A stretch of DNA of 64,000 nt, taken from positions 54,248 to 118,247 of the forward strand of contig CAJUOU010000003.1 of the NCBI GenBank assembly GCA_910588545.1, read 5' to 3'. Shown here piece by piece: positions 1 through 64,000 of the stretch. Origin of the DNA: an uncultured Christensenellaceae bacterium. GTDB lineage: Bacteria; Bacillota; Clostridia; Christensenellales; UBA3700. Positions within the stretch are counted from its first letter, which is position 1. Each line of letters starts with the position of its first letter. The notes beneath the pieces were generated by a model. It had not been told where the DNA came from and ran no database searches. It saw only the letters and a list, made by a program, of their open reading frames with translations. The position numbers and the translations under genes were made by a program.

Positions 1-2086
1 AAACAACTTGCTCGGTTTCCTTAACGATTTCATATTTCTCAGGAGGAATATGCATATCGAACACGGATGTTGTAATTGCACCGATAGTAGAATATTTATA
101 GCCTTGAGCCTTGATTTTATCCAATACGACAGATGTTTCTGTAGCACCCTTATATTTAAAGCAAGCGTCTACAATCTTTGAAAGTTGGCTCTTTCCTACC
201 AAGAAATCAATTTCCAAATCCAAATTCATTTCTGGACTGTTGTCTTGACTGATTGGAAGCTCAGGATTGTATCTCTTAACAAAATTCAAATCTTGTGGGA
301 TTGCCTCGTTAAAGATAAATCTACCAACCGAAGTTTTAATATTCTTTTGATAGTGTTTAACAACCTTTTCGCCGTTGATTTCAACTTCCATATCCATTGA
401 ATGACGAATACTTACCACATCTTGCAAACCGATTTCCTTTAATTGATAAGCCATTAAAGCTTCGTTAAAGCTACGATAGCATTTCAAATTGTAAGCAGAC
501 GGATTTTCCCAATACTTATCTGCATCGATTTTGATTTCTTTATTGTTTTCGTCAACGGTTATTGCATCTTTTTGAATTGTCAAATAGTATGAACCGATAA
601 CCATATCTTGCGATGGAGAAACGATTGGGTTACCATCCGACAATTTTAAAATATTGTTTGTTGCAAGCATTAAGAATCTAGCTTCTGCTTGAGCCTCTAA
701 ACTTAGTGGCACGTGAACAGCCATTTGGTCTCCGTCGAAGTCAGCGTTGAACGCACCGCAGGCAAGCGGATGCAATTTGATTGCTCTACCCTCAACCAAT
801 ACAGGTTCGAATGCTTGTATACCAAGTCTGTGCAATGTAGGAGCACGGTTTAAAAGTACAGGGTGGTCTTTGATAACATCTTCCAAAATGTTCCATACCT
901 CATCGGTACCTTTCATAATGTACTTTCTTGCAACTCTTATATTTAGGCAGTAGTTTAACTCTACAAGCTTTTTAATAACAAACGGTTTAAATAGCTCAAG
1001 AGCCATTTCCTTTGGAAGACCGCATTGATACATTTTCAATTCCGGACCTACAACGATAACCGAACGACCTGAATAGTCAACACGCTTACCAAGCAAGTTT
1101 TGACGGAAACGACCTTGTTTACCTTTTAACATACCTGTCAAAGACTTTAACTCACGTCCGCCCGGACCTGTAACAGGTTTGCCTCTTCTGCCGTTGTCAA
1201 ACAAAGCATCTACAGCTTCCTGTAACATTCTTTTTTCGTTTCTGATAATGATATCCGGAGAGCCATACTCGATAAGTTTTTTCAAACGTTTGTTACGAGT
1301 GATTACTCTTCTGTACAAATCATTCAAATCGGATGTAGCATATCTGCCACCATCAAGCGGTACCATTGGGCGCAATTCAGGTGGAAGTACAGGAATAACA
1401 TCCAAAATCATCCATTCAGGGCGATTACCGCTTACTCTAAACGACTCGATAATATCAAGTCTTTTGGAAGATTTAAGTTTTTTAGCACCCTCACTCTTTG
1501 CGATTTCTTTTTTAAGTTTTTCTGCCTCTTTATCCAAATCAAGTTGCTTTAGCAATTCTTTGATTGCCTCTGCACCCATCATAGCTTTAAAGCTGTCTCT
1601 ACCAAACTTTTCTTGCGCCTCACGGTATTCTTGGTCATTGATAGTTTGTTTGTATGCGAAATCCGTTTGACCCGGGTCAATAACGATAAATCTTGAAAAA
1701 TACAATACACTATCCAATTCCTTAATACCCAAATCCAAGCATAAGCCGATTGAGCTAGGTGTACCTTTGTAATACCAAATGTGAGAAACAGGAGCGGCAA
1801 GTTCGATATGTCCCATTCTTTCACGACGGACTTTACTGTCTGTCACCAAAACGCCGCATCTATCGCAAATAGTGCCCTCGTTTTTCTTTTTATATTTACC
1901 GCAAGCACATTCCCAACTGCGAGAAGGTCCGAAGATTACCTCGCAGAAAAGACCGCCTTTTTCGGGTTTTTGTGTTCTATAGTTAATTGTTTCGGCATTA
2001 ACAACTTCGCCTTTAGACCAACTTCTGATTTTATCCGGAGATGCAACTCCTATTTGGATAGAACTGAAATTATTTAATTCAAACAT
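1..2086 (-). CDS. rpoC: DNA-directed RNA polymerase subunit beta' (5' part; gene runs off the left edge)
   Basis: Absent from the ORF track because it has no in-window stop. Translating the minus strand from ATG at 2086 (GGAGG at 2093-2097) gives [28 protein letters not shown]... and the catalytic [12 protein letters not shown] motif near 730-765. It lies directly downstream of rpoB. Confidence 0.95.
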
Positions 2087-2098
2087 TTTCTACCTCCG

Positions 2099-5000
2099 TT
2101 ACTCTTTATCGTCATTACCGATACCGATGTCAAACAAATCGCCTGCATTTATATCGTTATTTGACTCACTTGCAATATCAAACAATTCCCCGGCGTTGAT
2201 ACCGTCATCGCCTGTAGGATTGTCATTGATACTGAAACCTAACAAATCGTCATCTTCAAATGAGAAATCATCCATATTGTAAGAATTATCATTGTCTATA
2301 CCGAAAATATCAAGTTCACTGTTACCGCCACCTATAATATCAATCTCTTTAAGCTCTTTTGGCTCTACATAAGGAGTATTCATGCCTTTAGAGCTGTAAG
2401 TATCGATACTGATTTCGTCGCCATTATCGTTAAGTGTACGAACATCCAAACACAATGAGCGGAACTCTCTTACCAATACCTTGAATGCCTCTGGAATACC
2501 CGGCTCGCAAATAGCATTGCCCTTAACAATAGAGTTGTAAATATTTGTACGTCCCTCTACGTCATCCGATTTAACAGTCAAAATCTCTTGCAAGATATGT
2601 GATGCACCATAAGCTTCCAATGCCCAAATTTCCATCTCACCGAATCTTTGACCACCGAACTGAGCTTTACCGCCAAGTGGTTGTTGAGTTACTAGTGAGT
2701 ATGAGCCTGTAGCTCTTGCGTGAATCTTATCGTCAACCAAGTGGATAAGTTTCAACATGTACATATAACCTACTGTTACAGGGTTTTCAAACGCTTCGCC
2801 TGTTCTTCCGTCAAACAACTTGATTTTACCGCTAGGGCTTAAATTGTTCTCGATGAATAGTTTTTTGATATCATCCTCGGATGCACCATCAAATACAGGA
2901 GTTTCTACTTTCCAATTCAACATTTTTGCAACATAGCCCAAGTGAACTTCAAGCACCTGTCCGATATTCATACGTGAAGGCACGCCCAATGGGTTAAGCA
3001 CGATTTGAAGTGGTGTACCGTCTTCCATAAATGGCATATCTTCCTTTGGAAGAACTCTTGAAACAACACCCTTGTTTCCGTGACGACCTGCCATCTTATC
3101 GCCTACGCCAAGTTTACGTTTTTGAGCAACATAAACTACAACTTTCATATTTACACCAGGAGAAAGCTCGTCCTTATTAGCTCTTGTAAATACTTTTACG
3201 TCAACAACAATACCTTTTTGTCCGTGAGGCAATCTTAATGATGTATCTCTTACATCCCTTACCTTTTCGCCGAACATTGCTCTTAGCAATCTATCCTCCG
3301 GTGTAAGGTCTGTTTCTCCCTTAGGAGTAACTTTACCGACCAAAATGTCTTCACTTGAAACTGTGCTACCGATTTGAATAATACCGTCCTCGTCAAGGTT
3401 TTTAATCATATCGTCGCTCAAGTTAGGAATATCGCGAGTAATTTGTTCTGCACCCAATTTACTGTCACGAGACTCGATTTCGTATTCTTCGATATGAACG
3501 GATGTAAACACATCGTCCTTTACCAAATCTTCACTGATAAGTATTGCGTCCTCGTAGTTATAACCCTCCCAAGACATGAAACCGATAAGAATATTCTTAC
3601 CAAGTGCAAGTTCGCCTTGTGAAGTTGCAGGACCGTCTGCGATTATCTCGCCTTTATTTACTTTTTGTCCCAACGAAACAATAGGTCTTTGGTTAATGCA
3701 AGTACCTTGGTTTGACCTTTCAAACTTACGCATATAGTACTCTTTTCTGCCACCGTCATCATTGGTTATGACAACTTTTTCGCCGTCTACATAAGTAACT
3801 GTACCATCAATTTCAGACAAAATACATACGCCGCTGTCATAAGCGATTCTATGTTCGATACCTGTTGCAATGATAGGAGCTTCTGTTTTGATTAGAGGAA
3901 CTGCCTGACGTTGCATGTTCGAGCCCATTAGTGCACGGGATGTATCGTCGTTCTCAAGGAACGGAATAAGTGATGCAGCAACCGAAACCAACTGCTTAGG
4001 GCTAACGTCCATATAGTCAACACGGCTTGCATCCACTTCGCGAATATCTTCACGGATACGGCAAGTAACACGCTTATTTTTAAAGCTACCGTCCTCGTTA
4101 AGTTCCACGTTTGCTTGTGCAACAACATATTTATCCTCTTCGTCAGCTTGCAAGTACTCAACACAATCCGTAACTATACCATTAGCTTTATCAACCTTAC
4201 GGTAAGGTGCTTCAATAAAACCATATTTGTTTACTTTTGCATAAGTTGCAAGTGAGGAAATAAGTCCGATATTTTGACCTTCAGGAGTCTCAATAGGACA
4301 CATTCTACCATAGTGAGAGTGGTGAACGTCACGAACTTCAAAGCCTGCACACTCTCTGTTCAAACCGCCAGGTCCCAAAGCCGACAGCTTTCTTTTATGA
4401 GTAAGCTCTGCGATTGGATTGTGATGGTCCATGAATTGTGACAACTGTGAAGAACAGAAAAATTCTTTAATTACACTTGTTACGGGTTTGATATTGATAT
4501 AAGATTGTGCGGTTTGCTCATTGTCGTCTTGAGTAACGCTCATTCTTTCCTTGATAACTTTTTCAAGTCTTACCAAACCTACACGCATTTGATTTTGCAA
4601 CAACTCGCCTACCGCTCTTACTCTTCTGTTTGCCAAGTGGTCGATATTATCGATTTCGCCAAAGCCGGAAGCGTGAGCCAAGTTGATATTCATAGTTGCA
4701 ATAATATCATCCATTGTGATATGTTTTACAACTAATTCCTTTGCATTTTCCTTAATAGCGTTGATAAGTGCTTCCCCGCTGTAGTCTTGCATCATTTGCT
4801 TTAATACAGGGTAGTAAACTCTTTCGTTAATACCAAGCTCTTCAGCATTACAATCAACAAACGCATTGATATCAACAGTGTTGTTACCAATCATTTTGAA
4901 AACGCCGCCGTCTCCGTTTGCATTGTATAGCAATACTTCGTTAATACCTGCGTTTTGAATATTCAATGCCACTTCTTCGGAAATTACCTCTCCTTTAGTT

Positions 5001-5920
5001 ACAAAAATCTCGCCGTCCTCGCTAACGATATCGCTTGCAGCAGTTTGATTTGCAATACGAGTTGCAATGGATAATTTTTTATTGAATTTATATCTTCCGA
5101 CTCTTTGAGTATCGTACCTCTTACTGTCAAAGAACATATTGTTAATCAATTCGGTAACGCCGTCAATAGTAGGAACTTCTCCGCTCTTCAATTTTTTGAA
5201 AAGCTCTATTTTAGCATCGTCCACATTGCGTGCAATATCTTTTTCGATAGTATCTTTAAGCATTTGATTGTCACCGAACAACTCAAAAATTTGTTCGTCG
5301 GTTCCAAATCCCAAAGCTCTTATAAATGTAGTTGCCGGCAATTTTCTTTTTCTGTCAACCACAACATATAAAATATTGTTGGAATCTTGTTTAAACTCAA
5401 GCCAAGCACCTCTGTTAGGAATAACAGTTGTATCAAAACGGTCAATACCATTCCTATCCTTTTGTGCTGTTGTGTAAACACCCGGGCTTCTTACAAGCTG
5501 CGAAACAATAACACGCTCCGCACCATTGATAATGAAAGAACCGCTGTCAGTCATCAACGGAAACTCGCCCATAAATACTTCGTTATCAATAGCTATAGGC
5601 TCGCCGTCCGCATTCTTTTTAATTAACCTGACTTTAACTTTCAAAGGTACTGCGTAAGTAGTATCTCTATCTTTACACTCCTTTACGGAATACTTTGGAT
5701 TCATATCCAAATAGTAATCCAAAAATTGAAGTTCCATTCTGCCCGCATGGTCTTTAACAGGCGAAAAATCTTGCAAAACTTCGCCAATTCCTTTCTCCAA
5801 GAAATTTTTGTAAGAGTCCTTTTGCAAAGCGATAAAATATGGTATATCGATAGTCTCTTTTATGTTGCTGAAAGAAACTCTTTCTGTCTTGCCATATTTA
5901 ACTTTGTGAATATTTGACAT
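2099..5920 (-). CDS. rpoB: DNA-directed RNA polymerase subunit beta, with an extra acidic C-terminal tail
   Basis: 1273-aa ORF with typical beta-subunit blocks ([50 protein letters not shown]). Stop lies 12 nt before the rpoC start. Confidence 0.97.
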
Positions 5921-6250
5921 ATTGCACTCTCCTTCCTAAAAAACTTTTAATGCCTGAAATACTTGCGCATACACCGACATTATAATACCTTACCATTGTA
6001 CAATAATTAATTTTTTAAGTCAAATATTTTAATTATTTATTTGATATTTATTTAATAAGATTTTACAAGCTGCGAAAACTATCGGTTTTATGACAAAAAA
6101 GCTAAATATTTCTATTAAAAAGGCAAGGATATTTTACCTAAATTTTTCATTGTAATTTTTTGGTAATTGATATTTAGCCATAATTATTCTTTTATTAAAC
6201 TTGTATTTATTGAACAAAGCCAACAAAAATTGCATTTTTCACAAAAACCA

Positions 6251-6279
6251 TTGACTTCCCAACATTTTGGGAATATAAT
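6251..6279 (+). promoter_or_regulatory. Sigma-A type promoter TTGACT-17-TATAAT with an embedded operator-like inverted repeat
   Basis: TTGACT at 6251-6256 and TATAAT at 6274-6279. The spacer is filled by TTCCCAA-CATT-TTGGGAA (6256-6273), the same half-sites seen at 7145-7221. Confidence 0.6.
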
Positions 6280-6438
6280 TAAATTACGATAATTAAATTA
6301 GCTTTAAGCTTAAATTTACCATTGCATTTCAATAAACTTGCATTAAAGTTATTAACTACTTGATTAAGTTTTGCAATAAACATGCTCAACCATGATTTGC
6401 AACGTATTTATTAAAAAGATAATTATTAGGAGAATAAA

Positions 6439-6783
6439 ATGTTTTGTAAATATTGCGGAAACGAAATAAACGAAAAAGCTATAGTTTGCCCTAATTGCGG
6501 AGTTGCAGTAAACAACACCATTTGCCATAGCAGCGAACAAAAAACCAATGTGCTTGCTATAGTAGGATTGATTATGGCATTTTTTATGCCAATCGCAGGA
6601 CTTATTTGCTCGATAATCGGATACAAAAAAGCAGGAGAATACAGTGATAACAGCAAACCTATGGCACTTGCAGGAATTATTATTAGTTCTATTATTATGG
6701 GGATAATTTTGATTATTTTATCAATTTATATAAACCTTGTTGTTTTTCTTCTAGGAGCATTTTCCGGCATGAAGGCCTTTTAA
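6439..6783 (+). CDS. Zinc-ribbon membrane protein (N-terminal CxxC...CxxC, DUF4190-like C-terminal TM pair), paralog A
   Basis: AGGAGA RBS before the ATG. MFCKYCGNEI...CPNCG zinc ribbon followed by two hydrophobic helices. Clear paralog of 7258-7596. Confidence 0.8.
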   Translation: MFCKYCGNEINEKAIVCPNCGVAVNNTICHSSEQKTNVLAIVGLIMAFFMPIAGLICSIIGYKKAGEYSDNSKPMALAGIIISSIIMGIILIILSIYINLVVFLLGAFSGMKAF

Positions 6784-6810
6784 AAAATATCAAAGTCTGC
6801 AAACTAAAAA

Positions 6811-6838
6811 TCGGTGTCAAATAAGACACCGATTTATT
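6811..6838 (+). terminator. Rho-independent terminator
   Basis: TCGGTGTC-aaataa-GACACCGA stem followed by a T-rich run, 28 nt after the stop. Confidence 0.6.
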
Positions 6839-6927
6839 ATATTATTTACAAAATTAAACTTACTAAATAACACTTAAAATGTTATTTTTTTATTTAAAAA
6901 AGCATCACATAAACAATAAAATTTACT

Positions 6928-7134
6928 TTAATCCTCCAAACCCGCAAGATAATCTATAGACACCCCAAAATACTGTGCTATTACTATTAACTTAGATAAA
7001 GTTGGTTCACTTTTACCTAGTTCCCAGCAACTGATTATTGATTTGCCTACATCTAAATCTTTTGCTAATTGAATTTGCCCAATCCCCTTTTCTAATCGCA
7101 ACGCTAACAAACGCTCTGCAAATATACTTTTCAT
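6928..7134 (-). CDS. XRE-family helix-turn-helix transcriptional regulator (68 aa)
   Basis: Typical Cro/C1 HTH pattern (LRLEKGIGQIQLAKDLDVGKSIISCWELGKSEP...YFGVSIDYL). Divergent from 7258-7596. Confidence 0.85.
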   Translation of the reverse strand: MKSIFAERLLALRLEKGIGQIQLAKDLDVGKSIISCWELGKSEPTLSKLIVIAQYFGVSIDYLAGLED

Positions 7135-7144
7135 ATTAAAAATA

Positions 7145-7228
7145 TTACCACAATGTTGGGAAAAATACTTAAATTCCCAATAAATTGGAAAAAAGCACTT
7201 GACTTTCCCAATATATTGGGAGTATAAT
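7145..7228. promoter_or_regulatory. Divergent control region with three operator-like palindromes and the promoter of 7258-7596
   Basis: TTACCAC-AATG-TTGGGAA (7145-7162), TTCCCAA-TAAA-TTGGAA (7174-7190) and the perfect 16-bp palindrome TCCCAATATATTGGGA (7206-7221). The last lies between TTGACT (7199-7204) and TATAAT (7223-7228). Confidence 0.6.
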
Positions 7229-7257
7229 AAATTTATAAAATTTAGGAGGAATTATTA

Positions 7258-7596
7258 ATGTTTTGCACTAATTGTGGTAAAGAAATCAATGATAATGCAG
7301 CAATTTGTCCATATTGCGGAGTCGTAGCAAACAAATCTGCTCTAAGCAACGCTAGCGGCAACACCAATCAATCAAACACTATGGCTATAGTTGGATTTAT
7401 ATTTTCTTTCTTCTTTGCACTAGTTGGCTTGATTTGCTCTATTATCGGATTTAAAAGAGCTCCAGAATTTGGTGGTAATGGTAAAGGTCTTGCTTTGGCA
7501 GGAATCATTATCAGCTCAATATCAATTATAATTACTATTATAGTTTTCGTAGTTGTTATTGGCGGTGCTTTGGCATTTGCCGGTTCTATGGCATAA
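7258..7596 (+). CDS. Zinc-ribbon membrane protein, paralog B
   Basis: AGGAGG RBS. MFCTNCGKEI...CPYCG, with the same TM layout as 6439-6783. Confidence 0.8.
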   Translation: MFCTNCGKEINDNAAICPYCGVVANKSALSNASGNTNQSNTMAIVGFIFSFFFALVGLICSIIGFKRAPEFGGNGKGLALAGIIISSISIIITIIVFVVVIGGALAFAGSMA

Positions 7597-7611
7597 AAAT
7601 AAAATGATTAA

Positions 7612-7636
7612 AGCCTGTGCAAACAGGCTTTTTTTC
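7612..7636 (+). terminator. Rho-independent terminator
   Basis: AGCCTGT-gcaa-ACAGGCT followed by TTTTTTT. Confidence 0.75.
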
Positions 7637-7715
7637 ATACAAAACTTTATATTATATTAAATATATCATTAAAATAGCCTTACTAAAACAAATAAAAATT
7701 GATTGGAATAAAAAT

Positions 7716-7741
7716 ACCCGCTAAAAAGCGGGTTTATTTTT
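7716..7741. terminator. Bidirectional terminator
   Basis: ACCCGC-taaaaa-GCGGGT flanked by A-run and T-run, directly after the stop of the minus-strand gene 7743-8210. Confidence 0.7.
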
Positions 7742-7742
7742 A

Positions 7743-8210
7743 TTATTCGATTACAATATCCGCATCGACATTTGTAACATCTTCAGTTTCATTGTATTTT
7801 ACTTCGACGTCTTTTTCATCTGCTACAGCATCTTCACTTTGCTCTTTTTGTTTTTTCAACTCTTCCATATATCTTTTTTCGTCACGCATAAGTTTACTGC
7901 ACATAAACAAAGTAGCTCTTGTCATTTTAGAAATATTATGAGCCATAGTAATTAACAAGCCCAACAAAAATATGCTTATAGCACAATTAATAAACCCTAC
8001 AAAAAGCGATGAAACGCCGGCTTGAACGCTAAAGCAAAAGTTTATAATCATTGCAATTAGGTTAGCTACAAGTAAAAGTGTGCATACGACAATAAAAATA
8101 ATACTAAAAAGTTTCTTCTCTTTCTTTAAATTTTCATTTGGGTCATCTTTAACATGGTCAGGCAAAAATGCTTCAAACAAATCTTTTGTCTTATTGTTAT
8201 CTTTTTTCAT
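7743..8210 (-). CDS. Hypothetical membrane protein with acidic C-terminus
   Basis: 155-aa ORF with a GGAGGGGAA-type RBS at 8212-8220, two or three hydrophobic helices and no motif I recognise. Confidence 0.6.
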   Translation of the reverse strand: MKKDNNKTKDLFEAFLPDHVKDDPNENLKKEKKLFSIIFIVVCTLLLVANLIAMIINFCFSVQAGVSSLFVGFINCAISIFLLGLLITMAHNISKMTRATLFMCSKLMRDEKRYMEELKKQKEQSEDAVADEKDVEVKYNETEDVTNVDADIVIE

Positions 8211-8388
8211 ATTCCCCTCCTATTATACAATATAATTTTATCACTTTTTATATTGTATGTCAATATATAGGTCAAAAATTTTTATAATTATGATATTGGC
8301 TACCGCAAAACGCTGAAATTAAATAAAAACCAATAGTAAAAATCTAATATAATGTTATTATAATATAAAATAAAAATTTTATCTATAT

Positions 8389-9024
8389 TTACTGCACTTC
8401 TTTTTTCAACAACTCAGGAGATATTTCCCTATCTTTAAAATAAAACTTGTCGTCACGCTCGCCGATGTCACGTTGCACTTTGCAAGGAGTGCCGTAAGCC
8501 ACAACATTAGCAGGTATATCCTTTGTAACCACTGAACCTGCTCCAATTACAGAGTTATCGCCTATGCTAACCCCGGGCAAAATCACGGCATTTGCCCCAA
8601 TCCAAACATTTTTTCCGATATGTATTGGCATATTAAATTGATAAATTTTTTCCCTAAGTTTGGCATTGATAGGATGTCCCGCAGTACAAACGGTAACGTT
8701 AGGTCCAAACATAGTACTGTCGCCAACGTAAATATCCGCATCGTCCACCAAGGTCAAATTAAAGTTTCCGTATACATTTTTTCCAAAATGTACATTTCCG
8801 CCACCCCAATTACTATGAAAAGGTGGTTCAATATAGCAGTTATCCCCAATTTCCGCAAACATTTTTTTAAGCAGTCTTTCTCTTTTCTTTTGTTGCGAAG
8901 GCTTTGTTTTGTTGTACTTATGCAAAAGTTGCAAGCATTTTAATTGGTCTTGTGCCAACTCCTCATTATCGCAGGAATAAAGTGCTCCCGAGCGTACTTG
9001 CATCTTCAATTCTTCAAAAGTCAT
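8389..9024 (-). CDS. Maltose/galactoside O-acetyltransferase family (hexapeptide-repeat) acetyltransferase
   Basis: Maa/LacA-like N-terminus plus left-handed beta-helix repeats ([31 protein letters not shown]). Start moved to MTFEEL (ATG 9024), which has AAGGAG 7 nt upstream. Confidence 0.85.
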
Positions 9025-9093
9025 AAATTTCTCCTTAAAAAAACGCAAACTACCCCCTTATTTGGGATAGTTTGCCTAAAATTTGTTTTTTAA

Positions 9094-9462
9094 TCAGTCG
9101 CCGTCGCCAAGCCTGCAACCATTGCAACCGCAATCGCAATCATCGTCGCACTCGCCGTCGCAGTCACAAAATCCCTCTTCCTCGGCTTCTTTCAAATACT
9201 CGTTAAATACTTCGTTAAGCAAGTTTTCGTCCTCGATAGGTATAAACTTGTCATCTCCGTCTTCGTCCACGCCTAATTCGTAAATAATCACTTCGTCTTC
9301 CGCAATACCGTCGATTAGCTCAACAGGTTGTAAAAATATATACCACTTATCTTTATAATCAATAGTTGCGACATGATAAAAATCAACATCTTTACCATCC
9401 ATATCCACAAGAGTGATAATATCGCACTCTTCTTCCATCATTTCGTCCATAACTTCTGCCAT
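9094..9462 (-). CDS. DUF1292 (UPF0473, YrzB-like) protein with Cys/Asp-rich C-terminal tail
   Basis: Acidic ~95-aa core (ITLVDMDGKDVDFYHVATIDYKDKWYIFLQPV) downstream of ruvX, as in the Bacillus yrrK-yrzB arrangement. The tail is CDCDGECDDDCDCGCNGC. Confidence 0.75.
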   Translation of the reverse strand: MAEVMDEMMEEECDIITLVDMDGKDVDFYHVATIDYKDKWYIFLQPVELIDGIAEDEVIIYELGVDEDGDDKFIPIEDENLLNEVFNEYLKEAEEEGFCDCDGECDDDCDCGCNGCRLGDGD

Positions 9463-9619
9463 TATATGCCTCCCTTTGCATTAATAAATCAATGCTATAC
9501 CTTAATATTATTATAATTACCAAAAATTGTCAATACCTTTTTTAAAAATAATAACCCGTTTTTGTCATTTTATGTAATCAAAATATTAAACACCGCACAT
9601 TTAACTCAAATAAAAGCAT

Positions 9620-10036
9620 TTATCTTTTGCAATCAAGGTACTGTTGCAAAATAATGGTTGCAGCGATTTTATCGATTACGCCTTTGCGTTTTTCTCTTCG
9701 CACACCTGCTTCGATAAGCATTCTCTCGCCCGTTACGGTAGTAAGTCTTTCGTCCTGAAATGAAATTTTGACATTCGGGATTAATTGCTGCAATTTATCC
9801 GCAAATTCCCTTGTCCTTAGCACTCTGTCCCCCTCCGTACCATCCATATTGATAGGAAGCCCAAAAACAATCTCGTCCACCGCATTGGGTTTTACAAGTC
9901 CTGCAATATACTGCAAATCTTTTTCTTCGGAAACACGTTTGTAGGTCTCGTAACCATTTGCGATTATTTTCATAATATCGCTCATAGCTATTCCTATCCT
10001 TGCATCTCCGAAGTCCAAAGCCATTACTCTATTCAT
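9620..10036 (-). CDS. ruvX: Holliday junction resolvase-like / pre-16S rRNA nuclease RuvX (YqgF)
   Basis: MALDFGDARIGIAMSD...GLPINMDGTEG...DERLTT motifs. Start placed at MNRVMALDFG (ATG 10036), which has AGGAGA 5 nt upstream. Confidence 0.9.
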   Translation of the reverse strand: MNRVMALDFGDARIGIAMSDIMKIIANGYETYKRVSEEKDLQYIAGLVKPNAVDEIVFGLPINMDGTEGDRVLRTREFADKLQQLIPNVKISFQDERLTTVTGERMLIEAGVRREKRKGVIDKIAATIILQQYLDCKR

Positions 10037-10047
10037 AGTATCTCCTA

Positions 10048-11694
10048 TTAAATCTCCAAACATTCATACTTTTGCAACATTTTAGGATACACACAAACTA
10101 CTGCAAATAAAGCATATAACAAAGAACAACCCAAAGTCGGCAACATACTTATAAAATAGTTAAGACTTATATTGTCTCCAAACAAATCAGGCCAAATCGC
10201 ACCAAAGCAAATTACGCTTATGACTGAAACAAGTAGAAGCGGCAATGCCAACACCAAGGATGTCAAAGATTTGGAATTATTTTTAAACAGCTCTTTATTT
10301 GTATTCCAGACAAAGTTTGGCGATTTTAAATCAAAATTTATAACAATTACATTTACCGCATTGCCCGCAATAAACACAGAAAGCACAGTCATAATTACAA
10401 TTACATAATGCACTTTAGCGATAAACATACTTACAATTAAAACCAAAGTCATTAGCAAAGTATATAAACTTGCTAGTGCAATTTTTTGATTGACAACCAT
10501 TTTATCGGGAACAGGCAACATTTTAAGTACATCCATTTGCCTGCCCTCGCGTGAAAATGCGACAATGGCAAAATAGTTCATACCGCAGCCGAAAACCATT
10601 GCAAGACTTACAGCAATAGTAATCACAGGGGCACTACCGCCCGGTTGATTATCACCTCCGTAAATCAAACTCATCATTATCATTACTATAGGCACGATAA
10701 CTAACCCCATCAAATAGTTTATAGCACCGCTTGTCTCCCCAAGGCAGCTTTTTAAATCTCTTAACACCAACGATTGAGCAGGAGATTGAACTTGATTATC
10801 CTTTACCTTGCCATTTCCTTTAGCACCGCTTTCTAAACCTCTTCTTGCGCTTCCTTTATACAAAAATGCGGAAATAGTTATTGAAATAGCAGCAAGACCC
10901 GCAATTATCGCAAAGAAAATACCGAAATTTTTAAACGCTTCTAGCCCGCTTGTAACCATACTGTTTGCAAGATATGTGTTCGGATAAATTATATACGACA
11001 TAATTTTCATTGCGCTTTGTATGCTTTCCATATTAAGGCTGCCGCCTTGTGCTGTATTTTGCATTGCAAAAATCAAATAATAATATCCCGCAAAAAAGCC
11101 GGCGAACAGCAACAATACAATTATCGTTCCTATAATATTGTTACGTTTAAAATAACTTATTACGTATCCCAATGGAACAGCGATTATACTAATGATAAAC
11201 AGCGGTATAAAAGGAGTTAATATACTGCCAAGTATTCCTAAAATATAAAATCCCGCACTTTTGATAGCAGCCCCAATACCCATTACAAGTACAACAGGTA
11301 GTTGGATAAGTAGTGCAAGTCCCAAATGCAACAAATACACCGTTGTAAGCTTGGACAGAAATATATCCAATCCCGTTACGGGTAACGCCATTAATAGCTC
11401 TGTATCCTTTGCGAAAAACAATACCGAAATGGATGACATTACAGCAAAAAACATCACTATTATTTCACTTAAAAACATAATAGATGCTATTGCACTTGCG
11501 ACCATGTCCATAGTCATATTTCTTGAAATGTAGTACACCGCTATGCAAGCAATAATCAAAATAGGCAACATAAGCACACTAAGCGCAACATAAACTGCAA
11601 TGTCTCTACGCCTTTGCTTAAAATCTTTGCTAAGCCCAAACATTATTTTAAAGTTATTTGCTAAAAGCGGTAAAAAAGCCTTTGTCATAATCAA
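10048..11694 (-). CDS. Multi-pass membrane protein, putative ABC exporter permease
   Basis: 548 aa with more than 10 hydrophobic segments. Overlaps by 4 nt the stop of the upstream ABC ATPase gene. Confidence 0.65.
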   Translation of the reverse strand: MIMTKAFLPLLANNFKIMFGLSKDFKQRRRDIAVYVALSVLMLPILIIACIAVYYISRNMTMDMVASAIASIMFLSEIIVMFFAVMSSISVLFFAKDTELLMALPVTGLDIFLSKLTTVYLLHLGLALLIQLPVVLVMGIGAAIKSAGFYILGILGSILTPFIPLFIISIIAVPLGYVISYFKRNNIIGTIIVLLLFAGFFAGYYYLIFAMQNTAQGGSLNMESIQSAMKIMSYIIYPNTYLANSMVTSGLEAFKNFGIFFAIIAGLAAISITISAFLYKGSARRGLESGAKGNGKVKDNQVQSPAQSLVLRDLKSCLGETSGAINYLMGLVIVPIVMIMMSLIYGGDNQPGGSAPVITIAVSLAMVFGCGMNYFAIVAFSREGRQMDVLKMLPVPDKMVVNQKIALASLYTLLMTLVLIVSMFIAKVHYVIVIMTVLSVFIAGNAVNVIVINFDLKSPNFVWNTNKELFKNNSKSLTSLVLALPLLLVSVISVICFGAIWPDLFGDNISLNYFISMLPTLGCSLLYALFAVVCVYPKMLQKYECLEI

Positions 11695-12593
11695 ACTCCT
11701 TCATCCACACTTTCAGCAGAGATATTTGTATCGCTATTATCTGCAATAGTATCGATTTTTGACGTATTTTTATCAATATCTTCGCTTGAATTGTCTTGAG
11801 TATTTACCTCATTTTTAACTTCGCCACCATTTATATCATTGCTTTTAACTTGCTTGTTTTCGCTAGTATATTTTGTATCCGTAAGTTCAAGGAAAATATC
11901 TTCCAAGCTTTTGCCTTGTTGTTTTTGCTCAAGTTCTTCCATTGTAAAGCTTGCTATGATTTCGCCGTCTTTTATTATTGCAATACGGTCACAAAGTTTT
12001 TCCACAACTTCCAAAACGTGTGAGGAGAAAAACACCACATTACCTTTTTCGCAATGCTCTCTCATAAGCCCTTTTAATTCTTTTGCGGATTTAGGGTCCA
12101 AGCCTGTAAGAGGCTCATCCAATATCCATACTTTAGGCTCGTGTATAAGAGCGCCTATTACGCAAATTTTTTGTTTCATACCATGTGAGTACGACTTAAT
12201 AGGGCTGTCAAGCTTGTCCTGCAAATCAAACCTTATTGACAAATCATTTAGCCTTTGGTCACGGTCTTGCTTGGAAACACCGTAAATATTGGCTAAAAAG
12301 TTAACATACTCCCTACCCGTAAGTTTATCGTAAACACTGTGATTGTCGGAAACATAGCCGATATTCTTTTTAGCTGAAATACTGTCCTTTGCCATATCAT
12401 AGCCTGCAATTTCTATACTTCCGTCGTTGTAAGGAAGTATACCCGTAATGCACTTGATAGTCGTTGACTTACCTGCACCATTTGCTCCTATAAAGCCAAA
12501 CACCTCTCCGTCATTTACGATAAGGCTTAAATTTTTTACCGCAAATCTGTCGGCGTTTTTGTACATTTTTGACAAACTGTTAATTTTAATCAT
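11691..12593 (-). CDS. ABC transporter ATP-binding protein with ~70-aa low-complexity acidic tail
   Basis: Walker A GANGAGKST, signature YSHGMKQK and Walker B VWILDEP. The C-terminus after ~aa 230 is N/D/S/E-rich. Confidence 0.9.
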   Translation of the reverse strand: MIKINSLSKMYKNADRFAVKNLSLIVNDGEVFGFIGANGAGKSTTIKCITGILPYNDGSIEIAGYDMAKDSISAKKNIGYVSDNHSVYDKLTGREYVNFLANIYGVSKQDRDQRLNDLSIRFDLQDKLDSPIKSYSHGMKQKICVIGALIHEPKVWILDEPLTGLDPKSAKELKGLMREHCEKGNVVFFSSHVLEVVEKLCDRIAIIKDGEIIASFTMEELEQKQQGKSLEDIFLELTDTKYTSENKQVKSNDINGGEVKNEVNTQDNSSEDIDKNTSKIDTIADNSDTNISAESVDEGV

Positions 12594-12639
12594 TTTTGTC
12601 TCCTTTTACAATTTTGAATTTTTTAGCTTTTTACAATTA

Positions 12640-13938
12640 TCAACCTTTGTTTTTCTTAATAACTTTTGCTCTTACAAGAGTACTCTCCTTTCCGTTTGTA
12701 GACGGAATATACAATTTTTCATCCCTTAAACTATCTGGCAGATACTGTTGCTCAACCCAACCTCCAAAGGAATGCGGATATTTGTACCCCTCCACTTTTT
12801 CAACCTTAAAATTTGCATCGCGCAAATATAACGGTACAATGTCATCTTTTGATTTATTGACAAGTTCGACAGCTTTATCCAAAGCGTTTACCACGCTGTT
12901 TGACTTGCTTGCCTCACATACATAAATAATACTATTTACAAGTGGCAGTCTACCCTCGGGCATACCAATATTTTGAATTGCAAACATTGCCGAAGTTGCC
13001 ATAAGTTGTGCCATAGGGTCTGCCATACCAACATCCTCTGCACTATGAGCAATCAGTCTCCTTGCAATAAGCATTGGGTCACAACCGCTTTCAATCAAAC
13101 GTATTGCCCAATATACCGCGGCATCCGAATCACTACCACGAAGACTTTTGCAAAATGCACTAAGCATATCGTAATACATAGATTCGTCTATCGAAAGTGC
13201 CTTTTTTTGTATAGACTCCTCTGCGATATTCTTATTGATAATTATCTTACCTTGGCTGTCGGGTTGAGTAGTAACAACTGCAAGCTCCAACGCATTGTAA
13301 GCAGTACGCAAATCCCCATCACTTGCCCATACTATATGGTTAAGTGCCTCATCGGTTATTTTTATCTCATAGTTACCCAAACCATTTTCCTTATCCGACA
13401 AAGCTTTATTTAAAGCTTGCTTAATATCTTGGGAGTTAAGCTTTTTAAACTCGAATATCCTACACCTTGAGACAATAGCCCTTGTCATTGATATAAACGG
13501 ATTTTCGGTCGTTGAGCCTATAAATACGATATAACCTTGCTCTATCCCCGCAAGCACTGAGTCTGATTGTGCTTTATTCCATCTATGGCACTCGTCAAGC
13601 ATAAGATAAGTTTTTTTGCCGTACATTTTCAATCTTTCTTTGGCATCTTCTATAACTTTTTTAGCCTCCGCAACACCGCTGGAAACTGCATTCAACCTTA
13701 CAAAGTCTGCCTTTGTCGTGTTTGCGATTATATTTGCCAAAGTAGTTTTACCGCACCCCGGCGGTCCGTAAAATATAATGCTACCAAGGCTATCCGCCGC
13801 AATAGCTCTTCTTAACAACTTGCCTTTGCCCACAATATGAGTCTGCCCAACAAAATCATCAAGACTTGTCGGTCTCATCCTTTCCGCAAGCGGTGCAAGT
13901 TTACTTGTATTATCCATAAAATCAAACAAATTATCCAT
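12640..13938 (-). CDS. rarA: Replication-associated recombination protein A (AAA+ ATPase)
   Basis: LAERMRP...GPPGCGKTT...LDECHRWNK...ALRGSDSDAAVYW, typical of MgsA/RarA. Confidence 0.92.
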   Translation of the reverse strand: MDNLFDFMDNTSKLAPLAERMRPTSLDDFVGQTHIVGKGKLLRRAIAADSLGSIIFYGPPGCGKTTLANIIANTTKADFVRLNAVSSGVAEAKKVIEDAKERLKMYGKKTYLMLDECHRWNKAQSDSVLAGIEQGYIVFIGSTTENPFISMTRAIVSRCRIFEFKKLNSQDIKQALNKALSDKENGLGNYEIKITDEALNHIVWASDGDLRTAYNALELAVVTTQPDSQGKIIINKNIAEESIQKKALSIDESMYYDMLSAFCKSLRGSDSDAAVYWAIRLIESGCDPMLIARRLIAHSAEDVGMADPMAQLMATSAMFAIQNIGMPEGRLPLVNSIIYVCEASKSNSVVNALDKAVELVNKSKDDIVPLYLRDANFKVEKVEGYKYPHSFGGWVEQQYLPDSLRDEKLYIPSTNGKESTLVRAKVIKKNKG

Positions 13939-14096
13939 ATAAACATTTTACACCTAATTATTAGCCGTTGTCAATAGTTATCAAAACTATATTTTATCAC
14001 AAATTATTATATATTAAACGCTTAATAATTTATATAGCACAATTTAAATGTATTAATCCGAAAGTTAAATATGCCTATTTAAGCCTAATTAATTTA

Positions 14097-14269
14097 ACAT
14101 AGAATAAGTATATCTATGTACAAAATCGAAGATTTTTTGAGTTTAAATATATAATTTTTGTATGCTTAAAGTAAAGAGTTTACAAAACCTTTATCATAAC
14201 GTTGACATTATCTTACTTTTTAGTTTAAAATATACATATAATATGTACATAGATATACTTATTCCATGT
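14097..14269. promoter_or_regulatory. Candidate invertible promoter element (inverton), copy 1
   Basis: IR-L ACATAGAATAAGTATATCTATGTACA at 14097-14122. IR-R at 14244-14269 is its reverse complement with 1 mismatch. The core carries TTGACA (14202-14207)-18-TAAAAT (14226-14231) reading toward +. Confidence 0.5.
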
Positions 14270-14420
14270 ACCCAAACTTTACATTAAAGGCAAATATTTA
14301 ACCCCAATAGTCCCGATTTTTGATAGGATTATTGCAGTGAACAGCACTTTTTGCCAACTTGAAACTTTACACAAAAAGTTACACCCCAAAATTAAATGTT
14401 TCGGGGTGTATTTTATTTTT
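14238..14420 (+). ncRNA. Candidate ~180-nt sRNA (copy 1), from the core promoter to an intrinsic terminator
   Basis: Predicted TSS ~7 nt after the -10. Hairpins: GGCAAA/TTTGCC (14289-14294 with 14350-14355) enclosing a 9-bp stem (14305-14313 with 14326-14334), then AACTT/AAGTT (14356-14360 with 14376-14380), then terminator ACACCCC...GGGGTGT plus T-run (14381-14420). No plausible ORF. Confidence 0.4.
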
Positions 14421-14569
14421 AAGATTTATATCTTCTATCAAAATGCTAGAAAAAATGTGGCTCATTTAATGATTATCTGCTTAATCAACTTTTATCTTAA
14501 ATTGCATTAGGCATTAAATTATCTTTATACCAAAAACCATTTATTGCTATATAAGTTAACTAACAAAAA

Positions 14570-14602
14570 ATATCGGGGTGAGATTCACTCCGATATTTTT
14601 TG
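14570..14602. terminator. Bidirectional terminator after the minus-strand gene 14682-16016
   Basis: 11-bp stem ATATCGGGGTG / CACTCCGATAT (one G-U pair) flanked by A-run and T-run. Confidence 0.65.
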
Positions 14603-14681
14603 TTAATTAAATTAAAAACAACACTTGTCGCAATTATTCTAAAAATTATAATCTTAATCAATCGTATTGACTGCTAAATTA

Positions 14682-16016
14682 TTACCTTTTACCCCAATAG
14701 TCACTCGCCTTTGTGGTTATAATATGTGTAGGGGTTATTTGTCCCGTCTCATCCATAACAATTTTTGTACCTCCAAAAAAGTAGCTTGAATTCCAAGGCT
14801 TAGGGGACGGACCTGCTTTTAAGCCATATCCGTACATTATATTGTCATATTCAAATACTATATCATTTTCGTGGTCGTGACCTACAAACCAACCTTTTAA
14901 TCCCAAATCTTTCATACTGTCGACCATACCTGTATTGTATAGTGCGTGTCCCGGAACATAAGCAAACCTGCCTAAAATTCCCTTTAACTCTTTCCCGTCA
15001 ACAACAGGATAACTGTTATCGCTATCGCTAGCGGGTTTAAACTCCGGAGTGTTACCGCTTGGCGGGTTATAAGCACCGCTAATCGTCCAATACCCCTCAC
15101 TATCCTGCTTTTGCAAATCATCGCTACTACTATTGTCTTGGATTTGTCCGTCAAGTCTGCCGTTTGCTCCTGCCACATATTTAAGCAATACATTTCCCAT
15201 TTCATAAGGCGCACAATGTGTAAAGAATATACTTGGCACAACGCTGCCCGATAATTTGTTTATGTTTTTAGCTTGCCATTTACACCACTCAATTTGTGCG
15301 TAAGGGAATGGCCTTTCCTTATTGTTTCTGCCCTCTTTTTCGTAAACGGAGTTTTTTAATTCCTTTGAATAGTTTGCATAAGCACTATTATCCAACATAT
15401 AAAGTGACTGAACTATTTTGTCCCCCTCTTTTACATTTATGACATAGTTGCCAAGCAAATCGCCATACTCGTCGCCCAAATTAGTTGGACCTTTTTGAAA
15501 AAGACAATGTCCGCCGTTTTCGCGAGAGGCTTTTAAATATTGGTCTCCCGACCAATTAGGAGTTGCGCGCATTTCGTTATCGTGATTACCAAAAACAGGC
15601 GCCCACAAAAAATCATAGTTTGCAGCCAGCTCCTCAATTTTGTTAACAAAAGTTTTTAAAAGCTCAGGCACACCCACGCCCGAAACATTATCTCCTGTAA
15701 AAACAACCAAATCCGGCTCTGCTTGCATTATAACTTTTTCCGCTGTTTCAAATGCAAAATTATTATCCTTACCGCTACTCCAAAGTTGCATATCGGTCAG
15801 TTGAACTATTACAAAATCTTTATTCGCCTCTTTTTGCACAACAACCGAATGTGTGTTTATATCGTACGCAGAGTTAGGACCAAGCCATAAATTTTCGTAC
15901 TTTTTGCCTTTAAGAGGTATAAACAATACGCATACAGTTACGATTAGACTAACCAAAACAATACTGCAAATACTACCTACAATGCAAATAAATTTTTTGT
16001 TTTTTACAGATAACAT
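14682..16016 (-). CDS. Membrane-anchored calcineurin-like metallophosphoesterase
   Basis: N-terminal TM helix, then TGDNV, GNHDNE and GHDHEND motifs. Start moved to MLSVKNKK (ATG 16016), which has an AAGGGAGAA RBS. Confidence 0.8.
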   Translation of the reverse strand: MLSVKNKKFICIVGSICSIVLVSLIVTVCVLFIPLKGKKYENLWLGPNSAYDINTHSVVVQKEANKDFVIVQLTDMQLWSSGKDNNFAFETAEKVIMQAEPDLVVFTGDNVSGVGVPELLKTFVNKIEELAANYDFLWAPVFGNHDNEMRATPNWSGDQYLKASRENGGHCLFQKGPTNLGDEYGDLLGNYVINVKEGDKIVQSLYMLDNSAYANYSKELKNSVYEKEGRNNKERPFPYAQIEWCKWQAKNINKLSGSVVPSIFFTHCAPYEMGNVLLKYVAGANGRLDGQIQDNSSSDDLQKQDSEGYWTISGAYNPPSGNTPEFKPASDSDNSYPVVDGKELKGILGRFAYVPGHALYNTGMVDSMKDLGLKGWFVGHDHENDIVFEYDNIMYGYGLKAGPSPKPWNSSYFFGGTKIVMDETGQITPTHIITTKASDYWGKR

Positions 16017-16228
16017 TTTTTCTCCCTTAATAGATAATTGCACAAAAAACAATTAAAAATTATATAGATAGAGTATATTTCTGTAATAATTATATATTTA
16101 ATTTAAAATATTGTCAATATGGAATTAATAAAAAAATTAATTTAAAAAGTTAAAAATTCTATTGCTTTTTTAGCAATAAATTATAAAAAATTTAGAAAAT
16201 TGCGACTCGTCGCTGTCTTTATCCTATC

Positions 16229-17143
16229 TTACCGTCTAAGTAGTTTTCCTACTCTGTTCATCATTGACGTTTTGTGGTCAAACATCGAGTGTGCATATCT
16301 ATTTAACGTAATTGTAGGGTTTGCATGTCCCAAAATTTCCGACAATGTTTTAACATCCATACCGCACTCTAACGCACGTGTTGCAAAAGTATGTCTTAAG
16401 GAGTGGAAGCCCTTGTGAGCAATGCCCAAATCCAACAACATTTTTTCAAAAAACCTTTGATATGTCCTTACACCCGAGCCATAGTCTGTCCTGCCTGGGA
16501 TAACATACTTGGACTCCGCATTTCTTCTCATAACTTTAAGATAAGGCACAAGCTGTTTAGGCATTGGTATTATCCTTTGAGAAGTATGTGTCTTAGGGGT
16601 GTCGATTACTTTTACATAGCCGCTCTCCCCCCAACTGTCGTGACAAGACTTGGAAACTTTGATAACGCACTTTCTCATATCCAAATCCGACCACTCAAGT
16701 GCCAACAACTCGCCTAAACGAATACCTGTATAAAGTGTCAAAAGCACACCGAAATACTTTGGTTTGTCAATAAAGACGATAAAGTTTTCAAGCTTTCTTT
16801 GCTCATAGATTGAAAAACACTCCACACGTTTTAGCTGTTGCTTTGGACGGGTAAGATAGTTTGAATATTCCTTGTCTATTATATCCAATTCCACAGCCTT
16901 GACAAGCGACAACTTTAATAGTGAAATCATTCCGTGAATCGTTGCACTTGCATATCCTTGATACATTTTTGTGTTGACAAATTGCTGCAACACAGCTGTC
17001 GACAACTCGTTCAAGTGATATTCACCTAGCTCAGGCAAAATATGAGCTTTTGCTAAATGACAATACTTTTCGTATGTCCTTTCCTTTACTTGTGACTTTA
17101 CATAGCAGTTAAGCCACTCACTGCACCATTGTTTGTAAACCAT
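16229..17143 (-). CDS. Tyrosine site-specific recombinase (phage-integrase/Xer family), orphan
   Basis: Full catalytic set visible: TGIRLGE (Arg), HSLRHTF (His-x-x-Arg), LGHANP (His), RYAHS (Tyr). An N-terminal SAM-like core-binding domain is present. Start at MVYKQW (ATG 17143), with GGAGG 8 nt upstream. No phage, IS or ICE genes are adjacent. Confidence 0.9.
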   Translation of the reverse strand: MVYKQWCSEWLNCYVKSQVKERTYEKYCHLAKAHILPELGEYHLNELSTAVLQQFVNTKMYQGYASATIHGMISLLKLSLVKAVELDIIDKEYSNYLTRPKQQLKRVECFSIYEQRKLENFIVFIDKPKYFGVLLTLYTGIRLGELLALEWSDLDMRKCVIKVSKSCHDSWGESGYVKVIDTPKTHTSQRIIPMPKQLVPYLKVMRRNAESKYVIPGRTDYGSGVRTYQRFFEKMLLDLGIAHKGFHSLRHTFATRALECGMDVKTLSEILGHANPTITLNRYAHSMFDHKTSMMNRVGKLLRR

Positions 17144-17355
17144 AATTGGTTCCTCCATAAAAAAATTTATTTCACTTTTAAAAAAGTGATACTTTAATTA
17201 TAATTCACAATTTGGCAGTTTTAAATATTTTTTCTTTACTTTTTCCGAAAATTTACATATATTTTTAATAATTATTTTACATTGATTTTATTTTAGAGAT
17301 TTTTTCTCACATAATTATTAAATAATTTTAACTTTTACTATACATTTGTTTTATT

Positions 17356-17384
17356 TTGACATATTGCAAAAATTGCGGTATAAT
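17356..17384 (+). promoter_or_regulatory. Consensus sigma-A promoter for 17490-18527
   Basis: TTGACA (17356-17361), 17-nt spacer, TATAAT (17379-17384). Confidence 0.65.
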
Positions 17385-17489
17385 ACTCATATACAAAGCT
17401 ATTTGTAAAAAATATTGTTTATATCTATTAAATAAATATAAATTCTTTTACAAATGCTTACAAACAAATTAATTTACGGGAATTATATT

Positions 17490-18527
17490 ATGAAAAAACA
17501 CAAATCACTACTGCTTATTTTGATTATTGCGGTTGCAATACTGACTTTTTCTCTTTCTGCGTGTGCAAAAACGCAACCTGCGGAGCTTACACCCGAGAAA
17601 GCTGCTTTTTACAAAAGTTGGATGAGTCATTTAGATGATAACACTCGCATAAAAAACGTAGCGATACTCGGCTCTCACGATAGTGGTATATCCACTACAA
17701 CAAGCATTATTAAGGATATGACTAAAACTCAAGACCTTACCATTGCAGAACAATTAAATTACGGCTGCAGATATTTTGATATTCGGGTAAGCAAAAATAA
17801 AAAGGGCGATTTGACAATATTTCACAGCATTGATACTACGGGCGAAAAATTTACCGATATAGCAAACGGTCTTGTAAATTTTTTAAAGGAAAATCCAAGC
17901 GAGTTTTTAGTGCTTGATTTTCAACACTTTAACAATGAATCTCAACTATCTGTAATAGATGTTATAAACAGTAGCGGACTTATTGATTATGCCATAAAAA
18001 ACAATACAACTATGTCCGACCTTGATTTTGCAGATAGTTTGACTGTACAAGATATGAGAGGAAAAGCGATATTAATTTGGGGTAGCAATCAAGCAAATGA
18101 TAGTACTTACCCTTATCTTTTTAGACGAAACAACGATAAATGTACCATCGAAAACGCCGTGTTGGACTCGCTATACCTAAGTGAAGACAACAAAAAACCA
18201 AGTGAAAAATTTATTGAGGAAACAATACCCAAGTACTTTGAGCATATCATCGCAACAGAAAAGGGCTTAACCGTACTTCAAGCACAGCTGACTGCAAAAG
18301 GATTGGATAATCTTAAAAATTTGGAAAACAGTCACAACGAAAATATGAGCAAATTTATAAGAAGCATTGGGGATAATAAAATTTACCTTAATGCGGTAAA
18401 TATAATTATGCGTGACTTTATCGGCAGTGATTTGGAAAAGACAAACAGCGTACTTTACCTAAACGTACTGAAAAACAATATAAAAGCTGTTAGCACCGCA
18501 TTATTTTCAAACCATACGAAAAATTAG
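17490..18527 (+). CDS. PI-PLC X-domain (PLC-like phosphodiesterase) lipoprotein
   Basis: Signal peptide with lipobox (LTFSLSAC). ILGSHDSG and CRYFDIRV...IFHS motifs match the PI-PLC X box. Start placed at MKKHKSLL (17490). Confidence 0.75.
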   Translation: MKKHKSLLLILIIAVAILTFSLSACAKTQPAELTPEKAAFYKSWMSHLDDNTRIKNVAILGSHDSGISTTTSIIKDMTKTQDLTIAEQLNYGCRYFDIRVSKNKKGDLTIFHSIDTTGEKFTDIANGLVNFLKENPSEFLVLDFQHFNNESQLSVIDVINSSGLIDYAIKNNTTMSDLDFADSLTVQDMRGKAILIWGSNQANDSTYPYLFRRNNDKCTIENAVLDSLYLSEDNKKPSEKFIEETIPKYFEHIIATEKGLTVLQAQLTAKGLDNLKNLENSHNENMSKFIRSIGDNKIYLNAVNIIMRDFIGSDLEKTNSVLYLNVLKNNIKAVSTALFSNHTKN

Positions 18528-18650
18528 AAAAAAACGACACATTCAAATTGTTTTTGCCATAAAAAACAACTTCATAAGATTTTGTATTGACATACGGCGG
18601 AAAAAAATATATACTTTAGTTATAAAATAATTTATTTTGCAGGGAAAATT

Positions 18651-20222
18651 ATGTTTAAAGAAAAATTAAAAGAAGTGTTTGACAGTAAACTTAAAATTGC
18701 CGCAACAATATGCAGTGTAGTTTGGTTTATCCTATATTTTGCACTCGGAGCAAATATTTTTGATAATATGTGGAATACATCGCCTGCCCTTCCTTTTATC
18801 GGAGGAGTATTTGCACTTATTCCTATAATATTGCAAACGGTAAATTTGCTGTTTTGGAAAAACAAGTGGCTTGATATATGCGTGATTGCGGAAAGCTTGG
18901 CATTTATTTTGCTACATTTTTTCTTTTTTGCATTTGTGTTATCCAAACTAAGTTATTTTTTAATAACGGGCACTCCTTATTTTATTACTATAGGGTTGAT
19001 TGCTTTAATTGCTTTTTTTGTTTTCGTATTTCCCAAACTTCAAAAAATATTAAAACAAATAACTGCTGTAGGACTGACCGTAATTATTTTGATAATATGT
19101 ATAATATGTTTGTTTGATGCAACACCTTTCTACGTAAGCGCTGGGGCTACGGTATTTGCAGTAGAAGACGAATATCAAATTGCTTTTGCAACTTCACATA
19201 AGTCCACGGGAGCTATAGAAATAGACGGAACAACTTACTACGACCAAACCGACGGACAAAACAACATATCTACGTTGCACAAAATTAGTGTTCCTGCAGA
19301 CAAATTGGACATCAATAAAAAATATTCCGTAATAACACAAAGCGTACCTATCAATTCCGCTTATCTTCCATCCAAAGGCAGAGTGATTAAAAACGATTAT
19401 ACTTTTAGACCGATTGATGAGAGTGACGGTATTCAAATTTATAACCTATCCGATACTCACGAGTGTATTGGCGGGCCTGTAAATGCAGCATCTTACTTTG
19501 GCGATAAATTAGATTTGTTGATTTTAAACGGAGATATAATAAACGATATTTCGGGTGAGTCACAAATAGCGATAATATATAAAATAGCAAACAAAATTAC
19601 AAACGGTAGCAGACCCGTAATATTTACCCGCGGCAATCACGAATGCAACGGCAAATTGGCAGCAGACCTTGGCAAATATGTCGGCTCTACCAATAACGGA
19701 ATGTACTATACCTACAGTATTGGAAATACTATTTCCATGTTAGTATTGGACACCAATAACGATATGGCGGACGACAATAAATTGCTTAGCCCTATAGCCA
19801 ACTTTGATATTGTACGTAAAGAACAAACGGAATGGATAAAACAAAATTCCGATTGGAACAAGGACTATCAATTCAGATTTGTTGTAGCACACATGGCTTA
19901 TCCGTTATCCGGTTATATTGAAGATAAAAATTCTTGGAGCGGTTGGGCAAAAGAATTAGTAAGCCTTACAAACGGAAAAACAGATTTGTTGCTAAGCGGA
20001 CACTCTCACAAAACTGACTTTATAAAAGCAGGTACGGATGACAATAAGATTGCCGATTTCCCTGTACTTCGCGGGTCGCTAAGGAGCAACAAGTACAGTA
20101 ATAAAGAGGGCGTTTCTCCAAACGAGTTCACAGGCACAGCGATTGAAATAATAGGCGGCAAAATAAATGTCAAGTTTACCAATGCCAAGGGCGAAATCAA
20201 AAACGAATTTTGGCTTAACTAA
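18651..20222 (+). CDS. Polytopic membrane-anchored metallophosphoesterase
   Basis: About five N-terminal TM helices, then the SDTHE, NGDII, RGNHE and SGHSH metallophosphatase motifs. Confidence 0.8.
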   Translation: MFKEKLKEVFDSKLKIAATICSVVWFILYFALGANIFDNMWNTSPALPFIGGVFALIPIILQTVNLLFWKNKWLDICVIAESLAFILLHFFFFAFVLSKLSYFLITGTPYFITIGLIALIAFFVFVFPKLQKILKQITAVGLTVIILIICIICLFDATPFYVSAGATVFAVEDEYQIAFATSHKSTGAIEIDGTTYYDQTDGQNNISTLHKISVPADKLDINKKYSVITQSVPINSAYLPSKGRVIKNDYTFRPIDESDGIQIYNLSDTHECIGGPVNAASYFGDKLDLLILNGDIINDISGESQIAIIYKIANKITNGSRPVIFTRGNHECNGKLAADLGKYVGSTNNGMYYTYSIGNTISMLVLDTNNDMADDNKLLSPIANFDIVRKEQTEWIKQNSDWNKDYQFRFVVAHMAYPLSGYIEDKNSWSGWAKELVSLTNGKTDLLLSGHSHKTDFIKAGTDDNKIADFPVLRGSLRSNKYSNKEGVSPNEFTGTAIEIIGGKINVKFTNAKGEIKNEFWLN

Positions 20223-20294
20223 TTATTTTACAGTTAATTAAATTTATTAAAACTATTTACTTTATTAGCTTTTAAAATTAAGTTGTATAAAAAA

Positions 20295-20321
20295 CACCGC
20301 CTCTAAAGCGGTGCTTTTTTG
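20295..20321. terminator. Bidirectional terminator between convergent genes
   Basis: CACCGC-ctctaaa-GCGGTG with an A-run before and TTTTTT after. Confidence 0.65.
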
Positions 20322-20363
20322 ATTTAATATCGATTTTTGTAAGCTTTTTACTTAAAACCTATT

Positions 20364-21989
20364 TTATTCCGCGATTGCTTGCTTTATCGCAGCATTTATT
20401 TTTTCACGGGTTGCAAGTTGCCAATCGTCACAATGAGGATATTGGGCAAATGTAATAGGCTCAATACCATCCTCCAATATTTGCATTGTTTTTTCCTTTC
20501 CTATCAAACTCTCAAGTAGTTGCAATGCCCTCATATCTTGGAAAGCATCGTAAAACACTTTAAGTCTTAGCGAAATCAATGGCGTACCATTATCCCCGGG
20601 ATATACAACAAACGAATCGCCTGACGGGAAACTACCGCCCGCATCTGTCTCCGTAAACGGGTCAACAGGTCCGGTAGAAAACTGTTTGTACCAAAAGTTA
20701 TATCCCCAATGCAAAAAGCCTTTTACATTAAATTTATACATTTGATAGCCTAAAACTCTGTTACGTTGAGATGGCATAGAGAAGAATTTGTTCGAAACAC
20801 CTTTTACCTGAACGCAGCAGTAATATGTCCACAAATCCGAAACATTGCCTATAAACAGCTCGATATGGTCATTTGCTGGAACAGGCAATTTTACAAGACC
20901 TTTTTTATAAAATTTATAATTGCTCAAAGCATCCATAATTTTATACTCGCCAAACAACTCATTTACTATATTGCTTGCTTTGCGATAATGCCTTGCAATG
21001 GCAGCAAACGGCTCGTCGGATACATGGAAATACACTTTATCTTCCAAGCCCTTTTCCTTAAGATAAGGTTTGAACACCTCTGCAAAAGCAGTAAGGAAAC
21101 TGCGATATGCCTTTCCTGAAGCTTTGGTATCCCAACCGAAAATGCGTTTTTGCACGCCGTCTACCTCTGCAATAATTTTAGGGCATTTTTTCGCCCCCCA
21201 TTGAGTGAAGAAATGCGATAACTCCAAATATTTTATGCCTACTTCATCGCAAATTGCTATCCATTTGTCAAGATTTGTAAAATCAAATTTATACTCTCCG
21301 CTTGTCACTTTTACCCCAACTAATTGAACAGTTGGTCTCTCCCCGCCAACCTTTGTATCAAGCGGCGGTGTAAATAGCGGTGTTAAAACCATATTCATAC
21401 CGTGGTCTACGGCAACTTTTAAAAAGTTTTTAACATACTCCCAATATTTATCGGAAAAAACTTCTACATTATAATGTGTTGCAATGCAATCTGTATGAAA
21501 CCAATTTGTATTTATCAATGTTTGAGCAGGTAGTTGCGCGTCAATCACATCCAAAGTGAAATCGATAGTCTGTACGTCCTCCCCACAAGTTAAAGCAACA
21601 TTTATTTTTTGTTCCCCTGCCACAAGCGTCGGGTTTGGTACAACCTCTAACCAAATGCTATTCCACTTGTTTGCTTTTGCATTAAAGCAACCCTCCAACA
21701 GGCGTAACAACTCGGGGAAATAACCGGATTTTTTCCTTAATGTATAGTTATCTTGCAAAGCGTGTACAGGATTTTTGGAATATATCTCCTCCACATAATA
21801 AACATTTATGCAATCTTTAAACTTACAATCGACTTTTACATTTACCTCGCAATCGGAATCGTTACAAAAAGCTACTTGGAGTTGCACTCTTTCATTGCTC
21901 AAACAGCTTAGCTTTGTAAACGGTTGAGCGGTAGGCTCTTCGTCCGAAAACACTTTTATAAGTGAACTTAAAGGAATAATTTTTAACAT
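20364..21989 (-). CDS. DUF4091 / GH123-like putative glycoside hydrolase
   Basis: 541 aa with an AGGAGAG RBS. Overall layout and the VYFHVSDEP, FLHWGYNFW blocks recall DUF4091 proteins. This is recognition-level only. Confidence 0.55.
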   Translation of the reverse strand: MLKIIPLSSLIKVFSDEEPTAQPFTKLSCLSNERVQLQVAFCNDSDCEVNVKVDCKFKDCINVYYVEEIYSKNPVHALQDNYTLRKKSGYFPELLRLLEGCFNAKANKWNSIWLEVVPNPTLVAGEQKINVALTCGEDVQTIDFTLDVIDAQLPAQTLINTNWFHTDCIATHYNVEVFSDKYWEYVKNFLKVAVDHGMNMVLTPLFTPPLDTKVGGERPTVQLVGVKVTSGEYKFDFTNLDKWIAICDEVGIKYLELSHFFTQWGAKKCPKIIAEVDGVQKRIFGWDTKASGKAYRSFLTAFAEVFKPYLKEKGLEDKVYFHVSDEPFAAIARHYRKASNIVNELFGEYKIMDALSNYKFYKKGLVKLPVPANDHIELFIGNVSDLWTYYCCVQVKGVSNKFFSMPSQRNRVLGYQMYKFNVKGFLHWGYNFWYKQFSTGPVDPFTETDAGGSFPSGDSFVVYPGDNGTPLISLRLKVFYDAFQDMRALQLLESLIGKEKTMQILEDGIEPITFAQYPHCDDWQLATREKINAAIKQAIAE

Positions 21990-22113
21990 AACTCTCTCCT
22001 GATATTACTGATATATTGTAATAATTATACCATATAACAAACAATATTTCAATACTTTTTTTATTTCCGTAAATTATCTTATATATCTAATTATTTATAT
22101 TGCATTAAAAGAG

Positions 22114-22148
22114 CAAAAAAAATTGCCCGTTTTAATTAAACAGACAAT
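22114..22148 (-). terminator. Terminator of 22173-23471
   Basis: On the minus strand TTGTCTG...CGGGCAA (two G-U pairs) followed by TTTTTTTT. Confidence 0.5.
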
Positions 22149-22172
22149 TTAATATCGATTTTTGAACTATTT

Positions 22173-23471
22173 TTATAATTTTGCATCTTTAGTAGCAGGG
22201 TTATTTATCATTTTCCCGTTACTCTCAAACCTTGAGCCATGACAACTGCAATCCCAACTATGTTCCCTTTTGTTATACTTTAATGCACATCCTAAATGCG
22301 GGCAACGTTTAATTGTCGGACACAACATATTTACCACAACAGCGCCTATATTAGCAAACAGTTGCATTCTTAAAACACGTCTTTTTGTAGCAAAAGTTTT
22401 TGCAAATTCATTATCCTTGCCGCAAACAATGTCTTTTAAAACCATAGCCCCTACCATAGAGCCTGTCATTCCCCACAAATTAAATCCTGTTGTTACAAAC
22501 ACGTTATTAAGATTCCCGTATCTACCTATATATGGCATATCGTCAAGGGTTACACAATCTTGATTTGCCCACAAATATTTGACTTCCGCATCAGGATAAA
22601 ACTTGTCCTTAAAGTCTTTCAACTGCTCTAGTGCTTTGGTTTTGCAACCCGTTCTGTGTTCTCCTTTGCCGACTATCAATAAATCATTGTAATTCCTAAA
22701 ATAAAAACCCTCTTCCTTATCGTCTATAAAACTGCCATTCAACTTGTTTTCAACTTGCAAAGCCATAACGTATGAACGTTTTTGGTGCATTTTGATAAAA
22801 AACCAACCGTGTGTATTGATAAACGGAAAGTGACTTGCAACAATCGCTTGCTTAAACTTTATATTGCCTTTATCGGTAAAAGCCATGTCGCCGTCAATCT
22901 TTTTTACAAATGTGTTTTCGTATATTTTTAGTTTTTCGGCTAGTTTGTACAAAAATTTCAACGGATGAAACTGTGCCATATCATTAAATTTAACGGCACT
23001 TCTTATATCGTAAGGCAATTCCGTTTCAAAAACAAGCTCGGCATCATATCCAAGTTTTTTCAAAGCCTTTACTTCGTCATTCAAATTGTAATCTTTAGAG
23101 TACATGTACGACGGAGTTATTTCAAAATCGCAATCGATTTGCTCCCTGTTTATAAGTTGCTTAAACTCCTCTACAGCGGATAAATTTGCCATCAAATAAT
23201 TTTTGGCATTTTCCTCGCCGTAATACTTTATTAAATCTTTATACGGCGTATCATGTTGCGCTGTAATTACTGCGGTGGTTTTTGCAGTCATACCACTTCC
23301 TATTTGTGCCCCCTCAACCAAAACAACATTTTTACCCTCACGCATTAAATAGTACGCGGTCAATATACCTGCCATTCCTCCACCAATAACCAATATATCG
23401 CAGCCTATGTCTCTGTTTAACTGTTCAAATTCTTTTTTCTGCGAAAACTCGCTCCATACACTTTTATCCAT
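22173..23471 (-). CDS. FAD-dependent oxidoreductase fused to a C-terminal Rieske [2Fe-2S] domain
   Basis: Dinucleotide fold DILVIGGGMAGILTAYYL. Rieske ligands CPHLGC...CSCHGS. Confidence 0.85.
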   Translation of the reverse strand: MDKSVWSEFSQKKEFEQLNRDIGCDILVIGGGMAGILTAYYLMREGKNVVLVEGAQIGSGMTAKTTAVITAQHDTPYKDLIKYYGEENAKNYLMANLSAVEEFKQLINREQIDCDFEITPSYMYSKDYNLNDEVKALKKLGYDAELVFETELPYDIRSAVKFNDMAQFHPLKFLYKLAEKLKIYENTFVKKIDGDMAFTDKGNIKFKQAIVASHFPFINTHGWFFIKMHQKRSYVMALQVENKLNGSFIDDKEEGFYFRNYNDLLIVGKGEHRTGCKTKALEQLKDFKDKFYPDAEVKYLWANQDCVTLDDMPYIGRYGNLNNVFVTTGFNLWGMTGSMVGAMVLKDIVCGKDNEFAKTFATKRRVLRMQLFANIGAVVVNMLCPTIKRCPHLGCALKYNKREHSWDCSCHGSRFESNGKMINNPATKDAKL

Positions 23472-23555
23472 ACAATTAGTTTGTTCATTTTATTAAAATT
23501 ATTACTACATTTTATAAATAACCCGATTTTCGCAGCATTTTTTTATTTTTACAAT

Positions 23556-23588
23556 GAAAAACAAGGTCAAAATTTTGACCTTGTTTTG
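23556..23588 (-). terminator. Terminator of the surface-protein gene
   Basis: Perfect palindrome AACAAGGTCAAAATTTTGACCTTGTT with flanking A/T runs, ~10 nt after the stop at 23598. Confidence 0.7.
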
Positions 23589-23597
23589 CTTTTGTTG

Positions 23598-26396
23598 TTA
23601 AAAGAATAAGTTTATCATAAGTAATTTATCTATTACATTTCTTACAATTTCTGCATCTGCAGATGTTACATTGCCTTTGTTGACTACCATGCTTGCCAGC
23701 TTCTTTTCCGTACTCAAACTTTGGTATAATGTATCGTCACTTGCTAATTGTCTTAGGTATGATACATCGCTTGCACTTATCCTGCCGTCTCCGTTCACAT
23801 CCCCTAATACGGATAAAGTTATTCTTTCCACTTTACTACCCGATTGGTACTCCATATACCAACCTGTTCCAATAGCTAACTCTTTGCCGTTATTCAGTAA
23901 ATTTTCATTCACATTAGCATTGCCTTTGTCATATATTAACATGCCTTTACTGTTGTATATTTGCAACTTGGTTATATCAAACATTAAATTATTGACAAAT
24001 TCGTTTACGCTTGTATTAGGAGTAATATTGCCTAAAATCAATTTGCCGTTGTTATTTGTTGCAACTACTTCGCTATCATTTACCAATCGATAAATACCAT
24101 TTTCCCTATAACTTTTTCTAACCAATTTATCTCCGTCCTGTTCCAAATATAAAAAGTCATAAATGCCGTTTTTAATCATACTTTTATCTTCGATTGTGTA
24201 GGTTAAACTTATCTCCTCCGTTCCGCCTGTTGCCCACTCGTAATTACTCGTGTCTTTAATAGTTATTTTTGCGGTATGAACACCTGCCGTCTTAGCCTTA
24301 TTTCCCTCGATTTCCATTTTGTCATCATCAAAATTATCTGGCGTAAATACATGTTCCTCTCCGTCCAAAATGTAGTTTGCACTTCCGCTTGGAGCAGTCA
24401 ATTTTGCTTTTGTAATATTATAATATTTTGTATTTGAGGAAGCTTTTATCTTATAGTTTTTATTGCTTAAGGCAATGGCTACAGCTTTATACCCGCTACC
24501 TGCATTTATATTGCCGCCTTGTATGGTAACAGTACACTCGCTATCCTCCGCTATGCTTGCGGCTGGGCTTTGCACTTTTCCGTTATATACCAGATTGTCA
24601 TTATTCCATACTACATTTACTTCCTTAGGCAAAATGGTAAACATAAATGTAGGATTTTTATAATTACCTGCAGAATAAAAAGCATAACTTCCCGCATCCC
24701 TCAATGTACGACTTGTAAATGGAGCATCTTCTCCTTGCATATAAATTTCGCCTGTTGCGGAAATTACATAATCACGCCCCGTGTAGTTTACTGTCGCATT
24801 AGACCCGCCGTTTGTTTGACCACCTGTCCACTTCCAAGTCAAGTCGGTAGCAGTATTATCTTCATCTTTCAAAATAGCCTCTGTGCCCGAAGTGCCTATT
24901 CGTTTATTGCTGTTTGAAAAGAAATATCTGCTTGGAGTGATATCGTAATTGCCACCTGTATAATATCCGTAGGTAAATTCTCCTGTGTAATCGCTACTCA
25001 ACAAAACACCGACATGTGTTGTACTACTTGAAGTAGCCAATTTTCCTACTACCCTAATCCTCTCGCCTTTTGTCAAAAAAACATCTGCAGCACCGCTTGA
25101 GTTTGTATTATTATAAATTTGAGCACCTGCACCGATTGCAATAGTACCGTATGCACTGGTTACAGCGTGGTGTGTATTTATACCTGCTCCGTCCTTAGCA
25201 GAAATATTATTGTAAATTTTGCAGTTTCTTATAATAACATCACTTGACACAATAGTAATAGCTCCGTATGTATCAAAACTATTATTCCTAATTTCGCCGC
25301 CATTAAAATTAAATGTACCCACTTGCGTGTAAACTACTCCTGCACCGCTTTTATTAGCCAAATCATTCATAAAATAATTTCTTTCTATTATACCGTCGTC
25401 CATATTGAACTCTTTACAAACAACACGCATAGCGCATCCCCATCCATGGGCGGCATTTCTAGATATTAATCCACCGGTTATATTTACCGTAGATTTGTCA
25501 TTATAAGCACTTATGGCTCCACCCGTATCAATAGCAGAATTATTATGTATAATTCCTCCGTTAATTTGCAATTTTTTTGCTTGAAAATTTATTGCTCCGC
25601 CATCCCCTGAAATTATTCCATTATGTACGCCGATTGCTTGGTTATTAATTATCATTCCGCTATTAATTGTAATCGAGCTGTTTATTCCGGAATAAATAGC
25701 ACCTCCTCCTTGCGAGCCTTGTGCAATATTTCCGTAAATCATCCCGCCGTTCATCTCAAAGTAGCCCTCGTAGCTAACAACTAGTGCTCCACCGTCATTT
25801 GTAATATATCCGCCTGTTATACCACCCGCACCATAACTTTGCAAATTTGATTCCGGATTTTTATTATACGCATCCAAAACTTTTTGCTCATCGTATTTAC
25901 TATCCATAAGAATCAAATTGCCCCTTACATACATAACATTACCCCAATTAACCGCTACAGTCAATTTTCTGTCAATTTTAAAACCATTTAAATCCAATGT
26001 AATTGTCGCTCCTTCCGGAACAGCAATGCTACCATTGAAAAAGCTATTTTCATAACTGCCAAAATAGTTATTGCCGCTAGTAGGAGCAATCCAATCCCTT
26101 GACAATACAACTTTGATATGCAAGCCTTCCAATGACTCGACAATTACGTCATTCCACTCTTCGGCAATCTCTTCACAAGTAGTTCCTTTAAATATTACTT
26201 CCTTATCTATTTTACCGACAGTACTTTTTGTGATATTATTTTTGGAGTCTATGCTAACATTATCGATATTACTTGTAGGTGCACTTTCCAAAACATTTTT
26301 GTTCGCATTTGCAAAAACTACTATCCCGATTAATAATAGACAAGATATTACTGACACAAAAAATATTATTCCTGCCCTTTTAATAATCTTTGCCAT
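23598..26396 (-). CDS. Large cell-surface protein: signal anchor, Pmp-like GGAI beta-helix repeats, MBG-type Ig-like repeats, C-terminal dockerin
   Basis: Repeated GGAI/GGAL motifs (GGALVV, GGGAIYSG, DGGAINF, TGGAISAY). YNGKVQSP and YKAVAIALSNKNYKI blocks. C-terminal GDVNGDGRISASDVSYLRQ...VNKGNVTSADAEIVRN is a type-I dockerin pair. Start set at MAKIIKRAG (ATG 26396, GGAGG at 26404-26408) rather than the track start at 26447. Confidence 0.85.
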   Translation of the reverse strand: MAKIIKRAGIIFFVSVISCLLLIGIVVFANANKNVLESAPTSNIDNVSIDSKNNITKSTVGKIDKEVIFKGTTCEEIAEEWNDVIVESLEGLHIKVVLSRDWIAPTSGNNYFGSYENSFFNGSIAVPEGATITLDLNGFKIDRKLTVAVNWGNVMYVRGNLILMDSKYDEQKVLDAYNKNPESNLQSYGAGGITGGYITNDGGALVVSYEGYFEMNGGMIYGNIAQGSQGGGAIYSGINSSITINSGMIINNQAIGVHNGIISGDGGAINFQAKKLQINGGIIHNNSAIDTGGAISAYNDKSTVNITGGLISRNAAHGWGCAMRVVCKEFNMDDGIIERNYFMNDLANKSGAGVVYTQVGTFNFNGGEIRNNSFDTYGAITIVSSDVIIRNCKIYNNISAKDGAGINTHHAVTSAYGTIAIGAGAQIYNNTNSSGAADVFLTKGERIRVVGKLATSSSTTHVGVLLSSDYTGEFTYGYYTGGNYDITPSRYFFSNSNKRIGTSGTEAILKDEDNTATDLTWKWTGGQTNGGSNATVNYTGRDYVISATGEIYMQGEDAPFTSRTLRDAGSYAFYSAGNYKNPTFMFTILPKEVNVVWNNDNLVYNGKVQSPAASIAEDSECTVTIQGGNINAGSGYKAVAIALSNKNYKIKASSNTKYYNITKAKLTAPSGSANYILDGEEHVFTPDNFDDDKMEIEGNKAKTAGVHTAKITIKDTSNYEWATGGTEEISLTYTIEDKSMIKNGIYDFLYLEQDGDKLVRKSYRENGIYRLVNDSEVVATNNNGKLILGNITPNTSVNEFVNNLMFDITKLQIYNSKGMLIYDKGNANVNENLLNNGKELAIGTGWYMEYQSGSKVERITLSVLGDVNGDGRISASDVSYLRQLASDDTLYQSLSTEKKLASMVVNKGNVTSADAEIVRNVIDKLLMINLFF

Positions 26397-26420
26397 AATA
26401 AAACCTCCGTTTTTTACCTT

Positions 26421-26593
26421 ACATAGAATAAGTATATCTATGTACAAAATCGAGGATTTTCGGGAAAGTTTTTTAAAGTTTTTGTAGCTTTTTTGTAAAG
26501 CAATTACAAAATGTTTAATTAAACGTTGACAAAAGTTTACTTTTGACCCTATAATATATATATAAAATGTACATAGATATACTTATTCCATGT
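26421..26593. promoter_or_regulatory. Candidate invertible promoter element (inverton), copy 2, abutting the surface-protein start
   Basis: IR-L at 26421-26446 and IR-R at 26568-26593 (1 mismatch). The core carries TTGACA (26526-26531)-18-TATAAT (26550-26555) reading + and away from the gene, whose ATG lies 24 nt outside IR-L. Confidence 0.55.
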
Positions 26594-26744
26594 ACCCAAA
26601 CTTTACATTAAAGGCAAATATTTAACCCCAATAGTCCCGATTTTTGATAGGATTATTGCAGTGAACGGCACTTTTTGCCTACTTTAAACTTTACAAAAAA
26701 AGTAACACCCCAAAACTAATCGTTTCAGGGTGTATTTTTTATTT
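26562..26744 (+). ncRNA. Candidate ~180-nt sRNA (copy 2)
   Basis: Same predicted structure as copy 1. Hairpin TACTTT/AAAGTA (26680-26685 with 26699-26704) shows a compensatory A-T to T-A swap relative to copy 1. Terminator ACACCC...GGGTGT plus T-run at 26705-26744. Confidence 0.4.
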
Positions 26745-26854
26745 AAGTCAATTTTAAATTTGTCAAAAATTAAGACAAAAAATGGCTTATTTATAAGTTG
26801 TTGATAGAAATTTAAGCAATTAAAATCGCCTTGCATAACTGCAGAGCGTTAGAT

Positions 26855-27220
26855 TTATTGTTTAGCGACAAAATTTTTAACTATTTCAAATATATCATCC
26901 GTAATTACATGCTCAATACGGCAAGCATTTTCTTCCGCGCTTTCCTCCTCTGCACCTAGTTTTATCAAAGCTTGCATAAGCACCCTGTGTCTTTCAAAAA
27001 TATTTTCCGCCTTTTGTCGTCCCACATCGGTAAGCACGAGTTCGCCTGTATTTTTAATTTCTACAAACCCTTTTTTTGCAAGCAGATTGACAGCTTTGGA
27101 TACACTTGATTTAGCATATCCCAACTCCTCCACAATATCTACCGAGCGGACTAAACTTTTTTTATTTTTTAAATTTAGTATTGTTTCCAAATACATTTCT
27201 TCAGACTCATAAACTCTCAT
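26855..27220 (-). CDS. DtxR/MntR-family metal-dependent transcriptional regulator
   Basis: EMYLETIL...VRSVDIVEELGYAKSSVSKAVNLLAKKGFV winged-helix region plus the dimerisation helix HRVLMQ. The start choice (ATG 27220) is uncertain. Confidence 0.8.
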   Translation of the reverse strand: MRVYESEEMYLETILNLKNKKSLVRSVDIVEELGYAKSSVSKAVNLLAKKGFVEIKNTGELVLTDVGRQKAENIFERHRVLMQALIKLGAEEESAEENACRIEHVITDDIFEIVKNFVAKQ

Positions 27221-27389
27221 ACCAATTCCCAAACCTTTACTATTGTAACATTACATATATTTTAACATAATTTTGTTTAAAATGCAATAACAAATTTAAT
27301 TACCGCATATCTGCAAATTTATACATTATTTTTGTCTGTAATAAAATATCAAAGTATGTTAATATCACAGCTAATTGTTCGCATACAAA

Positions 27390-27416
27390 AAGCAAGCCTA
27401 AAATAAGCCTGCTTAA
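27390..27416 (-). terminator. Terminator of lemA
   Basis: On the minus strand a 10-bp stem AAGCAGGCUU/AGGCUUGCUU (two G-U pairs) followed by a U-run. Confidence 0.55.
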
Positions 27417-27473
27417 TTGTTATTTTAAAATAATCCCCTACCTTAAATAATTAAGGGATAATGCTATTTAAGC

Positions 27474-28145
27474 TCAACCAAAGAAAGTTCCTTTTGCTTG
27501 CTCTTTAATTTCTCTAGATGCAATAAACGGAATTTTAGTTGTATAGCCTTGTTTTGCTGCAACGATTTGGTTTGTAGGCCATTTAAAGATAGCCATATTC
27601 CAACTGTTGATTAAATCGTTATAAGTATCTCTTGCAGCAGTAACTTCCCTTTGCAAGTAGTTGTTTTGTTGCATAGCACTTTGAATACTTTCGTGTGCTT
27701 GCAATTCAGGATAATTTTCCATTGCAAAACGCAAGTTTGCAGCAAATCCATCTACCTTTTGAGAAATCTCATTTCTCTCCTCGCCTGTCTCTGGGTGAAC
27801 GCCCGAACGCAAAGCTGCGATTTGAGTAAATGTATCTTTATCCAAATCAATAGATTTGTTTACAAGTTGAGCACAGTTTTGAAGAACGATGACTCTTTGC
27901 TCCAAATAGTTGTCAATAGTAGATGCTTGCTTATTGATTTGTTGTTCGATACGCTTTAATTTGTTATCGGCATTCTTTTTCATAATCATAAATACAACAC
28001 CCGGAATAATAGCCAAAACCCAAAGCATAATTTCAAATATCTTTGAGCCTAAACCTACTTTCGGCGAAATTTGTTTTGCGATTACATTAACTTCACGTCC
28101 TTCTTCCATTGGGACATAGTTCATTTCATCCAATTCATTTGCCAT
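27474..28145 (-). CDS. lemA: LemA family protein
   Basis: N-terminal TM helix followed by the LemA helical region (YLEQRVIVLQNCAQLV...TYNDLINSWNMAIFKWPTNQIVAAKQGY). AGGAGG RBS. Confidence 0.85.
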   Translation of the reverse strand: MANELDEMNYVPMEEGREVNVIAKQISPKVGLGSKIFEIMLWVLAIIPGVVFMIMKKNADNKLKRIEQQINKQASTIDNYLEQRVIVLQNCAQLVNKSIDLDKDTFTQIAALRSGVHPETGEERNEISQKVDGFAANLRFAMENYPELQAHESIQSAMQQNNYLQREVTAARDTYNDLINSWNMAIFKWPTNQIVAAKQGYTTKIPFIASREIKEQAKGTFFG

Positions 28146-28223
28146 AAAATTTTACCTCCTAAGCATAAAAGCCTTTTGTTTTTATTTTAATTGCATAGAA
28201 CTCTATACAATATTAACCTATGA

Positions 28224-30134
28224 TTAATTATTATTTTGTTTTGTCAAAATATTTTGCACTGCGTTCATAAATTTTTCTCTGCTACTTTTTACAAAATCTT
28301 TGTCCCTCTTTTTCAAAATTTCGTTGATTTTTTGGATAAGTTCGTCTTTTGTAGCCTTTTTAGGGATAACCACAACCACACCCGAGCAATCTGCTATTGC
28401 GGAAAATTCTTCCCCTACAATATTATCATACCTCTTTAACATATCAACTAATTGAGCGTAAGTTTCATTACTTAAACCGTTAGCATCAAAAATCAAAGCC
28501 TCGGTAGTTTTCATAAGTGGGTTATATTCATCCCAATTAACAGGCACGCTGTACATTCTTCCGTTACCTGCAACACGCGGCACAAAATCCGTCCTTGTGG
28601 TAATGCTGTAAGAATATGCGTAAATCATAATGCAATCTACTTCGCCTATACTCGATATAAACTTTACTTTAGGGATAACCCTTGTAGCACTTCCTTTTGC
28701 ACCGATATAATTGTCAGGCAAAATGTTTACTAGCATTTCCGCCTCTCTAGCCGCGATATTAGTCTCTGAGCTCAAGTCAATATCCATATCATTTGGTTTG
28801 AACTGTTGATAAAGCGGTATGCTAAGCAACGGAGCAAGCATAAAATACAAGTTTTTAAAGAAATTGCAGTTGTAATTGGTAAACATTTGTTTTGCCAAAT
28901 CCACACTATAAGACGAAATATTCCTGCCTGCAAGCATATCCCATGTATCCCCGTGATGGGAATATATAGTATTTAGTTTGCCTTGCTTTGCAAAATAAAA
29001 ATCGTCGCCATAAGGGCTATCTTTAACCAAATCGATGGTATTCCTTTGTGCAAGCGGAGTAAATAACAATCTAAATTGATTTTCGTTATCTCTGTCAAAA
29101 GCCCCAAATAACACATCGAACTCAGTATCCGACATTGCAACAAACGAGCCATCTCCGTGTTTCATATCATCTTCGGCAATCTTGGCAAGTTTTTTCTCGC
29201 CGCGTTTTACCATTCGTTCAATCTGTTTGTCGTCTTTACCATGAGCTTGCGGTTTTCTTGAAAAATTTAAGTCAGGTGCAGACTCATTGCAATATACCAA
29301 AAATGTTTCGGTGTCATAAAAAGGACATGGCTTGGTAACTGTGGCAATCAATGTTTGACTGTGCGTTACGGTATAAGTTTTTCCTTGTGAGTCACGTCTG
29401 GTTTCCGTCCAAGTGACAACCAAACTACCCTCGTATGTCTTCATACCCATTTCCACTTCAAGCTCCCTTGAAATCACAAAAGGGTTACCCGTGATAGTTC
29501 CTACTACCATATTAATTGTGGAACTGTTGTCATTTGAAAAATACGGGAATTTATAGTACTTGTGTAAATATACTTCATGCAAAACGCTGTAATATCTATC
29601 AATCTGAATTACGGTATCCAAATCATTTACCATATTATTTGTTATATCGCTATTAAATAATTTGTTAAGCGGCGCCATTTGTTTCCACGCCTCTTCCAAT
29701 ATCAAATCCGCATTTTGTTTTAAAACTTTAACCACCTCTTTAAGTGCCTTAATCTTTTTATTAAGCACTAAAGTTATAGTCAAAATTGAAACAATCATAA
29801 CAACCGGTCCAATAACAGCGGTCAAAACCCCTGCAAGAATTGAAGAATCAGTGGTAATAGCGCCGTATATCATGAGTCCACCGATAACTGCAGCAACCCC
29901 ACCGACAATGCTCAAAAAGATAAGAAAACTTCTCCATCCTCTTAAAGTATGTAGTTTCTTCTTTTCCTTTTTATATTCAACATCTGCCTCATCATACATT
30001 TTGACAGTATTTCTGTTTTTTTCTACATCGATATTACTCTTTTTTACTAAGTCTTCAAAAGTCTTATCCACAGAATCGTCAAACTGTTTTTGATACCTTG
30101 AATATTCTTTTAATGGCTCTAATATCTCTTTCAT
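28224..30134 (-). CDS. Hypothetical 636-aa membrane protein co-transcribed with lemA
   Basis: Coiled-coil N-terminus, two TM helices (aa ~70-125), and a large C-terminal domain with no motif I recognise. 78-nt gap to lemA. Confidence 0.6.
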   Translation of the reverse strand: MKEILEPLKEYSRYQKQFDDSVDKTFEDLVKKSNIDVEKNRNTVKMYDEADVEYKKEKKKLHTLRGWRSFLIFLSIVGGVAAVIGGLMIYGAITTDSSILAGVLTAVIGPVVMIVSILTITLVLNKKIKALKEVVKVLKQNADLILEEAWKQMAPLNKLFNSDITNNMVNDLDTVIQIDRYYSVLHEVYLHKYYKFPYFSNDNSSTINMVVGTITGNPFVISRELEVEMGMKTYEGSLVVTWTETRRDSQGKTYTVTHSQTLIATVTKPCPFYDTETFLVYCNESAPDLNFSRKPQAHGKDDKQIERMVKRGEKKLAKIAEDDMKHGDGSFVAMSDTEFDVLFGAFDRDNENQFRLLFTPLAQRNTIDLVKDSPYGDDFYFAKQGKLNTIYSHHGDTWDMLAGRNISSYSVDLAKQMFTNYNCNFFKNLYFMLAPLLSIPLYQQFKPNDMDIDLSSETNIAAREAEMLVNILPDNYIGAKGSATRVIPKVKFISSIGEVDCIMIYAYSYSITTRTDFVPRVAGNGRMYSVPVNWDEYNPLMKTTEALIFDANGLSNETYAQLVDMLKRYDNIVGEEFSAIADCSGVVVVIPKKATKDELIQKINEILKKRDKDFVKSSREKFMNAVQNILTKQNNN

Positions 30135-30386
30135 TTTCGCCTCGCAAATATAAATAAAGCCTTTTTATAATATATTTTTATTTTAACAAATTTATTTGCT
30201 TTTGTCAAGAATTGCAATATATTGTAACATTTAAGTGATTTTTCGTCTGCAAAACAACCACTTTTTTACACACAAATAAAGTTTACCCACGATTTTCAAC
30301 TGTTTTTTTGCAATTTTTCTTTTTGCATTAACTTTGTTAATAAAAAATAAAAAAAGCCCTAATTTAATAGAGCTTTTTATCATAAA

Positions 30387-30893
30387 TTAAAATCCAAAAC
30401 TAAAGCTTGAAGTCACTGTAGAAGTTACAACTGAACAGCTTGTTACATTTTCAACATCGCTCTTGCTTACAGATAAAAGAGTTTGACGAACTTCATAAAA
30501 CTCAGCCAAATCTTCATCTTTACGATTTCTCGAAAGTTGAATAGTAAGTTTATCTCCGTCAACAGCAACTTTCTTAATTTCGTAAGTTTCATAATCAATT
30601 ACACTATGGCTTAAAACAAGCACGGCTCTTTCCTCAAAAAATTCTTCTGTAAATTTTTCTATCTCTTGAATTTCATAGTCCGTTTCTTCTCCGGCCAAAA
30701 AAGTTATCAACTCGTCTCTGCTTCTAACAAGTGTTGCTGCTGTATAATCTTCTGCTCTTCCATGGTCTGCTGTAGAGAAAATAGCAACTTCTTCATCAGT
30801 AAATTCGATAGGGGTACCTTTTACACAACCAACTAAGCAAGTCGCTAATATTACTACCAAAATTACTATTGTAAACAAACTAAATTTTTTCAT
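30387..30893 (-). CDS. Hypothetical lipoprotein
   Basis: AAGGAG RBS and a signal peptide with lipobox LVGC. Confidence 0.65.
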   Translation of the reverse strand: MKKFSLFTIVILVVILATCLVGCVKGTPIEFTDEEVAIFSTADHGRAEDYTAATLVRSRDELITFLAGEETDYEIQEIEKFTEEFFEERAVLVLSHSVIDYETYEIKKVAVDGDKLTIQLSRNRKDEDLAEFYEVRQTLLSVSKSDVENVTSCSVVTSTVTSSFSFGF

Positions 30894-31096
30894 AAAATTA
30901 AACTCCTTAAAAAATTGAATTATATTAGATGCTTATCATTATACATAATTTATCGAAATTTGTCAAATATTTTGTCTTAATTATTATACATATAACCATT
31001 GGTTTGTTAAATTTTGACAATTACATTTACACAAACTATACATAATTGTTTTTTTTCTAGCCATATATATACTAATATTCAGCATTCAATGTAGTA

Positions 31097-31567
31097 TTAT
31101 TTATTCAGTATTTCTATCGCTTTTTTCACATGTTCCTCTTCTAGTCCAAACCTAAAATGAGGCTCGGTTTTTACGTAGTTTGCTTGCAAATCTCCCCAAC
31201 CATATTGGTAATCATCTATTATCACAAAGCTTTCTACTCCGTCCGCATACTCAAGCCAATCTTTTATTTCGTTATATCGCTCTGCCATAATCCCCAAATA
31301 TGGTGTTTTATCATAAATAGTAAGCCCGTATTTAGCAAAAGTATCAACCATGTATTTCCCAAAGTTGTCGCACAGAATTTCGTTTTTGTCCCAATGAACA
31401 CGCCATGTAGTGCTTAAAACAATAACGGCATCTGTGCTATCTACAATTTGCTTGAGCAAAGGCAATCTGCTCTCGTCAATAAAGTCGCTCCTGCCATCCC
31501 GCATACGCAATCTATCAAACTTTATACTATTTAAAACTCCGTCAATATCCAAAAATATAACTTTCAT
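31097..31567 (-). CDS. HAD-like hydrolase (small stand-alone HAD phosphatase type)
   Basis: MKVIFLDIDGVLNS (DxDG nucleophile motif), LSTTWR, IIDD. Start moved to ATG 31567, which has an AGGTGGGG RBS. Confidence 0.7.
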   Translation of the reverse strand: MKVIFLDIDGVLNSIKFDRLRMRDGRSDFIDESRLPLLKQIVDSTDAVIVLSTTWRVHWDKNEILCDNFGKYMVDTFAKYGLTIYDKTPYLGIMAERYNEIKDWLEYADGVESFVIIDDYQYGWGDLQANYVKTEPHFRFGLEEEHVKKAIEILNK

Positions 31568-31708
31568 ACCCCACCTTTGTTGTATAATAACATTATATAA
31601 CAAAATCAACTTTTTGTTACAATAATTTTCACAATTTTAAAATTACCCCCGATTTTCAGGGGCAAAATTATAATTTTATTAAATTCTAATCTTGGTCAAT
31701 TTGTTTGT

Positions 31709-32461
31709 TTATAATTTTAAAAACAGAAGAATGTTTCTAAACCTTCTTAAATTGTTATATTTTTGAGCATCCTCGTCATTTACATTAGGCGAAGATATTT
31801 TCTCTCCATCCAATTTGATAGTAAACATTACCGTAAAAATCACATTAAATATGGATGTTATATCCATTGTAATATACAGTTTATCAGTACGTACAAGTAT
31901 ATCGCAGATATCTCTATCTTTTAGTCCTATGTCAAATGAAACGCAATTATAGCCTCTATCCAATATATTGGAGGCATAATCGGTAGGAACAGGCTTTTTG
32001 CTGCTTATGTCAAGCAAAATTTCATTGCTTTTGTCCTTTGCTATTACAGAATAAATGTCCGCCTTATACATAGGCTTATTTATATAGTCGCTTACTTTCA
32101 TTACAAATCTAAAATATTTATTGCTTTCATTTTGCTGTAGAACATTGGCATAATCAATACTATCGTCCGAATCAAAAGTGGTAATTCTATTGCCTATATC
32201 TATTAGCGAATAGTTATTTGTTATATAAACATCATCTTTCTTAAATAATGTGTCGTTTATCTCATTTTGTCTTTCGTTTTGGCGATAAATCCCCATTGAG
32301 AAAAACACACTTGACATTAAACTTAAAAAAGCAATAATCAATGAAGAAATAGATAACGCATCATATACGTAGTCGATTTCCTAAAAAAAGCTACACACTG
32401 TAATTGCAATAATGTTTACAAACAAAACAATTTCGGAAACAACCGAAAAAGAAATCAACAT
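31709..32461 (-). pseudogene. Membrane protein ORF interrupted by one in-frame TAG (26 codons + TAG + 223 codons)
   Basis: Codon-by-codon reading upstream of the track ORF (TTG at 32341) stays open to a TAG at 32381-32383. It then continues open, in the same frame, to ATG at 32459-32461 (MLISFSVVSEIVLFVNIIAITVCSFF). Confidence 0.45.
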
Positions 32462-32681
32462 TTTTTTGTTTTTTCCGGTCTTTTTATACCGTCTTTCCTC
32501 TTAAATTTCTTTAGCATACCTCATTTGTATTCCATTTATAACTATATGTCTATTTTAATTATAAACTATTTTTTGCCTTTGTAAATATACAATATTTTAC
32601 AATAGACTTATATAAAATCATCTTTCATATAAAACATAAAAATTAAAAAAGCGCACCCATATAGATGCGTTTTAATTGTAA

Positions 32682-33032
32682 TGGTGGAACTGACGGGAGT
32701 TGAACCCGTGTCCAAACGGGGATTGACTATGCTTTCTTCGTGCGCAGTGCAAATTTTGAATTTTTCGCGATGTCGCCTTTTGCACAAGCTACATTTTGAT
32801 GAGGTGTTAATTTATCTTATTGCTCCACACCAAAAGCAATAAGACCTTCCTATCTAAATGATGCCACTTACCTATCCGATAGGTCTATAGGGGTGACAAG
32901 CTCGCTAATTAAGCAGCGAAAGCTAATTGATTATTATTTTTTGCGTTTATATTTAACGTTCGTTTTTACGTAGTCGAACCTACGGCACGCTTACACAATC
33001 TCACACCCACTTGTCGAATCCGTAACAGCCCC
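32682..33032 (-). ncRNA. ssrA: tmRNA (SsrA)
   Basis: 5' GGGGCTGTTACGGATTCGACAAG... and 3' ...GGACACGGGTTCAACTCCCGTCAGTTCCACCA (T-arm, acceptor, CCA). Tag reading frame GCA AAA AAT AAT AAT CAA TTA GCT TTC GCT GCT TAA (32909-32944) gives AKNNNQLAFAA. Confidence 0.93.
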
Positions 33033-33214
33033 AAGAAAGTTTGATTGCAAAAAATATTTTATAGCAATGACAAATTAACAATAGATTTATGTAATTTTTA
33101 TAAATTTACAATTATTTTTGATTATTGCCACTATATAACATATTCATAATAGCAAAATAAATTTAAAAAATCAAGTCTTTTTTTAATTTGACCTAAAAAC
33201 TCAAATATAAAATA

Positions 33215-33252
33215 ACAAAAAATGGACTAAACTAAGTTAGTCCATTTTTTTG
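33215..33252. terminator. Terminator after gap
   Basis: TGGACTAA-actaag-TTAGTCCA flanked by A-run and T-run. Confidence 0.7.
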
Positions 33253-33294
33253 TTTAATATCTAATTTTAAAGTTTAATTACTCAAATGATAATC

Positions 33295-34317
33295 TTAGAA
33301 AAATTTAGCGAAGTGCTTAATTGTTCTAACCATTTGGCTTGTATAAGAGTTTTCGTTATCATACCAAGATACAACTTGTACTTGAGAGTAACCATTACCC
33401 ATATCCATAACCATAGTTTGAGTAGCATCGAACAAGCTACCGAATCTCATACCGATAACGTCGCTAGAAACGATTTCGTCCTCAGTATAACCAAAAGACT
33501 CGTTAGATTGAGCTTTCATAGCAGCATTGATTTCGTCCTTAGTAGGAGTGCCTTTAACAACTGCAACCAAAATAGTTGTAGAACCTGTTGGAGTTGGAAC
33601 TCTTTGAGCAGAACCGATAAGTTTGCCGTTTAACTCTGGGATAACCAAACCGATAGCTTTAGCAGCACCTGTAGAGTTAGGAACGATGTTAACAGCAGCA
33701 GCTCTTGAACGACGAAGGTCACCCTTTCTTTGAGGTCCGTCCAAAGTCATTTGGTCGCCTGTGTAAGCGTGAATAGTGCTCATGATACCAGATTGAACAG
33801 CCCAATTATCATTTAGAGCTTTAGCCATTGGAGCCAAGCAGTTAGTTGTGCAAGATGCAGCAGAGATAATGTGGTCATCAGCAGTAATCTTGTCATGGTT
33901 AACATTGTAAACGATAGTTGGAAGGTCATTACCTGCAGGAGCAGAAATAACAACTTTCTTAGCACCAGCATCAATATGAGCTTGAGCTTTTGCTTTAGAA
34001 GTATAGAAACCTGTGCACTCTAAAACAACGTCAACACCGATTTGTCCCCAAGGAAGCTCAGCAGCGTTTGCTTTAGCGTAAATTTTAATCTCTTTTCCAT
34101 CAACAATGATAGAATCCTCAGTAGCAGAAACAGTATCAGCCAAAGCATATTTACCTTGAGATGAATCATACTTCAAAAGGTGAGCAAGCATTTTAGGGCT
34201 TGTCAAATCGTTGATTGCTACTACTTCAAAACCCTCAGCACCAAACATTTGTCTGAATGCAAGACGACCGATACGGCCAAAGCCGTTAATAGCTACTTTT
34301 ACAGTTTTTTTAGCCAT
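33295..34317 (-). CDS. gap: Type I glyceraldehyde-3-phosphate dehydrogenase
   Basis: [18 protein letters not shown] (catalytic Cys) and WYDNE motifs. 340 aa. Confidence 0.97.
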
Positions 34318-34521
34318 TTATTTATCCTCCAAAATTGCCTATTATAGGCATAATTATTATTGTTTGTATTTATTTTACCAAAAATTAGTCGGTTTGTCTA
34401 GTCTTTTTTACATTTTAAGTTATCTTTTTTTATAAAACCTACCGTAATTTTTTACATTATTAGTTTTTATTGTAATTACTTGTCATTTGTTATAAATTTA
34501 AAATAATTTGCGACATAAAAT

Positions 34522-35625
34522 TTACTTTAAGTTTTCGGGATTTAGACACTTTAATTCGTCTAGCACAAACAAACCGTCCTTACGTACCAAAACATCATCA
34601 AAATAAATTTCGCCACCGCCATACTCTGGTGTTTGAACTTGTACCAAATCCCAATGAATAGCGGATTTGTTACCGTTTGGTGCATCTTCATAGCTTTGTC
34701 CCGGAGTAAAGTGAATAGAGCCGCTAATCTTCTCGTCAAACAAAATATCTCCCATAGCTTTTGTAATATAAGGATTTACCCCCAAAGCAAACTCGCCGAC
34801 ATATCTTGCACCATCATCGGTATTGAAAATTTTGTTTATTGCCTCCGTATTATTTGCGGTAGCATTTACAATCTTGCCGTCCTTAAACTCCAAGCGAACA
34901 TTTTCAAACTTTATCCCCTCTTCAACCGACGGAACATTGTAAGTAATGTAACCGTTTACGCTATCTTTCACAGGTGCGGTATAAACTTCGCCGTCCGGAA
35001 TATTTCTAAGTCCGCTGCATTTGATAGCAGGTATGCCTTTTATAGAAAAAGTTAAATCGGTATCTTTAGCAACAATTCTTACCTTGTCCGTTCTGTTCAT
35101 AAGCTCTACAAGCGGGGTCATAGCTTTATCCATTTTGCTGTAATCTAAAGTACACACATCGAAATAAAAATCTTCGAAAGCCTCTGTACTCATACCCGCT
35201 TGCTGACTCATTGCCTCAGTAGGATACCTTAAAACCACCCATTTTGTATGGTCCACTCTTTGATTAAGCACAGGTCGCATAATGCGGTTATATTCTGCCA
35301 AATCCACATCCGAAAGTTCTTGATTGTTGCCGCCGCCACGGATTGCTATATAAGCTTGCATATCTTTCATACGGTACATTTCCATATCCGCATACTTTTT
35401 GGCAAGCTCCGCACTCATTCCTTTCATCCATTCACGCTTGATACGCAAATCGGTAAGATTAACAAACGGATAAGCTCCCTTTGCATAAACTTCCTTAACA
35501 AGGCTGGCTACTAGTTGATAATCCACGCCCGTTGCTTCGATAAGCACATTTTCCCCTTTTTGAACATCACAGCTAAAATCTACCAATCCGTGAGCTAATT
35601 TTTCTATTCTTTTATCTATCAACAT
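34522..35625 (-). CDS. M29-family aminopeptidase (AmpS/PepS-like)
   Basis: 367 aa with N-terminal LAHGLVDFSCDVQKGENVLI and C-terminal HWDLV...GGEIYFDD blocks, typical of thermophilic metalloprotease M29. Confidence 0.8.
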   Translation of the reverse strand: MLIDKRIEKLAHGLVDFSCDVQKGENVLIEATGVDYQLVASLVKEVYAKGAYPFVNLTDLRIKREWMKGMSAELAKKYADMEMYRMKDMQAYIAIRGGGNNQELSDVDLAEYNRIMRPVLNQRVDHTKWVVLRYPTEAMSQQAGMSTEAFEDFYFDVCTLDYSKMDKAMTPLVELMNRTDKVRIVAKDTDLTFSIKGIPAIKCSGLRNIPDGEVYTAPVKDSVNGYITYNVPSVEEGIKFENVRLEFKDGKIVNATANNTEAINKIFNTDDGARYVGEFALGVNPYITKAMGDILFDEKISGSIHFTPGQSYEDAPNGNKSAIHWDLVQVQTPEYGGGEIYFDDVLVRKDGLFVLDELKCLNPENLK

Positions 35626-35706
35626 AACTTACTCCTCTATTTATAAAGATTATAATTGAATTATAACCTATTATACTACAATTTTTACAAAATTACAATA
35701 CTAAAA

Positions 35707-37614
35707 TTATGCAATTTCTTCGGCTTTTTTACCATTGTAAAGTTCATAATATCTACCGCGCTTTGCAATTAATTGGTCGTGGTTGCCACGCTCGATAATT
35801 TCTCCGTGTTCCAAAACCATAATACAGTCGGAGTTTTGAATAGTCGAAAGCCTGTGTGCAATTACAAAACATGTTCTGCCTTGCATTAAGCTATCCATAC
35901 CTTTTTGTACTAAAATTTCCGTTCTTGTATCTATACTGCTTGTAGCCTCATCCAAAATCATAAGCGGAGTATCCGCAAGTATCGCACGGCTTATAGAAAG
36001 TAACTGTCTTTGACCTTGGGATAACGACGAGCCGTCGCCATCGATAACCGTATCGTATTTGTCAGGCAACATCTCTATAAATTCATGAGCTCCGCCACGC
36101 TTGCAAGCGCTTACCACTTCCTCGTCGGTAGCGTTTGGTCTGCCGTATCGTATGTTTTCAGCAATAGTTCCGCTGAACAAATTAACGTCCTGCAAAACTA
36201 TGCCTAAAGATTTTCTTAAATCTTCCTTTTTTATCTTGTTTATATTGATGCCGTCATATCTGATTTTTCCGTCATCAATATCGTAAAACCTGTTAATCAA
36301 ATTTGTAATTGTAGTTTTACCCGCACCCGTAGAGCCGACTAACGCAATTTTTTCGCCCGGTTGTGCGTTTATTGTTATATCCTTAAGCACTAACTTATCT
36401 TCCACGTAACCGAAGTCAACATGGTCTAGTTCAACCCTGCCTTCAAGTTTTGCATAAGTCAAAGTACCATCGCCATGAGGGTGTTTCCAAGCCCAATCGC
36501 CTTCTTCACACTCTATAAATTCGCCATTTTCTTCCTTACCTTTTACAAGAGTAACATAACCGTTATCTACTTCCTCCTCTTCCGAAAGCAGTTGGAAAAT
36601 ACGTTTAGAGCCCGCAGTTGCCATAGCAAAGTTGTTGATTTGCTCTGCAAATTGGTTGATTGGCATTGTGAAAGACTTGGATAATGGCAAGAATGTTACA
36701 ACCGCAGCAAGTGATGTGCCGCCTACACCCGTGATTACCAAAGCACCGCCAATCAAAGCTATCAAAACATAAAGTAAATGTCCCATACCCATCATAATAG
36801 GCATTATAGTACACGCAAGTTTAACTGCCCTAAAGCTAGCATTACGCCAATTATCGTTGATTTGAGCAAATTCTTTTTTACAAACTTCTTCGTGGTTAAA
36901 TACTTTAACTACTCTTTGACCTCCAATCATTTCCTCTACATAGCTGTTTACTTCGCTTATTGCTTTTTGTTGTCCGGCAAAGTATTTTACCGAACGTTTG
37001 CCGATAAACTGAGCCACAAACAACATTATTCCGCCGTAAACAAGTGTACAAGCTGCCAAAATAGGACTTAATATGAACATGGAAACCACAACTGCGATTA
37101 AAGTTGTAATCAAATTTATAAGTTGCGGTATACCTTGCGACAATAACTGCATCATAGTATCCGTATCGTTGGAAAAATAGCTCATTATATCGCCGTTATT
37201 TTTCCTATCGAAATACTTAACAGGCAATTTTTGCATTTTGATAAACATATCGTTTCTTATGGAACGCATTGTGTTTTGTGAAATGATAATCATTAATTGA
37301 TTGTATACCAAAGCGCTTAGCATACCGGCAGCGTAAATGCCTGCCATATAGCAAATTGCCGTAATAACATTGCTAAAGTCAGGGTTTTCAGTCCCGATTA
37401 GCGGATTGACATAATCGGTAAGCAAGGTTTTGATAAACATCGTTCCCGCAACGGATGCAAGTGCCGAAATCAAAATACCTCCCACCACAAATATAAACAA
37501 AGTTCTATACTTTTTGAAGATTGTTTTGAATATCAACGCGATGGTATTAGGTTGTTTTTGAGATGATTTTTTGTTTGTTACTCCCGATTTTCGAAGGGTT
37601 TTAGTTGTTGTCAT
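35707..37614 (-). CDS. ABC transporter permease/ATP-binding protein (type I exporter half-transporter, subunit B)
   Basis: Six-TM domain plus NBD (GSTGAGKTT, LSQGQRQLLSISRA, ILDEATS). Start at the second ATG (37614), 8 nt from GGAGG. Confidence 0.9.
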   Translation of the reverse strand: MTTTKTLRKSGVTNKKSSQKQPNTIALIFKTIFKKYRTLFIFVVGGILISALASVAGTMFIKTLLTDYVNPLIGTENPDFSNVITAICYMAGIYAAGMLSALVYNQLMIIISQNTMRSIRNDMFIKMQKLPVKYFDRKNNGDIMSYFSNDTDTMMQLLSQGIPQLINLITTLIAVVVSMFILSPILAACTLVYGGIMLFVAQFIGKRSVKYFAGQQKAISEVNSYVEEMIGGQRVVKVFNHEEVCKKEFAQINDNWRNASFRAVKLACTIMPIMMGMGHLLYVLIALIGGALVITGVGGTSLAAVVTFLPLSKSFTMPINQFAEQINNFAMATAGSKRIFQLLSEEEEVDNGYVTLVKGKEENGEFIECEEGDWAWKHPHGDGTLTYAKLEGRVELDHVDFGYVEDKLVLKDITINAQPGEKIALVGSTGAGKTTITNLINRFYDIDDGKIRYDGININKIKKEDLRKSLGIVLQDVNLFSGTIAENIRYGRPNATDEEVVSACKRGGAHEFIEMLPDKYDTVIDGDGSSLSQGQRQLLSISRAILADTPLMILDEATSSIDTRTEILVQKGMDSLMQGRTCFVIAHRLSTIQNSDCIMVLEHGEIIERGNHDQLIAKRGRYYELYNGKKAEEIA

Positions 37615-39340
37615 TGTCATCCCCTCCTTTTACTTGAGATTGATAAACCTCTTGATAAATAGTATTTGTCGCCATCAATTCGTCATGAGTGCCTATACCG
37701 TTTATCTTGCCGTTATCTATAACTATAATTTTATCCGCATCTTGTACGGAAGATATCCTTTGTGCGATTATAAGTTTTGTAGTATTTGCTTTTGTTACCC
37801 TCAAACCTTGTTTTATCTTTCTGTCAGTTGCAGTGTCTACCGCACTTGTAGAGTCGTCCAAAATCAAAATTTTAGGGTCTTTGATTAGTGCCCTTGCAAT
37901 ACATAACCTTTGTCTTTGTCCGCCTGACAAGTTTGCACCGCCTTGCTCTATATGATAATCGTATCCGTTAGGGAAACCGCTTACAAAATCCGTTGCCGAT
38001 GCAATTTCCAATGCCTCTGCAATCTGCTCATCTGTAACGTCGGGATTACCCCATCTCATATTATCGCGTAACGTTCCGCTAAACAAAACATTCTTTTGAA
38101 GCACTACGCTTACGCTGTCTCTCAAAGCTTTTATGTCATATTCTTTTACATTATGTCCGCCTACAATTACCTCGCCGCTTGTAGCATCGTAAAGCCTTGG
38201 AAGCAAGCTTACCAAAGTGGTTTTACCGCTACCCGTACCACCTAAAATACCAATCATTTCGCCGCTCTTAATTGAAAGATTGATATTTTTCATACATTCC
38301 TTACTGCTATCCCCTACATAACTGAAACCTACATTTTTAAATTCGATATCTCCGTTTTCCACATTATAAATAGGATTTTCGGGATTTACTATACTAGGCT
38401 CTTCCTTTAAAACCTCAACAATACGCTCGGCACTTGCTCTTGAAATTGTTATCAAAACAAATACCATCGAAAACATCATCAAACTCATAAGTATTGACAT
38501 TGTGTAAGACATTAAGGAAGTAAGTGCACCTACGCCCAAAGTTCCGTTAACGATTGATTTTGAACATAGCCAACTGATAAGCAACATGCAAGTGTAAATG
38601 CAAAACTGCATAAGCGGAGTGTTTAGTGCAAGCAATCTTTCCGCCCTGCTGTAGTTTTTGTAAATTTCGCCTGAGGCGTCTTCAAATTTATCAATCTCCT
38701 TACCTTGAGAGTTAAAAGACTTTACCACTCTTACGCCTTTTACATTTTCACGCACAACTTTGTTCATCTTATCGTAGCTTTTAAACACTTTTTCGAAAAG
38801 CGGGAATGCAAATCTTATAATAAGTATTAAACCTATTGCAAGTACAGGTGCAACGCCCAAATAAATAAGTGCAATTTTAGGGCTTACGGTAAATGCCATT
38901 ATAATAGATGCGATAAGCATAATAGGGCACCTTGTAGCAAGTCTTGAAACCATTTGATAAGATTGTCTTACATTCATAATATCTGTTGTAAGTCTTGTTA
39001 TTAAGCTGGAAGTAGAAAACTTATCTATATTAGCAAAAGAAAAATTTTGTATATTAGCATACATATCATCCATTAAATTTTTTGCAAAGCCCGTACTGCC
39101 CTTAGTCGCCGACCAACCTGATAGTACACCTAGTATCATTGCCATAGCTGCAAAAGCCAACAAAATAACACTTGCGATGCCGACATAACGCATATTGCCT
39201 TGACTTATTCCATTATCTATCAAGGCCTGCGTAATATATGGTATCATAACATCGATAATAACTTCCAATGCCACAAGGCACGGCGTTATCAAAGTATATT
39301 TTAAAGAGCCTTTTGCATGTTTTAAAAGTTCTTTTATCAT
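37601..39340 (-). CDS. ABC transporter permease/ATP-binding protein (type I exporter half-transporter, subunit A)
   Basis: TMD plus NBD (GGTGSGKTT, LSGGQRQRLCIARA, ILDDSTS). Overlaps its partner, suggesting a heterodimer. Confidence 0.9.
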   Translation of the reverse strand: MIKELLKHAKGSLKYTLITPCLVALEVIIDVMIPYITQALIDNGISQGNMRYVGIASVILLAFAAMAMILGVLSGWSATKGSTGFAKNLMDDMYANIQNFSFANIDKFSTSSLITRLTTDIMNVRQSYQMVSRLATRCPIMLIASIIMAFTVSPKIALIYLGVAPVLAIGLILIIRFAFPLFEKVFKSYDKMNKVVRENVKGVRVVKSFNSQGKEIDKFEDASGEIYKNYSRAERLLALNTPLMQFCIYTCMLLISWLCSKSIVNGTLGVGALTSLMSYTMSILMSLMMFSMVFVLITISRASAERIVEVLKEEPSIVNPENPIYNVENGDIEFKNVGFSYVGDSSKECMKNINLSIKSGEMIGILGGTGSGKTTLVSLLPRLYDATSGEVIVGGHNVKEYDIKALRDSVSVVLQKNVLFSGTLRDNMRWGNPDVTDEQIAEALEIASATDFVSGFPNGYDYHIEQGGANLSGGQRQRLCIARALIKDPKILILDDSTSAVDTATDRKIKQGLRVTKANTTKLIIAQRISSVQDADKIIVIDNGKINGIGTHDELMATNTIYQEVYQSQVKGGDDNDNN

Positions 39341-39351
39341 TTAAGCCTCCT

Positions 39352-39786
39352 TTATTCTGTCAGATTTTCCTTTATTCTTTCCAAGTAATTTCTGAATTGT
39401 TTTTTTTCGTCTTCGCTAAAACCGCGAATAATAGTTTCCTGTATCATCGTAAATTCTTCCCTTATCAACATTGCAAACCTCATTGACTTTTCGGTAAGCA
39501 AAAGTTGTTTTAAACGCATATCTCCACCGACAGGCACCCTTTTGATAAGGTCTTCCCTTTCCATATCTTGTAACATGCTTGTTGCGGTCGAACGCCTGAT
39601 TTTTAAAATCCTGCTTATATCCTTTTGAAATACAGGTTTGCCTTGATACTCATCTATGATGCCGATTACCGCAGCTTGCCTTCTGGAAATTTCCTTTTGC
39701 ACAACATTCAATTTTTCCGAGCCGTTGATTTTATGCCTAATCAAATTTACAATTACCAAAATATCGTCTTGAAAATACTTTACCAT
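39352..39786 (-). CDS. MarR-family transcriptional regulator
   Basis: Winged-helix block RSTATSMLQDMEREDLIKRVPVGGDMRLKQLLLTEK. First gene of the marR-ABC-ABC operon. Confidence 0.85.
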   Translation of the reverse strand: MVKYFQDDILVIVNLIRHKINGSEKLNVVQKEISRRQAAVIGIIDEYQGKPVFQKDISRILKIRRSTATSMLQDMEREDLIKRVPVGGDMRLKQLLLTEKSMRFAMLIREEFTMIQETIIRGFSEDEKKQFRNYLERIKENLTE

Positions 39787-39811
39787 TATTCCGTTTCCTG
39801 TTCAAAATTTT

Positions 39812-39861
39812 GTTAGTATGCTAACTGTTAGTATTCTAACATTTTTTGATTTTTATGTCAA
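39812..39861 (-). promoter_or_regulatory. marR operon promoter overlapped by two tandem GTTAG-N4-CTAAC palindromes
   Basis: Sites at 39812-39825 and 39827-39840. On the minus strand, TTGACA (39856-39861)-17-TAGAAT (39833-39838), with the -10 lying inside site 2. Confidence 0.6.
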
Positions 39862-40076
39862 TCATATTTTGAGATAAAATTAAATTATTTTAAAGTATTT
39901 GTCAAATTCAAGTATGATTATTTTACAATAAAATCTTTATTTATTGTGGCTTAAAACAACCTAATAGCTATTATATGTCATTAAAAATTTAATGTCAACG
40001 GTTTTTTGAAATTTAAAAATTCTGCAAACAAAAAAACAACAACCGTAAAAGTCGCTGTTTTCTAATATGTATTTTT

Positions 40077-40970
40077 TTACTTTTTTGCTAAAATATCCTG
40101 CATATCTTTTGGCAGCGGCGCACAAAATTCCAACTGCTCATTTGTTATAGGATGACGAAATTTGATTTTACTGCTATGAAGTGCAGGTCTTTCTATCATA
40201 CTTTTGCTACCACCATACAAATCATCGCCTAGCAATGGGTGCCCGATATAGGATAAATGTACCCTTATTTGGTGCGTTCTGCCTGTTGCCAATACAAGTT
40301 GTACCAAGCTGTAATCGGGACAAGAGGACAATACTTTATAATGTGTTTTTGCGTATTTACCTCCCGATTGTACAACCCCGCGTACCAAACTATTACCCGT
40401 AGGAATACCTATATCCGCTATTATATCCCCCTCGCATGTCAAAATATTATCTTTATCATTATGCACTATTGCAAGGTATTCCCTTTGCACATTTTTGACT
40501 GCTGTTTGTTTATCCTGTGCAATTTGTTCAGACAGTATACTGTGAGCAAGACTATTTTTTGCAACTATCATAAGCCCGCTTGTCCCCTTATCAAGCCTGT
40601 TTACAGGATGATAAACAAAATCTCCCCAAACAGCTGCAAGTGCATTCATAAGACTTTTGCCGTAATGTGCATTAGTTGCAAGCACTGCAATATCCGCACT
40701 TTTATTTATTACCGCAATATCATAATCTTGATAAACAAAATCAATAGGATAGTCAAATGGGGCGATTTTCGGAGGGTTTTCTTTTAAAATCACTTTTATT
40801 TTATCCCCTGCATTAACTTTTGCAACTACAAAAACAGGCTCGCCGTTTACGCAAACCAAGCCTAATTCTTTTTTTAGTAAGTTGCAAATCCGCTCGGAAA
40901 AGCCTTTACTTTTTAAAAGGTTTTGAACTGTACCATCTTCCGTTGCGGTATACTCTAAAATTCTTTCCAT
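40077..40970 (-). CDS. RluA-family pseudouridine synthase
   Basis: S4-like N-terminus, HPVNRLDKGTSGLMIVAK (catalytic Asp) and TGRTHQIRVH. Start moved to MERILEY (40970), after the upstream stop. Confidence 0.88.
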   Translation of the reverse strand: MERILEYTATEDGTVQNLLKSKGFSERICNLLKKELGLVCVNGEPVFVVAKVNAGDKIKVILKENPPKIAPFDYPIDFVYQDYDIAVINKSADIAVLATNAHYGKSLMNALAAVWGDFVYHPVNRLDKGTSGLMIVAKNSLAHSILSEQIAQDKQTAVKNVQREYLAIVHNDKDNILTCEGDIIADIGIPTGNSLVRGVVQSGGKYAKTHYKVLSSCPDYSLVQLVLATGRTHQIRVHLSYIGHPLLGDDLYGGSKSMIERPALHSSKIKFRHPITNEQLEFCAPLPKDMQDILAKK

Positions 40971-40989
40971 ACCAAAACAATAACATATT

Positions 40990-41934
40990 TTATTTTTTAT
41001 TGCAAGCCTTGGCAATTAAATTGTTTATATTTTGGCAGTTTGCCGAACGATTAAGTCTGCCGAGTAAATATAAAGACTCCCTGCCTTTTACATAGTTCAA
41101 ATGCTCATTACAAGTCATAGTCATTTGATACTTCAAATTTTTAAGCACGCTTTCGCTTTCTTTACAGTATTCGCCATAAGGGTAACAATAAGTTTTTGTT
41201 TTTACCCCTATGCTTTTTAATTTATCCGTCAACTTTTGAGTATCCGATTTAAAGGTTTGTATATATTCATCGGACGTTTCTCCGTTTTTTATTTTAACGC
41301 CTTTTCTACCGTTTTTAATATGGTGATAATCGTAAGAGTGTTGAGCAATTTCTACTCGTGGATTTTTTGCAAGCTCTTTTACTTCGTTAGTGTTCATATA
41401 ACTGCAACGGGTTTTATATTCTATTTTATCCTGTTTGTCCATAAACTCGCCTACCACTGAGACAATACAGCTCATATCATATTTTTCGAGTAGTTTAGGC
41501 ACATATTTGTATACGCCGTAAAACCCGTCGTCAAAAGTAATCATGGCATATTTACCATACTTTTTATTGTCAACAACCTCTAAAAGCTTTTTTCTGTTTA
41601 CACATGTATAGCCTAATTTTTTTATTTCCGCAAAATCCTGTTCCAACATATTTACTCTTACTTCGTAGTCCCCTTGTTTTTGATTATTCCCTACGATATT
41701 GTGATACATTAAGCACAAAAGTTCTATCTTTCCGCCGTTAACTTTGACACTTTTGCTTGTATTTTGCACTCTGTCGTTTACTATTTGTCTAGCTGTACTC
41801 ATATTATGCTTATCGGTAAAATTAACTTGTTTAGCGGCATACTCGCATTTATCCATACCGATAATAAAGCAAACTGCAAAAATCAGCATACATAACATTA
41901 AAAACAAAGTAAACTTTCCATTATTTTTTGCCAT
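40990..41934 (-). CDS. Polysaccharide deacetylase (NodB homology) family protein, membrane anchored
   Basis: ITFDDGFYGVY and QHSYDYHH motifs. Start at MAKNNGK (41934), which has an AAGGAGAG RBS. Confidence 0.8.
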   Translation of the reverse strand: MAKNNGKFTLFLMLCMLIFAVCFIIGMDKCEYAAKQVNFTDKHNMSTARQIVNDRVQNTSKSVKVNGGKIELLCLMYHNIVGNNQKQGDYEVRVNMLEQDFAEIKKLGYTCVNRKKLLEVVDNKKYGKYAMITFDDGFYGVYKYVPKLLEKYDMSCIVSVVGEFMDKQDKIEYKTRCSYMNTNEVKELAKNPRVEIAQHSYDYHHIKNGRKGVKIKNGETSDEYIQTFKSDTQKLTDKLKSIGVKTKTYCYPYGEYCKESESVLKNLKYQMTMTCNEHLNYVKGRESLYLLGRLNRSANCQNINNLIAKACNKK

Positions 41935-42132
41935 AATACTCTCCTTACTTTTAGTATTGATAATTTTAAGCAAATTATTTGTTTTTAACTAAAAATAAAG
42001 TTTATCAACGCCTTTAATGCCATTTGTATTGCATAAAATTCCAGCAATACTCCCGCCGATTGTTGCTTAATTCGACAATTTTCCACTATATAACAAAAAA
42101 TATATCTTTTTATAAAATTAATATAAAATAGC

Positions 42133-42161
42133 TTGAAATAAAAAGTTTTTTATAGTATAAT
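42133..42161 (+). promoter_or_regulatory. Promoter of the transketolase operon
   Basis: TTGAAA (42133-42138)-17-TATAAT (42156-42161). Confidence 0.55.
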
Positions 42162-42212
42162 AATCGCTAGAGATTGTTTATACAAAACATTATTCAGTTA
42201 TAGGAGTTCAAA

Positions 42213-43034
42213 ATGGAATCTAATACTATCAGCACCCTTTACAAACAGGCTGATTTAATACGCAAAATGTGTATCGAATGTATAGCAACATTCGGTGTTG
42301 GTCATATCGGCGGCTCTTCAAGTATAATCGAGTTTTTAACTGCACTATACTTTAAGATGGCTAACATTGACCCTAGTGACCCGAAAAATCCCGACCGTGA
42401 CAGGATTGTACTTTCTAAAGGCCACGCTGCACCGGGACTTTACGCTACACTTGCCGCAAGGGGGTATTTTGACAAAAAATTATTGCTTACACTAAATCAA
42501 AACGGCACTCAACTTCCATCTCATGCGGATATGTTGAAAGTAAACGGTGTTGATTTTACTGCGGGCTCGTTGGGACAAGGTATTTCCGCTGCGGTTGGTA
42601 TGGCAATTAACGCCATTATGGACAGAAGAAAATATCATACTTTTGCTATTGTCGGCGACGGAGAAAGTCAAGAAGGTCAAGTTTGGGAGGCATTAATGCT
42701 TGCCGGCTCAAGACATTTGCACAACTTTACAGTAGTTATCGATAACAACAAAATGCAAATCGACGGTATGACTGCGGATGTTTGTAAGGTAGAGCCTTTT
42801 GAGTCTAAATTGCGTGCTTTCCGTTTTAAAACATACACTATTGATGGTCACGATATGGAAGCTATTGTCGACACTATCGAAAAATGCAAACGCTCCCGCA
42901 TGCCAACGGCAATTATTTTAAATACTATCAAAGGCAAAGGTTTAAAATGCTGTGAGGGGCACTACAAATCACACAGTGTCAGCTTCACTCCTGAAATGTT
43001 TGCTGCAGAATGCACGGGAGGAGTTTTAAAATGA
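42213..43034 (+). CDS. tkt: Transketolase, N-terminal (TPP-binding) subunit
   Basis: GHIGGSSS, LSKGHAAP and VGDGESQEGQVWEA motifs. Split-tkt arrangement. Confidence 0.92.
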   Translation: MESNTISTLYKQADLIRKMCIECIATFGVGHIGGSSSIIEFLTALYFKMANIDPSDPKNPDRDRIVLSKGHAAPGLYATLAARGYFDKKLLLTLNQNGTQLPSHADMLKVNGVDFTAGSLGQGISAAVGMAINAIMDRRKYHTFAIVGDGESQEGQVWEALMLAGSRHLHNFTVVIDNNKMQIDGMTADVCKVEPFESKLRAFRFKTYTIDGHDMEAIVDTIEKCKRSRMPTAIILNTIKGKGLKCCEGHYKSHSVSFTPEMFAAECTGGVLK

Positions 43035-43990
43035 GCGAATTACACAATAAAGAAATGCGTCAAGTTTACGTTGACAATTTGATTAAATACTCTAAACTCG
43101 ACAGAAGAATTGTCGTGCTTGAGGCAGACCTTATGAACTGCATAGGTACAGGCAAGTTTAAGGAAGCTTTTCCAAGACGTTTTATTAACTGCGGAATTGC
43201 GGAAAGTAATATGATAGGTGTGGCAGCAGGTCTTGCAAGTTGCGGCAAATTGCCTTTCTGCTCTTCTTTTACTCCGTTTGCTACAAGAAGATGCTATGAC
43301 CAAATCGCAGTTAGCGTTGGATATACAAAACAAAATGTAAAAATAGTAGGAACAGACCCCGGCATTATGGCTCAAATAAACGGCGGCACACACATGAGCT
43401 TTGAGGACGTTGCTCTTATGACTCAAGTACCCGATATGATTGTTGTTGAGCCTTGCGATTGCGTTTGCCTTGACAAACTATTCCCTCAAATTTTAAAATG
43501 TGATAAACCGATGTATATTAGATTGCAAAGGAAAAAGACTCCTCCAATCTATGACGAAAAAGCTAAAATCGACCTTTTTAAAGCTAATACTGTTGTGGAC
43601 GGAGATAGCCTTACCATCATAGCTTGTGGCATTATGGTACACCGTGCTATAGCGGCATCAATGACTTTGAAAAACCAAGGTATTAATGCAAGGGTTATTG
43701 CACTTCACACTTACAAGCCTTTGGATAGTGAAACAATACTTAATGCTTGTCGCGAAACAGGTGCGGTAGTAGTTTGCGAAAACCATCACTTGATAGGCGG
43801 CTTGGGCTCTGAAGTTGCTGCACTGCTTATGCAAAATGATGTGCTTATCCCTATGACTAGGGTTGGTATCGGTGACAGATACGGCGAAGTCGGCAAAGAA
43901 GCTTACCTTGCGGAAGTTATGCACCTAACCGAGCAAGACATTGTGGAAAAAGCGCAAGAAGCTTACAAAAGAAAACTTTCAAATATGTAA
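43031..43990 (+). CDS. tkt: Transketolase, C-terminal (pyrimidine-binding) subunit
   Basis: FINCGIAESNMIGVAAGLA motif. ATGA start/stop overlap with the N subunit and a GGAGG RBS. Confidence 0.92.
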   Translation: MSELHNKEMRQVYVDNLIKYSKLDRRIVVLEADLMNCIGTGKFKEAFPRRFINCGIAESNMIGVAAGLASCGKLPFCSSFTPFATRRCYDQIAVSVGYTKQNVKIVGTDPGIMAQINGGTHMSFEDVALMTQVPDMIVVEPCDCVCLDKLFPQILKCDKPMYIRLQRKKTPPIYDEKAKIDLFKANTVVDGDSLTIIACGIMVHRAIAASMTLKNQGINARVIALHTYKPLDSETILNACRETGAVVVCENHHLIGGLGSEVAALLMQNDVLIPMTRVGIGDRYGEVGKEAYLAEVMHLTEQDIVEKAQEAYKRKLSNM

Positions 43991-44062
43991 TTATAAAAAA
44001 ACAAAAACTACTGAATAAGCTCAGTAGTTTTTGTTTTTACCCCCGATTTTCAATTAATTTTT
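43934..44062 (+). repeat. Left copy of island-flanking direct repeat (authentic tkt 3' end + terminator + ACCCCCGATTTTCAATTAATTTTT)
   Basis: Aligns with 53937-54064. I counted 11 mismatches in the 57-nt coding part and about 6 differences in the 72-nt non-coding part. Confidence 0.85.
44002..44038 (+). terminator. tkt terminator
   Basis: 13-bp stem CAAAAACTACTGA/TCAGTAGTTTTTG followed by TTTTT. Confidence 0.85.
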
Positions 44063-44170
44063 GTCAAAAATTATCTTTTTATTTTAAAACAAATTCATTT
44101 AAACACTTAAATAATTAAAGAGTTTTAATGGCGTTTTATCAATTAAATAGCAAGTGAAAATGTATCATGT

Positions 44171-44214
44171 ATAAAAACCTCTAGTTAAAAATATTTTTAA
44201 CTAGAGGTTTTGTC
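44171..44214. terminator. Terminator after the island ABC gene
   Basis: 17-bp perfect palindrome AACCTCTAGTTAAAAAT/ATTTTTAACTAGAGGTT with flanking A/T runs. Confidence 0.7.
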
Positions 44215-44235
44215 TTTATCTTTTTGTTTTCTAAA

Positions 44236-46755
44236 TTACTCTTTAGTTTTTTGAAATGCTTTGCGAAGATTTTTGTCGCTTATTCTACAAATGTTGAAAG
44301 TCAGTGCCAATACAGCAGTGGCTACAGCAATAAATATTGCAATAATTATAGATACTGGTATCAATGGCAATTTAACAATTAATGTCTGACCAATTATAGT
44401 AGTCATAAGAAAATTAAACAAGAATATTACTCCTATACCAACCCCAATACCAATAATTAGTTCAATTAAAAGTTGTATTATTGTGAATATTCCATAGATT
44501 TTGAAATAATCTAATTTTTTTGCACCAAGTGACTTAAGTATAAGCAAATCGTTTGCCTTTGATGTTATAATAATACCAATAGAATTATATATAAGTACTC
44601 CTACAACAGCTGCAAGTATAATACTTGCCACAATGAAAACATAATTACCAATCATTCGCATTTCAGCATATTCACTTGTTATTAGTATGCCATCATCAAT
44701 AATAAAATCTAACATTGATTGATAATAGTTATCATAACTTTTCCCACCATATAGTTTCTTTGCTTGTGCATTTAATTGTTTAAGTCCGCCTGCACTTAAA
44801 CTATCCATATTGAAAATGATTTTATTTAATTGTGATTTTTCATATCCACCCATCATCATTTTATAATCTTCTTCATTATACAAAATTCCTAAATTATTTA
44901 TATCATTTAATCGAGCATCAATTTTAACTTTAAACTTTATGTTCATTCGGATATTTCTGTCAATGGTATATTCTCCACCTAAATCTTGAACATCACCCCT
45001 CACTAGCATAGTTGAAAGCAGTATTGCATCACCATCGTTTAAATTTTTAAACATCGCATAATGATTGTTCATTAACACAGTACCTTTTTCCACACTATCA
45101 ACACCCGTAATATGTGCAGTCAATGAATTAGCAGGTGCTACACCAATGTTATTGTATTTTGCATTCTCTGTTGTCATTAAGGTATGTACATATTGCCCTT
45201 GATTACTTTTAACTTTTCCAGGGCTTTCAATATACATTGTAGCATCCCACACATCACTCCAAGCAGTTGAAACAATTACCGATTGTGCCAAAATCTTATC
45301 TATAACATAAGAATATGCCTCTTGCTCATCCTCACTTTCAAACTCGCTTATTGGTTTTGCAAATTTTTCTGGAACAACAACGCCATCATCAAATACACCA
45401 ACAATTTTAATGCCATAAAAGTTATGTTCAAAGATATTCTCTACTGCAACAAATTTATTAGTATCTTTGTCACGATAACCACCTACAGCATTAAAATATA
45501 TTAATTTACTTTTAGGAATAGCTATTTCTCCTAATTTCTCAGGTTGTCTTCCTTTTATAAGAGAAATACCTAGGCTTTCTAAGTCATTTGTCACTATATA
45601 TTTATCTATAAATGCATATCCGTATGCCACATCTTGCAAATTAAGCATTTTTTCATTTATATCATAAGTCAGAGTGCCAGTAAACTCAGTATCAATACCA
45701 AAAATATCTGTTACATTGGTATATACCTTTGCACTATTTATCCCCTTTTTATCTTTAAGATATTTACTTATTTCAGTCAAATCATTATGCGTTGTCGCAG
45801 TAAAAGTACCATTACCAATTACTCTAGATACTTTTTCATACTTTGAGTATTCAGATATAACCATATTACTTACATTTCTCTTGTCGTAAGTAGCACGAAC
45901 CATAGTTTCGTAATCAATCGATGCCCAATTACAGCAGAACATAAGCATCATAAGTAGAATAGTTGTCATAACCATAAAAGCAATTCGTCTGCCTACCTTT
46001 GCTTTATTAAAAGCAATCGCTACTGACATAGATGTTTTAAAACTTAAACCAACTTTTTTAGCCTTTTGCACGCCGATATTCTGTGGTTTTTCTACATTTT
46101 TACAAACGGCTAACTCAGTAAGTTCTTTATCTTCTACAATTACGCCATCTTGCAATCTTAACATTCGATTAGCATAATTTTTTATAGTTTCAACATCATG
46201 CGTAACAACAATTATTAGAATATCTTTTGCTAATTCTTGAAGTAAACCAAAGATATTTTTGCTGTTTTTGCTGTCAAGATTGCCTGTAGGCTCATCTGCA
46301 AAAATAATTTTTGGCTTTTGTACTAATGCTCTTGCTATAGCAACTCTTTGTTTTTGTCCACCAGACAAACTAAGTACTTTTTCATTTTTACACTCAAAAA
46401 TGCCAAGTTTATCTAGCAAAGCGTCAATTTGCTCTATACTATAGTCACTAGCAACCAATTCCTTTGCAACCAAAATATTGTCAATAACACTAAGGTTTTC
46501 AATTAATTTATAATCTTGATATATTGTAGCAAAAGTTGACTTAATCTCTCTAGGATTGCACTTTTCTCCAAAAATAAAGATTTCGCCATCACTTTTTTCA
46601 TCAATGCCCGACAAAACATTTAGCAAAGTAGACTTTCCACAACCACTACTTCCTACAACTGCTATCATACCATAATTAGGAGTGTCAAAAGACACTCCTC
46701 TTAAGGCTTCAACTCCATTTTCGTAAGTTTTTGTTAAATTTTCAACTTTTAACAT
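44236..46755 (-). CDS. Fused ABC ATPase / FtsX-MacB-type permease (839 aa)
   Basis: N-terminal NBD ([30 protein letters not shown]). A TM helix follows, then a ~400-aa extracytoplasmic region and a C-terminal FtsX-like 3-TM bundle. AAGGAGG RBS. Confidence 0.85.
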
Positions 46756-46952
46756 AAAACCTCCTTAATTAATATAAATTTTAATTTTGGAGTAAAACTA
46801 TATAACTAGCAGTCCTCATCATAAGTATTTTAACATAGTTTTACTCGTTTTTCAATATGAAAAATCAAATTAATTTTTCAATGTTCGCATTTTTTGTTGC
46901 TACACTCTTTAAAAACTTTCTCTTATCACCTCCTTAAGATATTACATTTTCC

Positions 46953-47032
46953 CCCTTCTACTTTATATACGAATAACTTGGCAATTTTTATTCAAAAAAA
47001 AGAAGAATTTTTGAAAATCTCAAAAATTCTTC
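46953..47032 (-). promoter_or_regulatory. Repeated module: 13-bp-stem terminator plus TGAATA-N17-CGTATA promoter (copy upstream of the ABC gene)
   Basis: Hairpin GAAGAATTTTTGA-aaatc-TCAAAAATTCTTC (47002-47032) plus a U-run. -35 TGAATA is the complement of 46989-46994 and -10 CGTATA the complement of 46966-46971. About 78 bp are near-identical to 51655-51736. Confidence 0.6.
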
Positions 47033-47071
47033 ATGTACATTGTTTTAATTAGTCTACACCATTATAATTAT

Positions 47072-50000
47072 TCAATTTAAAAACATATCAAAAAATTCAT
47101 TTGAGTAAGCAGAAGGCAAATCTACTATAGAATCTTCAACTTGATGTTGTCCTGCAACTGGTTTACTTACTTGATCACCTACAGGTCCCACAGAAGTGGT
47201 GCCATCACGACCATATTCACCATTTTTACCATCGCTGCCATTGTTTCCTATAATTCCAGCATTTCCTCCTTTACCACCAGTACCTTTGTGACCAATATTG
47301 CCATTTTTACCATTGATACCACCATCAGTAGTTAAAGTTTCAACATTAGTTCCTTGAGCAGCACTTCCTGCAACTCCATTGGTTCCACCATTGCCACCTT
47401 TACCACCATCACCAGGGTCACCTGTTCCAGTAAACCAATCTCCACTAACATCATCAGCACCTTTGCCGCCATTACCACCATTGCCGCCATTGCCACCGTT
47501 TCCACCGTCGCCACCTTTAATATAATAATTAGAACCACGAGCAACATTAATTATATTATTTGATGCATAAATAGCATATCCGCCATTACCACCGTTTCCA
47601 CCAGCAGATCCATCTTTTCCTGGAGCGCCATCATCACCCTTTATAGGTTTAAAAATACTACCTCTTGGAGGTCTTTCACCATCTTTACCATTTTCACCAT
47701 TATAGCCGCTACTACCATTTCCGCCATTACCACCATAGATATAAACTTTAGAATCAGAATTAAAAGCCATTAATGTAACTTCCTTAGCTTTAATTCCATA
47801 ACCGCCATTAGCACCAGCTACACCATTACCACTTCCATCAGCTCCATTTCCGCCTTTAATGGTAACTGAACCAAAGTAAGTTAAATAAATTGCTGAACTT
47901 TCACAATCAATAGCATTAACTGCACCTCCAGTTGGTGCTTTTATATCAATATTTTTCAAGCCAAATAGAATTGCACCATTTCTGTTTAAAACATTAATTT
48001 TTGCAGTTATTGTCATATATCCATTGCCAATAAATGTTATCATTTTTACAGAAGAGTTTATATTTATAGTATACTTCATACTACTTGAAGCATTAGAAAA
48101 ATCTACTATAGCAACTCTATCAGTGATAGACAAATTCTCACTTGCTGTAATAACTCTTCCTTCCCATTCTACTACTAATTCAATATCTTTAAATATTTCT
48201 TTTGTATTTTCAAAACTATTACCATTATAACTCCATTTTACAAATAAATAACCAAATTTTTGTGGAGTAGCAAGTTCTGTGTTAAACACTGGATTGTCTA
48301 CTGTAAATTCATTTGGCAAATCAAACACAACATCGGCATACCTAAAATTATATGTAATATTATATTTAATTAAATCATATTGAGGGTATAATGTGTTGCT
48401 ATCAATTTGATCTTCCCATACCCATGTTTTTCTTGCATCAATGATAAGATTTCCACCTATTGGTTTATCAAACCAACCTTTAAATATCTTACCTTCTATT
48501 TCTGGAATTGCTATATCCAATGTTTGTCCATATTCAATAAATACTTCTTGTCCCCCATTATCACCGATAATAATTTGATATTTTGATGTTTCATATTTTG
48601 CTAATAGACTAATATCGTCATAAAAATCAATCATATCATTAACATTCAATCTTGTTCCATTATATTCCCAACCACAAAAATCTTTACCAGTTATTACTGG
48701 AGCAACAATATAGTTATCAAACTTAGACCCATAATACTCTGTCCTACTGCCAATAAAATTATTATTTATATCATAAAAATTGATTGTTAATTCTTTTGCT
48801 TTTAATGTATTAGTCAAATTAACAAAACAGATATTCTCTTGATATTCCTGCAATCTAGCTTCTTTTACATACAATATAACTTTATCATCAAAACAATCCC
48901 CATCTAAAACTGGTGGAATATCAGAAGTAAATATTATGCTTTCTAAATCTGTTGCACCTTTAAATGCTGAAACTCCTATAGAATCAATTTTATCAGACAA
49001 TATAATTTGAGTAGGGACATTGTTATCAAAACAATCTCTTCCTATTCTATGTATATTATCTGGAATTTTTACAATTCTTTCTGTTCCAAAATACTTTAAC
49101 AAAACTTTTCCTAAAATTACAAATTTACTTGCATTATTTGAATACCAAGGGGTATCTAACAAAGCGGTAATATCACAATCAATAATATTATTTGCATTAT
49201 TAATATATGCCAATGAACTATTTGTGAATGTTTCAGGTCCAATAAACTCTACTTGATTTAAATTAATAGTTCTAATATTTTTGTTGTTTTTAAATAATCT
49301 AGCATTTAAAATTGTTACTTTATCAGGAATTGTTATTTCAGAAACTACAGGATTTGCATATATTGCCACTTTTTTATCTGTATCTGTAACATTACATTTA
49401 ATTAAAATATTATCTTGCCAAACATAATTTGCATTGCTTTTAAAATTAGTAATCATAGTGCCTAAAAAAGCATCATCTTCAATACTATTAACACCATAAG
49501 GTATGATAAAATCAGTTATTGCTGTATTTGCAAAAGCACATTTAGTTATGATATTAAGAGAGGTATTAGCACTTAAATTTACATTGTTCAAATTACTACA
49601 TCCTGCAAATGCTCTTTCGCCCAAATTGTTCAAATATGGCAAATTGATAGAAGTTAATCCTAAACAATTTTCAAAAGCTGAATTGCCAATATTTTTCAAC
49701 TTATCCATAGCACTTCCTATATTAATACTTGAACAATTATAAAATGCTTCTGCGCCAACATTTTGTAAATTACCTAAGTCATCTAATGCTTCCAATTTAG
49801 TACAATTTTTAAAAGCATAATCTCCAATGTGTGTTACATTGTTCAAATTAGTTATAGATTTTAAATTAGTACAATTTTCAAAAGTTCCTATACCTATATT
49901 TTTAATGTTTTTGGATAAAGCCAAATTTTCAATACTATTATTAGCAAATACATAATCACCTAATTCAGTAACATTTTTTTCATAAATTGTATCAGGAATA

Positions 50001-50782
50001 GTTGTTATACCTTTTGCTTCGGGAATAAGTAATCTATTAATTTTTATTTCATTATTATTAATTTCCACTGCTTCGTATAGAAATTGCGGTCTTAATCCTA
50101 TAACATTTGATTCTATTAATATGTCATATTCTGCCTCTCCTTGTGGTGAATCATTAAAAATTTGCACACAATCACCTTGTGAAACATGTTGAATGATTTT
50201 TTTTGCAATTTCTTGATCACTTAAATCTAAATATTCAAGTCCATATTTTCGCCCTTTCTCATTATTAAATAAATCCATTTCTTTATCAACACCTTGCGAA
50301 TCATCTCCACTTTCATGTGCATCTGCATAAGTTTTAGCATCATCAACTCCCACATATTTAACCATTAATGCATTCCAATATGTATGTCTAAAAGCATCCC
50401 CATTATCCTTATAAAGACTTCCATCATAATAATATAGTGCTTCAGCTTTTGCTAACTTACTACACTCATATATTTGCAATGCAGCGCCTGGTTTTGTAAA
50501 TATAAATGTTTTTTCATCAGGCGAAAGATCTCCATAAAAATCATGAAATTTATCATATAAAGATTTTTCATCTTCAGTTTCATTATTATCTGTTTCATCA
50601 TTAATAGATTGCCTCTCTATTTGATTTACACTCAATTCACTAAACTTTGCTTTGTTGATATTAGCAAATTGCATAGTTTTTCCTATTAAAATTGTCCAAC
50701 TAAATATTGCAATAATCAAAATTGTTGGAATCAATAAAAACTTAAAAAGTTTTGAATTTTTAATTCTTTTATGTTTATCCAT
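47072..50782 (-). CDS. Giant surface protein: TM anchor, DUF6973-like domain, BspA-type LRRs, Listeria-Bacteroides repeats, Gly-rich/collagen-like C-terminus
   Basis: GDAFRHTYWNALM...DAHE...MDLFNNEKGRKYG block. More than 10 repeats of the IGxxAFxNCxxLxxI type. FCGWEYNG and FKGWFDKPIGG repeats. 14 uninterrupted G-X-Y triplets (GINGKNGNIGHKG...GRDGTT). Confidence 0.8.
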   Translation of the reverse strand: MDKHKRIKNSKLFKFLLIPTILIIAIFSWTILIGKTMQFANINKAKFSELSVNQIERQSINDETDNNETEDEKSLYDKFHDFYGDLSPDEKTFIFTKPGAALQIYECSKLAKAEALYYYDGSLYKDNGDAFRHTYWNALMVKYVGVDDAKTYADAHESGDDSQGVDKEMDLFNNEKGRKYGLEYLDLSDQEIAKKIIQHVSQGDCVQIFNDSPQGEAEYDILIESNVIGLRPQFLYEAVEINNNEIKINRLLIPEAKGITTIPDTIYEKNVTELGDYVFANNSIENLALSKNIKNIGIGTFENCTNLKSITNLNNVTHIGDYAFKNCTKLEALDDLGNLQNVGAEAFYNCSSINIGSAMDKLKNIGNSAFENCLGLTSINLPYLNNLGERAFAGCSNLNNVNLSANTSLNIITKCAFANTAITDFIIPYGVNSIEDDAFLGTMITNFKSNANYVWQDNILIKCNVTDTDKKVAIYANPVVSEITIPDKVTILNARLFKNNKNIRTINLNQVEFIGPETFTNSSLAYINNANNIIDCDITALLDTPWYSNNASKFVILGKVLLKYFGTERIVKIPDNIHRIGRDCFDNNVPTQIILSDKIDSIGVSAFKGATDLESIIFTSDIPPVLDGDCFDDKVILYVKEARLQEYQENICFVNLTNTLKAKELTINFYDINNNFIGSRTEYYGSKFDNYIVAPVITGKDFCGWEYNGTRLNVNDMIDFYDDISLLAKYETSKYQIIIGDNGGQEVFIEYGQTLDIAIPEIEGKIFKGWFDKPIGGNLIIDARKTWVWEDQIDSNTLYPQYDLIKYNITYNFRYADVVFDLPNEFTVDNPVFNTELATPQKFGYLFVKWSYNGNSFENTKEIFKDIELVVEWEGRVITASENLSITDRVAIVDFSNASSSMKYTININSSVKMITFIGNGYMTITAKINVLNRNGAILFGLKNIDIKAPTGGAVNAIDCESSAIYLTYFGSVTIKGGNGADGSGNGVAGANGGYGIKAKEVTLMAFNSDSKVYIYGGNGGNGSSGYNGENGKDGERPPRGSIFKPIKGDDGAPGKDGSAGGNGGNGGYAIYASNNIINVARGSNYYIKGGDGGNGGNGGNGGNGGKGADDVSGDWFTGTGDPGDGGKGGNGGTNGVAGSAAQGTNVETLTTDGGINGKNGNIGHKGTGGKGGNAGIIGNNGSDGKNGEYGRDGTTSVGPVGDQVSKPVAGQHQVEDSIVDLPSAYSNEFFDMFLN

Positions 50783-50792
50783 ATTTTATCTC

Positions 50793-51479
50793 CTATTTTG
50801 TTTCATTCTGCTTAAAATGAAAAATTAAATCTTCATTCCAACGAACTTCCAATAATTCATCTTTATAAAAATAAATTATTTGTTTTTTATCTGTTGTTTC
50901 ACTATTTAATATATTAATCTTACCATCTTCATCTTGGCTAAAGTCATATTTAACTCCACCAAACTCTACACCACCATCAACAATAAGCTCTATTGATATT
51001 TCGTTATTTGCCAATAAATCTTCTTCTACCAAATTATATGTGCCTTTGGGTATTCCATAATTTTCTAAAATCTTCAGTTTATCTTTCTTATAACGTAAAA
51101 TTACATGTGGATAATGGACTTCCAATATGTTTTTTTCATAAAAATATTTAATTAGTATTCTTTTTTCTACAGGTACATTTTTATTACCTAGACATACTTG
51201 TCCATCTTCGCCTTGATAAATATCAGATGAATAAGTATCAATGTAATTTTCAATAAATTCAATATCATTATCAATATAAATCACATCAAAAATGGCTTCG
51301 GCACTATCTATGTCTTCATCAATCAAACTATAATATCCAGTAGGAATACCAAATAATGACTCATTAGATGGTTTTCTTAAATAAACATCTATAAAAGCAC
51401 ACCCTGACAAAAGCATACTCATTGTCACAAGTAACAAAGATATAATTATTGGAACTATAACTATTTTTGTTTTTTTCAT
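50793..51479 (-). CDS. Lipoprotein with an internal tandem ~90-aa duplication
   Basis: Start at MKKTKIVIV (ATG 51479, GAGGAG RBS) and lipobox LLSGC. The two halves align (IPTGYYSLIDED...ILEVHYPHVILRYKK versus IPKGTYNLVEED...LLEVRWNEDLIFHFK). Confidence 0.65.
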   Translation of the reverse strand: MKKTKIVIVPIIISLLLVTMSMLLSGCAFIDVYLRKPSNESLFGIPTGYYSLIDEDIDSAEAIFDVIYIDNDIEFIENYIDTYSSDIYQGEDGQVCLGNKNVPVEKRILIKYFYEKNILEVHYPHVILRYKKDKLKILENYGIPKGTYNLVEEDLLANNEISIELIVDGGVEFGGVKYDFSQDEDGKINILNSETTDKKQIIYFYKDELLEVRWNEDLIFHFKQNETK

Positions 51480-51654
51480 CTTATTTCTCCTCATTTTTGC
51501 TAAGTTATAATTATTAAATAAATTATAACTCAAATATTTAAGTTGCTGCAAATTATTTTTTTTAATTTTCTATGTTTTCATATCCATCACTATCTCCTTT
51601 AAATAAAATATTTTATTTTTCTATTGAATAATTTTTATTGCTTAATAAATCACT

Positions 51655-51736
51655 TCCCTTTCTACTTTATATACGAATAACTTGGCAATTTTTATTCAAA
51701 AAAAAGAAGAATTTTTGAAAATCTCAAAAATTCTTC
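51655..51736 (-). promoter_or_regulatory. Repeated module: terminator plus TGAATA-N17-CGTATA promoter (copy upstream of the lipoprotein and giant-protein genes)
   Basis: Hairpin at 51706-51736. -35 is the complement of 51693-51698 and -10 the complement of 51670-51675. Confidence 0.6.
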
Positions 51737-51761
51737 TTTTTTCGTGATGTTTTAGCCGTTT

Positions 51762-52448
51762 TTATGCTAGTAATTTACTAATCTCTTCTTGCCAATCTGT
51801 TTCTCCTTCCAAATCAAAACAAATTCTGTACACATGACCTTTATAGCTAAATTTAGTAAAAGATTTATATAAATATATTTCTTCATCAAACTTTGTATTA
51901 TAATTTATTTTAACACCATTAATTATAATTTCACTAGATAGTGATTCATAGTTAGACAAAAATTCAAAAATATAATTATCTTTTAGTTCCACAAATAATT
52001 TAATTTGTTCATAAGTATCAAGCAAAATCACATCTTGACTCAATAAAACATCTTTTTCTCCATCCTTATAAATTTTAACCCTTTCTTCGATATTTTTATA
52101 ATTTTTAAAATACAACAAATCCAAATTTCTATCTTCATTATATTTTTCAACTGAACCATATTTATAAATATTATTTTCGGAATATGAATAATGAATTGGT
52201 GGCTCTAATGGATTGTTTGGTTTTGATAAAATTATACCAAGAAAAATACCAAAACTAATTATAATAAGCAAACAACAAATTGTTGCCGTAATGATTAATT
52301 GCTGTTTTCTATTATCAACTGCTTTTACTTCGCAGGCGTCATTCCAATGAGTTTCTTCCTTTGCTTTGTGCAAAATTTCATAGTTTATCTCTTGTTTATT
52401 GTCATCTTGCTTTTCCATAAGTTTTGCTAACTTTCTTTTTGTAAACAT
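51762..52448 (-). CDS. Single-pass membrane protein (possible anti-sigma/signalling partner)
   Basis: Start at MFTKRKL (ATG 52448, GGAG upstream, 1 nt after the upstream stop). One central TM helix (LIITATICCLLIIISFGIFLGIIL). No zf-HC2 motif. Confidence 0.55.
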   Translation of the reverse strand: MFTKRKLAKLMEKQDDNKQEINYEILHKAKEETHWNDACEVKAVDNRKQQLIITATICCLLIIISFGIFLGIILSKPNNPLEPPIHYSYSENNIYKYGSVEKYNEDRNLDLLYFKNYKNIEERVKIYKDGEKDVLLSQDVILLDTYEQIKLFVELKDNYIFEFLSNYESLSSEIIINGVKINYNTKFDEEIYLYKSFTKFSYKGHVYRICFDLEGETDWQEEISKLLA

Positions 52449-52449
52449 T

Positions 52450-53301
52450 TTAATATATCTCCACTCCAACAATATCATTAACTGCAGTTGTTCCCTCTAA
52501 CCATATATAGCCGGTAGGAAAATGTTCTAGTCCACTACTGACACTTAAATATGTATCCGTCCTAATTACGTTATTACCATTATAGTACCTAACTTTTTTT
52601 ATGCCATTTGCAATAAGTATATGATTAGCATTATACTCAGTGGTTGTCATAGTTAGGTTTGTATCCCCTATTTCCAAATTTGTTACTAAATTTGACATTG
52701 TAATAAACAATGCAACAGGTTTGCCATTTTTAAAACTATTAGCTATTGCATCATAATCAATCTTGCTACCTTGCCCATAGCCCCTATACGTTATATTATA
52801 TCCTTTATCAACCACATATTCATTCAAACCATTTTTAAATTGCTCTTCTGTTGCACCTGCTCCCGTTGTGTTAACTTTCATACGAAAATACAAGTCATTC
52901 ATAAGGTTTTGTATGTTTGAATCGATTGGCTTATAAACAATATTTCCACCTCTTTTTAAAAAAGAACTAAAATTCGGTATTATATTTTCCAATGTAATAT
53001 CATAATAACCAACAATAATTCCGCCTGCAACTGCTGCACAACCATTTTTCAATACAGAATCAGCATCATAATAATTTGGTGTCTTTGGCGACATTGTTGT
53101 ATCTATAAGCACTTCTTTTCTTGTATAATTCAAAGTCTCATTTCTAGTAGAAAATAAAGATGGTCGAATCTCTGAGTTATAATATATTTCTCCTGCTTCT
53201 TCTGCAAAAACTTCTAATGGCATAAATGTAAAACCCATTACAAAAGCAATCATAATTGCTACAATACTTAATGTTACTACATATAATTTTTTTGTGTTCA
53301 T
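52450..53301 (-). CDS. Secreted papain-fold cysteine peptidase-like protein (C10/C39-like)
   Basis: Signal peptide. Candidate catalytic Cys in KNGCAAVAGGIIVGYYD and His in NANHILIANG. This is recognition-level only. Confidence 0.45.
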   Translation of the reverse strand: MNTKKLYVVTLSIVAIMIAFVMGFTFMPLEVFAEEAGEIYYNSEIRPSLFSTRNETLNYTRKEVLIDTTMSPKTPNYYDADSVLKNGCAAVAGGIIVGYYDITLENIIPNFSSFLKRGGNIVYKPIDSNIQNLMNDLYFRMKVNTTGAGATEEQFKNGLNEYVVDKGYNITYRGYGQGSKIDYDAIANSFKNGKPVALFITMSNLVTNLEIGDTNLTMTTTEYNANHILIANGIKKVRYYNGNNVIRTDTYLSVSSGLEHFPTGYIWLEGTTAVNDIVGVEIY

Positions 53302-53319
53302 ATCCTAGCCTCCACTATA

Positions 53320-53348
53320 TATACGAACAACTTTGCAATTTTTATTCA
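53320..53348 (-). promoter_or_regulatory. Third copy of the TGAATA-N17-CGTATA promoter motif (upstream of the peptidase gene)
   Basis: -35 is the complement of 53343-53348 and overlaps the sigma gene stop codon. -10 is the complement of 53320-53325. GGAGG at 53309-53313 and ATG at 53301 leave an unusually short leader. Confidence 0.45.
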
Positions 53349-53870
53349 ATTTTGATAAAAATTTTTCATTTTTTTATAAATTCGTGTTCTTTGCGTATAT
53401 ATTGTAGCTATAGGGACATTATCCATTTCTGCTATTTCTTTAATTGTATATCCTTCCCAAAACATACGATATAACAATTCTTTTTCTTTATCATTTAGTA
53501 TTGACATTAATTCTTCAACAATTAGTGTTTTTAACGGCTGAAAACTTTTGTCTTCAATTTCATAATAACTATTACTTATATATTCTACTTTTATATCCTT
53601 TTTGTTTTCATCTATTGCTAAATTTTTTATGATTGTATACATCCAATTATATCCATTCTTTTTTATATCGAATCTACTTGCTTTCAACAAAATTTTTTTA
53701 TATAGTTCAAGCAAAACATCTTCAACACTATTCTTATTCTTCAAATAGTATTTTGCAATGCTTTCCATATTTTTATATGTATATTCAAACAATTTATCAA
53801 AAGCATGCTCATTTCCATTTGCAACCTGCTTGATATAATGATTTATTTTTTTATAATCTAATTGTTTCAA
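53346..53870 (-). CDS. Sigma-70 family (ECF-like, regions 2 and 4 only) RNA polymerase sigma factor
   Basis: Region 2-like AFDKLFEYTYKNMESIAKYYL...VEDVLLELYKKIL. Region 4 HTH LLYRMFWEGYTIKEIAEMDNVPIATIYTQRTRIYKKM. TTG start. Confidence 0.8.
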   Translation of the reverse strand: MKQLDYKKINHYIKQVANGNEHAFDKLFEYTYKNMESIAKYYLKNKNSVEDVLLELYKKILLKASRFDIKKNGYNWMYTIIKNLAIDENKKDIKVEYISNSYYEIEDKSFQPLKTLIVEELMSILNDKEKELLYRMFWEGYTIKEIAEMDNVPIATIYTQRTRIYKKMKNFYQN

Positions 53871-53910
53871 AAAATCTTATCCTTTGCCAAAGGCTATTAA
53901 ATATAAAAAT

Positions 53911-53939
53911 ATTATATCTTACTTGCCACAGTATGTCAA
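53911..53939 (-). promoter_or_regulatory. Consensus sigma-A promoter of the island sigma gene
   Basis: On the minus strand TTGACA (53934-53939)-17-TATAAT (53911-53916). It lies on the antisense strand of the tkt relic. Confidence 0.6.
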
Positions 53940-53993
53940 GATTTTGTTAAAAAAGCACAAGAAACTTACAACAGGAAACTTGAAAATATATAA
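53913..53993 (+). pseudogene. Relic 3' end of a second, diverged transketolase C-subunit gene
   Basis: 53937-53993 translates to QDFVKKAQETYNRKLENI-stop, against QDIVEKAQEAYKRKLSNM-stop for the real tkt end (43934-43990). Weaker similarity continues ~8 codons further upstream, and a stop at 53904-53906 closes the frame. Confidence 0.7.
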
Positions 53994-54064
53994 TTATAAA
54001 AAATAAAAACTACTGATTTAAACTCAGTAGTTTTTGTTTTACCCCCGATTTTCAATTAATTTTT
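53937..54064 (+). repeat. Right copy of island-flanking direct repeat (relic tkt end + second terminator copy + ACCCCCGATTTTCAATTAATTTTT)
   Basis: Same stem AAAAACTACTGA/TCAGTAGTTTTT as 44002-44038 with a different loop. Confidence 0.85.
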
Positions 54065-54160
54065 TTAAAACGCCTTTTAAATTTAAAATCATTTAAATAA
54101 CTTCTTTCATAGGTGTTGTTTTATTTTAGAGCATTGTAACTTTTAAGTTGCATTTAAAAA

Positions 54161-54401
54161 CTAATCAATGTCTAATGTTTCAATATCAAAAAGTGGGCTA
54201 TCAAAAAACTCGCTAACAGACATTTCTAAAGCTGTAAAATTGTAATTAAAGTTGTTAAATTTACACTTTTATATCTATTATAAATTAATGATGTAAAAGT
54301 ACCTTTTATAAGCCTGAAGATAATTGTAATTTATACAAAGAAATCCCCTTTTCTGCGACAATTTCTATAATTCTTTCACTTACTGCTTTTGCTATTGTCA
54401 T
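54161..54401 (-). pseudogene. Decayed XRE-family HTH gene (two compensating frameshifts)
   Basis: GGAG plus ATG at 54401. Reads MTIAKAVSERIIEIVAEKGISLYKLQLSSG, then the next frame gives LIKGTFTSLIYNRYKSVNLTTLITILQ, then the original frame gives ALEMSVSEFFDSPLFDIETLDID-stop. Confidence 0.6.
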
Positions 54402-54480
54402 ATCTGCTCCTATGTTTCGTGGTTATGTTTAACATAGTCATTTATAAATATAATGAATATTGATATTTTAAACCCTACAC

Positions 54481-54984
54481 TTATTTGTTAAGCATTGTAT
54501 CAATAGTTAAATATTTTAGTAGCAATTTTGCCATAAACTCATTGCTCTCGTTCATTCCACTTTCAACCCATCTATAAATTACTGCTAATATACCATTATT
54601 TATAAATGTTGTATCATATTCATCTACTTCAAAATTTGTGTACAAATATTGGTGGCTTAAACGCAATAATTCTTCATCTAAATTCATTTTATGCATAAGC
54701 ACAAATGCTTCGCTATTTACCCTAAAATATTCAAACAACTTTACAAAATTTTCAAACTCGTAACCAAGCTCCAAATTTAAACTACTGTGCCAATTTATAA
54801 TCAAATTATTTACTTTTTGTATTACAATATCTTCCTTAGATGAAAAATGTCTATAAAAAGTACTACGGTTATAGCCGGCCTTTTTGCATATTTGTTTGAT
54901 ATTTATCTCATTAATGTCACAGGAATTGCTTAAAGAAATCAAAGCATCGTAAAAACACTCCTGAGAAAAATTTTTTGTTGACAT
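54481..54984 (-). CDS. TetR/AcrR-family transcriptional regulator
   Basis: N-terminal HTH INIKQICKKAGYNRSTFYRHFSSKEDI. Divergent from 55175-57579. Confidence 0.85.
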   Translation of the reverse strand: MSTKNFSQECFYDALISLSNSCDINEINIKQICKKAGYNRSTFYRHFSSKEDIVIQKVNNLIINWHSSLNLELGYEFENFVKLFEYFRVNSEAFVLMHKMNLDEELLRLSHQYLYTNFEVDEYDTTFINNGILAVIYRWVESGMNESNEFMAKLLLKYLTIDTMLNK

Positions 54985-55174
54985 TAGCAACACACTCCCT
55001 TTATTTGTCGCAAAATATAACCAGCAAATGTATTTTTATAAATTGTACTATTGACTAAAAAAGTAATTTTATGATATTATTTACTCATAGGTATTTAGTT
55101 TTATTATAATTATTATATCATTTTTATAGCTAAATGTCAAAAATAACAAGTAAAATTTTTGCAAAGGAGAAATC

Positions 55175-56722
55175 ATGAAAATTGCCATGACAGGTGTTAG
55201 TGGTAATATGGGCAGTGAGGCGCTTAAACAAACGTTTGAACTGCCTAATGTGGAATTTATTCGCATTATATTACGAAACACGAACAAAAACCAAAAACTA
55301 GCAAAAAGATTAAAAAAACTTTATAAAAATAAAATAGATATAATTTTCAGCTCAATCGAAAATCAAGAGGCTTGCGAGCAGTTGGTCACTAATGTAGATT
55401 ATGTTTTGCACATGGCGGCAGTTATTCCGCCACTGTCCGACAACTCCCCTCAACGCAGTTATGACTGCAACAGGTGTGGTACAGTCGCTTTGGTTAACGC
55501 TATCAAAAAGCAAAACCCTATGGTAAAATACATACATATTTCTACCATTGCAGTATATGGTAACCGAAACGAAAAACACCCCTTTGGGCGTGTGGGAGAC
55601 CCGTTACTTATCAGTCCGTTCGATGCGTATGCAAAAGACAAGTTGTACGCAGAGAGATATGTTTTGGACGCACAACTTGAAAATTGGGTAGTACTTCGTC
55701 AAACGGCAATGCTACATCCTAACTTGTTTAAGGACAATATTGCCGATGGTTTAATGTTTCATACGGCATTAAATTCTCCGCTTGAATGGGTTACTGCACG
55801 AGACAGCGGTTATCTTATCAAAAACATTTTTTTAAGAGACAGTGCCAACGAAATATCCGACTTTTGGCATAAAATTTACAATATCGGCGGCGGCTATAAC
55901 GGCCGTTGTACCGGTTACGATACAATGAATGACGGATTTGGAATAATAGGCGGCAATATTGAAAAGTTTTTTAAGCCTTACCATTTTTCCGCACGCAACT
56001 TTCATGGCATTTGGATGTCAGACGGAGACAAATTGAACGAATTGTTCGGCTATCAACGTGACGGCGGACACAAACAATTTTGGCTTGATGTGGCAAAAGA
56101 CCACCCTATATTTGTTTTAGGTAAGATTGTCCCTAAATTTTTATTAAATTTATTTTTATTCAATCGCTTGATAAATGACGAAAACTCTCCTACTACTTGG
56201 GTTAAAAATAAAGATTTACCTAAAGTCAAAGCATATTTTAACGGCATGGATGCAGCAAAAAGCATTTCCGGTAATTGGAAAGACATAAAGTTGCTTTGCA
56301 AAAACGATTTTGGCGATTTTGACAAATTGCGTGCTGCGACTTCCGAAAATCTTTTGTCGCACGGATATGACGAAAGCAAAAAACTTTGCGAACTTACTCT
56401 TGAAGATTTACAAAAGGCAGCTGAGTTCCGCGGTGGCAAGTGCTTAGCGGATAAAAAGCCTGAAAATGAGTATATTAAAATAAAGTGGCAATGCTCGGAG
56501 GGACATGTATTTGAAAGTTCGATTTACACAGTACTAGGTGGTGGACATTGGTGCCCTGCTTGCACTATGCCGGAAAATCCAATTTGTTGGAGATTTGATA
56601 TATTAGCTAAAAAAAGTCCGTTTATTGCACAACTATGGTACGATTCACACGATAAAGACGAAGATTGTTTATACTTTATCGACGAGCAAGGCAATCAACA
56701 GATTAAAAAGGATACAATATGA
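55175..56722 (+). CDS. NAD-dependent epimerase/dehydratase (extended SDR) with ~190-aa C-terminal extension ending in a zinc-ribbon-like motif
   Basis: MKIAMTGVSGNMGSEAL Rossmann motif and YAKDK (YxxxK). C-terminal WQCSEGHVF...HWCPAC. AAAGGAG RBS. Confidence 0.75.
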   Translation: MKIAMTGVSGNMGSEALKQTFELPNVEFIRIILRNTNKNQKLAKRLKKLYKNKIDIIFSSIENQEACEQLVTNVDYVLHMAAVIPPLSDNSPQRSYDCNRCGTVALVNAIKKQNPMVKYIHISTIAVYGNRNEKHPFGRVGDPLLISPFDAYAKDKLYAERYVLDAQLENWVVLRQTAMLHPNLFKDNIADGLMFHTALNSPLEWVTARDSGYLIKNIFLRDSANEISDFWHKIYNIGGGYNGRCTGYDTMNDGFGIIGGNIEKFFKPYHFSARNFHGIWMSDGDKLNELFGYQRDGGHKQFWLDVAKDHPIFVLGKIVPKFLLNLFLFNRLINDENSPTTWVKNKDLPKVKAYFNGMDAAKSISGNWKDIKLLCKNDFGDFDKLRAATSENLLSHGYDESKKLCELTLEDLQKAAEFRGGKCLADKKPENEYIKIKWQCSEGHVFESSIYTVLGGGHWCPACTMPENPICWRFDILAKKSPFIAQLWYDSHDKDEDCLYFIDEQGNQQIKKDTI

Positions 56723-57579
56723 AAATAGGTTTTTTTGCCTTTACGGGGACAGGCAATACTTTAAGAGTATGCAAAATACTTGCAAAGGAACTTGAACAAA
56801 ATGAATTGGTATGCGATATCAAGCTTATTAAACAAGTTGCCGACTTGCAAGTGATAAATGACTACGATAAAATTATTATCGCCTACCCTGTACACGGCTT
56901 TAATACACCAATGCCTATGCTCGACTTTATAAAAAGCTTGCCAAACAGCACTAATAAAAAATGTGTATATATTGTAAGAGTTTCAGGCGAGCCGTTGAGC
57001 ATAAATCACGCTGCAAGCATTGTGCCAAAACGAATACTAAAATCTAAAGGCTACAAAGTAATGGGCGAATTTGCCTATGTTATGCCTTACAATATTATTT
57101 TTCGACATACAGATAATATGGCTGCCCGCATGAAAAATGCAGCTATACTAAAAGCTAAAAAAGATGTTCAAATAATATTTAACAACGACGTGAAATTGTT
57201 TAAAAACAACATGTTTAACAGGCTTGTTTCCTTTATATGCAAGATTGAACACCCTGCAATGCCAATGTTCGGTAAACACTATAAAGTAACAGACTTGTGC
57301 TCATCCTGTGGTGTGTGCGAAAAGGTTTGTCCCGTAGGCAATATAACACTAAAGGACGGGAAACCTGTTTTTGGCAAACATTGCGTAGGTTGTATGGGGT
57401 GCTCATTCCATTGCCCTCACGATGCAATTCGCATTGCAATGCTTGACGGCTGGAGGGTAAATGGTGCTTACAACTTTAACACAACCCCTGCTACTGATGA
57501 CGAGATATGTAACTATTGCAAAAAATCTTATTTAAAATATTTCCATGACTCCGAGGACACAGCTTGCGATAAAAAGTAA
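56719..57579 (+). CDS. EFR1-type ferredoxin (flavodoxin-like N-domain plus 2x[4Fe-4S] domain)
   Basis: MKIGFFAFTGTGNTLRV, then CSSCGVCEKVCP and CVGCMGCSFHCP. 4-nt overlap with the upstream gene. Confidence 0.75.
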   Translation: MKIGFFAFTGTGNTLRVCKILAKELEQNELVCDIKLIKQVADLQVINDYDKIIIAYPVHGFNTPMPMLDFIKSLPNSTNKKCVYIVRVSGEPLSINHAASIVPKRILKSKGYKVMGEFAYVMPYNIIFRHTDNMAARMKNAAILKAKKDVQIIFNNDVKLFKNNMFNRLVSFICKIEHPAMPMFGKHYKVTDLCSSCGVCEKVCPVGNITLKDGKPVFGKHCVGCMGCSFHCPHDAIRIAMLDGWRVNGAYNFNTTPATDDEICNYCKKSYLKYFHDSEDTACDKK

Positions 57580-57735
57580 AGCTACAAATATTAAAGCCAC
57601 TTTTAAAGATACAAAAATATACATTATTAATTGCTCAAATGTTTGAGGCATATTTTCGCAAATACTATCTATTAATGACAATATGTAATAAATATGTTAT
57701 AAAATATTATTTACTTTATTAATAACTCATAATAA

Positions 57736-57764
57736 TAAAAAACACCCTAAAGGGTGTTTTTTTA
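57736..57764. terminator. Bidirectional terminator between convergent genes
   Basis: ACACCC-taaa-GGGTGT with an A-run before and a T-run after. Confidence 0.75.
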
Positions 57765-57782
57765 TTGTCTGTAAAAGTTATT

Positions 57783-59060
57783 TTACTTGTTTGGAGTAAA
57801 GCCCTTACCATCTGTGGCGTCTTTAATTCTGCCGACTTCGGTATTATCGCACTTTCTGCATTGCAATTCCGACAATGGATTTTTTGCAGTTTCAAAACGA
57901 TAATCTTCCCCAAACTTTTTGATATACTCGTCAATCACTATATGTGACGGAGTATTGTCAACCGTTGGATTGATAATCGCTTGATATTTAAAGAAGTCGC
58001 TGTCTTTTGCAAGACCGTTTATATTTTCATACTCCTCCAATACGGAAGTAAATTGAGCGGTATTTTTGATTATATTTCTTACATAATCGATATTCTCGTG
58101 TAAAGAAAGCGGTGCCGGAAACTCTGCATTCGGTATAACTTGCTGCCAAGTTTTGTTTTCATGCTTTTGCAATAGTTTTGCAGCCTCGTGTAAATGTGCG
58201 ATTTCGATTGCAAGGTTTTCCTCCCATAACGCTTTGATGCGTTTATCCGTTTCCGTCATCATACAAGACCAATACAAATAACACTCTACATACTCATGCC
58301 ACAAATTCATTTCAAACCAACTGCCGTTGGCATCCATCAAATCTTCGTATTGAGTTACGTGCTCCTCTTCCACAAGTGCGATTTCCTCGTACAACTTACG
58401 GGTCAAATCATCCGTTGCCAAAGTAGAGATATTCATATAGTAGTTCATTGTTTGTTGCTCTGCTGCTGTAATTATCATTGTCCCCAATATAGTTTGTAAA
58501 TCAGCAGTTTTGGAATTAATGCCACGTCTTACATTATCTTTAGGGAATCTGTGATGCGAGATTGTAGGTCTTGCAGGCATAATCTCCGTATACTTGCCTA
58601 CCAATCTTTCAGCAATCACACCTTGATTCATATAAAGTAAATCAGAATATCTATACAAATGGTCAAAGTCCTCAAGCAATGCAAAATCCAAAGCTTTTTT
58701 TACGTAAAAGTCTTTTTCTCTTTTTGCAAGCTCCGCAGTAAGGTCGACTGCAAGTTGCTCGTAGCCGATAGTTTGCTCAAGTTGAGTTTCGTCGGCAGGC
58801 TTTAGCAACGAAATTTTTAATTGTTGTTGTTTTTCTTGTGCTCTTACTACGGCTAAATCTCTGCGGATATCCGTACAAGCAACATGTCTTGAAAATTGGT
58901 GTGAAAACCAATTTGCTTCAAATTCGGTACCGTTCATCAAAATAATACGTGTTTTTGTATAAGGGTCAACATCATTTTTATTGTATGACTTTGGATATAA
59001 CCCTTTCCAATTTTCAAACGCATTGATTAACGAAATCGGTTTTTCATTAAATGGATTCAT
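57783..59060 (-). CDS. Ferritin-like (di-iron carboxylate four-helix bundle) domain protein, 425 aa
   Basis: Repeated E...ExxH signatures (LLEDFDHLY, AAEQQ...LVEEEHVTQY, AIEIAHLHEA). AAAGGAGAA RBS. Confidence 0.6.
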   Translation of the reverse strand: MNPFNEKPISLINAFENWKGLYPKSYNKNDVDPYTKTRIILMNGTEFEANWFSHQFSRHVACTDIRRDLAVVRAQEKQQQLKISLLKPADETQLEQTIGYEQLAVDLTAELAKREKDFYVKKALDFALLEDFDHLYRYSDLLYMNQGVIAERLVGKYTEIMPARPTISHHRFPKDNVRRGINSKTADLQTILGTMIITAAEQQTMNYYMNISTLATDDLTRKLYEEIALVEEEHVTQYEDLMDANGSWFEMNLWHEYVECYLYWSCMMTETDKRIKALWEENLAIEIAHLHEAAKLLQKHENKTWQQVIPNAEFPAPLSLHENIDYVRNIIKNTAQFTSVLEEYENINGLAKDSDFFKYQAIINPTVDNTPSHIVIDEYIKKFGEDYRFETAKNPLSELQCRKCDNTEVGRIKDATDGKGFTPNK

Positions 59061-59309
59061 ATTTTTCTCCTTTCAAATATTTTTTTAATATACTTATATT
59101 TTTCCCAAAATACTTTAATAAATACGATAAATACTCTAATTAATAAAATTTAATCACATTTATATTTCCCAAAAATACCAAAATACCCACGAAAATCGGA
59201 GGTATTAGATAAAATTGATTGATTATTTTTAATTTTTATATTAATTTTTTTAATAATTAGTGATTTGTTACATAATTAATGCTACAATTATAAAAAAGGA
59301 GATAATATA

Positions 59310-59451
59310 ATAGATAGCACGCGAATACAAAAAAAACATTTCCACGGAAATTAAGTTAAGCAGAATGTCGCAAATAAAATTGGCAATTTCTTTAATTGTT
59401 TCCAAAACAACTATATCAAGATATAAAACGGTGATTGTTTTTCGTCATTAA
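59310..59451 (+). pseudogene. Possible relic of an XRE HTH gene (start codon lost, frameshift, truncated)
   Basis: AAGGAG (59296-59301) is followed 8 nt later by ATA. Frame 1 reads IDSTRIQKKHFHGN-stop. A shifted frame reads LSRMSQIKLAISLIVSKTTISRYKT..., matching the GLSQxxLAxxLxVSxxTISRYE pattern. Confidence 0.35.
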
Positions 59452-59513
59452 ATGTTTTTGCTTATTTATGTTACGTTTTGGATTTAGATGCAAACTAAAT
59501 ACTTTGTATCAAC

Positions 59514-59548
59514 AAAAAATAATGCACCTAAAAAGTGCATTATTTTTT
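59514..59548. terminator. Terminator after pnp
   Basis: ATAATGCAC-cctaaaaa-GTGCATTAT flanked by A-run and T-run. Confidence 0.7.
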
Positions 59549-59608
59549 GTTTTATTACTAAATTTTATTAGAATATCGTATTTAAATTTATCTAGGCTTT
59601 ATTGCAAA

Positions 59609-61693
59609 TTAAAGCTTTTTGATAAGTTTTAAATCAATCCTACCCTTGTCGTCTATTTTGATAACTTTTACCAAAACTTTATCGTCGATATTTACAACGT
59701 CGGTAACTTTTTCCACTCTTTCTTTAGCAAGTTTGCTGATATGAATCATACCATCTTTGCCGGGAGCTATTTCAACAAAAGCACCAAAGTCCATAATTCT
59801 TACAACAGCACCCTCGATTTCGTCGCCTACTTCAGGGTCTTTTGCAATAGCCAAAACGATTTTCTTAGCTTTTTCTGCCATTTGCTCGTCATTGCTTGCT
59901 ATAAATACAGTACCATTATCGCTAATATCAATTTTAACGCCTGTATCCTCGATAATCTTGTTGATTACTTTACCGCCACTGCCGATAACTTCACGAATCT
60001 TGTCAGGGTCGATATCAAAAGATATAATCTTTGGAGCATATTTGGATAGTTTTTCGTTTGCTTTTGGAAGAACTGCAAGCATTTGACCCAAAATTTCAAG
60101 TCTTCCCTCTCTAGCTTGAGCCAAAGCGGTACGCAAAATTTGCTCGTTGATACCTTTTATCTTAATATCCATTTGGATTGCTGTAATACCGGCCTCGGTA
60201 CCTGCAACCTTAAAGTCCATATCTCCAAGGAAATCTTCCAAACCTTGAATATCTGTTAAAATTTTAACATTGCTTTTGTCAGGAGTACTGATTAAACCCA
60301 TTGCTACACCTGCTACAGGAGCTTTGATAGGTACACCTGCATCCATCAATGCCAATGTGCTACCACAAACGCTTGCTTGAGATGTTGAGCCGTTAGAACT
60401 TAAAACCTCACTTACTGTACGGATAGCGTATGGGAATACCTCTTCACTTGGAAGTACAGGCTCCAAAGCTCTTTCTGCCAATGCCCCGTGACCGATTTCA
60501 CGACGACCAGGGCTCTTTGCAGGTTTTGCCTCGCCAACGCTATAGCCAGGGAAATTATAATGATGGATATATCTCTTAAATACTTCGTCATCCAACCCTT
60601 CCAATTTTTGCACTTCACTTATAGTACCTAAAGTTGCTGTAGTCAAAACTTGAGTTTGTCCACGAGTGAACACACCGCTGCCATGTACTCTTGGCAAAAT
60701 GCCGTGCTCACACCAAATTGGTCTGATTTCCTTTAATGTTCTGCCGTCAGGACGAATACCTTTGTCCAAAATTTTAGCACGAACTTTTTCCTTTTTCATA
60801 TTATAAAGCACTTCTGCAATATCTTTTTTACCATCAGGGAAAACCTCTGCAAAGTGAGTAAATACGTCTTGCTCCAAAGCCTCTTCCAATTTTTCACGAG
60901 CTTGTCTGTTAAACTCTTCCAAAGCCTTGTCCATCATATCGTTTGCATATTCTCTTACTTGCTCTTCAATAGCGGGCTCTGCATGATAAATGTTAGGAAC
61001 TATTTTTTCTTTACCGATTTCTGCTTGAATACCCTCGATAAATGCAACGATTTTCTTAATCTCTTCGTGACCGAACAAGATTGCACCAATCATTTCCTCT
61101 TCAGTAAGCTCGTTAGCGCCTGCCTCAACCATCAAAATAGCGTCCTTTGTACCGCTCAAGCTCAAGTGAAGTCTGCTCTTTTCTCTTTGTTCTGCACTTG
61201 GATTGATAATGTACTCGCCATCGATATATCCAACAACAACAGAGCCTGTAGGTCCTGCAAAAGGAATATCCGAAATAGAAAGTGCAACCGAACTACCAAT
61301 CATAGCATAAATTTCAGGTGGAACGTCAGGATTTACCGATAGGCAAGTTGCAACAACGGATACATCATTATAAAAGCCCTTAGGGAACAACGGTCTTAAA
61401 GGTCTGTCAATCAAACGGCAAACAAGAATACCTTTATCGCTTGGGCGGCCCTCTCTCTTTTTAAAGCCACCGGGTATTTTGCCGACAGAATACATTTTCT
61501 CTTCGTAATCAACGTTCAAAGGGAAAAAGTCAACGCCGTCTCTTGGCTCTTTTGACATGGTAGCGTTAACCATTACCACAGTTTCCTCGCACTTTACAAG
61601 GCAAGTACCATTTGTCATACCGCAATATGCACCGGTTTCTACCTCAACTTCTCTTCCGCCTATTGTAGTTTTGTAAATTTTTCTATCTATCAT
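59609..61693 (-). CDS. pnp: Polyribonucleotide nucleotidyltransferase (PNPase)
   Basis: 694 aa with two RNase PH domains plus KH and S1 ([15 protein letters not shown]). Confidence 0.97.
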
Positions 61694-61785
61694 TTTCTCC
61701 TCCTATATCTTTGGTCATCCAAAGATTTTCAACCAACCGGTTGATGATATATATAAAATGTTTTTGTATCGTATTTGTTTATATA

Positions 61786-61820
61786 ATAAAAAATTACCCG
61801 AACACTTACTATTCGGGTTA
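61786..61820 (-). terminator. Hairpin between rpsO and pnp
   Basis: ACCCGAA...TTCGGGT 7-bp stem followed on the minus strand by a U-rich run. Confidence 0.55.
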
Positions 61821-61826
61821 TTTTTA

Positions 61827-62099
61827 TTACTTTCTTAGGTTTAATTTAGCGATAACTGCTCTGTATCTTTCGATATCCTTATTTTTTAGATAAGTAAGCA
61901 AGTTTCTTCTTTTACCTACCATTTGCAACAAACCGCGACGGCTGTGGTGGTCCTTTTTGTGCACTGCAAAGTGTGCTTTTAAAGTTTCGATTCTTGCAGT
62001 TAGCAAAGCAATTTGAACTTCAGGAGAACCTGTGTCGCCTTCCGATTGAGCAAATTTCTCAATAATCTCTTGTTTAGTAAGTTTTGTTAAATCTTCCAT
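61827..62099 (-). CDS. rpsO: 30S ribosomal protein S15
   Basis: [19 protein letters not shown]...[21 protein letters not shown], 90 aa. Confidence 0.96.
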
Positions 62100-62313
62100 T
62101 TTTAATCTCCTAATAAATATTTATTCCTAAAACCAAGTAAATCATCGGAGTGTTGATAAACATAGTCAAAGGTACTATCTAATCATAACATAATTTTTTT
62201 TGAGTGTAAACTGATTTTTGGTATTTTTATCTAATTTATTTTATATTTTTTAATTTTTGTATAAAAGCTCACCTATTAAGACATTATTTGACTAAAATTT
62301 AGGTCGCTCAATC

Positions 62314-63711
62314 TTATTTGAAAAAGTTTTCCTTATCTGCCAATATTTTTTCTTCCCTTTCCAAATATACATCTATGCCTTTAGGGTTTGCTAGCCTTTC
62401 CAATCTGTTTTGCTCGCTCCAAACTCTTTTGGATATAGCCCCTGCACCGCAAGCAATTATGCTATGTGTTTCCTCCATAATGTCAATATTATATATACAA
62501 GATTTATTTTGTTTTGCGTAACCTGTATTGTCCAAATTACCGCTCATATATTTTTGTCTGTACATATAGTATGGCTCAAAACCGTTTGAAATAATTGCAT
62601 TTCTTGAGTACTCAATCATTTTTTCGGGCAACAATTCGATTTTGTTGTCATACTCTTGGAGTTTCAAACTGCTACCTTTTTTAATTGCAAGTGTATGTAT
62701 AGTAATATTTTCGGGATTGATTGCGATTGCTTGATCGACGGAATATTTAAAATCCTCAAAACTCTCGTTTGGCAACATTGCAATCAAATCCATATTTATA
62801 TCAAAATCGAACTCTCTTGCCATATCATAAACTTTAAAAATATCTTGTTTAGTATGATTCCGTCCTATCAAAGCTAAGGTTTTATCGTTAAAAGTCTGCG
62901 GGTTAATACTTATTCTTGTAACTCCATTGTCAGACATAATCTTTAGTTTTTCTTTACTTATCGTGTCAGGTCTGCCTGCCTCCACGGTAAACTCTTTGCA
63001 TTTGATTTTGCCAAGTTCCGCGATTATTTGTTCAAAATCTTTCTCGCACAAACTTGTAGGTGTACCTCCTCCCACATAAATCGAACGCACTTGTAACCCT
63101 AAATTTTCAACCAAAGCTACACTGTGCTTTATCTCCCTTACAACTTGTCCGACATAAGGGGCAAGCCATTTTTTAATTTTTCCGAGTTCCGCGGAAATAA
63201 ACGAACAATAGCTACACCTTGATACACAAATAGGGATATTTACAAAAAAATCAACTTGTTTGTCATTGTGTGAGTATATACCTTTTTGATTATCGCAAAT
63301 CCTTTCTATCCAATCCGCACCTTGTTGCGGCACACGCAAATACTCCTTAAAATAATTTTTTGCATCCTTGCCACTCTCCGTAAGTTCGTGATAAAGCTTG
63401 GTCGGTCTTATACCTGTAAGCGAGCCGTAAGGCAACCTTTTGCCCGTGCACTCTGCAAGCAAGTCGTAAAGCATTATTTTTGCAAGCCTTTTTAACTCGC
63501 TTTTTTGCTTTATCGGAGGCAGATTTTGTATTTCGCACCGATTTTCGATGGTTTTTTGATTAAATTTTAAAGCTACAGTATCGTTATGTATCTCAATATA
63601 AACAATATTTTTCTGCTCATTTTCGTCTATTGCGACCAATGGGGAAAACGCCCTCACAACATCCATCAAATCGGGTAAAAACTCGCTGTTTGTAATTACT
63701 TTCAGCTCCAT
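62314..63711 (-). CDS. HemN/HemZ-family radical SAM protein (coproporphyrinogen dehydrogenase-like)
   Basis: CVSRCSYCSF (CxxxCxxC) after a ~150-aa N-terminal extension, as in HemZ-type proteins. Confidence 0.8.
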   Translation of the reverse strand: MELKVITNSEFLPDLMDVVRAFSPLVAIDENEQKNIVYIEIHNDTVALKFNQKTIENRCEIQNLPPIKQKSELKRLAKIMLYDLLAECTGKRLPYGSLTGIRPTKLYHELTESGKDAKNYFKEYLRVPQQGADWIERICDNQKGIYSHNDKQVDFFVNIPICVSRCSYCSFISAELGKIKKWLAPYVGQVVREIKHSVALVENLGLQVRSIYVGGGTPTSLCEKDFEQIIAELGKIKCKEFTVEAGRPDTISKEKLKIMSDNGVTRISINPQTFNDKTLALIGRNHTKQDIFKVYDMAREFDFDINMDLIAMLPNESFEDFKYSVDQAIAINPENITIHTLAIKKGSSLKLQEYDNKIELLPEKMIEYSRNAIISNGFEPYYMYRQKYMSGNLDNTGYAKQNKSCIYNIDIMEETHSIIACGAGAISKRVWSEQNRLERLANPKGIDVYLEREEKILADKENFFK

Positions 63712-64000
63712 AAAATCATATTTCCTTCTCTTTCGTAATCCATAGTAGTACTATCGCCGTGTCCCGGATAAACAACATAATCGCCGTTTAGTCCAAACAA
63801 TTTTACGATTATGGAATTTTTTAAATCGTTAAAAGAACTATCCTCAAAATCATATCTGCCGTAGCTACTCAAAAACAATGTGTCGCCTGAAAACACCACA
63901 TTTTTTATAACATAACAAACTCCGCCTGAAGAATGTCCCGGAGTATGAATGACTTTAAATTGCAAATCATCAAAATTCAAAACATCCCCGTCATCTACAA
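63702..64000 (-). CDS. MBL-fold metallo-hydrolase (3' part; gene runs off the right edge)
   Basis: VIHTPGHSSGGVCYV...GDTLF...PGHG motifs. The reading frame stays open to position 64000 (..VDDGDVLNFDDLQF). Confidence 0.8.
   Translation of the reverse strand, partial: VDDGDVLNFDDLQFKVIHTPGHSSGGVCYVIKNVVFSGDTLFLSSYGRYDFEDSSFNDLKNSIIVKLFGLNGDYVVYPGHGDSTTMDYEREGNMILWS

Follow-up and report, generated by a model that had tools for sequence, protein, structure and literature searches.

The 173-bp element at positions 14097-14269 (copy A) is probably an orphan, OFF-parked member of a family of chromosomal invertible promoter cassettes (invertons), and the family is likely flipped by the tyrosine recombinase encoded at 16229-17158. 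In the mouse-gut Clostridia lineage that carries these cassettes their copy number is about 30 per genome, and at sibling loci the inversion of the promoter is real. The window, by which we mean the whole 64-kb stretch of DNA analysed here, contains a second switch of the family (copy B) and is a piece of ordinary chromosome, in which rpoB, gap, pnp and a tmRNA gene are present. The coordinates of the relevant features are collected in Table 1.

Table 1. Features of copy A, its surroundings, the sibling switch and the candidate invertase (positions are those of the window).
Feature	Position	Strand	Remarks
rarA/mgsA (AAA+ ATPase)	12640..13938	-	Neighbour of copy A, not family cargo
rarA promoter, TTGACA-18-TAAAAT	13945..13974	-	Predicted; ends 6 nt before ATG (13938); kept in four lineages
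IR-L, rarA-side 26-nt recombination site, ACATAGAATAAGTATATCTATGTACA	14097..14122	+	Dyad inside
Invertible core, 121 bp, A-type subfamily	14123..14243		Assigned by length and clustering
Imperfect palindrome, TTTTTGTA...TTTACAAAA	14155..14187		Upstream of -35; retained in the consensus of 7 or more of the 9 core clusters
Sigma-70-type promoter, TTGACA-18-TAAAAT	14202..14231	+	Predicted; 11 of 12 consensus matches
IR-R, flank-side 26-nt site	14244..14269	-	G at position 5
Conserved flank	14270..14379		Blocks TTTACAT (14278-14284), CCCGATTTTTGATAGGATTATTGCA (14312-14336), AAACTTTACACAAAAA (14362-14377)
Putative flank promoter, TTGGCA-18-TGcAATAAT	14357-14328	-	TG-extended -10
Hairpin, A-tract before, T-tract after	14380..14420		12-pair stem; predicted terminator
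Distal motif, AGAAA-N5-TGGCT	14448..14462		About 45 nt beyond the hairpin
Tyrosine recombinase, 309 aa, candidate invertase	16229..17158	-	Core-binding (SAM-like) and Phage_integrase domains only
Copy B cargo, 932-aa secreted protein, C-terminal dockerin	23598..26396	-	RBS directly outside IR-L; ATG 24 nt from IR-L
Sibling switch copy B, B-type core	26421..26593		Flank to 26787; both orientations seen

Anatomy of copy A

Copy A consists of two 26-nt inverted repeats (IRs) that enclose a core. The sequence of IR-L contains a dyad of its own, in which ACATAGA and TCTATGT stand on either side of a 9-nt asymmetric spacer. IR-L and IR-R are complementary at 25 of their 26 bases, and the single mismatch (A versus G at position 5) is the same in copies A and B. 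When up to three mismatches were allowed, the 26-mer gave four matches in the 64-kb window and none in 100 shuffles.

A preliminary description of this DNA had reported identical IRs and cores of equal length in the two copies, and alignment bore this out: the IR sequences at 14097-14122 and 14244-14269 are the same as those at 26421-26446 and 26568-26593, and both cores measure 121 bp. The identity of the cores, which had been put at about 70% with no indels, is 66.9% in an ungapped alignment, against 42% when one core is compared with the reverse complement of the other; copies A and B therefore stand in the same orientation in the window. The -35 hexamer TTGACA, the 18-nt spacer and the A/T-rich -10 hexamer (TAAAAT in copy A, TATAAT in copy B) were matched in both copies, at 11-12 of 12 consensus positions, and constitute the best promoter matches of their regions. 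The two cores also keep TTTTTGTA, GTAAAG and TTACAAAA in register, again as described. In the window, the predicted copy A promoter is directed toward IR-R and the conserved flank, i.e. away from rarA. The homology between the copies ends exactly at the outer base of IR-L. The palindrome found upstream of the -35 hexamer may be bound by a protein of architectural or regulatory function. In a comparison with Rfam at the gathering threshold the tmRNA was the sole match in the window, and neither the element nor its vicinity matched any family.

Promoter inversion at copy B and other sibling loci

Promoter inversion was observed directly by comparing assembled sequences of the same locus. An exact-protein look-up with the 932-aa cargo protein of copy B yielded two ENA contigs, L127 and L128, both of which encode the exact protein. 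The locus in L127 has the orientation seen in the window. In L128 the flank, the IRs and the RBS are unchanged, while the 121-bp core is 100% reverse-complemented, with TTGACA-18-TATAAT facing the RBS and the cargo gene. Two further contrasts, each between a MAG and a metagenome contig, were found at loci with DUF6273-dockerin cargo. L066 and L108 have flanks that are 100% and 99% identical and a core that is 100% reverse-complemented; for the pair L050/L092 the core of one matches the reverse complement of the other at 96%.

These pairs also delimit the point of exchange. The G/A difference at IR position 5 remains with the flanks (L127/L128), whereas the A/T difference at IR position 26 moves with the core (L066/L108). 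The strand exchange is thus confined to the IR itself, to its positions 6-25, and this is the part in which the asymmetric spacer is found.

Among the assembled switches, 3 of 86 face their gene. This proportion agrees with a repertoire whose members are each switched ON in only a minority of the cells. The ON examples came from the general IR scan and from exact-protein look-ups; a metagenome scan for the predicted ON junction (IR-L joined to the reverse-complemented core end) returned no match, the pattern probably being too specific.

Family size and core subfamilies

When one genome of each species was scanned with a 23-nt IR pattern, 49 loci were detected, and a metagenome scan added 48 more. 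Nearly all of the 49 loci originate from two mouse-gut MAGs, CANSGN01 ('uncultured Clostridia bacterium') and CAJTYW01 ('uncultured Christensenella sp. MGBC121002'); MAGs of the lineage are labelled Christensenella sp., Clostridia or Eubacteriales. The MAGs and metagenome contigs contain 86 complete switches with this IR, of which 83 are exactly 173 bp long; the other three measure 174 bp (two switches) and 172 bp (one switch). The CANSGN MAG, which represents the species of the window (it holds near-identical copies of the window genes), harbours 28 complete switches, 18 with an A-type and 8 with a B-type core.

The search of other genomes for the IR, advocated in the preliminary description, was thus productive, and the cargo genes of the paired switches encode secreted proteins. 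A dispersed unpaired repeat is excluded, since all 86 occurrences are inward-facing pairs placed 121 (+/-1) bp apart and the copy B locus exists in both orientations; unpaired IRs were encountered only at the ends of contigs or of the sequence pieces scanned. The proposal that copy A is a second recombinase-driven switch is likewise supported, by the invariable inward-facing pairing of the IRs and by the inverted sibling loci, with copy A itself seen one way only.

The cores fall into discrete clusters. The A-type cluster comprises 35 instances (25 distinct sequences) and the B-type cluster 19 instances (14 distinct sequences); the mean pairwise identity is 94% within each of them, and between the two types it is 63-72%, i.e. 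about 67%. Copies A and B are therefore representatives of two subfamilies and not of one drifting sequence. Identical ends around a drifting interior had earlier been taken as a sign of selection or conversion acting on recombinase sites: the interpretation of the ends as recombinase sites stands, and the drift gives way to the two subfamilies.

Further core clusters, down to 37-46% identity, were recognized in other species, and in these the length is unchanged. Several elements are kept in nearly all clusters, namely a T-run near IR-L, the series TTTTTGT...TAAA...TTAC.AA, TTGACA, TTAC.TTT, the -10 hexamer and the last bases before IR-R. The TTGACA hexamer occupies one fixed core position in 43 of the 43 switches checked. 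The distance between the centres of the two sites is 147 bp, or about 14 helical turns. By analogy with fimS, the invariant core length might reflect a constraint on synapsis, possibly with a bending protein at the inner palindrome.

Many of the metagenome and MAG contigs that carry the recombinase gene (L009-L018, L129 and L130) end at or within a switch or its flank, and further copy A assemblies, fetched via the neighbouring phosphoesterase gene, also ended at the switch. Short-read assemblies are broken at these loci by the repeats or by orientation heterogeneity.

The complete cassette

The preliminary description had treated the IRs as the boundaries of the unit, and this proved too narrow. 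It missed about 190 nt beyond IR-R, as well as the RBS and the start of a signal peptide that are usually present beyond IR-L. On the IR-R side, copies A and B are 100% identical over 73 nt and about 90% identical out to approximately position 14425, and the repeated unit consists of the IR-bounded switch together with these roughly 190 nt. Three blocks of the flank are common to several species and recur at the same offsets after position 26593; they are not accompanied by RNA covariation. The first block, TTTACAT, is located 8 nt outside the flank-side IR and resembles the inner arm of the IR, TGTACAT; on the basis of this resemblance it could be an extra recombinase half-site.

The flank leads to a hairpin whose stem displays compensatory changes at five pairs across lineages. 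These changes, together with the A- and T-tracts on its two sides, indicate that the hairpin is a bidirectional intrinsic terminator, which insulates the cassette. A second strong hairpin, with 30-nt arms that are 90% complementary, is found at 14552-14614, downstream of the phosphoesterase gene, and two terminators would thus be arranged in tandem before the copy A flank.

The distal motif of copy A belongs to the family pattern AGNNA-N5-TNNCT, which is often palindromic, e.g. AGCCATAATTTGGCT; its instance at copy B occupies positions 26773-26787. Among 72 distinct flanks, the motif is placed 176-180 nt from the IR in 40, and it occurs anywhere in the 110 nt scanned in 42, compared with 1.6% of shuffles. 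RNAalifold, applied to 23 diverse flanks, recovered the IR hairpin and the terminator and no other conserved RNA structure. Two small ORFs of the flank, one of 11 codons whose ATG belongs to IR-R and one of 36 codons that starts with TTG on the opposite strand, were considered as coding sequences and rejected, because neither is preceded by an RBS and their frames are broken by 1-nt indels between lineages.

Beyond IR-L, on the gene strand, nearly all copies of the family possess the RBS AAGGTAAAAACGGAGGTTTTATTATG and an ATG situated 22-25 nt from the IR; both are absent in copy A. The cargo proteins begin with MAKIIKRAGIVFFVLVIS..., a conserved signal/anchor segment, and vary in the remaining part, their length being 480-1200 aa. 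Those tested terminate in a type I dockerin and sometimes contain DUF6273 or Listeria-Bacteroides repeats (Flg_new).

Copy A as a probable orphan beside rarA

Copy A retains both IRs, an A-type core with its promoter and, beyond IR-R, the flank with terminator and distal motif; it is without the family RBS and without a cargo gene. A gene to be regulated is situated directly downstream of copy B and of nearly all other switches, and no such gene is found at copy A. Its neighbour on this side is rarA, as the preliminary description had correctly noted, although the interval between IR-L and the ATG measures 158 nt and not the 159 nt given there. The sequence of this interval is unrelated to that found beside other copies. 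The description had also assigned to rarA a promoter of its own, with a -10 hexamer ending 6 nt before the ATG. We found the same promoter, conserved in four lineages. Because of this short distance and of the lack of an RBS, a leaderless rarA mRNA is suggested. The earlier opinion that the output of this copy is unclear still holds, given that rarA has its own conserved promoter. The end of homology at the outer base of IR-L and the separate rarA promoter together point to copy A being an orphan switch parked OFF.

The copy A promoter faces the flank in 17 of 17 instances (13 assemblies of the species and the loci L048, L022, L084 and L091), a uniformity that is uninformative with respect to rare flipping, as consensus assemblies show the majority state only. 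A switch is located beside rarA in three core clusters, and its distance from the ATG is 114, 158-162 or 229 nt. In L048:3503, L022:5648, L084:2171 and L091:6204 the IR on the rarA side carries 2-3 mismatches in its outer arm, which is perfect in the window, and the rest of the switch is intact. Judging from these sequences, the outer-arm substitutions in other lineages may represent decay toward a locked state. On the other hand, a useless relic would hardly be expected to persist, as the orphan does, in at least three core clusters, unless it is maintained by gene conversion from other copies.

In some strains an extra unit of 3.3 kb is inserted between the phosphoesterase gene and copy A (L004:2359-5667, L005:2365-5667 and L048:201-3502). 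It is composed of a B-type switch, a cargo gene encoding 968-970 aa and a flank, and it is absent in the strain of the window and in L001-L003 and L006. Its presence in a part of the strains identifies the copy A site as a place of cassette gain or loss between direct repeats; a few SNPs tentatively point to a crossover within the flank.

The candidate invertase

The tyrosine recombinase gene, located 2 kb from copy A, is the only recombinase gene detected in the 64-kb window. Its product scores far below the Xer equivalog cut-offs, and its catalytic domain aligns with that of the Tn1549 integrase (E = 3e-19), without the arm-binding N-terminus. The gene order (PI-PLC-like gene, recombinase, phosphoesterase) is kept in relatives.

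Homologues of the recombinase link it to the switches. In the species with a 77% homologue, switches surround the recombinase gene. The sequence of their IRs is ACATAGAATACATATATCTATGTACA, in which the arms are preserved and the middle of the spacer has changed jointly in both IRs (ACA for AAG). The 59% and 55% homologues are each followed within 50 nt by a pair of 26-nt IRs, whose inner arm is TCTATGTA, and then by a gene for a secreted protein. At these 55-59% homologues the IR pairs (L123:10962-11121 and L125:10960-11116) enclose a core of about 105 bp, and the secreted product has Flg_new repeats or is trypsin-like. This widespread arrangement of one recombinase with one switch may be the ancestor of the expanded family. 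In the orthologue contexts L116 and L122 no switch was present within 7 kb, and the recombinase gene was not found inside the 8-kb loci of other species, a span that is too small for this purpose.

The sites are built of 7-bp arms and a 9-nt spacer, and the centre of the spacer co-varies in the two IRs between species, which fits the behaviour expected of the overlap region of a tyrosine recombinase. Most likely, the product of 16229-17158 flips the switches, as judged from association, which is not proof.

Proposed mechanism and alternative explanations

Based on these observations, we suggest the following mode of action. Read in the direction of the gene, a standard cassette consists of the distal motif, the bidirectional terminator, about 110 nt of flank, a 26-bp IR, the 121-bp core, a second 26-bp IR, the RBS and the gene, whose product is a secreted protein with the N-terminus MAKIIKRAGIVFF..., usually ended by a dockerin. 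Each IR would act as a complete recombinase core site, built of inverted ACATAGA arms around the asymmetric spacer. The tyrosine recombinase would exchange strands in the spacers of the two opposed sites and thereby flip the core. A promoter turned toward the gene would set the switch ON and yield a transcript whose 5' UTR measures about 58 nt; a promoter turned toward the flank would set it OFF, and the transcript would end at the terminator. For copy A, a terminated transcript of about 185 nt would be the sole routine product, and a flip would place a strong promoter 158 nt upstream of rarA. The promoter activity is predicted from consensus matches. If copy A flips, its junctions should read TAATTAATTTA + IR-L + TATTATATGTATAT and CTTCGATTT + IR-R + ACCCAAACTTTAC.

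Two alternatives concern the role of copy A and of the OFF state. The switch might still be functional and make expression of the operon that contains rarA, ABC transporter genes and ruvX phase-variable, the flipped promoter boosting expression in a subpopulation. The retention of a switch directly upstream of rarA in three core clusters, the perfect IRs of the window and the fact that no terminator is predicted between IR-L and rarA would agree with such a function. We nevertheless consider it unlikely, as all 17 instances face away from rarA, the promoter belonging to rarA itself is conserved, a conserved RBS or leader is missing, the spacing varies, the rarA-side arm appears to be decaying in other lineages, and all other cargoes are secreted proteins. 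It is also quite unlikely, in our estimation, that the OFF state is not idle, in the sense that the approximately 30 cassettes drive an abundant family of RNAs of about 185 nt, which feeds back on switching or cargo expression, or that the DNA blocks of the flank act themselves. In the OFF state, each of the cassettes directs a near-consensus promoter into a conserved flank of 150 nt that ends at a bidirectional terminator. The RNA, made up of the IR hairpin, the three cross-species blocks and the terminator, would report by its abundance the number of OFF switches, and the feedback would limit the display to a few of the 30 surface proteins. In the DNA variant, the half-site-like motif TTTACAT and the distal motif AGNNA-N5-TNNCT would be the acting elements. 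If the OFF state were not idle, the orphan beside rarA would be a dedicated cargo-free producer.

The remaining alternatives question the nature of the switch or of its recombinase. In a mechanism like that of cwpV, acting after initiation, a fixed promoter of the flank would read through the core, and the orientation would set termination or interference. A promoter-like site with a TG-extended -10 does exist in the flanks of copies A and B, and the TGCAATAAT block is conserved in most clusters. The -35 hexamer of this site, however, is not conserved, neither orientation of the core is predicted to contain a G+C-rich terminator, and the core has a conserved near-consensus promoter of its own; moreover, the TG and the -10 are lost in 3 of 4 cluster 7 flanks, and for this reason we keep the fixed flank promoter as a weak rival only and regard it as very unlikely. 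There is an equally slight chance that the enzyme flipping the 26-bp sites is a Hin/Mpi-type serine invertase whose gene is located in another part of the genome. The sites have the length of hix sites, and the inspection covered 64 kb of the genome. Against this, a Hin query had no match in the 64-kb window, the combination of 7-bp arms, 9-nt spacer and co-varying centre is of the tyrosine type, the sites of serine systems (Hin/Gin/Mpi) having a 2-bp crossover core, and homologues of the tyrosine recombinase stand repeatedly beside such IR pairs. Finally, the 173-bp unit is short and dispersed, has 26-nt terminal inverted repeats and occurs about 30 times per genome, all of which would suit a MITE-like mobile element whose copies arose by transposition and whose promoter-like sequence is incidental. 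This explanation is extremely improbable: target-site duplications were not found, the context is constant and asymmetric (flank on one side, RBS and signal peptide on the other), the position of TTGACA is fixed in all 43 switches checked, and inversion in place was observed between unchanged flanks.

Other features of the window

Outside the cassettes, the window contains an 81-nt repeat with a hairpin in three copies (46952-47032, 51656-51736 and 53306-53386), the first two of which are 99% identical. The repeat occurs near the gene of a 1236-aa BspA-type LRR protein (47072-50782), whose 3' part (47209-47833) has a 9-nt periodicity and encodes Gly-rich collagen-like repeats. Two intergenic stretches separated by 10 kb, 43934-44068 and 53937-54070, are 82-90% identical, which suggests duplicated boundaries of gene clusters. 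The tmRNA gene is located at 32682-33032 on the minus strand and specifies the tag peptide AKNNNQLAFAA.

Comparison with known systems and significance

Surface variation by promoter inversion is well known in gut bacteria, and most of the work on it concerns Bacteroides, enterobacteria and C. difficile. The fimS switch of Escherichia coli, which is inverted by two tyrosine recombinases, FimB and FimE, is a single locus of 314 bp with 9-bp IRs. The cassettes described here resemble fimS in having a promoter within a short IR-bounded segment, small tyrosine recombinases nearby, ON/OFF control of a surface structure and asymmetric outer sequences. They differ from it in their size (173 bp) and in their 26-bp IRs, which are complete palindromic core sites, as well as in the presence of about 30 loci per genome with one candidate recombinase and dockerin-bearing secreted cargo.

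In Clostridioides difficile, RecV acts on about 7-8 switches (cwpV, flgB, cmrRST and others) that differ in size and IR sequence, several of them operating after initiation. Compared by system features, the two cases share the class Clostridia and the action of one tyrosine recombinase in trans on several surface-protein switches; in contrast to the RecV switches, the present family is a uniform module with identical IRs and an internal promoter, and its copy number is several-fold higher. The Mpi system of Bacteroides fragilis depends on a serine recombinase, and its cargo consists of capsular polysaccharide operons. It is similar in that a master recombinase serves many promoter invertons with a common IR motif and creates combinatorial surface variation, and different in the recombinase type, in the cargo and in the phylum, which is not that of the present lineage.

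A further parallel is the Clostridia 'inverton group 139', linked to the adjacent tyrosine 'invertase group 35' (PMC11892184). An example of this group has 26-nt IRs and a core of about 205 bp, and shifts of its orientation were measured in culture and in mice (PMC11892184). Compared by description, the two groups have in common that they are Clostridia invertons with an adjacent tyrosine recombinase and, in the one example, 26-nt IRs; they differ in core length (about 205 bp versus 121 bp), and neither a 30-locus expansion nor dockerin cargo was reported for group 139 (PMC11892184). A search of that paper for the IR arm sequence yielded no IR sequences. A full-text literature search for invertible promoters or invertons together with dockerin or Christensenella-type names retrieved nothing.

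The switching logic of the proposed cassette family is of a known kind, represented by fimS, RecV and Mpi. What is notable is the copy number, the uniformity of the module, the built-in terminator and flank, and the cargo family. Mechanistic novelty is to be expected, if at all, from the conserved blocks of the flank and from the distal motif.

An uncultured lineage of mouse-gut Clostridia thus possesses a uniform and heavily amplified version of promoter inversion, with about 30 identical site pairs per genome. The nature of the cargo suggests that different proteins are loaded, in a phase-variable manner, onto one cohesin-type anchor common to them. The family might constitute a clean system for studies of how one recombinase keeps to partners 121 bp apart among 60 identical sites, and its orphan copy shows how cassettes are gained, lost and left behind.

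Follow-up and report, generated by a model that had tools for sequence, protein, structure and literature searches.

A probable non-inverting arm of a multi-copy invertible-promoter cassette in mouse-gut Christensenella-like bacteria

Does the segment at 14270-14420 work as an RNA, or is it part of the DNA of the promoter switch beside which it lies? The window, by which we mean the whole stretch of 64,000 nucleotides analysed, raises this question twice, as it holds two copies of the segment. The working idea of the initial annotation was a bistable unit that makes a structured RNA in one orientation and drives the flanking gene in the other. The half of this idea that concerns the promoter held, as the promoter faces the segment and its flip would drive the gene, and the structured RNA did not. 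With moderate confidence, we read 14270-14420 as the outer arm, which does not invert, of a 327-bp invertible-promoter cassette present in many copies; this arm combines an insulating terminator with a conserved DNA spacer of fixed length. The comparative evidence points to such a static cassette arm and not to a structured small RNA.

The cassette, its candidate recombinase and the genes beside it

Two 327-bp modules of one design lie at 14097-14423 and 26421-26747, offset by 12,324 bp. Each contains, in this order, a left inverted repeat (IR-L, 26-27 nt), a 121-bp interior, a right inverted repeat (IR-R), a spacer of about 110 bp and a G+C-rich hairpin between an A-run and a T-run. The 21-nt core of the repeat is found at exactly four sites in the window, 14102-14122(-), 14244-14264(+), 26426-26446(-) and 26568-26588(+), where the chance expectation is none. 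In both window copies and in 24 related full modules, the repeat arms are 26-27 nt long, 96-100% complementary and separated by 121 nt. Each repeat consists of TACATAGA, a 9-nt asymmetric spacer and TCTATGTA (the pattern of the repeat being TACATAGANNNNNNNNNTCTATGTA), and judged by this layout, which is that of tyrosine-recombinase core sites, it is a complete core-type site for a recombinase. Based on the core sites and the repeat sequence, switch 1 is composed of IR-L at 14097-14122, the putatively invertible interior at 14123-14243 and IR-R at 14244-14270, followed by the conserved spacer, that is, the proposed RNA body, at 14270-14380, which was delimited from two family alignments and whose helices are not conserved, and by the terminator hairpin at 14380-14420. 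The corresponding parts of switch 2 are IR-L at 26420-26446, the interior at 26447-26567, IR-R at 26568-26594, the spacer at 26594-26704, recognised by its identity with copy 1, and the hairpin at 26705-26744.

A consensus scan placed one promoter on the plus strand of each interior, directed toward IR-R and the spacer. In switch 1, TTGACA (14202-14207) and TAAAAT (14226-14231) are separated by 18 nt and match the consensus at 11 of 12 positions (14202-14231), and in switch 2, TTGACA-18-TATAAT at 26526-26555 matches at all 12. TTGACA and TAnAAT are invariant across the 24 full modules. The proposal that both promoters read through IR-R into the segment was sound, as these consensus promoters are located inside the IR-bounded 121 bp and have the same facing in every related assembly examinable.

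The two copies are identical from 14243/14244 to 14342, and a 56-nt probe from this part gave two matches without a mismatch. Accordingly, the identity of the first 75 nt or so after IR-R, as it had been described, is confirmed for about 73 nt, through position 14342. Identity is about 90% between this position and the last base of the hairpin T-run, and past about 14423/26747 and to the left of IR-L the copies are unrelated. The segment had also been said to lack an ORF with a ribosome-binding site, and this is correct: the sole ORF has 11 codons from an ATG in IR-R (14266) and is not preceded by a Shine-Dalgarno sequence. A small protein was therefore considered and rejected, as this ATG opens 11 codons in the window's subfamily, with the stop at codon 12, and a longer frame (..YPRFLIVLL..) in subfamilies 2 and 3, in each case without a Shine-Dalgarno sequence.

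The candidate invertase is a 309-aa tyrosine recombinase encoded at 16229-17158 on the minus strand, which matches Pfam Phage_integrase (E = 1e-26) and Phage_int_SAM_3. It scores under every NCBIfam cut-off (PRK09871, 20.9 bits against a cut-off of 222), and its closest solved relative is the Tn1549 integrase. The protein has a core-binding domain and a catalytic domain only, without an arm-binding domain. By these sequence comparisons, it is a generic Xer-like or Tn1549-Int-like enzyme, outside FimB/FimE and any named NCBIfam family.

Putatively controlled by switch 2 is the gene of a 932-aa signal-anchored, dockerin-bearing surface protein (23598-26396, minus strand), whose GGAGG and ATG (26396) follow IR-L within about 25 nt on the minus strand. 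Paralogues starting with MAK(I/C)IKR follow IR-L in most related modules, and by these sequence comparisons the cassette is multi-copy in mouse-gut Christensenella-like genomes, mostly ahead of dockerin-type surface-protein genes. The ribosome-binding site and ATG are found about 20-25 nt past IR-L in copy 2 and most relatives, whereas the arrangement in copy 1 is less clear. If flipped, the copy 2 promoter would drive the gene that has its ribosome-binding site some 20 nt past IR-L. Next to switch 1 is a gene for a RarA/MgsA AAA+ ATPase (12640-13938, minus strand), which starts 160 nt past IR-L. A switch upstream of a housekeeping-type gene is unexpected for a phase-variable promoter, and a switch adjoining RarA/MgsA is also present in the related strain L011 and in L031 (4676-6380), which belongs to a different module subfamily. 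RarA may have its own promoter, TTGACA-18-TAAAAT at 13974-13945. Elsewhere in the window, a 9-nt periodic repeat array (47209-47833) lies inside a 1236-aa minus-strand ORF (47072-50782).

The promoter faces the flank in all of about 33 assembled switches, namely those of the 24 full modules, L030 and nine contigs fetched via the 932-aa protein and RarA. The ON orientation was found in none of them, where consensus assemblies hide minority states, and a search for ON-orientation junction patterns was uninformative, the repeat being symmetric. The single orientation agrees with a large family whose genes are each switched ON in a minority of cells. Considering the inverted repeat pair, the internal promoter and the nearby recombinase gene, the cassette would be an invertible promoter switch served by a tyrosine recombinase; inversion itself we infer, since no assembly was ON-oriented.

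The terminal hairpin and its strand

The hairpin has the G+C-rich stem, the T-run and the compensatory changes expected of an intrinsic (Rho-independent) terminator. The segment had been described as ending in an intrinsic terminator of the plus-strand transcript. This description is partly right: the window's subfamily has a plus-strand T-run (14411-14420 in copy 1), but the consensus scan called terminators on the minus strand only, at 14410-14380 and 26733-26705, with 12 pairs each. In copy 1, with stems at 14381-14387 and 14403-14409, the plus-strand stem has an A·C mismatch. In copy 2, two of the 12 pairs are G·U wobbles on the minus strand, and these are the two mismatches of the plus-strand stem.

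The family alignment gave the same picture. The consensus energy was -12.48 kcal/mol on the minus strand (covariation term -1.29) and -7.58 kcal/mol on the plus strand (-0.14). The hairpin cells of the alignment contain 27 G·U on the minus strand; on the plus strand, A·C cells number 20 and G·U cells only 3. Seven of ten predicted hairpin pairs have double changes on the minus strand. All copies carry the A-run AAACTTTACAnAAAA, which is the minus-strand T-tract (14373-14377 in copy 1). When the tails were compared from the last ACTTTACA as anchor, subfamily 2 was without the plus-strand T-run (tails, for example, TTAATAATAAGG on the plus and TTTTTGTGT on the minus strand). In about 33 of 39 modules, the right-hand neighbour gene and the regulated gene run in the same direction, so the hairpin would stand at the end of the upstream transcription unit. 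Based on the energies, the G·U counts, the scan, the A-runs and the orientation of the neighbours, we therefore consider the hairpin to be foremost a minus-strand terminator, on the strand of the flanking genes, which would shield the switch from read-through and whose stem evolves as minus-strand RNA. In the window, the hairpin is effectively bidirectional by its sequence, yet constrained as minus-strand RNA.

In the proposed mechanism, the minus-strand hairpin would stop the upstream gene's read-through before it reaches the switch, and the downstream gene would then be expressed only after a flip of the promoter toward it. The plus-strand T-run of the window's subfamily would end the OFF-orientation transcript and protect the convergent upstream gene from antisense transcription. 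With this T-run present, a transcript of about 180 nt is a reasonable expectation. Such an OFF-state transcript is probably made, and the predicted RNA of about 180 nt would most likely be a by-product. The spacer itself would act as DNA, for example by marking gene ends, as an insulator element, or as an accessory or architectural site.

Family, fold and sequence blocks of the spacer

A genome scan with the recombinase gave four loci from metagenome-assembled genomes (MAGs) titled uncultured Christensenella sp. or Clostridia, with 77-100% identity. In three of the four, modules are present and adjoin the recombinase gene; none was found within 10 kb of the recombinase in the fourth (L013). 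A DNA pattern was then made from the blocks conserved in those copies, with the 5' side of the proposed stems left free, and a metagenome scan with it returned 37 contigs. Together, the four MAG loci and the 37 metagenome contigs hold 34 distinct flank sequences in three subfamilies, of which the window's own has 21 copies. The search pattern required three conserved blocks and 31 of the 34 copies were fetched with it, so the invariance of the blocks is partly by construction. On the other hand, the switch of L019 (1411-1700, flank 1560-1700), found by the inverted repeat alone, has the same blocks with one mismatch to the search pattern, which indicates that they are not merely an artefact of it. 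L012 and L014, reached via the recombinase, also have these blocks with at most one mismatch to the pattern. The recombinase is 100% identical in 202 collection blocks from mouse-gut and other metagenomes; those contigs are at most 10 kb and end within the module, which multi-copy repeats would explain as well as inversion would. A search of viral and plasmid collections gave no match that would indicate a phage or plasmid origin.

Comparison of paralogues with orthologues indicates exchange among the cassettes. Between copies 1 and 2, the flanks are 95% and the interiors 67% identical, and between copy 2 and its orthologue in strain L011, the flanks are 88% and the interiors 94% identical. 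Thus, flanks of paralogues in one genome resemble each other more closely than flanks of orthologues in different strains do. These identities come from an ungapped matrix, which understates that of L052 and copy 2; by BLAST, L052 is 99.8% identical to copy 2 over 6147 bp covering module and gene. Past window position 26744, the DNA of L052 is unrelated and includes a 676-aa gene with its own terminator (L052 1-2223). Because L052 is unrelated past 26744/26745 although its switch and 932-aa gene are identical to those of the window, a cassette boundary would lie where the hairpin ends on its outer side. L011 (13062-16045) and L056/L057 have an extra dockerin gene of 968-970 aa with its module at exactly the place where the window has one module (14097-14414), and between L053-L055/L058 and L056/L057, a whole cassette is inserted or deleted exactly between directly repeated modules. 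This presence or absence between close strains suggests recombination between modules. From these comparisons we infer that exchange among paralogous cassettes is one source of the 100% identity between copies 1 and 2, and a greater one than selection at the RNA level. Paralogous exchange cannot account for blocks that are common to different subfamilies.

Three other records of the collection deserve mention. L045 (856-960) has a partial flank, from CCCGATTTTT on, and a hairpin without an inverted repeat or promoter, and resembles a module remnant. In L051 (1486-1797), which adjoins a MAKLIKR.. gene, IR-L is present twice, and the two copies are separated by about 260 nt of inserted DNA that is richer in G+C. 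Near the contig end of L023 (9240-9268), the flank runs into an Illumina adapter, AGTTCAGACGTGTGCTCTTCCGATCT, which is an artefact of assembly in the public record.

The fold that had been drawn by eye is the minimum-energy structure given by RNAfold for both copies. It contains GGCAAA/TTTGCC, the 9-bp hairpin CAATAGTCC/GGATTATTG, AGTG/CACT, AACTT/AAGTT and the ACACCCC/GGGGTGT hairpin, and the A/G difference between the copies at 14343 does fall in a loop. The 182 nt that include IR-R and the hairpin fold at -39.8 and -39.1 kcal/mol (z = -4.6 and -3.9) for copies 1 and 2, respectively. The body alone (14270-14380) folds at -18.2 kcal/mol (z = -2.5, 3 of 200 shuffles being as good), and the minus strand folds about equally well (z = -3.7).

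Conservation of this structure across the family, which the initial annotation had suggested checking by covariation, was not supported. RNAalifold retained only the terminal hairpin in the 34-copy alignment, on either strand, and no covariation beyond that of shuffles was found in the window's subfamily. Across the family, the share of paired cells is 62% for P1, 75% for P2, 70% for P3, 72% for P4 and 86% for the terminal hairpin. In the window's subfamily (21 copies), the pairing rate is 89.8%; shuffles average 89.4%, and 51 of 500 reach the observed rate. Four pairs have double changes against 1.8 expected, a count reached by 32 of 500. The compensatory pair 14356/14380 that had been put forward is a real A-T to T-A swap between the copies, but copy 1 alone has A-U there: two further subfamily copies that share the 5' A at 14356 are unpaired at this place, the neighbouring pair is broken in 10 of 21 copies, and the pair sits in the A-run that is the T-tract of the minus-strand terminator. 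Subfamilies 2 and 3 hold CCGATTTTTGATAG-N2-TTATTG and AAACTTTACA at fixed positions but lose the enclosing arms. The 9-bp hairpin is 96% paired in the cells of the window's subfamily, and its three commonest one-sided changes are compatible with pairing on the plus strand (C to U opposite G, A to G opposite U, G to A opposite U). This wobble-compatible evidence amounts to three variable sites, as against several disruptive transversions.

The RNA had not been recognised as a known family, and Rfam agrees with this: at gathering scores, the only match in the window is a tmRNA gene (32682-33032, minus strand, 173 bits), and a relaxed scan of 14050-14650 with E up to 10 gave only sub-threshold matches at chance level. 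A hand check of the regulated gene's leader as an RNA target found no convincing match. A C-rich plus-strand RNA of the Rho-utilisation type was rejected: the flank has on average 21 C and 11 G, but the whole window is equally skewed (mean C-G of +6.4 per 111 nt, with one third of such segments at +10 or more).

What is conserved instead is length and primary sequence. The spacer is 109-111 nt in all 34 copies and carries the blocks TTTACAT (14278-14284), CCGATTTTTGATAG (14313-14326), TTATTG (14329-14334) and AAACTTTACA (14362-14371). TTTACAT lies 8 nt from IR-R and is not among the requirements of the search pattern. As shown by the alignments, the approximately 110 bp between IR-R and the hairpin are conserved in length and in sequence blocks, and not in base pairs. 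The best-conserved block, CCGATTTTTGATAG, forms the loop of the proposed 9-bp hairpin.

This loop and the 3' arm of the hairpin (CCGATTTTTGAnAGG.TTTTT, 14313-14334, plus strand) belong to a motif of about 28 nt, TTTAAT.A.CCGATTTT(T)GA.AGG.TTTTT (short form CCGATTTTTGA), which is strand-biased and recurs in the window on the plus strand only. A position weight matrix built from switch-free copies only scores both module copies at 29.5 bits. In the fetched loci, 18 switch-free copies with at most two mismatches were found, against 4.75 in shuffles, and 13 of the 18 are intergenic. Nine further sites of the window, at 11745-11772, 20323-20350, 22148-22175, 23516-23543, 30282-30309, 37577-37604, 44036-44063, 54038-54065 and 63531-63558, score 11-25 bits (eight of them at least 17), where the shuffle maximum averages 12.5. 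Most of the nine adjoin intrinsic terminators that end minus-strand genes, and three are inside coding sequence. Because the motif recurs elsewhere in this way, the arm resembles generic gene-end punctuation of the organism rather than a dedicated RNA. Between 43934-44070 and 53937-54070, 10 kb apart, a gene end with its terminator and motif is duplicated at 82-90% identity.

Other identities of these sequences were considered and rejected. Hand comparison of the motif with sigma-70 -35, IHF, Fur, ArgR, sigma-D and sigma-B sites revealed no consistent -10 or second half-site, and we claim none of these identities. A second motif copy inside the switch, as in the inside/outside arrangement of fimS, is significant in just 2-3 of 24 modules. 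TTGGCA-18-AATAAT, a candidate promoter on the minus strand of the flank that is preceded by TG, lacks its -35 outside subfamily 1 and has lost the final T of the -10 in about 9 of 35 copies.

Alternative explanations and known switches

If the segment were not a static arm with a DNA spacer, it could be a functional small RNA of about 180 nt that is made in the OFF state and acts in trans or in cis through its invariant single-stranded loop, CCGAUUUUUGAUAG, for example by coordinating the paralogous surface-protein switches. A promoter with 12/12 or 11/12 consensus matches points into the segment in every assembly, the window's subfamily supplies a plus-strand T-run, the fold as described has the lowest predicted energy (z from -2.5 to -4.6), a hairpin loop of this fold contains the conserved block, and the changes in the left arm of that hairpin are mostly compatible with plus-strand wobble. 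However, covariation does not exceed that of shuffles, and in subfamilies 2 and 3 the helices break while the sequence blocks stay. The terminal hairpin is constrained on the opposite strand, with subfamily 2 lacking the plus-strand T-run, and the loop motif is found at many sites without a promoter or switch. Added to this are the lack of an Rfam family even at E up to 10 and of a convincing target in the regulated gene's leader by hand check. We accordingly consider a functional small RNA quite unlikely. A more specific form of this idea, in which each OFF switch transcribes the RNA of about 180 nt with the same invariant 14-nt loop, and the pool reports the count of OFF switches and feeds back on surface-protein expression or on switching, is a highly improbable speculation.

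The two other explanations regard the segment as DNA. As an accessory or architectural site, the flank could position the recombinase or a DNA-bending partner by IR-R and thereby aid synapsis over about 150 bp or bias inversion. Such a site would explain why the length is constant at 109-111 bp across subfamilies otherwise about 70% identical and why sequence, not pairs, is conserved; the invertible segment is also very short (121 bp), one orientation in every assembly would fit a directional bias, and TTTACAT, which was not imposed by the search pattern, resembles the core arm TACAT(A). On the other hand, the recombinase has no arm-binding domain, only 2-3 of 24 modules have a significant second copy of the motif within the switch, and the motif is common off switches, which fits a general DNA-binding protein and shows no link to recombination. 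We regard this as a doubtful but not negligible explanation. It seems very unlikely to us that the segment is nothing more than the conserved end of a gene cassette that duplicates or moves, with gene conversion keeping the copies alike and no function beyond the terminator. The 968-aa gene and its module, present or absent between close strains exactly at module boundaries, would agree with it, as would the L052 breakpoint at the terminator's outer end, the greater similarity of paralogous flanks within a genome than of orthologous flanks between strains, and the partial flank of L045 without any inverted repeat. But blocks and spacing persist in subfamilies in which the other flank sequence has diverged beyond recognition, for which conversion within a genome is insufficient, and no viral or plasmid collection match was found.

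Read as a static arm beside an invertible promoter, the locus can be compared with known switches. Like the cassette, fimS of E. coli has a promoter in a short IR-bounded segment, a tyrosine recombinase gene nearby and a gene that is driven in one orientation only, and in both, sequences outside the repeats matter. The interior of fimS is 314 bp, against 121 bp in the cassette. fimS is flipped by the tyrosine recombinases FimB and FimE, whereas the recombinase of the cassette lies outside this family by its sequence. Unlike fimS, the cassette is multi-copy and has one shared conserved flank with a terminator, and no IHF or Lrp sites were identified in it. The gut invertons, such as the capsular-polysaccharide promoters of Bacteroides, resemble the cassette in other respects: there are many paralogous switches per genome with the same repeats and an internal promoter, they stand ahead of surface-structure genes, and one recombinase serves all. 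They have been catalogued by read-based surveys of orientation. The master invertase of Bacteroides, Mpi, is a serine recombinase, in contrast to the tyrosine recombinase of the cassette, and the host of the cassette differs as well, being a Christensenella-like lineage of Clostridia. We know of no inverton description with a conserved static arm of fixed length and its own terminator, and a search of the literature found no description of an inverton with a static arm plus terminator.

The RecV switches of C. difficile (cwpV, flgB) share with the cassette a Firmicute host, a tyrosine recombinase and short inverted repeats upstream of surface or motility genes. In cwpV-type switches, the promoter lies outside the switch and the orientation changes termination within the 5' leader. 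Unlike in cwpV/flgB, the consensus promoter of the cassette lies inside the switch, and its terminator is outside and static. A switch of the cwpV/flgB type was rejected for the cassette: the conserved promoter lies between the repeats, and the flank's minus-strand candidate loses its final -10 T in the copies noted above. A role of transcription termination in the OFF state, reported for RecV switches (PMC7446863), would be a further trait in common. The hairpin of the cassette is similar to bidirectional terminators between convergent units in being G+C-rich, with an A-run, a T-run and compensatory changes in the stem, and in its placement between a promoter directed one way and a gene ending the other way. 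It differs from them in being part of a repeated cassette, in its one-strand bias across the family and in lacking the plus-strand T-run in one subfamily.

A search of the literature found no report of phase variation in mouse-gut Christensenella-like bacteria. If our reading is right, these organisms would have what is mostly an ordinary family of invertible promoters with a built-in insulating terminator. The family is large and previously undescribed, with at least 34 distinct copies and one core site, TACATAGA-N9-TCTATGTA, ahead of dockerin-type surface proteins. The conservation of the static arm in length and sequence and the strand-biased, genome-wide motif deserve follow-up. If the OFF-state RNA were functional, the phase-variable switch would have an output in both orientations.

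Follow-up and report, generated by a model that had tools for sequence, protein, structure and literature searches.

A tyrosine recombinase from a mouse-gut Christensenella-like bacterium that very probably flips two 121-bp promoter segments to turn large secreted surface-protein genes on and off

The FimB and FimE recombinases of E. coli are encoded beside the element that they act on, fimS. In C. difficile, the tyrosine recombinase RecV acts in trans on several repeat-flanked switches of surface-protein genes, including cwpV, flgB, and others (PMC2784873, PMC5903667). At cwpV the OFF state predominates and about 5% of cells are ON (PMC2784873). In Bacteroides, invertase genes are enriched within 5 kb of the switches that they presumably flip (PMC11892184).

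Here we analyze a 64-kb stretch of DNA (the window) from a mouse-gut Christensenella-like bacterium. Christensenellaceae-type bacteria are widespread gut commensals and are hard to culture. The literature searched contains nothing on phase variation in Christensenellaceae-type bacteria, on Christensenella switches, or on the arm motif described below. We find that a recombinase encoded in the window very probably flips two 121-bp promoter segments, and so turns large secreted surface-protein genes on and off. The recombinase family is so far undescribed; the kind of switch, phase variation by promoter inversion, is well known.

The recombinase gene and its neighborhood

The recombinase gene starts at an ATG with a GGAGGA ribosome-binding site ahead of it (an alternative ATG at 17158 would give a protein of 309 amino acids). 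A preliminary description of this DNA had reported a 304 amino acid recombinase with a complete catalytic set, and we agree: YTGIRLGE, HSLRHTF, LGHANP, and RYAHS are all found in the translation, the ORF lies on the minus strand, and all 18 members of an alignment have the five catalytic residues R142, H247, R250, H273, and Y283. The features of the region are collected in Table 1.

Table 1. Coordinates of the recombinase gene, its neighbors, and the two switches in the 64-kb window
Feature	Position	Strand	Description	Basis
Switch 1, orphan copy	14097..14269		Arms 14097-14122 (the 26-mer) and 14244-14269 (inverted partner, one mismatch); 121-nt core
Switch 1 core promoter (predicted)	14202-14231	+	TTGACA-N18-TAAAAT	Consensus match
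Switch 1 conserved leader, outside the switch	14270..14423		Invariant block 14312-14336; terminator hairpin 14380-14410
Metallophos phosphoesterase gene	14682..16016	-	Directly downstream of the recombinase gene	Pfam, gene order
Tyrosine recombinase gene, candidate invertase	16229..17143	-	304 aa	Translation, Pfam, NCBIfam, PHROG, structure comparison
PI-PLC-X-domain gene	17454..18527	+	Upstream of and divergent from the recombinase gene	Pfam, gene order
Second Metallophos gene	18651-20222		After the PI-PLC-X gene	Pfam
Gene under switch 2	23598..26396	-	932-aa secreted/surface protein	Pfam, gene calls in L001-L009
Switch 2 gene-proximal arm	26421..26446		ACATAGA / ATAAGTATA / TCTATGTACA (the 26-mer)	Two inverted half-sites around an asymmetric center
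Switch 2 invertible core, 121 nt	26447..26567		Predicted promoter TTGACA-N18-TATAAT at 26526-26555, plus strand	Sequence
Switch 2 gene-distal arm	26568..26593		Inverted partner; outer half-site ACATGGA, one mismatch vs the proximal arm
Switch 2 conserved leader, outside the switch	26594..26747		Invariant block CCCGATTTTTGATAGGATTATTGCA at 26636-26660; terminator hairpin 26705-26733

The protein belongs to the PF00589 tyrosine recombinase superfamily (Pfam Phage_integrase, 94.2 bits against a cut-off of 27.1) and also matches Phage_int_SAM_3 (Pfam, 50 bits). Its two domains are a SAM-like core-binding domain and a catalytic domain. The lack of an arm-binding domain follows from the extent of two matches: the match to phrog_1 spans profile positions 167-451 of 611 only (PHROG), and the closest solved structure, Tn1549 Int (6en0/6emy/6emz, E = 2e-19), is matched by residues 119-298 only.

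We compared the protein to models of described recombinase types, of which XerC, XerD, and integrases with defined sites had been named at the outset as identities that would speak against an invertase. NCBIfam scores fall far below the cut-offs for XerC (TIGR02224, 63.6 bits vs 335.15), XerD (TIGR02225, 47.5 bits vs 329.6), FimB/FimE-type invertases (NF007371, 20.9 bits vs 222), and integron integrases (TIGR02249, 48.2 bits vs 265; NF011946, 31.7 bits vs 435), and likewise for XerS and XerA. Assignment to phage or conjugative-element integrases of the lambda/Tn916/Tn1549 type was likewise rejected, based on the lack of an arm-binding N-terminal domain and of mobile-element genes in the 64 kb. 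In phage and plasmid collections there is no relative above 35% identity, and the best one is 35% identical.

The exact protein is listed in 600 blocks of a public assembly collection, and the gene order around it is the same in 10/10 loci read. Species-representative genomes contain at least 551 related loci of this family.

One member, P0023 (59% identical; L024-L027 and L034), is found beside genes for a relaxase/NikA, Bro-N, and a large serine recombinase, and resembles part of a mobilizable element. Even so, an inverted-repeat switch of its own adjoins it, located before a Flg_new-repeat surface protein.

These data bear on the possibility that the window's recombinase is an integrase left behind by a decayed mobile element, or a chromosome-dimer resolvase of the Xer type, and is unrelated to the switches. 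Phage integrase families (phrog_1) are its best profile matches, an integrase (of Tn1549) is its closest solved structure, and P0023 adjoins relaxase and serine recombinase genes; against this, the protein has no arm-binding domain and no mobile-element genes around it, its scores are far from those of Xer proteins (XerC 64 bits vs 335, XerD 48 vs 330), the exact protein occurs in so many blocks and has constant neighbors in all 10 loci read, and even P0023 has a switch of its own. We regard this reading as largely refuted and very unlikely.

The window contains no phage, IS, transposon, or conjugation genes, which confirms and extends what had been described for the immediate surroundings of the recombinase. 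Also absent is a second recombinase, based on phmmer searches against all ORFs of at least 80 amino acids and Pfam searches of all long ORFs in the window. Housekeeping genes make up the remainder of the 64 kb (rpoB, gap, pnp, tmRNA, transketolase, and ABC transporters). The tmRNA gene is at 32682-33032 on the minus strand (Rfam RF00023, 173 bits).

There is a block of low GC content at approximately 47000-55000 (24-29% GC over 48-55 kb). It encodes a 1236 amino acid BspA-type leucine-rich-repeat protein with DUF6973, an ECF-type sigma factor, a TetR regulator, and three ORFs without a Pfam match. No switch arms are found in this block.

The Metallophos gene next to the recombinase has a fixed consensus promoter (TTGACA-17-TATAAT, minus strand, 16117->16089). 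The preliminary description found no copy of the inverted repeat beside the recombinase gene, and only imperfect 23-mers are present there. One, at 16062-16084 (3 mismatches), comes after the fixed promoter of the Metallophos gene, and the other, at 16282-16304 (2 mismatches), lies inside the recombinase coding sequence, in the codons for NRYAHSM. With the four switch arms set aside, only three further 23-mers with three or fewer mismatches occur in the 64 kb. The two near the gene may be what is left of an adjacent switch in an ancestor, or may be due to chance. A relic switch between the recombinase and Metallophos genes was considered and rejected: the 23-mer at 16062-16084 is not conserved in the sister species and is compatible with chance.

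Anatomy of the switches and their leaders

The 26-mer ACATAGAATAAGTATATCTATGTACA occurs twice in the window, each time with an inverted partner that has one mismatch. These are four switch-arm matches, compared to 0 in 100 shuffles. Switch 1 is 1.96 kb and switch 2 is 9.28 kb from the recombinase gene, in line with the roughly 2 and 9 kb given earlier. The arms follow one plan: ACATAGA, nine central bases, then TCTATGT(ACA).

Both copies have the features of a promoter-type invertible switch, with 26-nt arms around a 121-nt segment that contains an outward-facing consensus promoter at one end. We predict the core promoters and the expressing orientation based on the promoter consensus. The same design, with the promoter at one end of the core, recurs in the diverged cores of other species. 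In the window, both core promoters face away from the minus-strand side. Switch 2 is considered OFF, since its core promoter faces away from the minus-strand gene. Its proximal arm is the same in ON and OFF assemblies.

In the 932 amino acid protein encoded next to switch 2, GGAI-type beta-helix-like repeats are accompanied by a signal anchor at the N terminus and a dockerin type I domain at the C terminus. The ribosome-binding site and ATG of its gene are 25 nt from the proximal arm. No large gene follows switch 1 in the window's strain. Four other loci (L004, at 12872-16353, L005, L007, and L008), which carry a recombinase identical to that of the window, have an extra dockerin-type gene of approximately 970 amino acids along with a third switch; both are located between the Metallophos gene and mgsA.

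Whole cassettes of leader, switch, and gene are gained and lost between strains. The insertion/deletion junction of the ~970 amino acid cassette is approximately 125 nt from the arm on its outer side, within the shared leader. Site-specific excision was rejected as the source of this gain and loss based on the position of the junction, which is not at the arm; because it is in the shared leader, homologous recombination is favored.

Some metagenome loci (L112-L173) come from related genomes with more switch-controlled cassettes. At the 5′ end these cassettes have the switch and leader in common, and at the 3′ end of the large gene approximately 500 nt (compare window positions 23550-24050); their middles are variable. 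In L150, a switch arm adjoins a homolog of the region at 54.5-59 kb in the window, so switch positions differ between species.

The leader is approximately 150 nt long with a terminator hairpin at its end, and the leader of switch 2 is 86% identical to copy 1. Across species, the blocks CGATTTTTGATAGGATTATTG, TTTACA, and ACTTTACA(C/A)AAAA are conserved in at least 80-95% of 44 distinct leaders. The stem sequence of the terminator varies between species and always pairs (each sequence was folded separately). RNAalifold returned no structure for the leader terminator, from an alignment that had register shifts. Neither the switches nor the leaders match any Rfam family.

With the core in the OFF orientation, transcription from its promoter would enter the arm and the terminated leader and generate an RNA of approximately 190 nt. 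Because the promoter would then transcribe the arm and a conserved, terminated leader, the OFF state could make a functional RNA. It is a tentative and rather doubtful idea that the switch unit does more than flip between ON and OFF, either via such a functional ~190-nt RNA or via the leader acting as a binding region for an accessory protein or the recombinase that sets the strong OFF bias.

Recombinase-repeat pairing and switch orientation across relatives

The preliminary description linked the recombinase to the inverted repeats by inference and proposed a test of their co-occurrence in relatives. We analyzed homologs with 49-59% identity (89 loci, 82 of which were included in the count) and scored an inverted repeat when at least 18/22 positions matched. 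The result is strongly positive. An inverted repeat is present within 330 nt past the stop codon in 54/82 loci, and three control windows of equal size have pairs in 0/72, 0/68, and 0/79. The link now has the backing of these homolog-adjacent switches, of the half-sites that they share with the window, of a module conserved in sister species, and of an inverted form of switch 2 (all below).

In these distant homologs the pair usually begins 25-70 nt past the stop codon, a distance of 95-150 nt usually separates its arms, and the next gene comes after the pair. For 27/54 adjacent switches, the half-site of the window is present in both arms with no more than one mismatch. When 17 switches are aligned in register, their arms match the design seen in the window (ACATAGA, a variable center, and TCTATGTAC). 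Positions 10-13 are the most variable between switches (up to 2.0 bits of entropy). Over positions 9-23, there is one difference in all between arms of the same switch; arm-to-arm mismatches are located in the outer half-site and beyond the repeat. A center that is identical within a switch and variable between switches is the pattern expected of a tyrosine recombinase crossover region.

In L028-L106, one arm often has a degenerate outer half-site (ACGCAGA or TCATCGA, for example; in the window it is ACATGGA), and the center and inner half-site are the same in both arms. The degenerate half-site could impose a bias on the direction of switching.

Two sister species have recombinases that are 89% and 77% identical to that of the window. 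In both, the order is switch and large gene, PI-PLC-X gene, recombinase gene, Metallophos gene, then switch and large gene. The first Metallophos gene of the window and the PI-PLC-X gene are thus members of a module that stays with the recombinase, and the outer neighbors of the module differ. In the arms of the sister species, ACATAGA and TCTATGTAC are invariant, and the central bases vary by species and co-vary between arms. The closest-clade recombinase is not adjacent to its own switches, unlike most of the family.

A different recombinase, with its gene beyond the window, might flip the switches instead; it could be a master invertase or a family paralog, and the recombinase studied here would then serve another target. 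Our view of this genome is 64 kb, RecV and Mpi illustrate that invertases can be encoded far from their own switches (PMC2784873, PMC5903667), and some related genomes have two family members (the pairs L056/L062, L036/L106, and L076/L099 are each from one assembled genome). With half-sites so conserved, paralogs could cross-react. In addition, L023, which encodes a 74% identical homolog between GH123 and Metallophos genes, has no recognizable switch in its 17-kb locus. However, the arms in the window bear exactly the half-sites that accompany this recombinase family in cis, and the recombinase and switch-controlled genes stay together in three species as the outer context changes. We consider an outside invertase unlikely, and infer that the catalyst is the recombinase of Table 1 rather than a paralog.

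Switch 2 is found in both orientations. Two ENA assemblies from runs with neighboring accession numbers (L174 and L175) encode the same 932 amino acid protein, and the 121-nt core of one is exactly the reverse complement of the other, with 0 mismatches. The arms are the same, including the A/G difference in the outer half-site, which stays with the flank, and the next 3000 nt downstream are identical. The core in the window has the orientation of L174 (OFF). In L175 the promoter faces the gene (ON). A second case involves cultured Pumilibacter muris CLA-AA-M08 (L067) and a related assembled genome (L066), in which the switch adjacent to the homolog is inverted. Because the outer half-site differences stay with the flanks, the crossover is placed in the center. 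Both orientations thus occur in nature with flanks unchanged, in L174/L175 and in L066/L067. Additionally, metagenome contig L149 ends in an ON-type junction, in which the proximal arm leads directly into a core at its promoter end, of which the first 13 nt are present.

Most switches of the close clade are in a single orientation. All complete switches in L001-L010 (21/21) are in the orientation of the window, and those with both arms in L011-L022 (14/14) have the same core orientation as each other, so this first survey gave no evidence of inversion. A metagenome scan with a degenerate arm pattern identified 62 stretches that include 25 complete switches, 24 of them OFF; the one scored as ON does not adjoin a large gene and is ambiguous. 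Promoter scoring of the switches adjacent to distant homologs gave 24 OFF, 5 ON, and 20 unclear. Since nearly all of the close clade is in one orientation, switching may be rare, strongly biased, or conditional. Contig breaks at switches were rejected as a sign of heterogeneity, given that the ~330-nt unit is a multi-copy repeat that would break assemblies anyway.

The 173-nt repeat-flanked elements could alternatively be miniature transposon-like repeats or fixed promoter cassettes. They are indeed multi-copy (~330-nt repeats when the leader is included) and are in one orientation in almost all assemblies. Yet the same switch exists in both orientations with its flanks untouched, which refutes this explanation unless L175 is an assembly artifact. 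The constant position 25 nt upstream of the ribosome-binding site of paralogous genes also argues against it, as do arms with identical centers and conserved half-sites, the design of a recombinase core site. We find this explanation extremely unlikely.

Proposed mechanism and comparison with known systems

Our main interpretation, to which we assign a probability of roughly 80%, is that the 304 amino acid protein is a dedicated tyrosine recombinase DNA invertase that acts in trans on the two switches of the window and on the third in some strains. This is judged from sequence comparisons. Each 26-nt arm is a complete core site, with the inverted half-sites ACATAGA and TCTATGTAC around an asymmetric center. 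Recombinase protomers would bind the half-sites in both arms of one switch and bring the arms together, and strand exchange inside the identical center would invert the 121-bp core. In the OFF state, the core promoter would point away from the large surface-protein gene and into the terminated leader. After inversion to ON, the promoter would be approximately 30-60 nt upstream of the ribosome-binding site and would drive the large gene.

Together, a defined site (ACATAGA, a variable crossover center, and TCTATGTAC), a recombinase family, and a natural ON/OFF pair make it possible to predict switches and their targets across the order from genome sequence. The compact pair of recombinase and site is a candidate genetic tool. 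Conceptually, the system is one more member of a familiar class and involves no new principle.

XerC and XerD are similar to the recombinase in size, in two-domain layout, and in having a core site of two inverted half-sites around a short center. They act at a single dif site, whereas the sites here are inverted pairs around promoters. Integrases of the Tn1549/Tn916 type are the nearest by sequence, in the catalytic domain only, and are in the same broad PHROG integrase family; in contrast to them, no excisionase, transfer, or att features are found here.

The invertible promoters of Bacteroides (those of the Mpi serine invertase, and those beside Tsr-type tyrosine invertases) are likewise promoter switches of gut commensals that precede genes for surface structures. 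The phylum, recombinase lineage, arm sequence, and promoter type (a sigma-70 consensus here) all differ. The genes controlled in Bacteroides are capsule or fimbrial loci, compared to dockerin-bearing, beta-helix-like proteins here.

The FimB/FimE and fimS system of E. coli shares a promoter-bearing element, small tyrosine recombinases without an arm-binding domain, and control of a surface structure. The fimS element is 314 bp long with 9-bp arms, compared to a 121-nt core and 26-nt arms here, and FimB and FimE are a biased pair of recombinases, whereas a single recombinase is found here.

RecV is a functional analog: one tyrosine recombinase, several short switches, surface proteins, a gut Clostridia host, and a prevalent OFF state. 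The cwpV switch contains no promoter and acts via a terminator in the OFF transcript, whereas a consensus promoter is predicted inside the core here, as in fimS. The arms of RecV switches are 21 bp and mostly unrelated between sites; here they are 26 nt and identical at all sites. The recV gene is far from its own switches, whereas the distance here is 2-9 kb, and in the family the recombinase and switch are mostly directly adjacent.

Follow-up and report, generated by a model that had tools for sequence, protein, structure and literature searches.

A probable invertible-promoter phase switch, assembled OFF, before a dockerin protein gene in a Christensenella-like gut bacterium, and the multi-copy element family to which it belongs

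We wanted to understand how a gene for a 932-aa dockerin protein might be expressed when the consensus promoter next to its start lies between two inverted repeats and points away from it. The window, by which we mean the whole analysed stretch of 64,000 nucleotides from an uncultured Christensenellaceae bacterium, is ordinary bacterial chromosome with 34% G+C, and rpoB, pnp and tmRNA are present in it. A reading made from the letters alone (the sequence-only reading) had proposed that the repeats enclose an invertible promoter, assembled in its OFF orientation, and had nominated a recombinase encoded in the window as the enzyme that flips it.

A repeat search at this locus returned arms of 27 nt (26420-26446 and 26568-26594) that were 96% complementary and had 121 nt between them. 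The 26-mer was observed four times in the window, against none expected from dinucleotide shuffles of the window, and the coordinates given by the sequence-only reading all hold. Comparison across elements sets the functional repeat at 25 nt and the invertible segment at 123 bp, 26446-26568 (Table 1). The gene-side repeat, IR-L, is itself a palindrome, ACATAGA-9 nt-TCTATGT, with ATAAGTATA at its centre. The single mismatch between the arms, A/G at repeat position 5, recurs as a gene-side versus flank-side difference in most elements of the species; on this comparison it is a fixed difference and not random decay.

The promoter between the repeats, previously described as near-consensus and facing away from the gene, matches the consensus at 12 of 12 positions on the plus strand (-35 TTGACA at 26526-26531, 18-nt spacer, -10 TATAAT at 26550-26555) and is the sole 12/12 match in the 1.6 kb scanned (25800-27400). 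The minus-strand gene start was also read correctly: GGAGG lies at 26404-26408 and ATG at 26396, with 24 nt to the repeat. Beyond the other repeat, IR-R, the flank carries, in the direction of the gene, the boxes TGTAAAGTTT, TAGGCA-18-(TG)cAATAAT (26681-26652), CTATCAAAAATCGGG and AATGTAAAG. The repeated unit, which the sequence-only reading had not recognised, measures about 330 bp and runs through terminator, flank of about 110 nt, repeat, 123-bp core and repeat.

Table 1. Coordinates of the features discussed in the text (positions of the window; strand given as + or -, with a point where neither applies).
Feature	Position	Strand	Details
Gene-side inverted repeat (IR-L)	26421..26445	+	ACATAGAATAAGTATATCTATGTAC, 25 nt
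Flank-side inverted repeat (IR-R)	26569..26593	-	ACATGGAATAAGTATATCTATGTAC on minus strand
Invertible core, type B, OFF orientation	26446..26568	.	123 bp in 74/82 unique elements
Sigma-70-type promoter TTGACA-18-TATAAT	26526..26555	+	12/12 consensus; points at flank, away from gene
Leader with SD GGAGG (26404-26408)	26397..26420	-	24 nt; ATG at 26396
Conserved flank, ~110 nt	26594..26704	-	~97% identical to 14270-14380
Terminator hairpin, T-runs on both strands	26705..26733	.	compensatory changes between loci
Controlled gene, 932 aa	23598..26396	-	signal/TM N-terminus MAKIIKRAGIIFFVSVISCLLL, repetitive all-beta body, C-terminal type I dockerin
Candidate cognate tyrosine recombinase, 309 aa	16229..17158	-	PF00589, PF14659
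Second, orphan switch copy, type A core	14097..14269	+	TTGACA 14202-14207, 18-nt spacer, TAAAAT 14226-14231
Conserved flank and terminator hairpin (~14381-14409) of second copy	14270..14423	-	self-comparison

The sequence-only reading described the product of the controlled gene as a dockerin/beta-helix protein. A type I dockerin (PF00404) was found at residues 864-921 with 24.4 bits against a cut-off of 22.9, and the same domain occurs in 8 of the 9 other element-linked proteins scanned. Proteins of the family begin with a signal/TM segment and end in a dockerin, with a divergent, beta-rich region between them; their alignment gives the repeat consensus GGxIxxN...GGGIY. Some paralogues match Chlam_PMP (PF02415) or Beta_helix (PF13229); neither profile matched the 932-aa protein of the window. 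In its AF2 model (mean pLDDT 73.8), the stretch between about residues 60 and 760 is all-beta with regular short strands, and a helical dockerin follows. Foldseek comparison of this model with the PDB gave weak Ig-like matches only, and a PDB sequence search with the 932-aa protein gave no matches. These analyses confirm the predicted product as a dockerin surface or secreted protein. Its Pmp-like beta-helix nature is plausible, with indirect support from the Pfam matches of the paralogues.

The window contains a second identical repeat pair, missed by the sequence-only reading, at 14097-14122 and 14244-14269, with equal spacing and in the same orientation. This copy is located upstream of mgsA/rarA (12640-13938, minus strand), at a distance of 158 nt, and lacks the SD-coupled leader. 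According to self-BLAST, the homology unit (14097-14423 versus 26421-26747) begins exactly at the outer end of IR-L and reaches about 150 nt past IR-R, through the terminator hairpin. Within it, IR-R is identical, while the type A and type B cores are 74% identical and retain the promoter hexamers. The element before MgsA is kept in other species (L013, L039, L076, L107). We also considered whether 12640-13938 and 22173-23471, both of which encode 432 aa, could be a duplicated transposase; this was rejected, as the products are MgsA and a DAO/Rieske oxidoreductase, which are unrelated.

For related genomes, we scanned the exact 20-mer of the repeat over one genome per species. It matched 50 stretches in the species-representative genomes, nearly all of them in two MAGs from mouse gut, about 30 elements being in CANSGN01 ("uncultured Clostridia bacterium") and about 19 in CAJTYW01 ("uncultured Christensenella sp."). 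The flank in CANSGN01 is nearly identical to that of the window and therefore indicates the same or a sister species. JGI metagenome contigs contributed 48 further stretches with the repeat, and additional copies were gathered by exact-protein look-ups. The family so assembled, which the sequence-only reading had no means of seeing, comprises about 100 sampled copies with near-invariant repeats and a promoter at a fixed core position. TTGACA occupies the same place in the core throughout the first set of 53 elements, and the interval between the 26-mers is 121-124 nt in all elements. On one side of every family element we observed the terminator hairpin and then the conserved flank. In about 50 loci the opposite repeat is followed, after 22-25 nt, by AAAAACGGAGGTTTTATT-ATG, which opens an ORF of 500-1200 aa with the N-terminus MAKIIKRAGIVFFVLVIS (the MAKIIKR family). 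As judged from these loci, there are about 30 cassettes per genome in the related MAGs, each apparently before a different signal-peptide/beta-rich/dockerin paralogue.

The repeats vary in a particular pattern. Positions 13-25 (the inner arm) are invariant in 164 half-sites, in a sample where most elements were retrieved with the exact 20-mer and one arm of each pair is constrained by it. The only positions that vary are 5, 6 and 8 in the outer arm and 11-12 in the centre. Read from its sequence, the repeat has two arms flanking an asymmetric centre, as tyrosine-recombinase core sites do; the same architecture is known from lox, FRT and dif. Conservation of this kind points to binding by a protein more than to an RNA stem.

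The nominated recombinase indeed belongs to the tyrosine recombinases (PF00589 and PF14659), and its sequence shows the motifs RLGE, HSLRH and LNRYAH. It scored below all Xer and integron equivalog cut-offs of NCBIfam, the best equivalog match being XerA_Arch (72 bits, cut-off 220; XerC, 64 bits, cut-off 335), and the closest solved structure in the PDB was Tn1549 Int. These profile scores class it as a generic tyrosine recombinase. Its neighbourhood, in the order PI-PLC, recombinase, metallophosphoesterase, element, is preserved in the species of the window and in one more distant group, so the synteny of the nominated enzyme with the elements extends over two species groups. In that distant group, a species with a 77%-identical recombinase (P0048; L121-L125) that was found via the protein and not via the repeat, the gene order is kept. 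The repeat centre there is ACA instead of AAG, in both arms and in 5 of 5 unique elements. Such a paired change would be expected of a centre that serves as the strand-exchange region, where partner sites need to match. Near a 59%-identical recombinase homologue located beside a relaxase we found no such repeat. Synteny and the paired change of the centre point to a dedicated enzyme, and judging by synteny the recombinase at 16229-17158 is the most likely candidate for flipping the switch.

We then determined the orientation of each element by its flank, with OFF defined as the promoter pointing into the flank. We observed OFF in 94 of the 97 complete elements and ON in 3. All 53 MAKIIKR-family loci and all 10 MgsA-adjacent copies were OFF. 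The ON elements (L041, L058 and L111) each stand before orthologues of a DUF6273-dockerin protein of 563/564 aa with a slightly different leader, so that this locus was ON in 3 of its 15 copies. A general inverted-repeat scan of JGI contigs recovered the family, all OFF. No flipped window locus was found in the four assemblies reached by exact-protein look-ups and through a paralogue (the window, L001, L129 and an orthologue in L048). The ON-specific junction GGGTACATGGAATAAGTATATCTATGTACAAAATC had 0 matches in the JGI metagenome contigs, a count that is uninformative alone.

The DUF6273 protein was used as a query for further assemblies of its locus. In the Christensenella-like species, L058 was ON and L110, L113-L116 and L120 were OFF, as were the partial contigs L117 and L118. 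L058 and L110 represent the same locus, with 697 of 700 bases identical downstream and both repeats 25/25, and their cores agree at 123 of 123 positions as reverse complement versus 58 of 123 when compared directly. In the window-like species, L041 and L111 were ON and L112 was OFF. The contig of L112 ends inside the core, and the part present shows an identity of 86/92 to the reverse complement versus 40/92 in direct comparison, while the gene is 95% identical. The innermost asymmetric base (ACA versus ACT) travels with the core.

For the homologues at the DUF6273 locus, these alignments of assembled contigs show that the element type inverts precisely and in place in natural populations. Inversion in place removes the static readings, as well as the reading as a miniature transposon (MITE), for the family; in particular, opposite core orientations in the same locus rule out an RNA hairpin or a fixed divergent promoter as a family-wide explanation. 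The central proposal of the sequence-only reading, an invertible promoter assembled OFF, is thereby supported through homologous copies in both orientations with exact repeat boundaries. Its predicted geometry was borne out as well: ON copies have the promoter 12-15 nt from the gene-side repeat, and in place of the leader of about 55 nt foreseen they give about 55-65 nt with repeat and SD. At the window locus and the 53 paralogue elements, which are all OFF, flipping rests on homology, and it is on this ground that we infer it for the window copy. An all-OFF consensus would be expected if each of the roughly 30 loci were ON in a few percent of cells. The DUF6273 locus, with its 3 ON copies of 15, would then be the one most often expressed.

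The flank is conserved beyond what a simple ON/OFF flip would explain. Three species groups have in common the boxes TGTAAAGT, which directly follows the terminator, CAAAAATCGGGG, and AATGTAAA, located 8-9 nt ahead of the repeat. TGTAA[AG] occurs on one strand at -102, -14, +52 and +85 relative to the flank-side repeat; the distances between them, 88, 66 and 33 bp, are each a multiple of 11. These boxes resemble sites of accessory or directionality factors and, as a speculation, could explain the bias towards OFF. In two of the three species groups the flank also contains the extended -10-like motif TGCAATAAT (26660-26652), which faces the gene and is preceded at 18 nt by TAGGCA; the third group does not keep the motif. 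A weak fixed promoter may lie upstream of the switch. The sequence-only reading had stated that the locus leaves no room for a fixed promoter, and this stands for the stretch between repeat and ATG; it does not extend to the flank upstream, where the motif is found.

We looked for conserved RNA structure in the flank with RNAalifold on both strands and found none beyond the terminator and the palindrome of the repeat. As only these two fold consistently, a structured sRNA or riboswitch is unlikely. An Rfam scan of the whole window at gathering threshold returned tmRNA only, so the flank RNA matches no known family. The terminator has a T-run in the direction of the gene in species groups 1 and 2, which were those examined. 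It was predicted as a minus-strand terminator at 26705-26733, and the gene upstream of it is a Fe-repressor.

The most serious rival accepts that the family is invertible and holds that the copies in the window and before the MAKIIKR genes are locked. The core would then act as a fixed divergent promoter, producing an RNA of about 180 nt over the flank, antisense to the flank promoter TAGGCA-18-TGcAATAAT, and the gene would be controlled by transcriptional interference. This would agree with the orientation census, in which 94 of 97 elements point into the flank, among them all 53 family loci and the four assemblies of the window locus, and with the conservation of flank and terminator and of TGCAATAAT in two species groups. 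Further, the one-base arm mismatch at position 5 is seen in the species of the window and is missing at the DUF6273 locus, and a conserved flank of about 110 nt with a gene-facing -10-like motif goes beyond what a simple ON/OFF flip needs. However, the repeats of these copies, spacer included, are identical to those of loci that flip, they are perfect in the second species group, and a locked promoter has no need for two repeats that are invariant across species. The absence of TGCAATAAT from the third species group and the flank without conserved RNA structure also speak against it. Finally, a terminator just upstream of a constitutive promoter would be pointless, whereas it is sensible as an insulator of an ON/OFF switch. 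Since locked copies would produce an all-OFF census equally well, we retain this explanation, as an unlikely one. A switch of the cwpV type, with the promoter outside and an orientation-dependent terminator, does not describe the locus: the consensus promoter is inside, the sole terminator-like hairpin is in the flank, and no orientation-specific terminator was found in the core. A hybrid arrangement that would make use of the weak -10-like motif of the flank is possible.

Two other explanations concern the nature of the repeats and of the data. The unit of 173 bp could be read as a MITE that has spread through the genome and carries a promoter-like sequence by chance: its ends are inverted repeats of some 25 nt, its body is short and AT-rich, each genome has dozens of copies, and contigs break at them. 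We rejected this reading, to which we assign practically no probability, as there are no target-site duplications (TTTGGGT directly precedes the repeat on one side and AAGGTAAAA directly follows it on the other), the homology runs past both repeats, extending some 150 nt beyond one of them and, beyond the other, through SD, ATG and signal peptide, and the segment inverts in place. A MITE would also leave unexplained the fixed distance of 22-25 nt to the start codon in about 50 loci and cores that diverge (74% between types A and B) while the repeats stay identical. It could further be argued that the opposite orientations are assembly artefacts, or rare RecA-mediated inversions and not programmed recombination, as all the evidence comes from metagenome assemblies, in which repeats cause contig breaks. 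The repeat of 25 nt is shorter than the default k-mers of the assemblers that the contig ids name (SPAdes, NODE_; MEGAHIT, k119/k141), so a flipped contig requires reads across the flipped junctions. ON copies were present in three independent assemblies of two species, the boundaries of inversion are exact, and the synteny of the recombinase together with the paired change of the repeat centre fits a dedicated enzyme. We therefore regard artefact or RecA-mediated inversion as very improbable.

In summary, we consider it highly probable that the locus is an invertible-promoter phase switch caught OFF, with a 123-bp segment flipped by a recombinase, and one of about 30 such cassettes. In the mechanism that we propose, a tyrosine recombinase, most likely the one encoded at 16229-17158, would flip the segment between the two 25-nt sites. 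In the ON state the promoter would fire through the gene-side repeat and the 24-nt SD leader into the 932-aa gene, and RNA folding predicts an mRNA that begins with the repeat as a small hairpin and continues with a largely unpaired SD leader. In the OFF state transcription would start near 26562 on the plus strand, pass through IR-R and the flank and stop at the hairpin at 26705-26733, giving a predicted RNA of about 180 nt. The same hairpin would also terminate the upstream Fe-repressor gene in the direction of the dockerin gene, and the silent gene would thus be insulated from read-through. In this scheme the promoter would be active and expression would follow orientation. Each cell would then probably display only a few of the paralogous dockerin proteins, in a combination that changes.

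Taken together, the observations can be joined into a larger, tentative picture, to which we give somewhat less than an even chance. It would be a surface-variation system of about 30 genes, in which each dockerin-bearing Pmp-like or DUF6273 gene has its own terminator-insulated cassette, one dedicated tyrosine recombinase flips all of them, and helically phased TGTAA[AG] and CAAAAATCGGGG boxes bias them towards OFF. The Pmp-like genes would be OFF by population consensus, and the DUF6273 gene, possibly DGR-linked, would be the one most often ON. If true, no larger promoter-inversion regulon would have been described in Firmicutes, and none before it would have been found to act on dockerin-anchored proteins. 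Christensenella-like Clostridia are widespread gut commensals and mostly uncultured, and a regulon of about 30 switches could give them a combinatorially variable repertoire of cohesin-docked surface or secreted proteins, with possible roles in evading immunity (IgA), in resistance to phages and in niche adhesion. As the 25-nt site is invariant and the 123-bp geometry fixed, PhaseFinder-style junction counts would be easy in existing metagenomes, and the compact insulated cassette with its recombinase is a possible switch for synthetic biology.

Switches of similar design are known from several bacteria. The fimS element of E. coli is a promoter segment bounded by inverted repeats, flipped by the nearby-encoded tyrosine recombinases FimB and FimE and biased towards OFF. 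It is a single locus with 9-bp repeats, a 314-bp segment and IHF/Lrp sites, and it differs in this from the many loci with full core-type repeats of 25 nt described here. The phased TGTAA[AG] boxes might have an accessory role.

In ecology, the closest systems are the capsule promoters of Bacteroides and the gut invertons, which are likewise associated with surface structures. The master invertase Mpi of Bacteroides fragilis is a serine recombinase. Many promoters per genome share a repeat and promoter consensus while the recombinase is encoded elsewhere, as for the capsule (PSA-H), and inverton groups are tied to invertase groups, including the Clostridia group 139 with tyrosine recombinases (PMC11892184). 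The cargo in Bacteroides consists of polysaccharide operons or SusC/D-like proteins, in contrast to the dockerin proteins here. Clostridia-like Firmicutes_A have a median of 3 invertons per genome (PMC11892184), compared with about 30 in the present case. In the literature searched we found no paper that combined invertible promoters with dockerin or invertons with Christensenellales, and neither dockerin nor Christensenella is mentioned in the two inverton surveys examined.

The RecV system of C. difficile is the closest in phylogeny and enzymology. In its cwpV switch the promoter is fixed and a terminator located downstream depends on orientation, and flgB is controlled post-initiation via Rho. 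RecV is described as a tyrosine recombinase that inverts several short, repeat-flanked regulatory segments upstream of surface or motility genes (PMC7446863, PMC9286219). Common to both cases is a Clostridia tyrosine recombinase with several switches (flgB, cwpV, cmrRST, pdcB and others in C. difficile). However, C. difficile has fewer than 10 sites with dissimilar repeats and mixed mechanisms, whereas the roughly 30 cassettes described here are near-identical and have the promoter within the invertible segment.

Closest in logic is the mpl (P35 lipoprotein) family of Mycoplasma penetrans, where a short promoter segment between 12-nt repeats is inverted by tyrosine recombinases. According to a review that cites Horino et al. 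2003, 38 mpl genes are each switched by inversion of their own promoter, with combinatorial ON/OFF states (PMC10502178). Both systems would thus pair a large paralogous family of surface proteins with one invertible promoter per gene. They differ in lineage at the level of phylum, the present one coming from a walled Clostridia/Christensenella-like gut MAG, in cargo (lipoproteins versus signal-peptide/dockerin Pmp-like proteins), in repeat length (12 nt versus 25 nt) and in the conserved, insulated flank with a terminator that accompanies the window element. The mechanism itself is known; its occurrence in this lineage and with this cargo family is new, as are the number of copies and the standardised, insulated design of the cassette.

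The strains differed in the number of switch cassettes. Some of them carried an additional cassette, composed of a type B switch and a gene for a dockerin protein of 968/970 aa, between a metallophosphoesterase gene and the switch adjacent to mgsA (homologous contigs L005, L006 and L039), while the window had neither this switch nor this gene. We located the crossover point of the difference in the conserved flank, directly past the terminator. This position indicates that cassettes are gained or lost through homologous recombination between the repeated flanks. The switch of the 932-aa dockerin gene also had different surroundings in another assembly, as its upstream neighbour in L001 was not that of the window but a 676-aa gene.

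The switch next to mgsA was an orphan second copy of the entire cassette, with a type A core and the promoter TTGACA-18-TAAAAT. The mgsA/rarA gene started 158 nt downstream of it, and the SD-coupled leader was absent there. Besides the orphan switch, mgsA had a promoter-like TTGACA-18-TAAAAT of its own immediately 5' of its ATG. An MgsA-adjacent copy was also retained in other species (L013, L039, L076, L107), where the outer arm of the gene-side IR was often degenerate.

Coordinates of the features described in this part
Feature	Sequence	Positions
Region with additional cassette	L005	359-3840
Region with additional cassette	L006	365-3840
Region with additional cassette	L039	201-3675
Region compared with the three above	window	13938-14700
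Orphan second cassette	window	14097-14423
TGTAA[AG] boxes	window	about 26608-26613; 26696-26701; within 26446-26568
Duplicated IR with insert	L107	1488-1797
bAvd match	L111	1-191
Intergenic repeat pair, 99%	window	46952-47032 and 51656-51736
Intergenic repeat pair, 86%	window	43934-44069 and 53937-54070
BspA-type LRR/DUF6973 protein gene	window	47072-50782

All OFF elements contained TGTAA[AG] boxes in the flank and core, all on the same strand. Measured from the flank-side IR, the boxes lay at -102, -14, +52 and +85, and the distances between neighbouring boxes (88, 66 and 33 bp) are each a multiple of 11. The CAAAAATCGGGG box was kept in three species groups. The inverted repeats themselves varied. 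In every element of L121-L125, whose recombinase was 77% identical to that of the window, the IR centre was ACA, not AAG, in both arms. An AAA centre was confined to one arm in a few elements elsewhere (L059 at 7000, L060, L068, L075), and these elements may be locked. In L107 the gene-side IR was present twice in direct orientation, flanking a GC-richer insert of approximately 260 bp that lay between the core and the SD leader; this arrangement resembles an insertion at the site of recombination.

Many metagenome contigs terminated at or inside an element (L008, L009, L010, L011, L014, L030, L033, L052, L057, L064-L066, L069, L071, L123, L124, L135, L137, L140 and others); the family systematically causes assembly breaks in these genomes. 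Two very short contigs assigned to unrelated MAGs, L042 (1.9 kb, Gastranaerophilaceae) and L010 (Eubacteriales), each had a single terminal IR match. Rather than horizontal spread, these are probably mis-binned fragments from the same organism group.

The window also contained two pairs of short intergenic repeats with palindromes, probably shared terminator-like hairpins. One repeat lay directly downstream of the gene for a 1236-aa BspA-type LRR/DUF6973 protein.

The upstream neighbour of the DUF6273-dockerin gene in L111 matched PF22296 (bAvd), a protein with an accessory role in diversity-generating retroelements (DGRs). DUF6273 is itself mentioned in the literature on DGRs and hypervariability. 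On these two grounds, the DUF6273-dockerin gene, the commonest ON locus, may be a DGR target as well.

Follow-up and report, generated by a model that had tools for sequence, protein, structure and literature searches.

The segment at 44065-53936 of the window (the whole 64-kb stretch of DNA analysed here) is probably a lineage-specific regulon of foreign composition, built around an ECF-type sigma factor, that entered once long ago, became fixed and now varies in its cargo. It lies between the transketolase (tkt) genes and a conserved right flank (Table 1). In more distant species (L021-L025), the 3' side of tkt is instead occupied by a nucleotidyltransferase (NTP_transferase) gene and a different terminator. 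In one of these, L022, tkt and NTP_transferase are followed by the same TetR-epimerase-flavodoxin flank as in the window; the TetR gene is syntenic there at ~1 kb from tkt, and the epimerase/dehydratase is 72% identical to its counterpart. Gene order thus indicates that the segment is an insertion relative to these relatives, as an earlier sequence-only reading had proposed.

The tkt-end repeat and the island genes

The ~10-kb block is bracketed by an imperfect direct repeat of 130 bp, made up of the last 18 tkt codons and the stop, a predicted bidirectional terminator and an identical 24-nt tail. The tkt C-subunit is 319 aa long from its called start, with an upstream ATG at 43010, and a 319-aa product is recorded in 27 blocks of the collection searched. 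Its end, placed at 43990 by the earlier reading and borne out by the sequence and by the Pfam Transket_pyr and Transketolase_C domains, reads ...QDIVEKAQEAYKRKLSNM-stop. The relic of this end in the right copy reads QDFVKKAQETYNRKLENI-stop, and the reported 12 identical residues of 18 and 11 differing nucleotides of 57 were reproduced. Both copies continue into the same hairpin with a different loop, as had been noted, and folding gave -21.5 (left) and -17.9 (right) kcal/mol on the + strand and -21 and -15.5 kcal/mol on the - strand; the z-scores range from -6 to -10. The hairpins fold on either strand and are flanked by an A-run and, on the opposite side, by a T-run. The tail, ACCCCCGATTTTCAATTAATTTTT, was found exactly twice in the 64 kb, with 0 occurrences expected, which confirms the identity noted earlier. 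In blastn, the left copy of the conspecific contig L001 (99.5% identical to that of the window) matched the window's right copy at E ~1e-36. Similarity ends beyond the tail (55.6% identity vs 54.1 +/- 1.5% for shuffles). The weaker similarity claimed for about 8 codons further upstream was not found; only 6/30 nt are identical there, and the stretch is the predicted promoter of the sigma gene. The -35 hexamer of this promoter straddles the joint between relic and island, the first three bases of the relic completing it.

Table 1. Features of the tkt locus in the window
Feature	Position	Strand	Description or basis
tkt N-terminal subunit, 273 aa	42213..43034	+	Pfam Transketolase_N, E 8e-44
tkt C-terminal subunit	43031..43990	+	Pfam Transket_pyr + Transketolase_C
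Left repeat copy	43934..44064	+	tkt end 43934-43990; hairpin ~43997-44038; tail 44039-44062; families D4 and D9
Spacer, swapped for 3-kb ABC module in other strains	44074..44204		L001 vs window; gene tables of L026, L028-L032
Perfect 38-nt palindrome, 19-nt arms, no loop	44174..44211		Inverted repeat I25; terminator scan
ABC839, fused ABC ATPase + FtsX-type permease, 839 aa, MacB-like exporter	44236..46755	-	Pfam ABC_tran + FtsX; NCBIfam
Putative terminator + ECF-type promoter unit, 81 nt, copy 1	46952..47032	-	Family D2; terminator scan; alignment
Secreted/surface protein, 1236 aa, optional cassette	47072..50782	-	Pfam
orf252, optional cassette with LRR gene	50793..51551	-	No family match
Putative terminator + ECF-type promoter unit, 81 nt, copy 2	51656..51736	-	Family D2; 99% identical to copy 1
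orf238 (called as 228 aa)	51762..52478	-	Sequence; no family match
orf283, secreted protein, constant core gene	52450..53301	-	In every variant; no family match
Third, diverged copy (70%) of putative promoter unit, upstream of orf283	53306..53386	-	Family D2; alignment
ECF-type sigma-70 family factor, 174 aa	53346..53870	-	Pfam Sigma70_r2, r4, ECF
Predicted consensus sigma-70 promoter of sigma gene (TTGACA, 17 nt, TATAAT)	53911..53939	-	Only 12/12 match in 43800-54600
Right repeat copy	53937..54065	+	tkt relic 53937-53993; hairpin 54005-54035; tail 54041-54064
TetR-family regulator, first gene of conserved right flank	54481..54993	-	Pfam TetR_N + TetR_C_8
NAD-dependent epimerase/dehydratase family protein, 515 aa, right flank	55175..56722	+	Pfam

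The island holds six ORFs, whose products include the sigma factor, surface proteins and an exporter. It is distinct from its flanks in composition: GC3 is 0.13-0.21 in the six ORFs compared to 0.34 +/- 0.045 in the 39 other ORFs (Mann-Whitney p = 1e-4). Low GC3 is shared with a homologous cluster at another locus, and could reflect the gene family rather than prove recent import. Searches of the six ORFs against Pfam, PHROGs and NCBIfam found no recombinase, in agreement with the earlier statement that the island contains no integrase. A hidden remnant of one would not fit into the non-coding gaps (171, 316, 210 and 66 nt), and gene tables covering +/-10 kb of the locus list no mobility genes.

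The sigma factor scored 56.7 bits against TIGR02937 (cut-off 42.9). It is adjoined by orf283 and orf238 in every variant examined. No family matches to orf252, orf238 or orf283 were found in Pfam, PHROGs or NCBIfam. The predicted topology of orf238, with ~55 cytoplasmic residues, a single membrane span and an outside domain, makes it a candidate anti-sigma factor. The 1236-aa protein combines DUF6973 and BspA-type LRR_5 repeats with a Gly-rich C-terminal repeat region, and its gene contains a repeat family with a 9-nt period (D1, 47203-47842). A related sigma regulon lies at a second chromosomal locus in L037 without the tkt-end repeats, and its ABC843 is 84% identical to ABC839. The putative ECF-type promoter motif, TGAATAAAAATTGCNAAGTTNTTCGTATATA, is found upstream of ABC839, orf252 and orf283, and is conserved at this second locus.

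Cargo turnover and fixation

Cargo differs between strains. In L045 and L030 the missing stretch is exactly the 4704 bp that separate the two 81-nt repeats, and the LRR gene and orf252 have been lost together with it; in L045 a single 81-nt copy joins 46900-47032 straight to 51737 onward. The LRR gene is absent from L028-L031 and L045, and ABC839 is missing from L031. L020 carries a 6.2-kb segment bordered by at least 300 nt of 99% repeat. These arrangements indicate that homologous recombination between copies of the terminator-promoter unit inside the island adds and removes cassettes. The 3-kb ABC module that replaces the spacer in other strains encodes a 223-aa ATPase, a 369-aa protein and a 348-aa FtsX-like protein, and has no flanking repeat. 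The 38-nt palindrome, 3' of the ABC839 gene, resembles a terminator and is a break point in several assemblies, with contigs L002, L004 and L008 ending at 44203.

An empty site was not found; the island is present in all 12 left-junction contigs and in all 10 that span the whole right junction. Island-free species have a different gene and terminator after tkt, and for this reason no clean empty site with the same terminator is seen. The 29-nt promoter/junction string is identical in 13/13 right junctions, and the L020/L046 lineage (~96% identical) has the same joint and relic with one spacer SNP. One shared joint in all 13 right junctions suggests a single old event that is now fixed. Between strains, ABC839 is 99.2-99.8% and the sigma gene 98.7-99.6% identical, similar to the flanks, and in L020 ABC839 is 97.3% identical compared to 96.0% for the flanks. 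The island thus diverges no faster than its flanks, which also suggests one old event followed by vertical inheritance. Collectively, these comparisons indicate that the island is an old, fixed, integrase-free insertion without sign of present mobility. Of the two fates offered by the sequence-only reading, fixed or mobilised in trans, fixation is favoured by the occupied junctions; no cognate element was found for mobilisation. The first 85 nt of contig L018 match the real tkt end (97.6%) and lead directly into the right flank. This contig could represent a genuine island-free chromosome. However, its start lies exactly 76 nt ahead of the first base specific to the right flank, as fits an assembly-graph node with k = 77.

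Evolution and origin of the repeat

The relic region is the fastest-evolving segment (92-96% identity between strains). Relic-specific changes comprise 7-8 GC>AT and 1-2 AT>GC, and some relic alleles have in-frame stops or an indel. All alleles share an identical 5' boundary. Its sequence is close to the tkt ends of the clade itself (KRKL-NI) and not to those of other species. A 19-nt patch of the real tkt end in L029 is identical to the R2 relic, the window, L020 and L013/L032 each have one QQ or QE state in both the real and the relic copy, and terminator loop variants are shuffled between left and right copies. This co-variation of the relic with the resident tkt allele suggests gene conversion. 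The divergence of the relic therefore need not point to the tkt of another host, the source that had been proposed for it: AT-ward decay, stops or an indel, and tracking of the resident allele would suffice.

The reported gradient, with high divergence in the relic and low divergence in the terminator and tail, has the stated direction but is weak (11/57 differences vs 6/75, the latter being 3 mismatches and 3 indels; Fisher p = 0.07). It had been taken to place the crossover of an attL/attR pair in the near-identical part. Selection on a working terminator, in which stems are kept and loops are free, together with concerted evolution may account for the low divergence of hairpin and tail. Gene conversion and hairpin selection would explain the gradient as well as a crossover does, and the gradient does not locate one.

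Foreign composition combined with a 130-bp repeat at a housekeeping gene's 3' end is also the classic signature of insertion by an integrase. The island could accordingly be read as a decayed integrative element, comparable to a cis-mobilizable element (CIME): an ICE, IME or prophage with its own tkt-end copy in attP would have integrated site-specifically at the tkt 3' end, after which its integrase and transfer genes disappeared but attL/attR persisted, and mobilisation in trans by a related element with this target site might still occur. The absence of recombination genes matches the CIME definition (PMC7563491), and three separate rearrangement boundaries lie within the tail or immediately beyond it: the repeat ends at 44064/54065, the module indel is at 44074, and in the L013-type the right flank diverges within the tail. 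We nevertheless consider this reading unlikely. About 12 island variants from strains and the sister lineage have no integrase or relaxase at the locus, nor were any seen in tandem accretion with an ICE or IME, and none of the 22 junction-spanning contigs has the empty site that the sequence-only reading had looked to. The att-like sequence was unmatched in IMG/VR, phage and plasmid collections. The cargo is a coherent regulon of chromosomal type that also occurs at a chromosomal locus without the repeats, and the repeat copies, which differ by indels in the hairpin flanks and have alleles shuffled by gene conversion, show no evident strictly conserved core. Of the attL/attR proposal, the tkt-end repeat, the foreign composition and the missing integrase stand; the empty site and a cognate element were not found, and a donor tkt is unnecessary.

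Less probable still is a purely local origin, in which the cluster already lay beside tkt, a segment from 57 nt ahead of the tkt stop onward was duplicated in tandem, and deletion of the second island copy left the relic, without horizontal transfer of the repeat. It would fit a relic that is like the clade's own tkt end and mainly AT-decayed, and a region with repeat-flanked rearrangements (the L020 segment, the LRR cassette and the 3-kb module). However, it needs two precise events, with a deletion ending exactly at the tail; no relative has a longer second tkt fragment or a duplicated island, the 5' boundary of the relic is always the same, and the foreign composition and first arrival of the cluster are left unaccounted for. 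Chance similarity, or a collapsed or chimeric repeat produced by assembly, is exceedingly improbable. Metagenome contigs often break within the repeat, where assemblers struggle, but the blastn and tail matches argue against chance, and the recovery of both junctions in >20 independent assemblies (NCBI, ENA, Logan, JGI) refutes an artefact.

Known systems and proposed history

CIMEs and other decayed integrative elements occupy the 3' ends of housekeeping genes, for example fda, rpsI and rpmG in Streptococcus salivarius and S. thermophilus (PMC7563491). Like them, the tkt island carries only cargo, lies in the size range of 1-13 kb, is atypical in composition, has no integrase, relaxase or conjugation genes, and sits between direct repeats that take in a conserved gene's 3' end (PMC7563491). 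Unlike them, it has no cognate ICE/IME, tandem accretion, empty site or conserved att core that we could find; it is fixed in every clade genome, vertically inherited, and its repeat copies evolve in concert by gene conversion.

The island sigma has the two domains (regions 2 and 4) and the neighbouring single-pass membrane protein of ECF regulons. ECF-dependent promoters of the Bacillus subtilis SigW type read TGAAAC-N16-CGTATA, and the island motif before downstream genes reads TGAATA-N17-CGTATA; its use as a promoter is suggested by conservation only. Envelope/surface-protein cargo is a further likeness. In contrast to ECF regulons, the sigma gene lies behind a predicted consensus housekeeping promoter rather than an autoregulated one, and no anti-sigma factor was identified by homology. 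BspA-like LRR surface proteins (Pfam LRR_5) occur in gut and oral anaerobes. The 1236-aa protein shares with them four LRR_5 stretches (E 4e-48) and an N-terminal signal/anchor segment, but adds DUF6973 and long Gly-rich C-terminal repeats and is present in only some strains.

In Campbell-type insertion-duplication, circular DNA integrates by a single crossover in short homology and the homologous segment becomes a flanking direct repeat. The tkt island is similar in having one repeat copy on an intact tkt and the other on a truncated fragment, and no recombinase gene would be necessary. Neither a circular donor nor the first illegitimate joint, between the sigma promoter and a tkt Q codon, was observed, and 130 bp is short for RecA-dependent integration.

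We propose that the island made a single entry into the tkt-TetR gap in the ancestor of a species-level clade, leaving the last 57 nt of tkt, the terminator and the tail at both ends. The formative step would most likely have been recombination through tkt-end/terminator homology, either by single-crossover integration of circular DNA carrying this segment or by local duplication and then deletion; a site-specific integrase, with a gene that has since disappeared, is a less likely alternative. No intermediates were seen among related contigs. Since entry, the island has been inherited vertically. The left copy is the working end of tkt and would also terminate the convergent transcripts of tkt and the ABC gene. 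On the right, the coding fragment is a decaying pseudogene piece with its first three bases held within the predicted -35 element, and the hairpin may be retained to terminate the TetR transcript ahead of the sigma promoter. The two copies still swap sequence by gene conversion. Together, these features suggest a self-contained regulon, in which a housekeeping promoter would drive the sigma gene, followed by two constant genes for a secreted and a membrane protein and then by optional cargo (the BspA-type LRR surface protein and FtsX-type ABC exporters), each behind its own terminator-plus-ECF-promoter unit. Variation today lies in the cargo, exchanged by homologous recombination at internal repeats, rather than in excision of the whole island.

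The direct repeat at the 3' end of tkt

The sequence-only reading had described a truncated copy of the tkt end ten kb downstream of tkt, and this observation was largely confirmed. The relic (53937-53993), which opens the right copy of a 130-bp direct repeat, reads QDFVKKAQETYNRKLENI-stop and shares 12 of 18 residues with the real end, 11 of its 57 nt being different. As had also been noticed, the same hairpin with a different loop follows both tkt-end copies and is succeeded by an identical 24-nt tail, ACCCCCGATTTTCAATTAATTTTT, which occurs twice in the window where none is expected. Folding of the hairpins of both repeat copies gave -15.5 to -21.5 kcal/mol (z -6 to -10) on both strands. Since each hairpin is flanked by an A-run and, on the opposite side, by a T-run, both are predicted to be bidirectional terminators. 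The left copy of the conspecific locus L001, which is 99.5% identical to the left copy of the window, matched the right copy of the window with a blastn E-value of ~1e-36. Beyond the tail, copy-to-copy identity was 55.6% compared to 54.1 +/- 1.5% in shuffles, showing that the similarity stops there. The proposed extension of the similarity upstream of the relic was not borne out, as only 6 of the 30 nt preceding it are identical to tkt.

Two other identities of the repeat were rejected. The tail is not a dispersed genomic repeat, having only two copies in the window; an 18-nt match at 41191, within a gene, comprises the T-run alone. The Rfam match psRNA14 on the hairpin (43995-44072), which would indicate a structured RNA, was sub-threshold (34.6 bits compared to a gathering score of 60) and most likely reflects terminator likeness.

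Coordinates of the tkt genes, the direct repeat and the features of the island in the window
Feature	Position	Strand	Remarks
tkt N-subunit (tktN)	42213-43034		Pfam support
tkt C-subunit (tktC)	43031-43990		Pfam support; ends ...QDIVEKAQEAYKRKLSNM-stop at 43990
130-bp direct repeat, left copy	43934-44064
130-bp direct repeat, right copy	53937-54065
ABC839	46755-44236	minus	fused ABC ATPase and FtsX permease (839 aa)
81-nt unit, copy 1	46952-47032		upstream of ABC839
LRR1236	50782-47072	minus	DUF6973, BspA-type LRR_5 repeats, Gly-rich repeat region (1236 aa)
orf252	51551-50793	minus	no family match
81-nt unit, copy 2	51656-51736		upstream of orf252; 99% identical to copy 1
orf238	52478-51762	minus	single-pass membrane protein; candidate anti-sigma factor from topology
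orf283	53301-52450	minus	secreted; no function by family
81-nt unit, copy 3	53306-53386		upstream of orf283; 70%
ECF-type sigma factor	53870-53346	minus	TIGR02937 above cut-off

Junctions and relic in related genomes

We collected 49 related loci by exact-protein look-ups and one scan of the GTDB species representatives. They come from MAGs of uncultured gut organisms that carry the label Clostridia or Christensenella, and some of these MAGs are in the MGBC catalogue. The look-ups with tktC matched from the start at 43031 that is used by gene callers; the longer ORF from 43010 gave no match. Five more distant species (L021-L025), in which tktC is 87-90% identical, have no island: downstream of tkt they carry another terminator and an NTP_transferase gene on the minus strand. 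In one of them (L022) the NTP_transferase gene is followed by TetR, epimerase and flavodoxin genes that are syntenic with the right flank of the window, and the island is thus a clade-specific insertion or replacement.

Within the clade, the left junction is spanned by 12 contigs and the whole right junction by ten, two of them from JGI metagenomes, and all are occupied. A site in which the tkt terminator runs directly into the right flank, the check suggested by the sequence-only reading, was not clearly found: exact-protein look-ups with tktC, tktN and the epimerase returned only loci that were occupied or broken inside the repeat, and a JGI metagenome scan for the right junction returned two more sites, both occupied. 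One scaffold, L018 (GCA_948763295.1), opens with 85 nt of a real-type tkt end and hairpin, continues into a right flank of the L013 type and is interrupted by Ns (scaffold gap) at 242-251. Exactly 76 nt separate its start from the first flank-specific base, the distance expected of an assembly-graph node at k = 77, and the scaffold is ambiguous between an island-free chromosome and such a repeat node. In the closest GTDB representative, the sister lineage L020/L046, the flanks are ~96% identical to those of the window; the left side is arranged in the same way, and the joint between relic and island is shared apart from one SNP in the promoter spacer. Between strains, ABC839 and the sigma gene show the same degree of conservation as the flanks (L020 compared to the window: ABC839 97.3%, flanks 96.0%). 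Together, the occupied junctions, the shared joint and the flank-like conservation indicate a single, old insertion that has been vertically inherited and is fixed.

The relic was proposed to derive from the tkt of another host. Instead, it resembles the tkt end of its own clade (YKRKL-NI) and is unlike that of other species such as L022 (VSRKK). Relative to the real tkt ends of the clade, the relics show 7-8 GC>AT changes compared to 1-2 AT>GC, and in L020 the relic differs from its own tkt end at 6 of 57 positions, always towards A or T. All relic alleles share the same 5' boundary. The allele R2 (L012, L030 and L031) carries two in-frame stop codons and that of L044 one indel, and no segment of the locus evolves faster than the relic region (92-96% identity between strains). 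The relic is a fragment in neutral decay.

Real and relic copies also appear to exchange sequence by gene conversion. Both copies have the same QQ or QE codon state in the window, in L020 and in L013/L032; a 19-nt patch in the real tkt end of L029 is identical to the R2 relic; and terminator loop variants are spread over left and right copies in different strains. The gradient of divergence described in the sequence-only reading has the stated direction (11 of 57 positions differ in the relic compared to 6 of 75 in the terminator and tail) but is weak (Fisher p = 0.07). Its use to locate a crossover is not upheld, since terminator function, with conserved stems and free loops, together with gene conversion accounts for the low divergence of hairpin and tail without a crossover point. 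The last codons of the working tkt (43960-43990 in the window) are unusually polymorphic, with SNM, ANN, ANM and ANI ends in L026, L029, L030, L032 and L020, strains that are otherwise 98-99.9% identical; part of this variation matches relic alleles.

Genes, promoters and turnover of the island

All six island ORFs lie on the minus strand. The product of the sigma gene (174 aa) consists of regions 2 and 4 only, as in ECF (group 4) factors of ~170-200 aa, and matches Sigma70_r2, r4 and r4_2 as well as TIGR02937 (56.7 bits compared to a cut-off of 42.9). The topology of orf238, which has no family match, is that expected of a cognate anti-sigma factor, making it a candidate for this role. Read on the minus strand, copies 1 and 2 of the 81-nt unit consist of a terminator hairpin followed by TGAATAAAAATTGCNAAGTTNTTCGTATATA, and the diverged copy 3 retains the motif. 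The island has three occurrences of TGAATA-N17-CGTATA, a motif that is conserved in the homologous cluster of another organism (L037) and resembles an ECF promoter. The sigma gene itself is preceded by a predicted consensus sigma-70 promoter, TTGACA-17 nt-TATAAT at 53939-53911 on the minus strand, the sole perfect one in the 10.8 kb scanned. Reverse-complementing the first codon of the relic gives the TTG of the -35 hexamer, and the promoter thus straddles the joint between relic and island. The 29-nt promoter string was identical in 13 of 13 right junctions recovered, whereas the relic beside it varies; the promoter is invariant although its neighbour is the most variable stretch of the locus.

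The island varies from roughly 6 kb (L031) to ~13 kb between strains. In many of them (L001:9825-12844; L026, L028-L032) a 3-kb ABC module encoding a 223-aa ATPase, a 369-aa protein and a 348-aa FtsX-like protein replaces the 131-nt spacer 44074-44204; a search for repeats flanking the module gave at most a 10-nt T-rich match. In L020 the module lies on the opposite side of ABC839. L031 is without ABC839, and L028-L031 and L045 are without LRR1236 and orf252. The latter two genes form a 4704-bp cassette (47033-51736) that lies exactly between the two near-identical 81-nt units. Strains lacking it, among them L030, keep one unit only, and in L045 (1-140) a single unit fuses 46900-47032 to 51737 onward. 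The cassette is a true presence/absence polymorphism generated by repeat recombination. A 6.2-kb segment of L020 is bracketed by repeats of at least 300 nt with 99% identity (10972-11271 and 17172-17471), containing terminator, tail, spacer and the 3' end of an ABC839-type gene. The two ABC proteins of L020 are otherwise 67% identical, suggesting recent conversion or a single-crossover insertion. Cassette loss between the 81-nt repeats and the bracketed segment of L020 together indicate that repeat-mediated homologous recombination is active in the region.

Three further observations concern the locus and its surroundings. A perfect 38-nt palindrome with 19-nt arms and no loop lies 3' of ABC839 (44174-44211), and three independent assemblies stop inside it at 44203. 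The C-terminal part of LRR1236 (47203-47842) contains ~26 overlapping copies of a Gly-rich, GNGG-type repeat with a 9-nt period; its homologues in other strains are 950, 998 or 1049 aa long or are split, a pattern suggestive of variation by slippage or frameshift. A second variable spot lies ~10 kb from tkt, upstream of the glyceraldehyde-3-phosphate dehydrogenase gene (gap) and to the left of ~33295, where L026, L027, L028 and L032 (positions 1-1000) carry variants with an AAA_11/AAA_12 helicase, an HTH protein, or an HTH protein and a MunI-type restriction enzyme.

Origin and significance of the island

The island is distinguishable from the rest of the window by composition, the comparison for which the sequence-only reading had asked. 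GC3 of its six ORFs was 0.13-0.21 compared to 0.34 +/- 0.045 in the 39 other window ORFs (Mann-Whitney p = 1e-4), only one of which reaches the low island level, and GC was 0.287 compared to 0.344 in the window. The homologous cluster of L037 is also lower in GC than its own flanks, suggesting that low GC is a trait of the gene family wherever it is located. Sigma homologues of 72-75% identity occur in other MAGs within sigma-282-228-293-ABC843 clusters whose gene order is that of the window. Overall the homologues are 72-80% identical; the 80% one (L039) has yet another context, and most occupy a second, equally cargo-variable chromosomal locus, with a 748-aa LRR_5 gene on one side and a Band_7 gene on the other (L033-L038, L040-L043). 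The DNA homology between the window and this second locus is bounded exactly by the stop codon of the ABC gene and the start codon of the sigma gene, leaving out terminator, tail and relic.

Among the classical marks of a genomic island, the locus shows deviant composition, direct repeats at the 3' end of a conserved gene (the 130-bp repeat) and a patchy presence that is between species only, every genome of its own clade being occupied. Mobility genes or their remnants were not found among the six ORFs in Pfam, PHROGs and NCBIfam, in agreement with the earlier statement that no integrase survives; a recombinase remnant would not fit into the non-coding gaps, and neither integrase nor transposase was found in 12 variant islands or within +/-10 kb. 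A donor, which was to be found by searching with the relic and the island genes, did not emerge from plasmid, phage and IMG/VR collections: plasmid matches covered at most 4% of the query and fell chiefly within the conserved segment for the ABC ATPase; nothing on plasmids matched the core or relic, nothing in phages the island, and nothing in IMG/VR the tail or hairpin.

On the best-supported reading, the island entered the site beside tkt once and is now a fixed accessory locus with no integrase. The repeat would be the scar of this insertion, now partly functional as two terminators and part of a promoter. Insertion by a single crossover of a circle carrying a tkt-end/terminator segment would fit both the layout and the recombination habits of the region, and a local duplication followed by deletion fits the same layout and habits equally well. 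The original interpretation as an attL/attR-type insertion is partly supported. The direct repeat, the foreign composition and the lack of an integrase agree with it, but neither an att-bearing element nor an empty site was found. In its decayed form, such an element would resemble a cis-mobilizable element (CIME), defined as keeping att sites, lacking recombination and conjugation genes and being derived from an ICE or IME, alone or in tandem accretion with one at a shared target gene, and as excising or transferring with the aid of a helper element (PMC7563491). The island has direct repeats and lacks recombination and conjugation/mobilisation signature genes. However, searches of the IMG/VR, phage and plasmid collections gave no ICE, IME or phage whose att sequence matches, and the loci fetched contain no ICE or IME beside tkt; signs of ICE/IME descent or tandem accretion were absent, and the cargo has its homologue in a chromosomal sigma cluster elsewhere. 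Without cognate element, accretion or empty site, we consider descent from a decayed integrative element unlikely.

More speculatively still, and with a similarly low expectation, the terminator units might serve as integrase-free portable homology in a cassette-exchange system for surface variation. Three such units can be proposed: the tkt-end repeat for the island, the 81-nt unit for the LRR cassette and, for the 6.2-kb module of L020, its bracketing repeat of at least 300 nt. If so, each unit would combine a recombination site, a terminator and a sigma-dependent promoter, and RecA-dependent looping-out and re-insertion would reassort cassettes for surface proteins and exporters, both inside and among the homologous ECF-sigma loci of mouse-gut Christensenellales.

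Returning to the single insertion next to tkt, the locus belongs to known categories and offers a caution for island hunting. A gene-end repeat, foreign composition and the absence of an integrase mimic an attL/attR pair; the population data indicate instead a single, old, fixed insertion, and the similarity gradient is uninformative on the crossover site. The scar seems to have been reused, the tkt fragment giving part of the -35 hexamer and the upstream region of a predicted consensus promoter and the duplicated terminator parting the new operon from its neighbour. As an ECF-sigma regulon of surface proteins and exporters that varies between strains, with cassettes swapped through repeated promoter-terminator units, the cargo could bear on host interaction.
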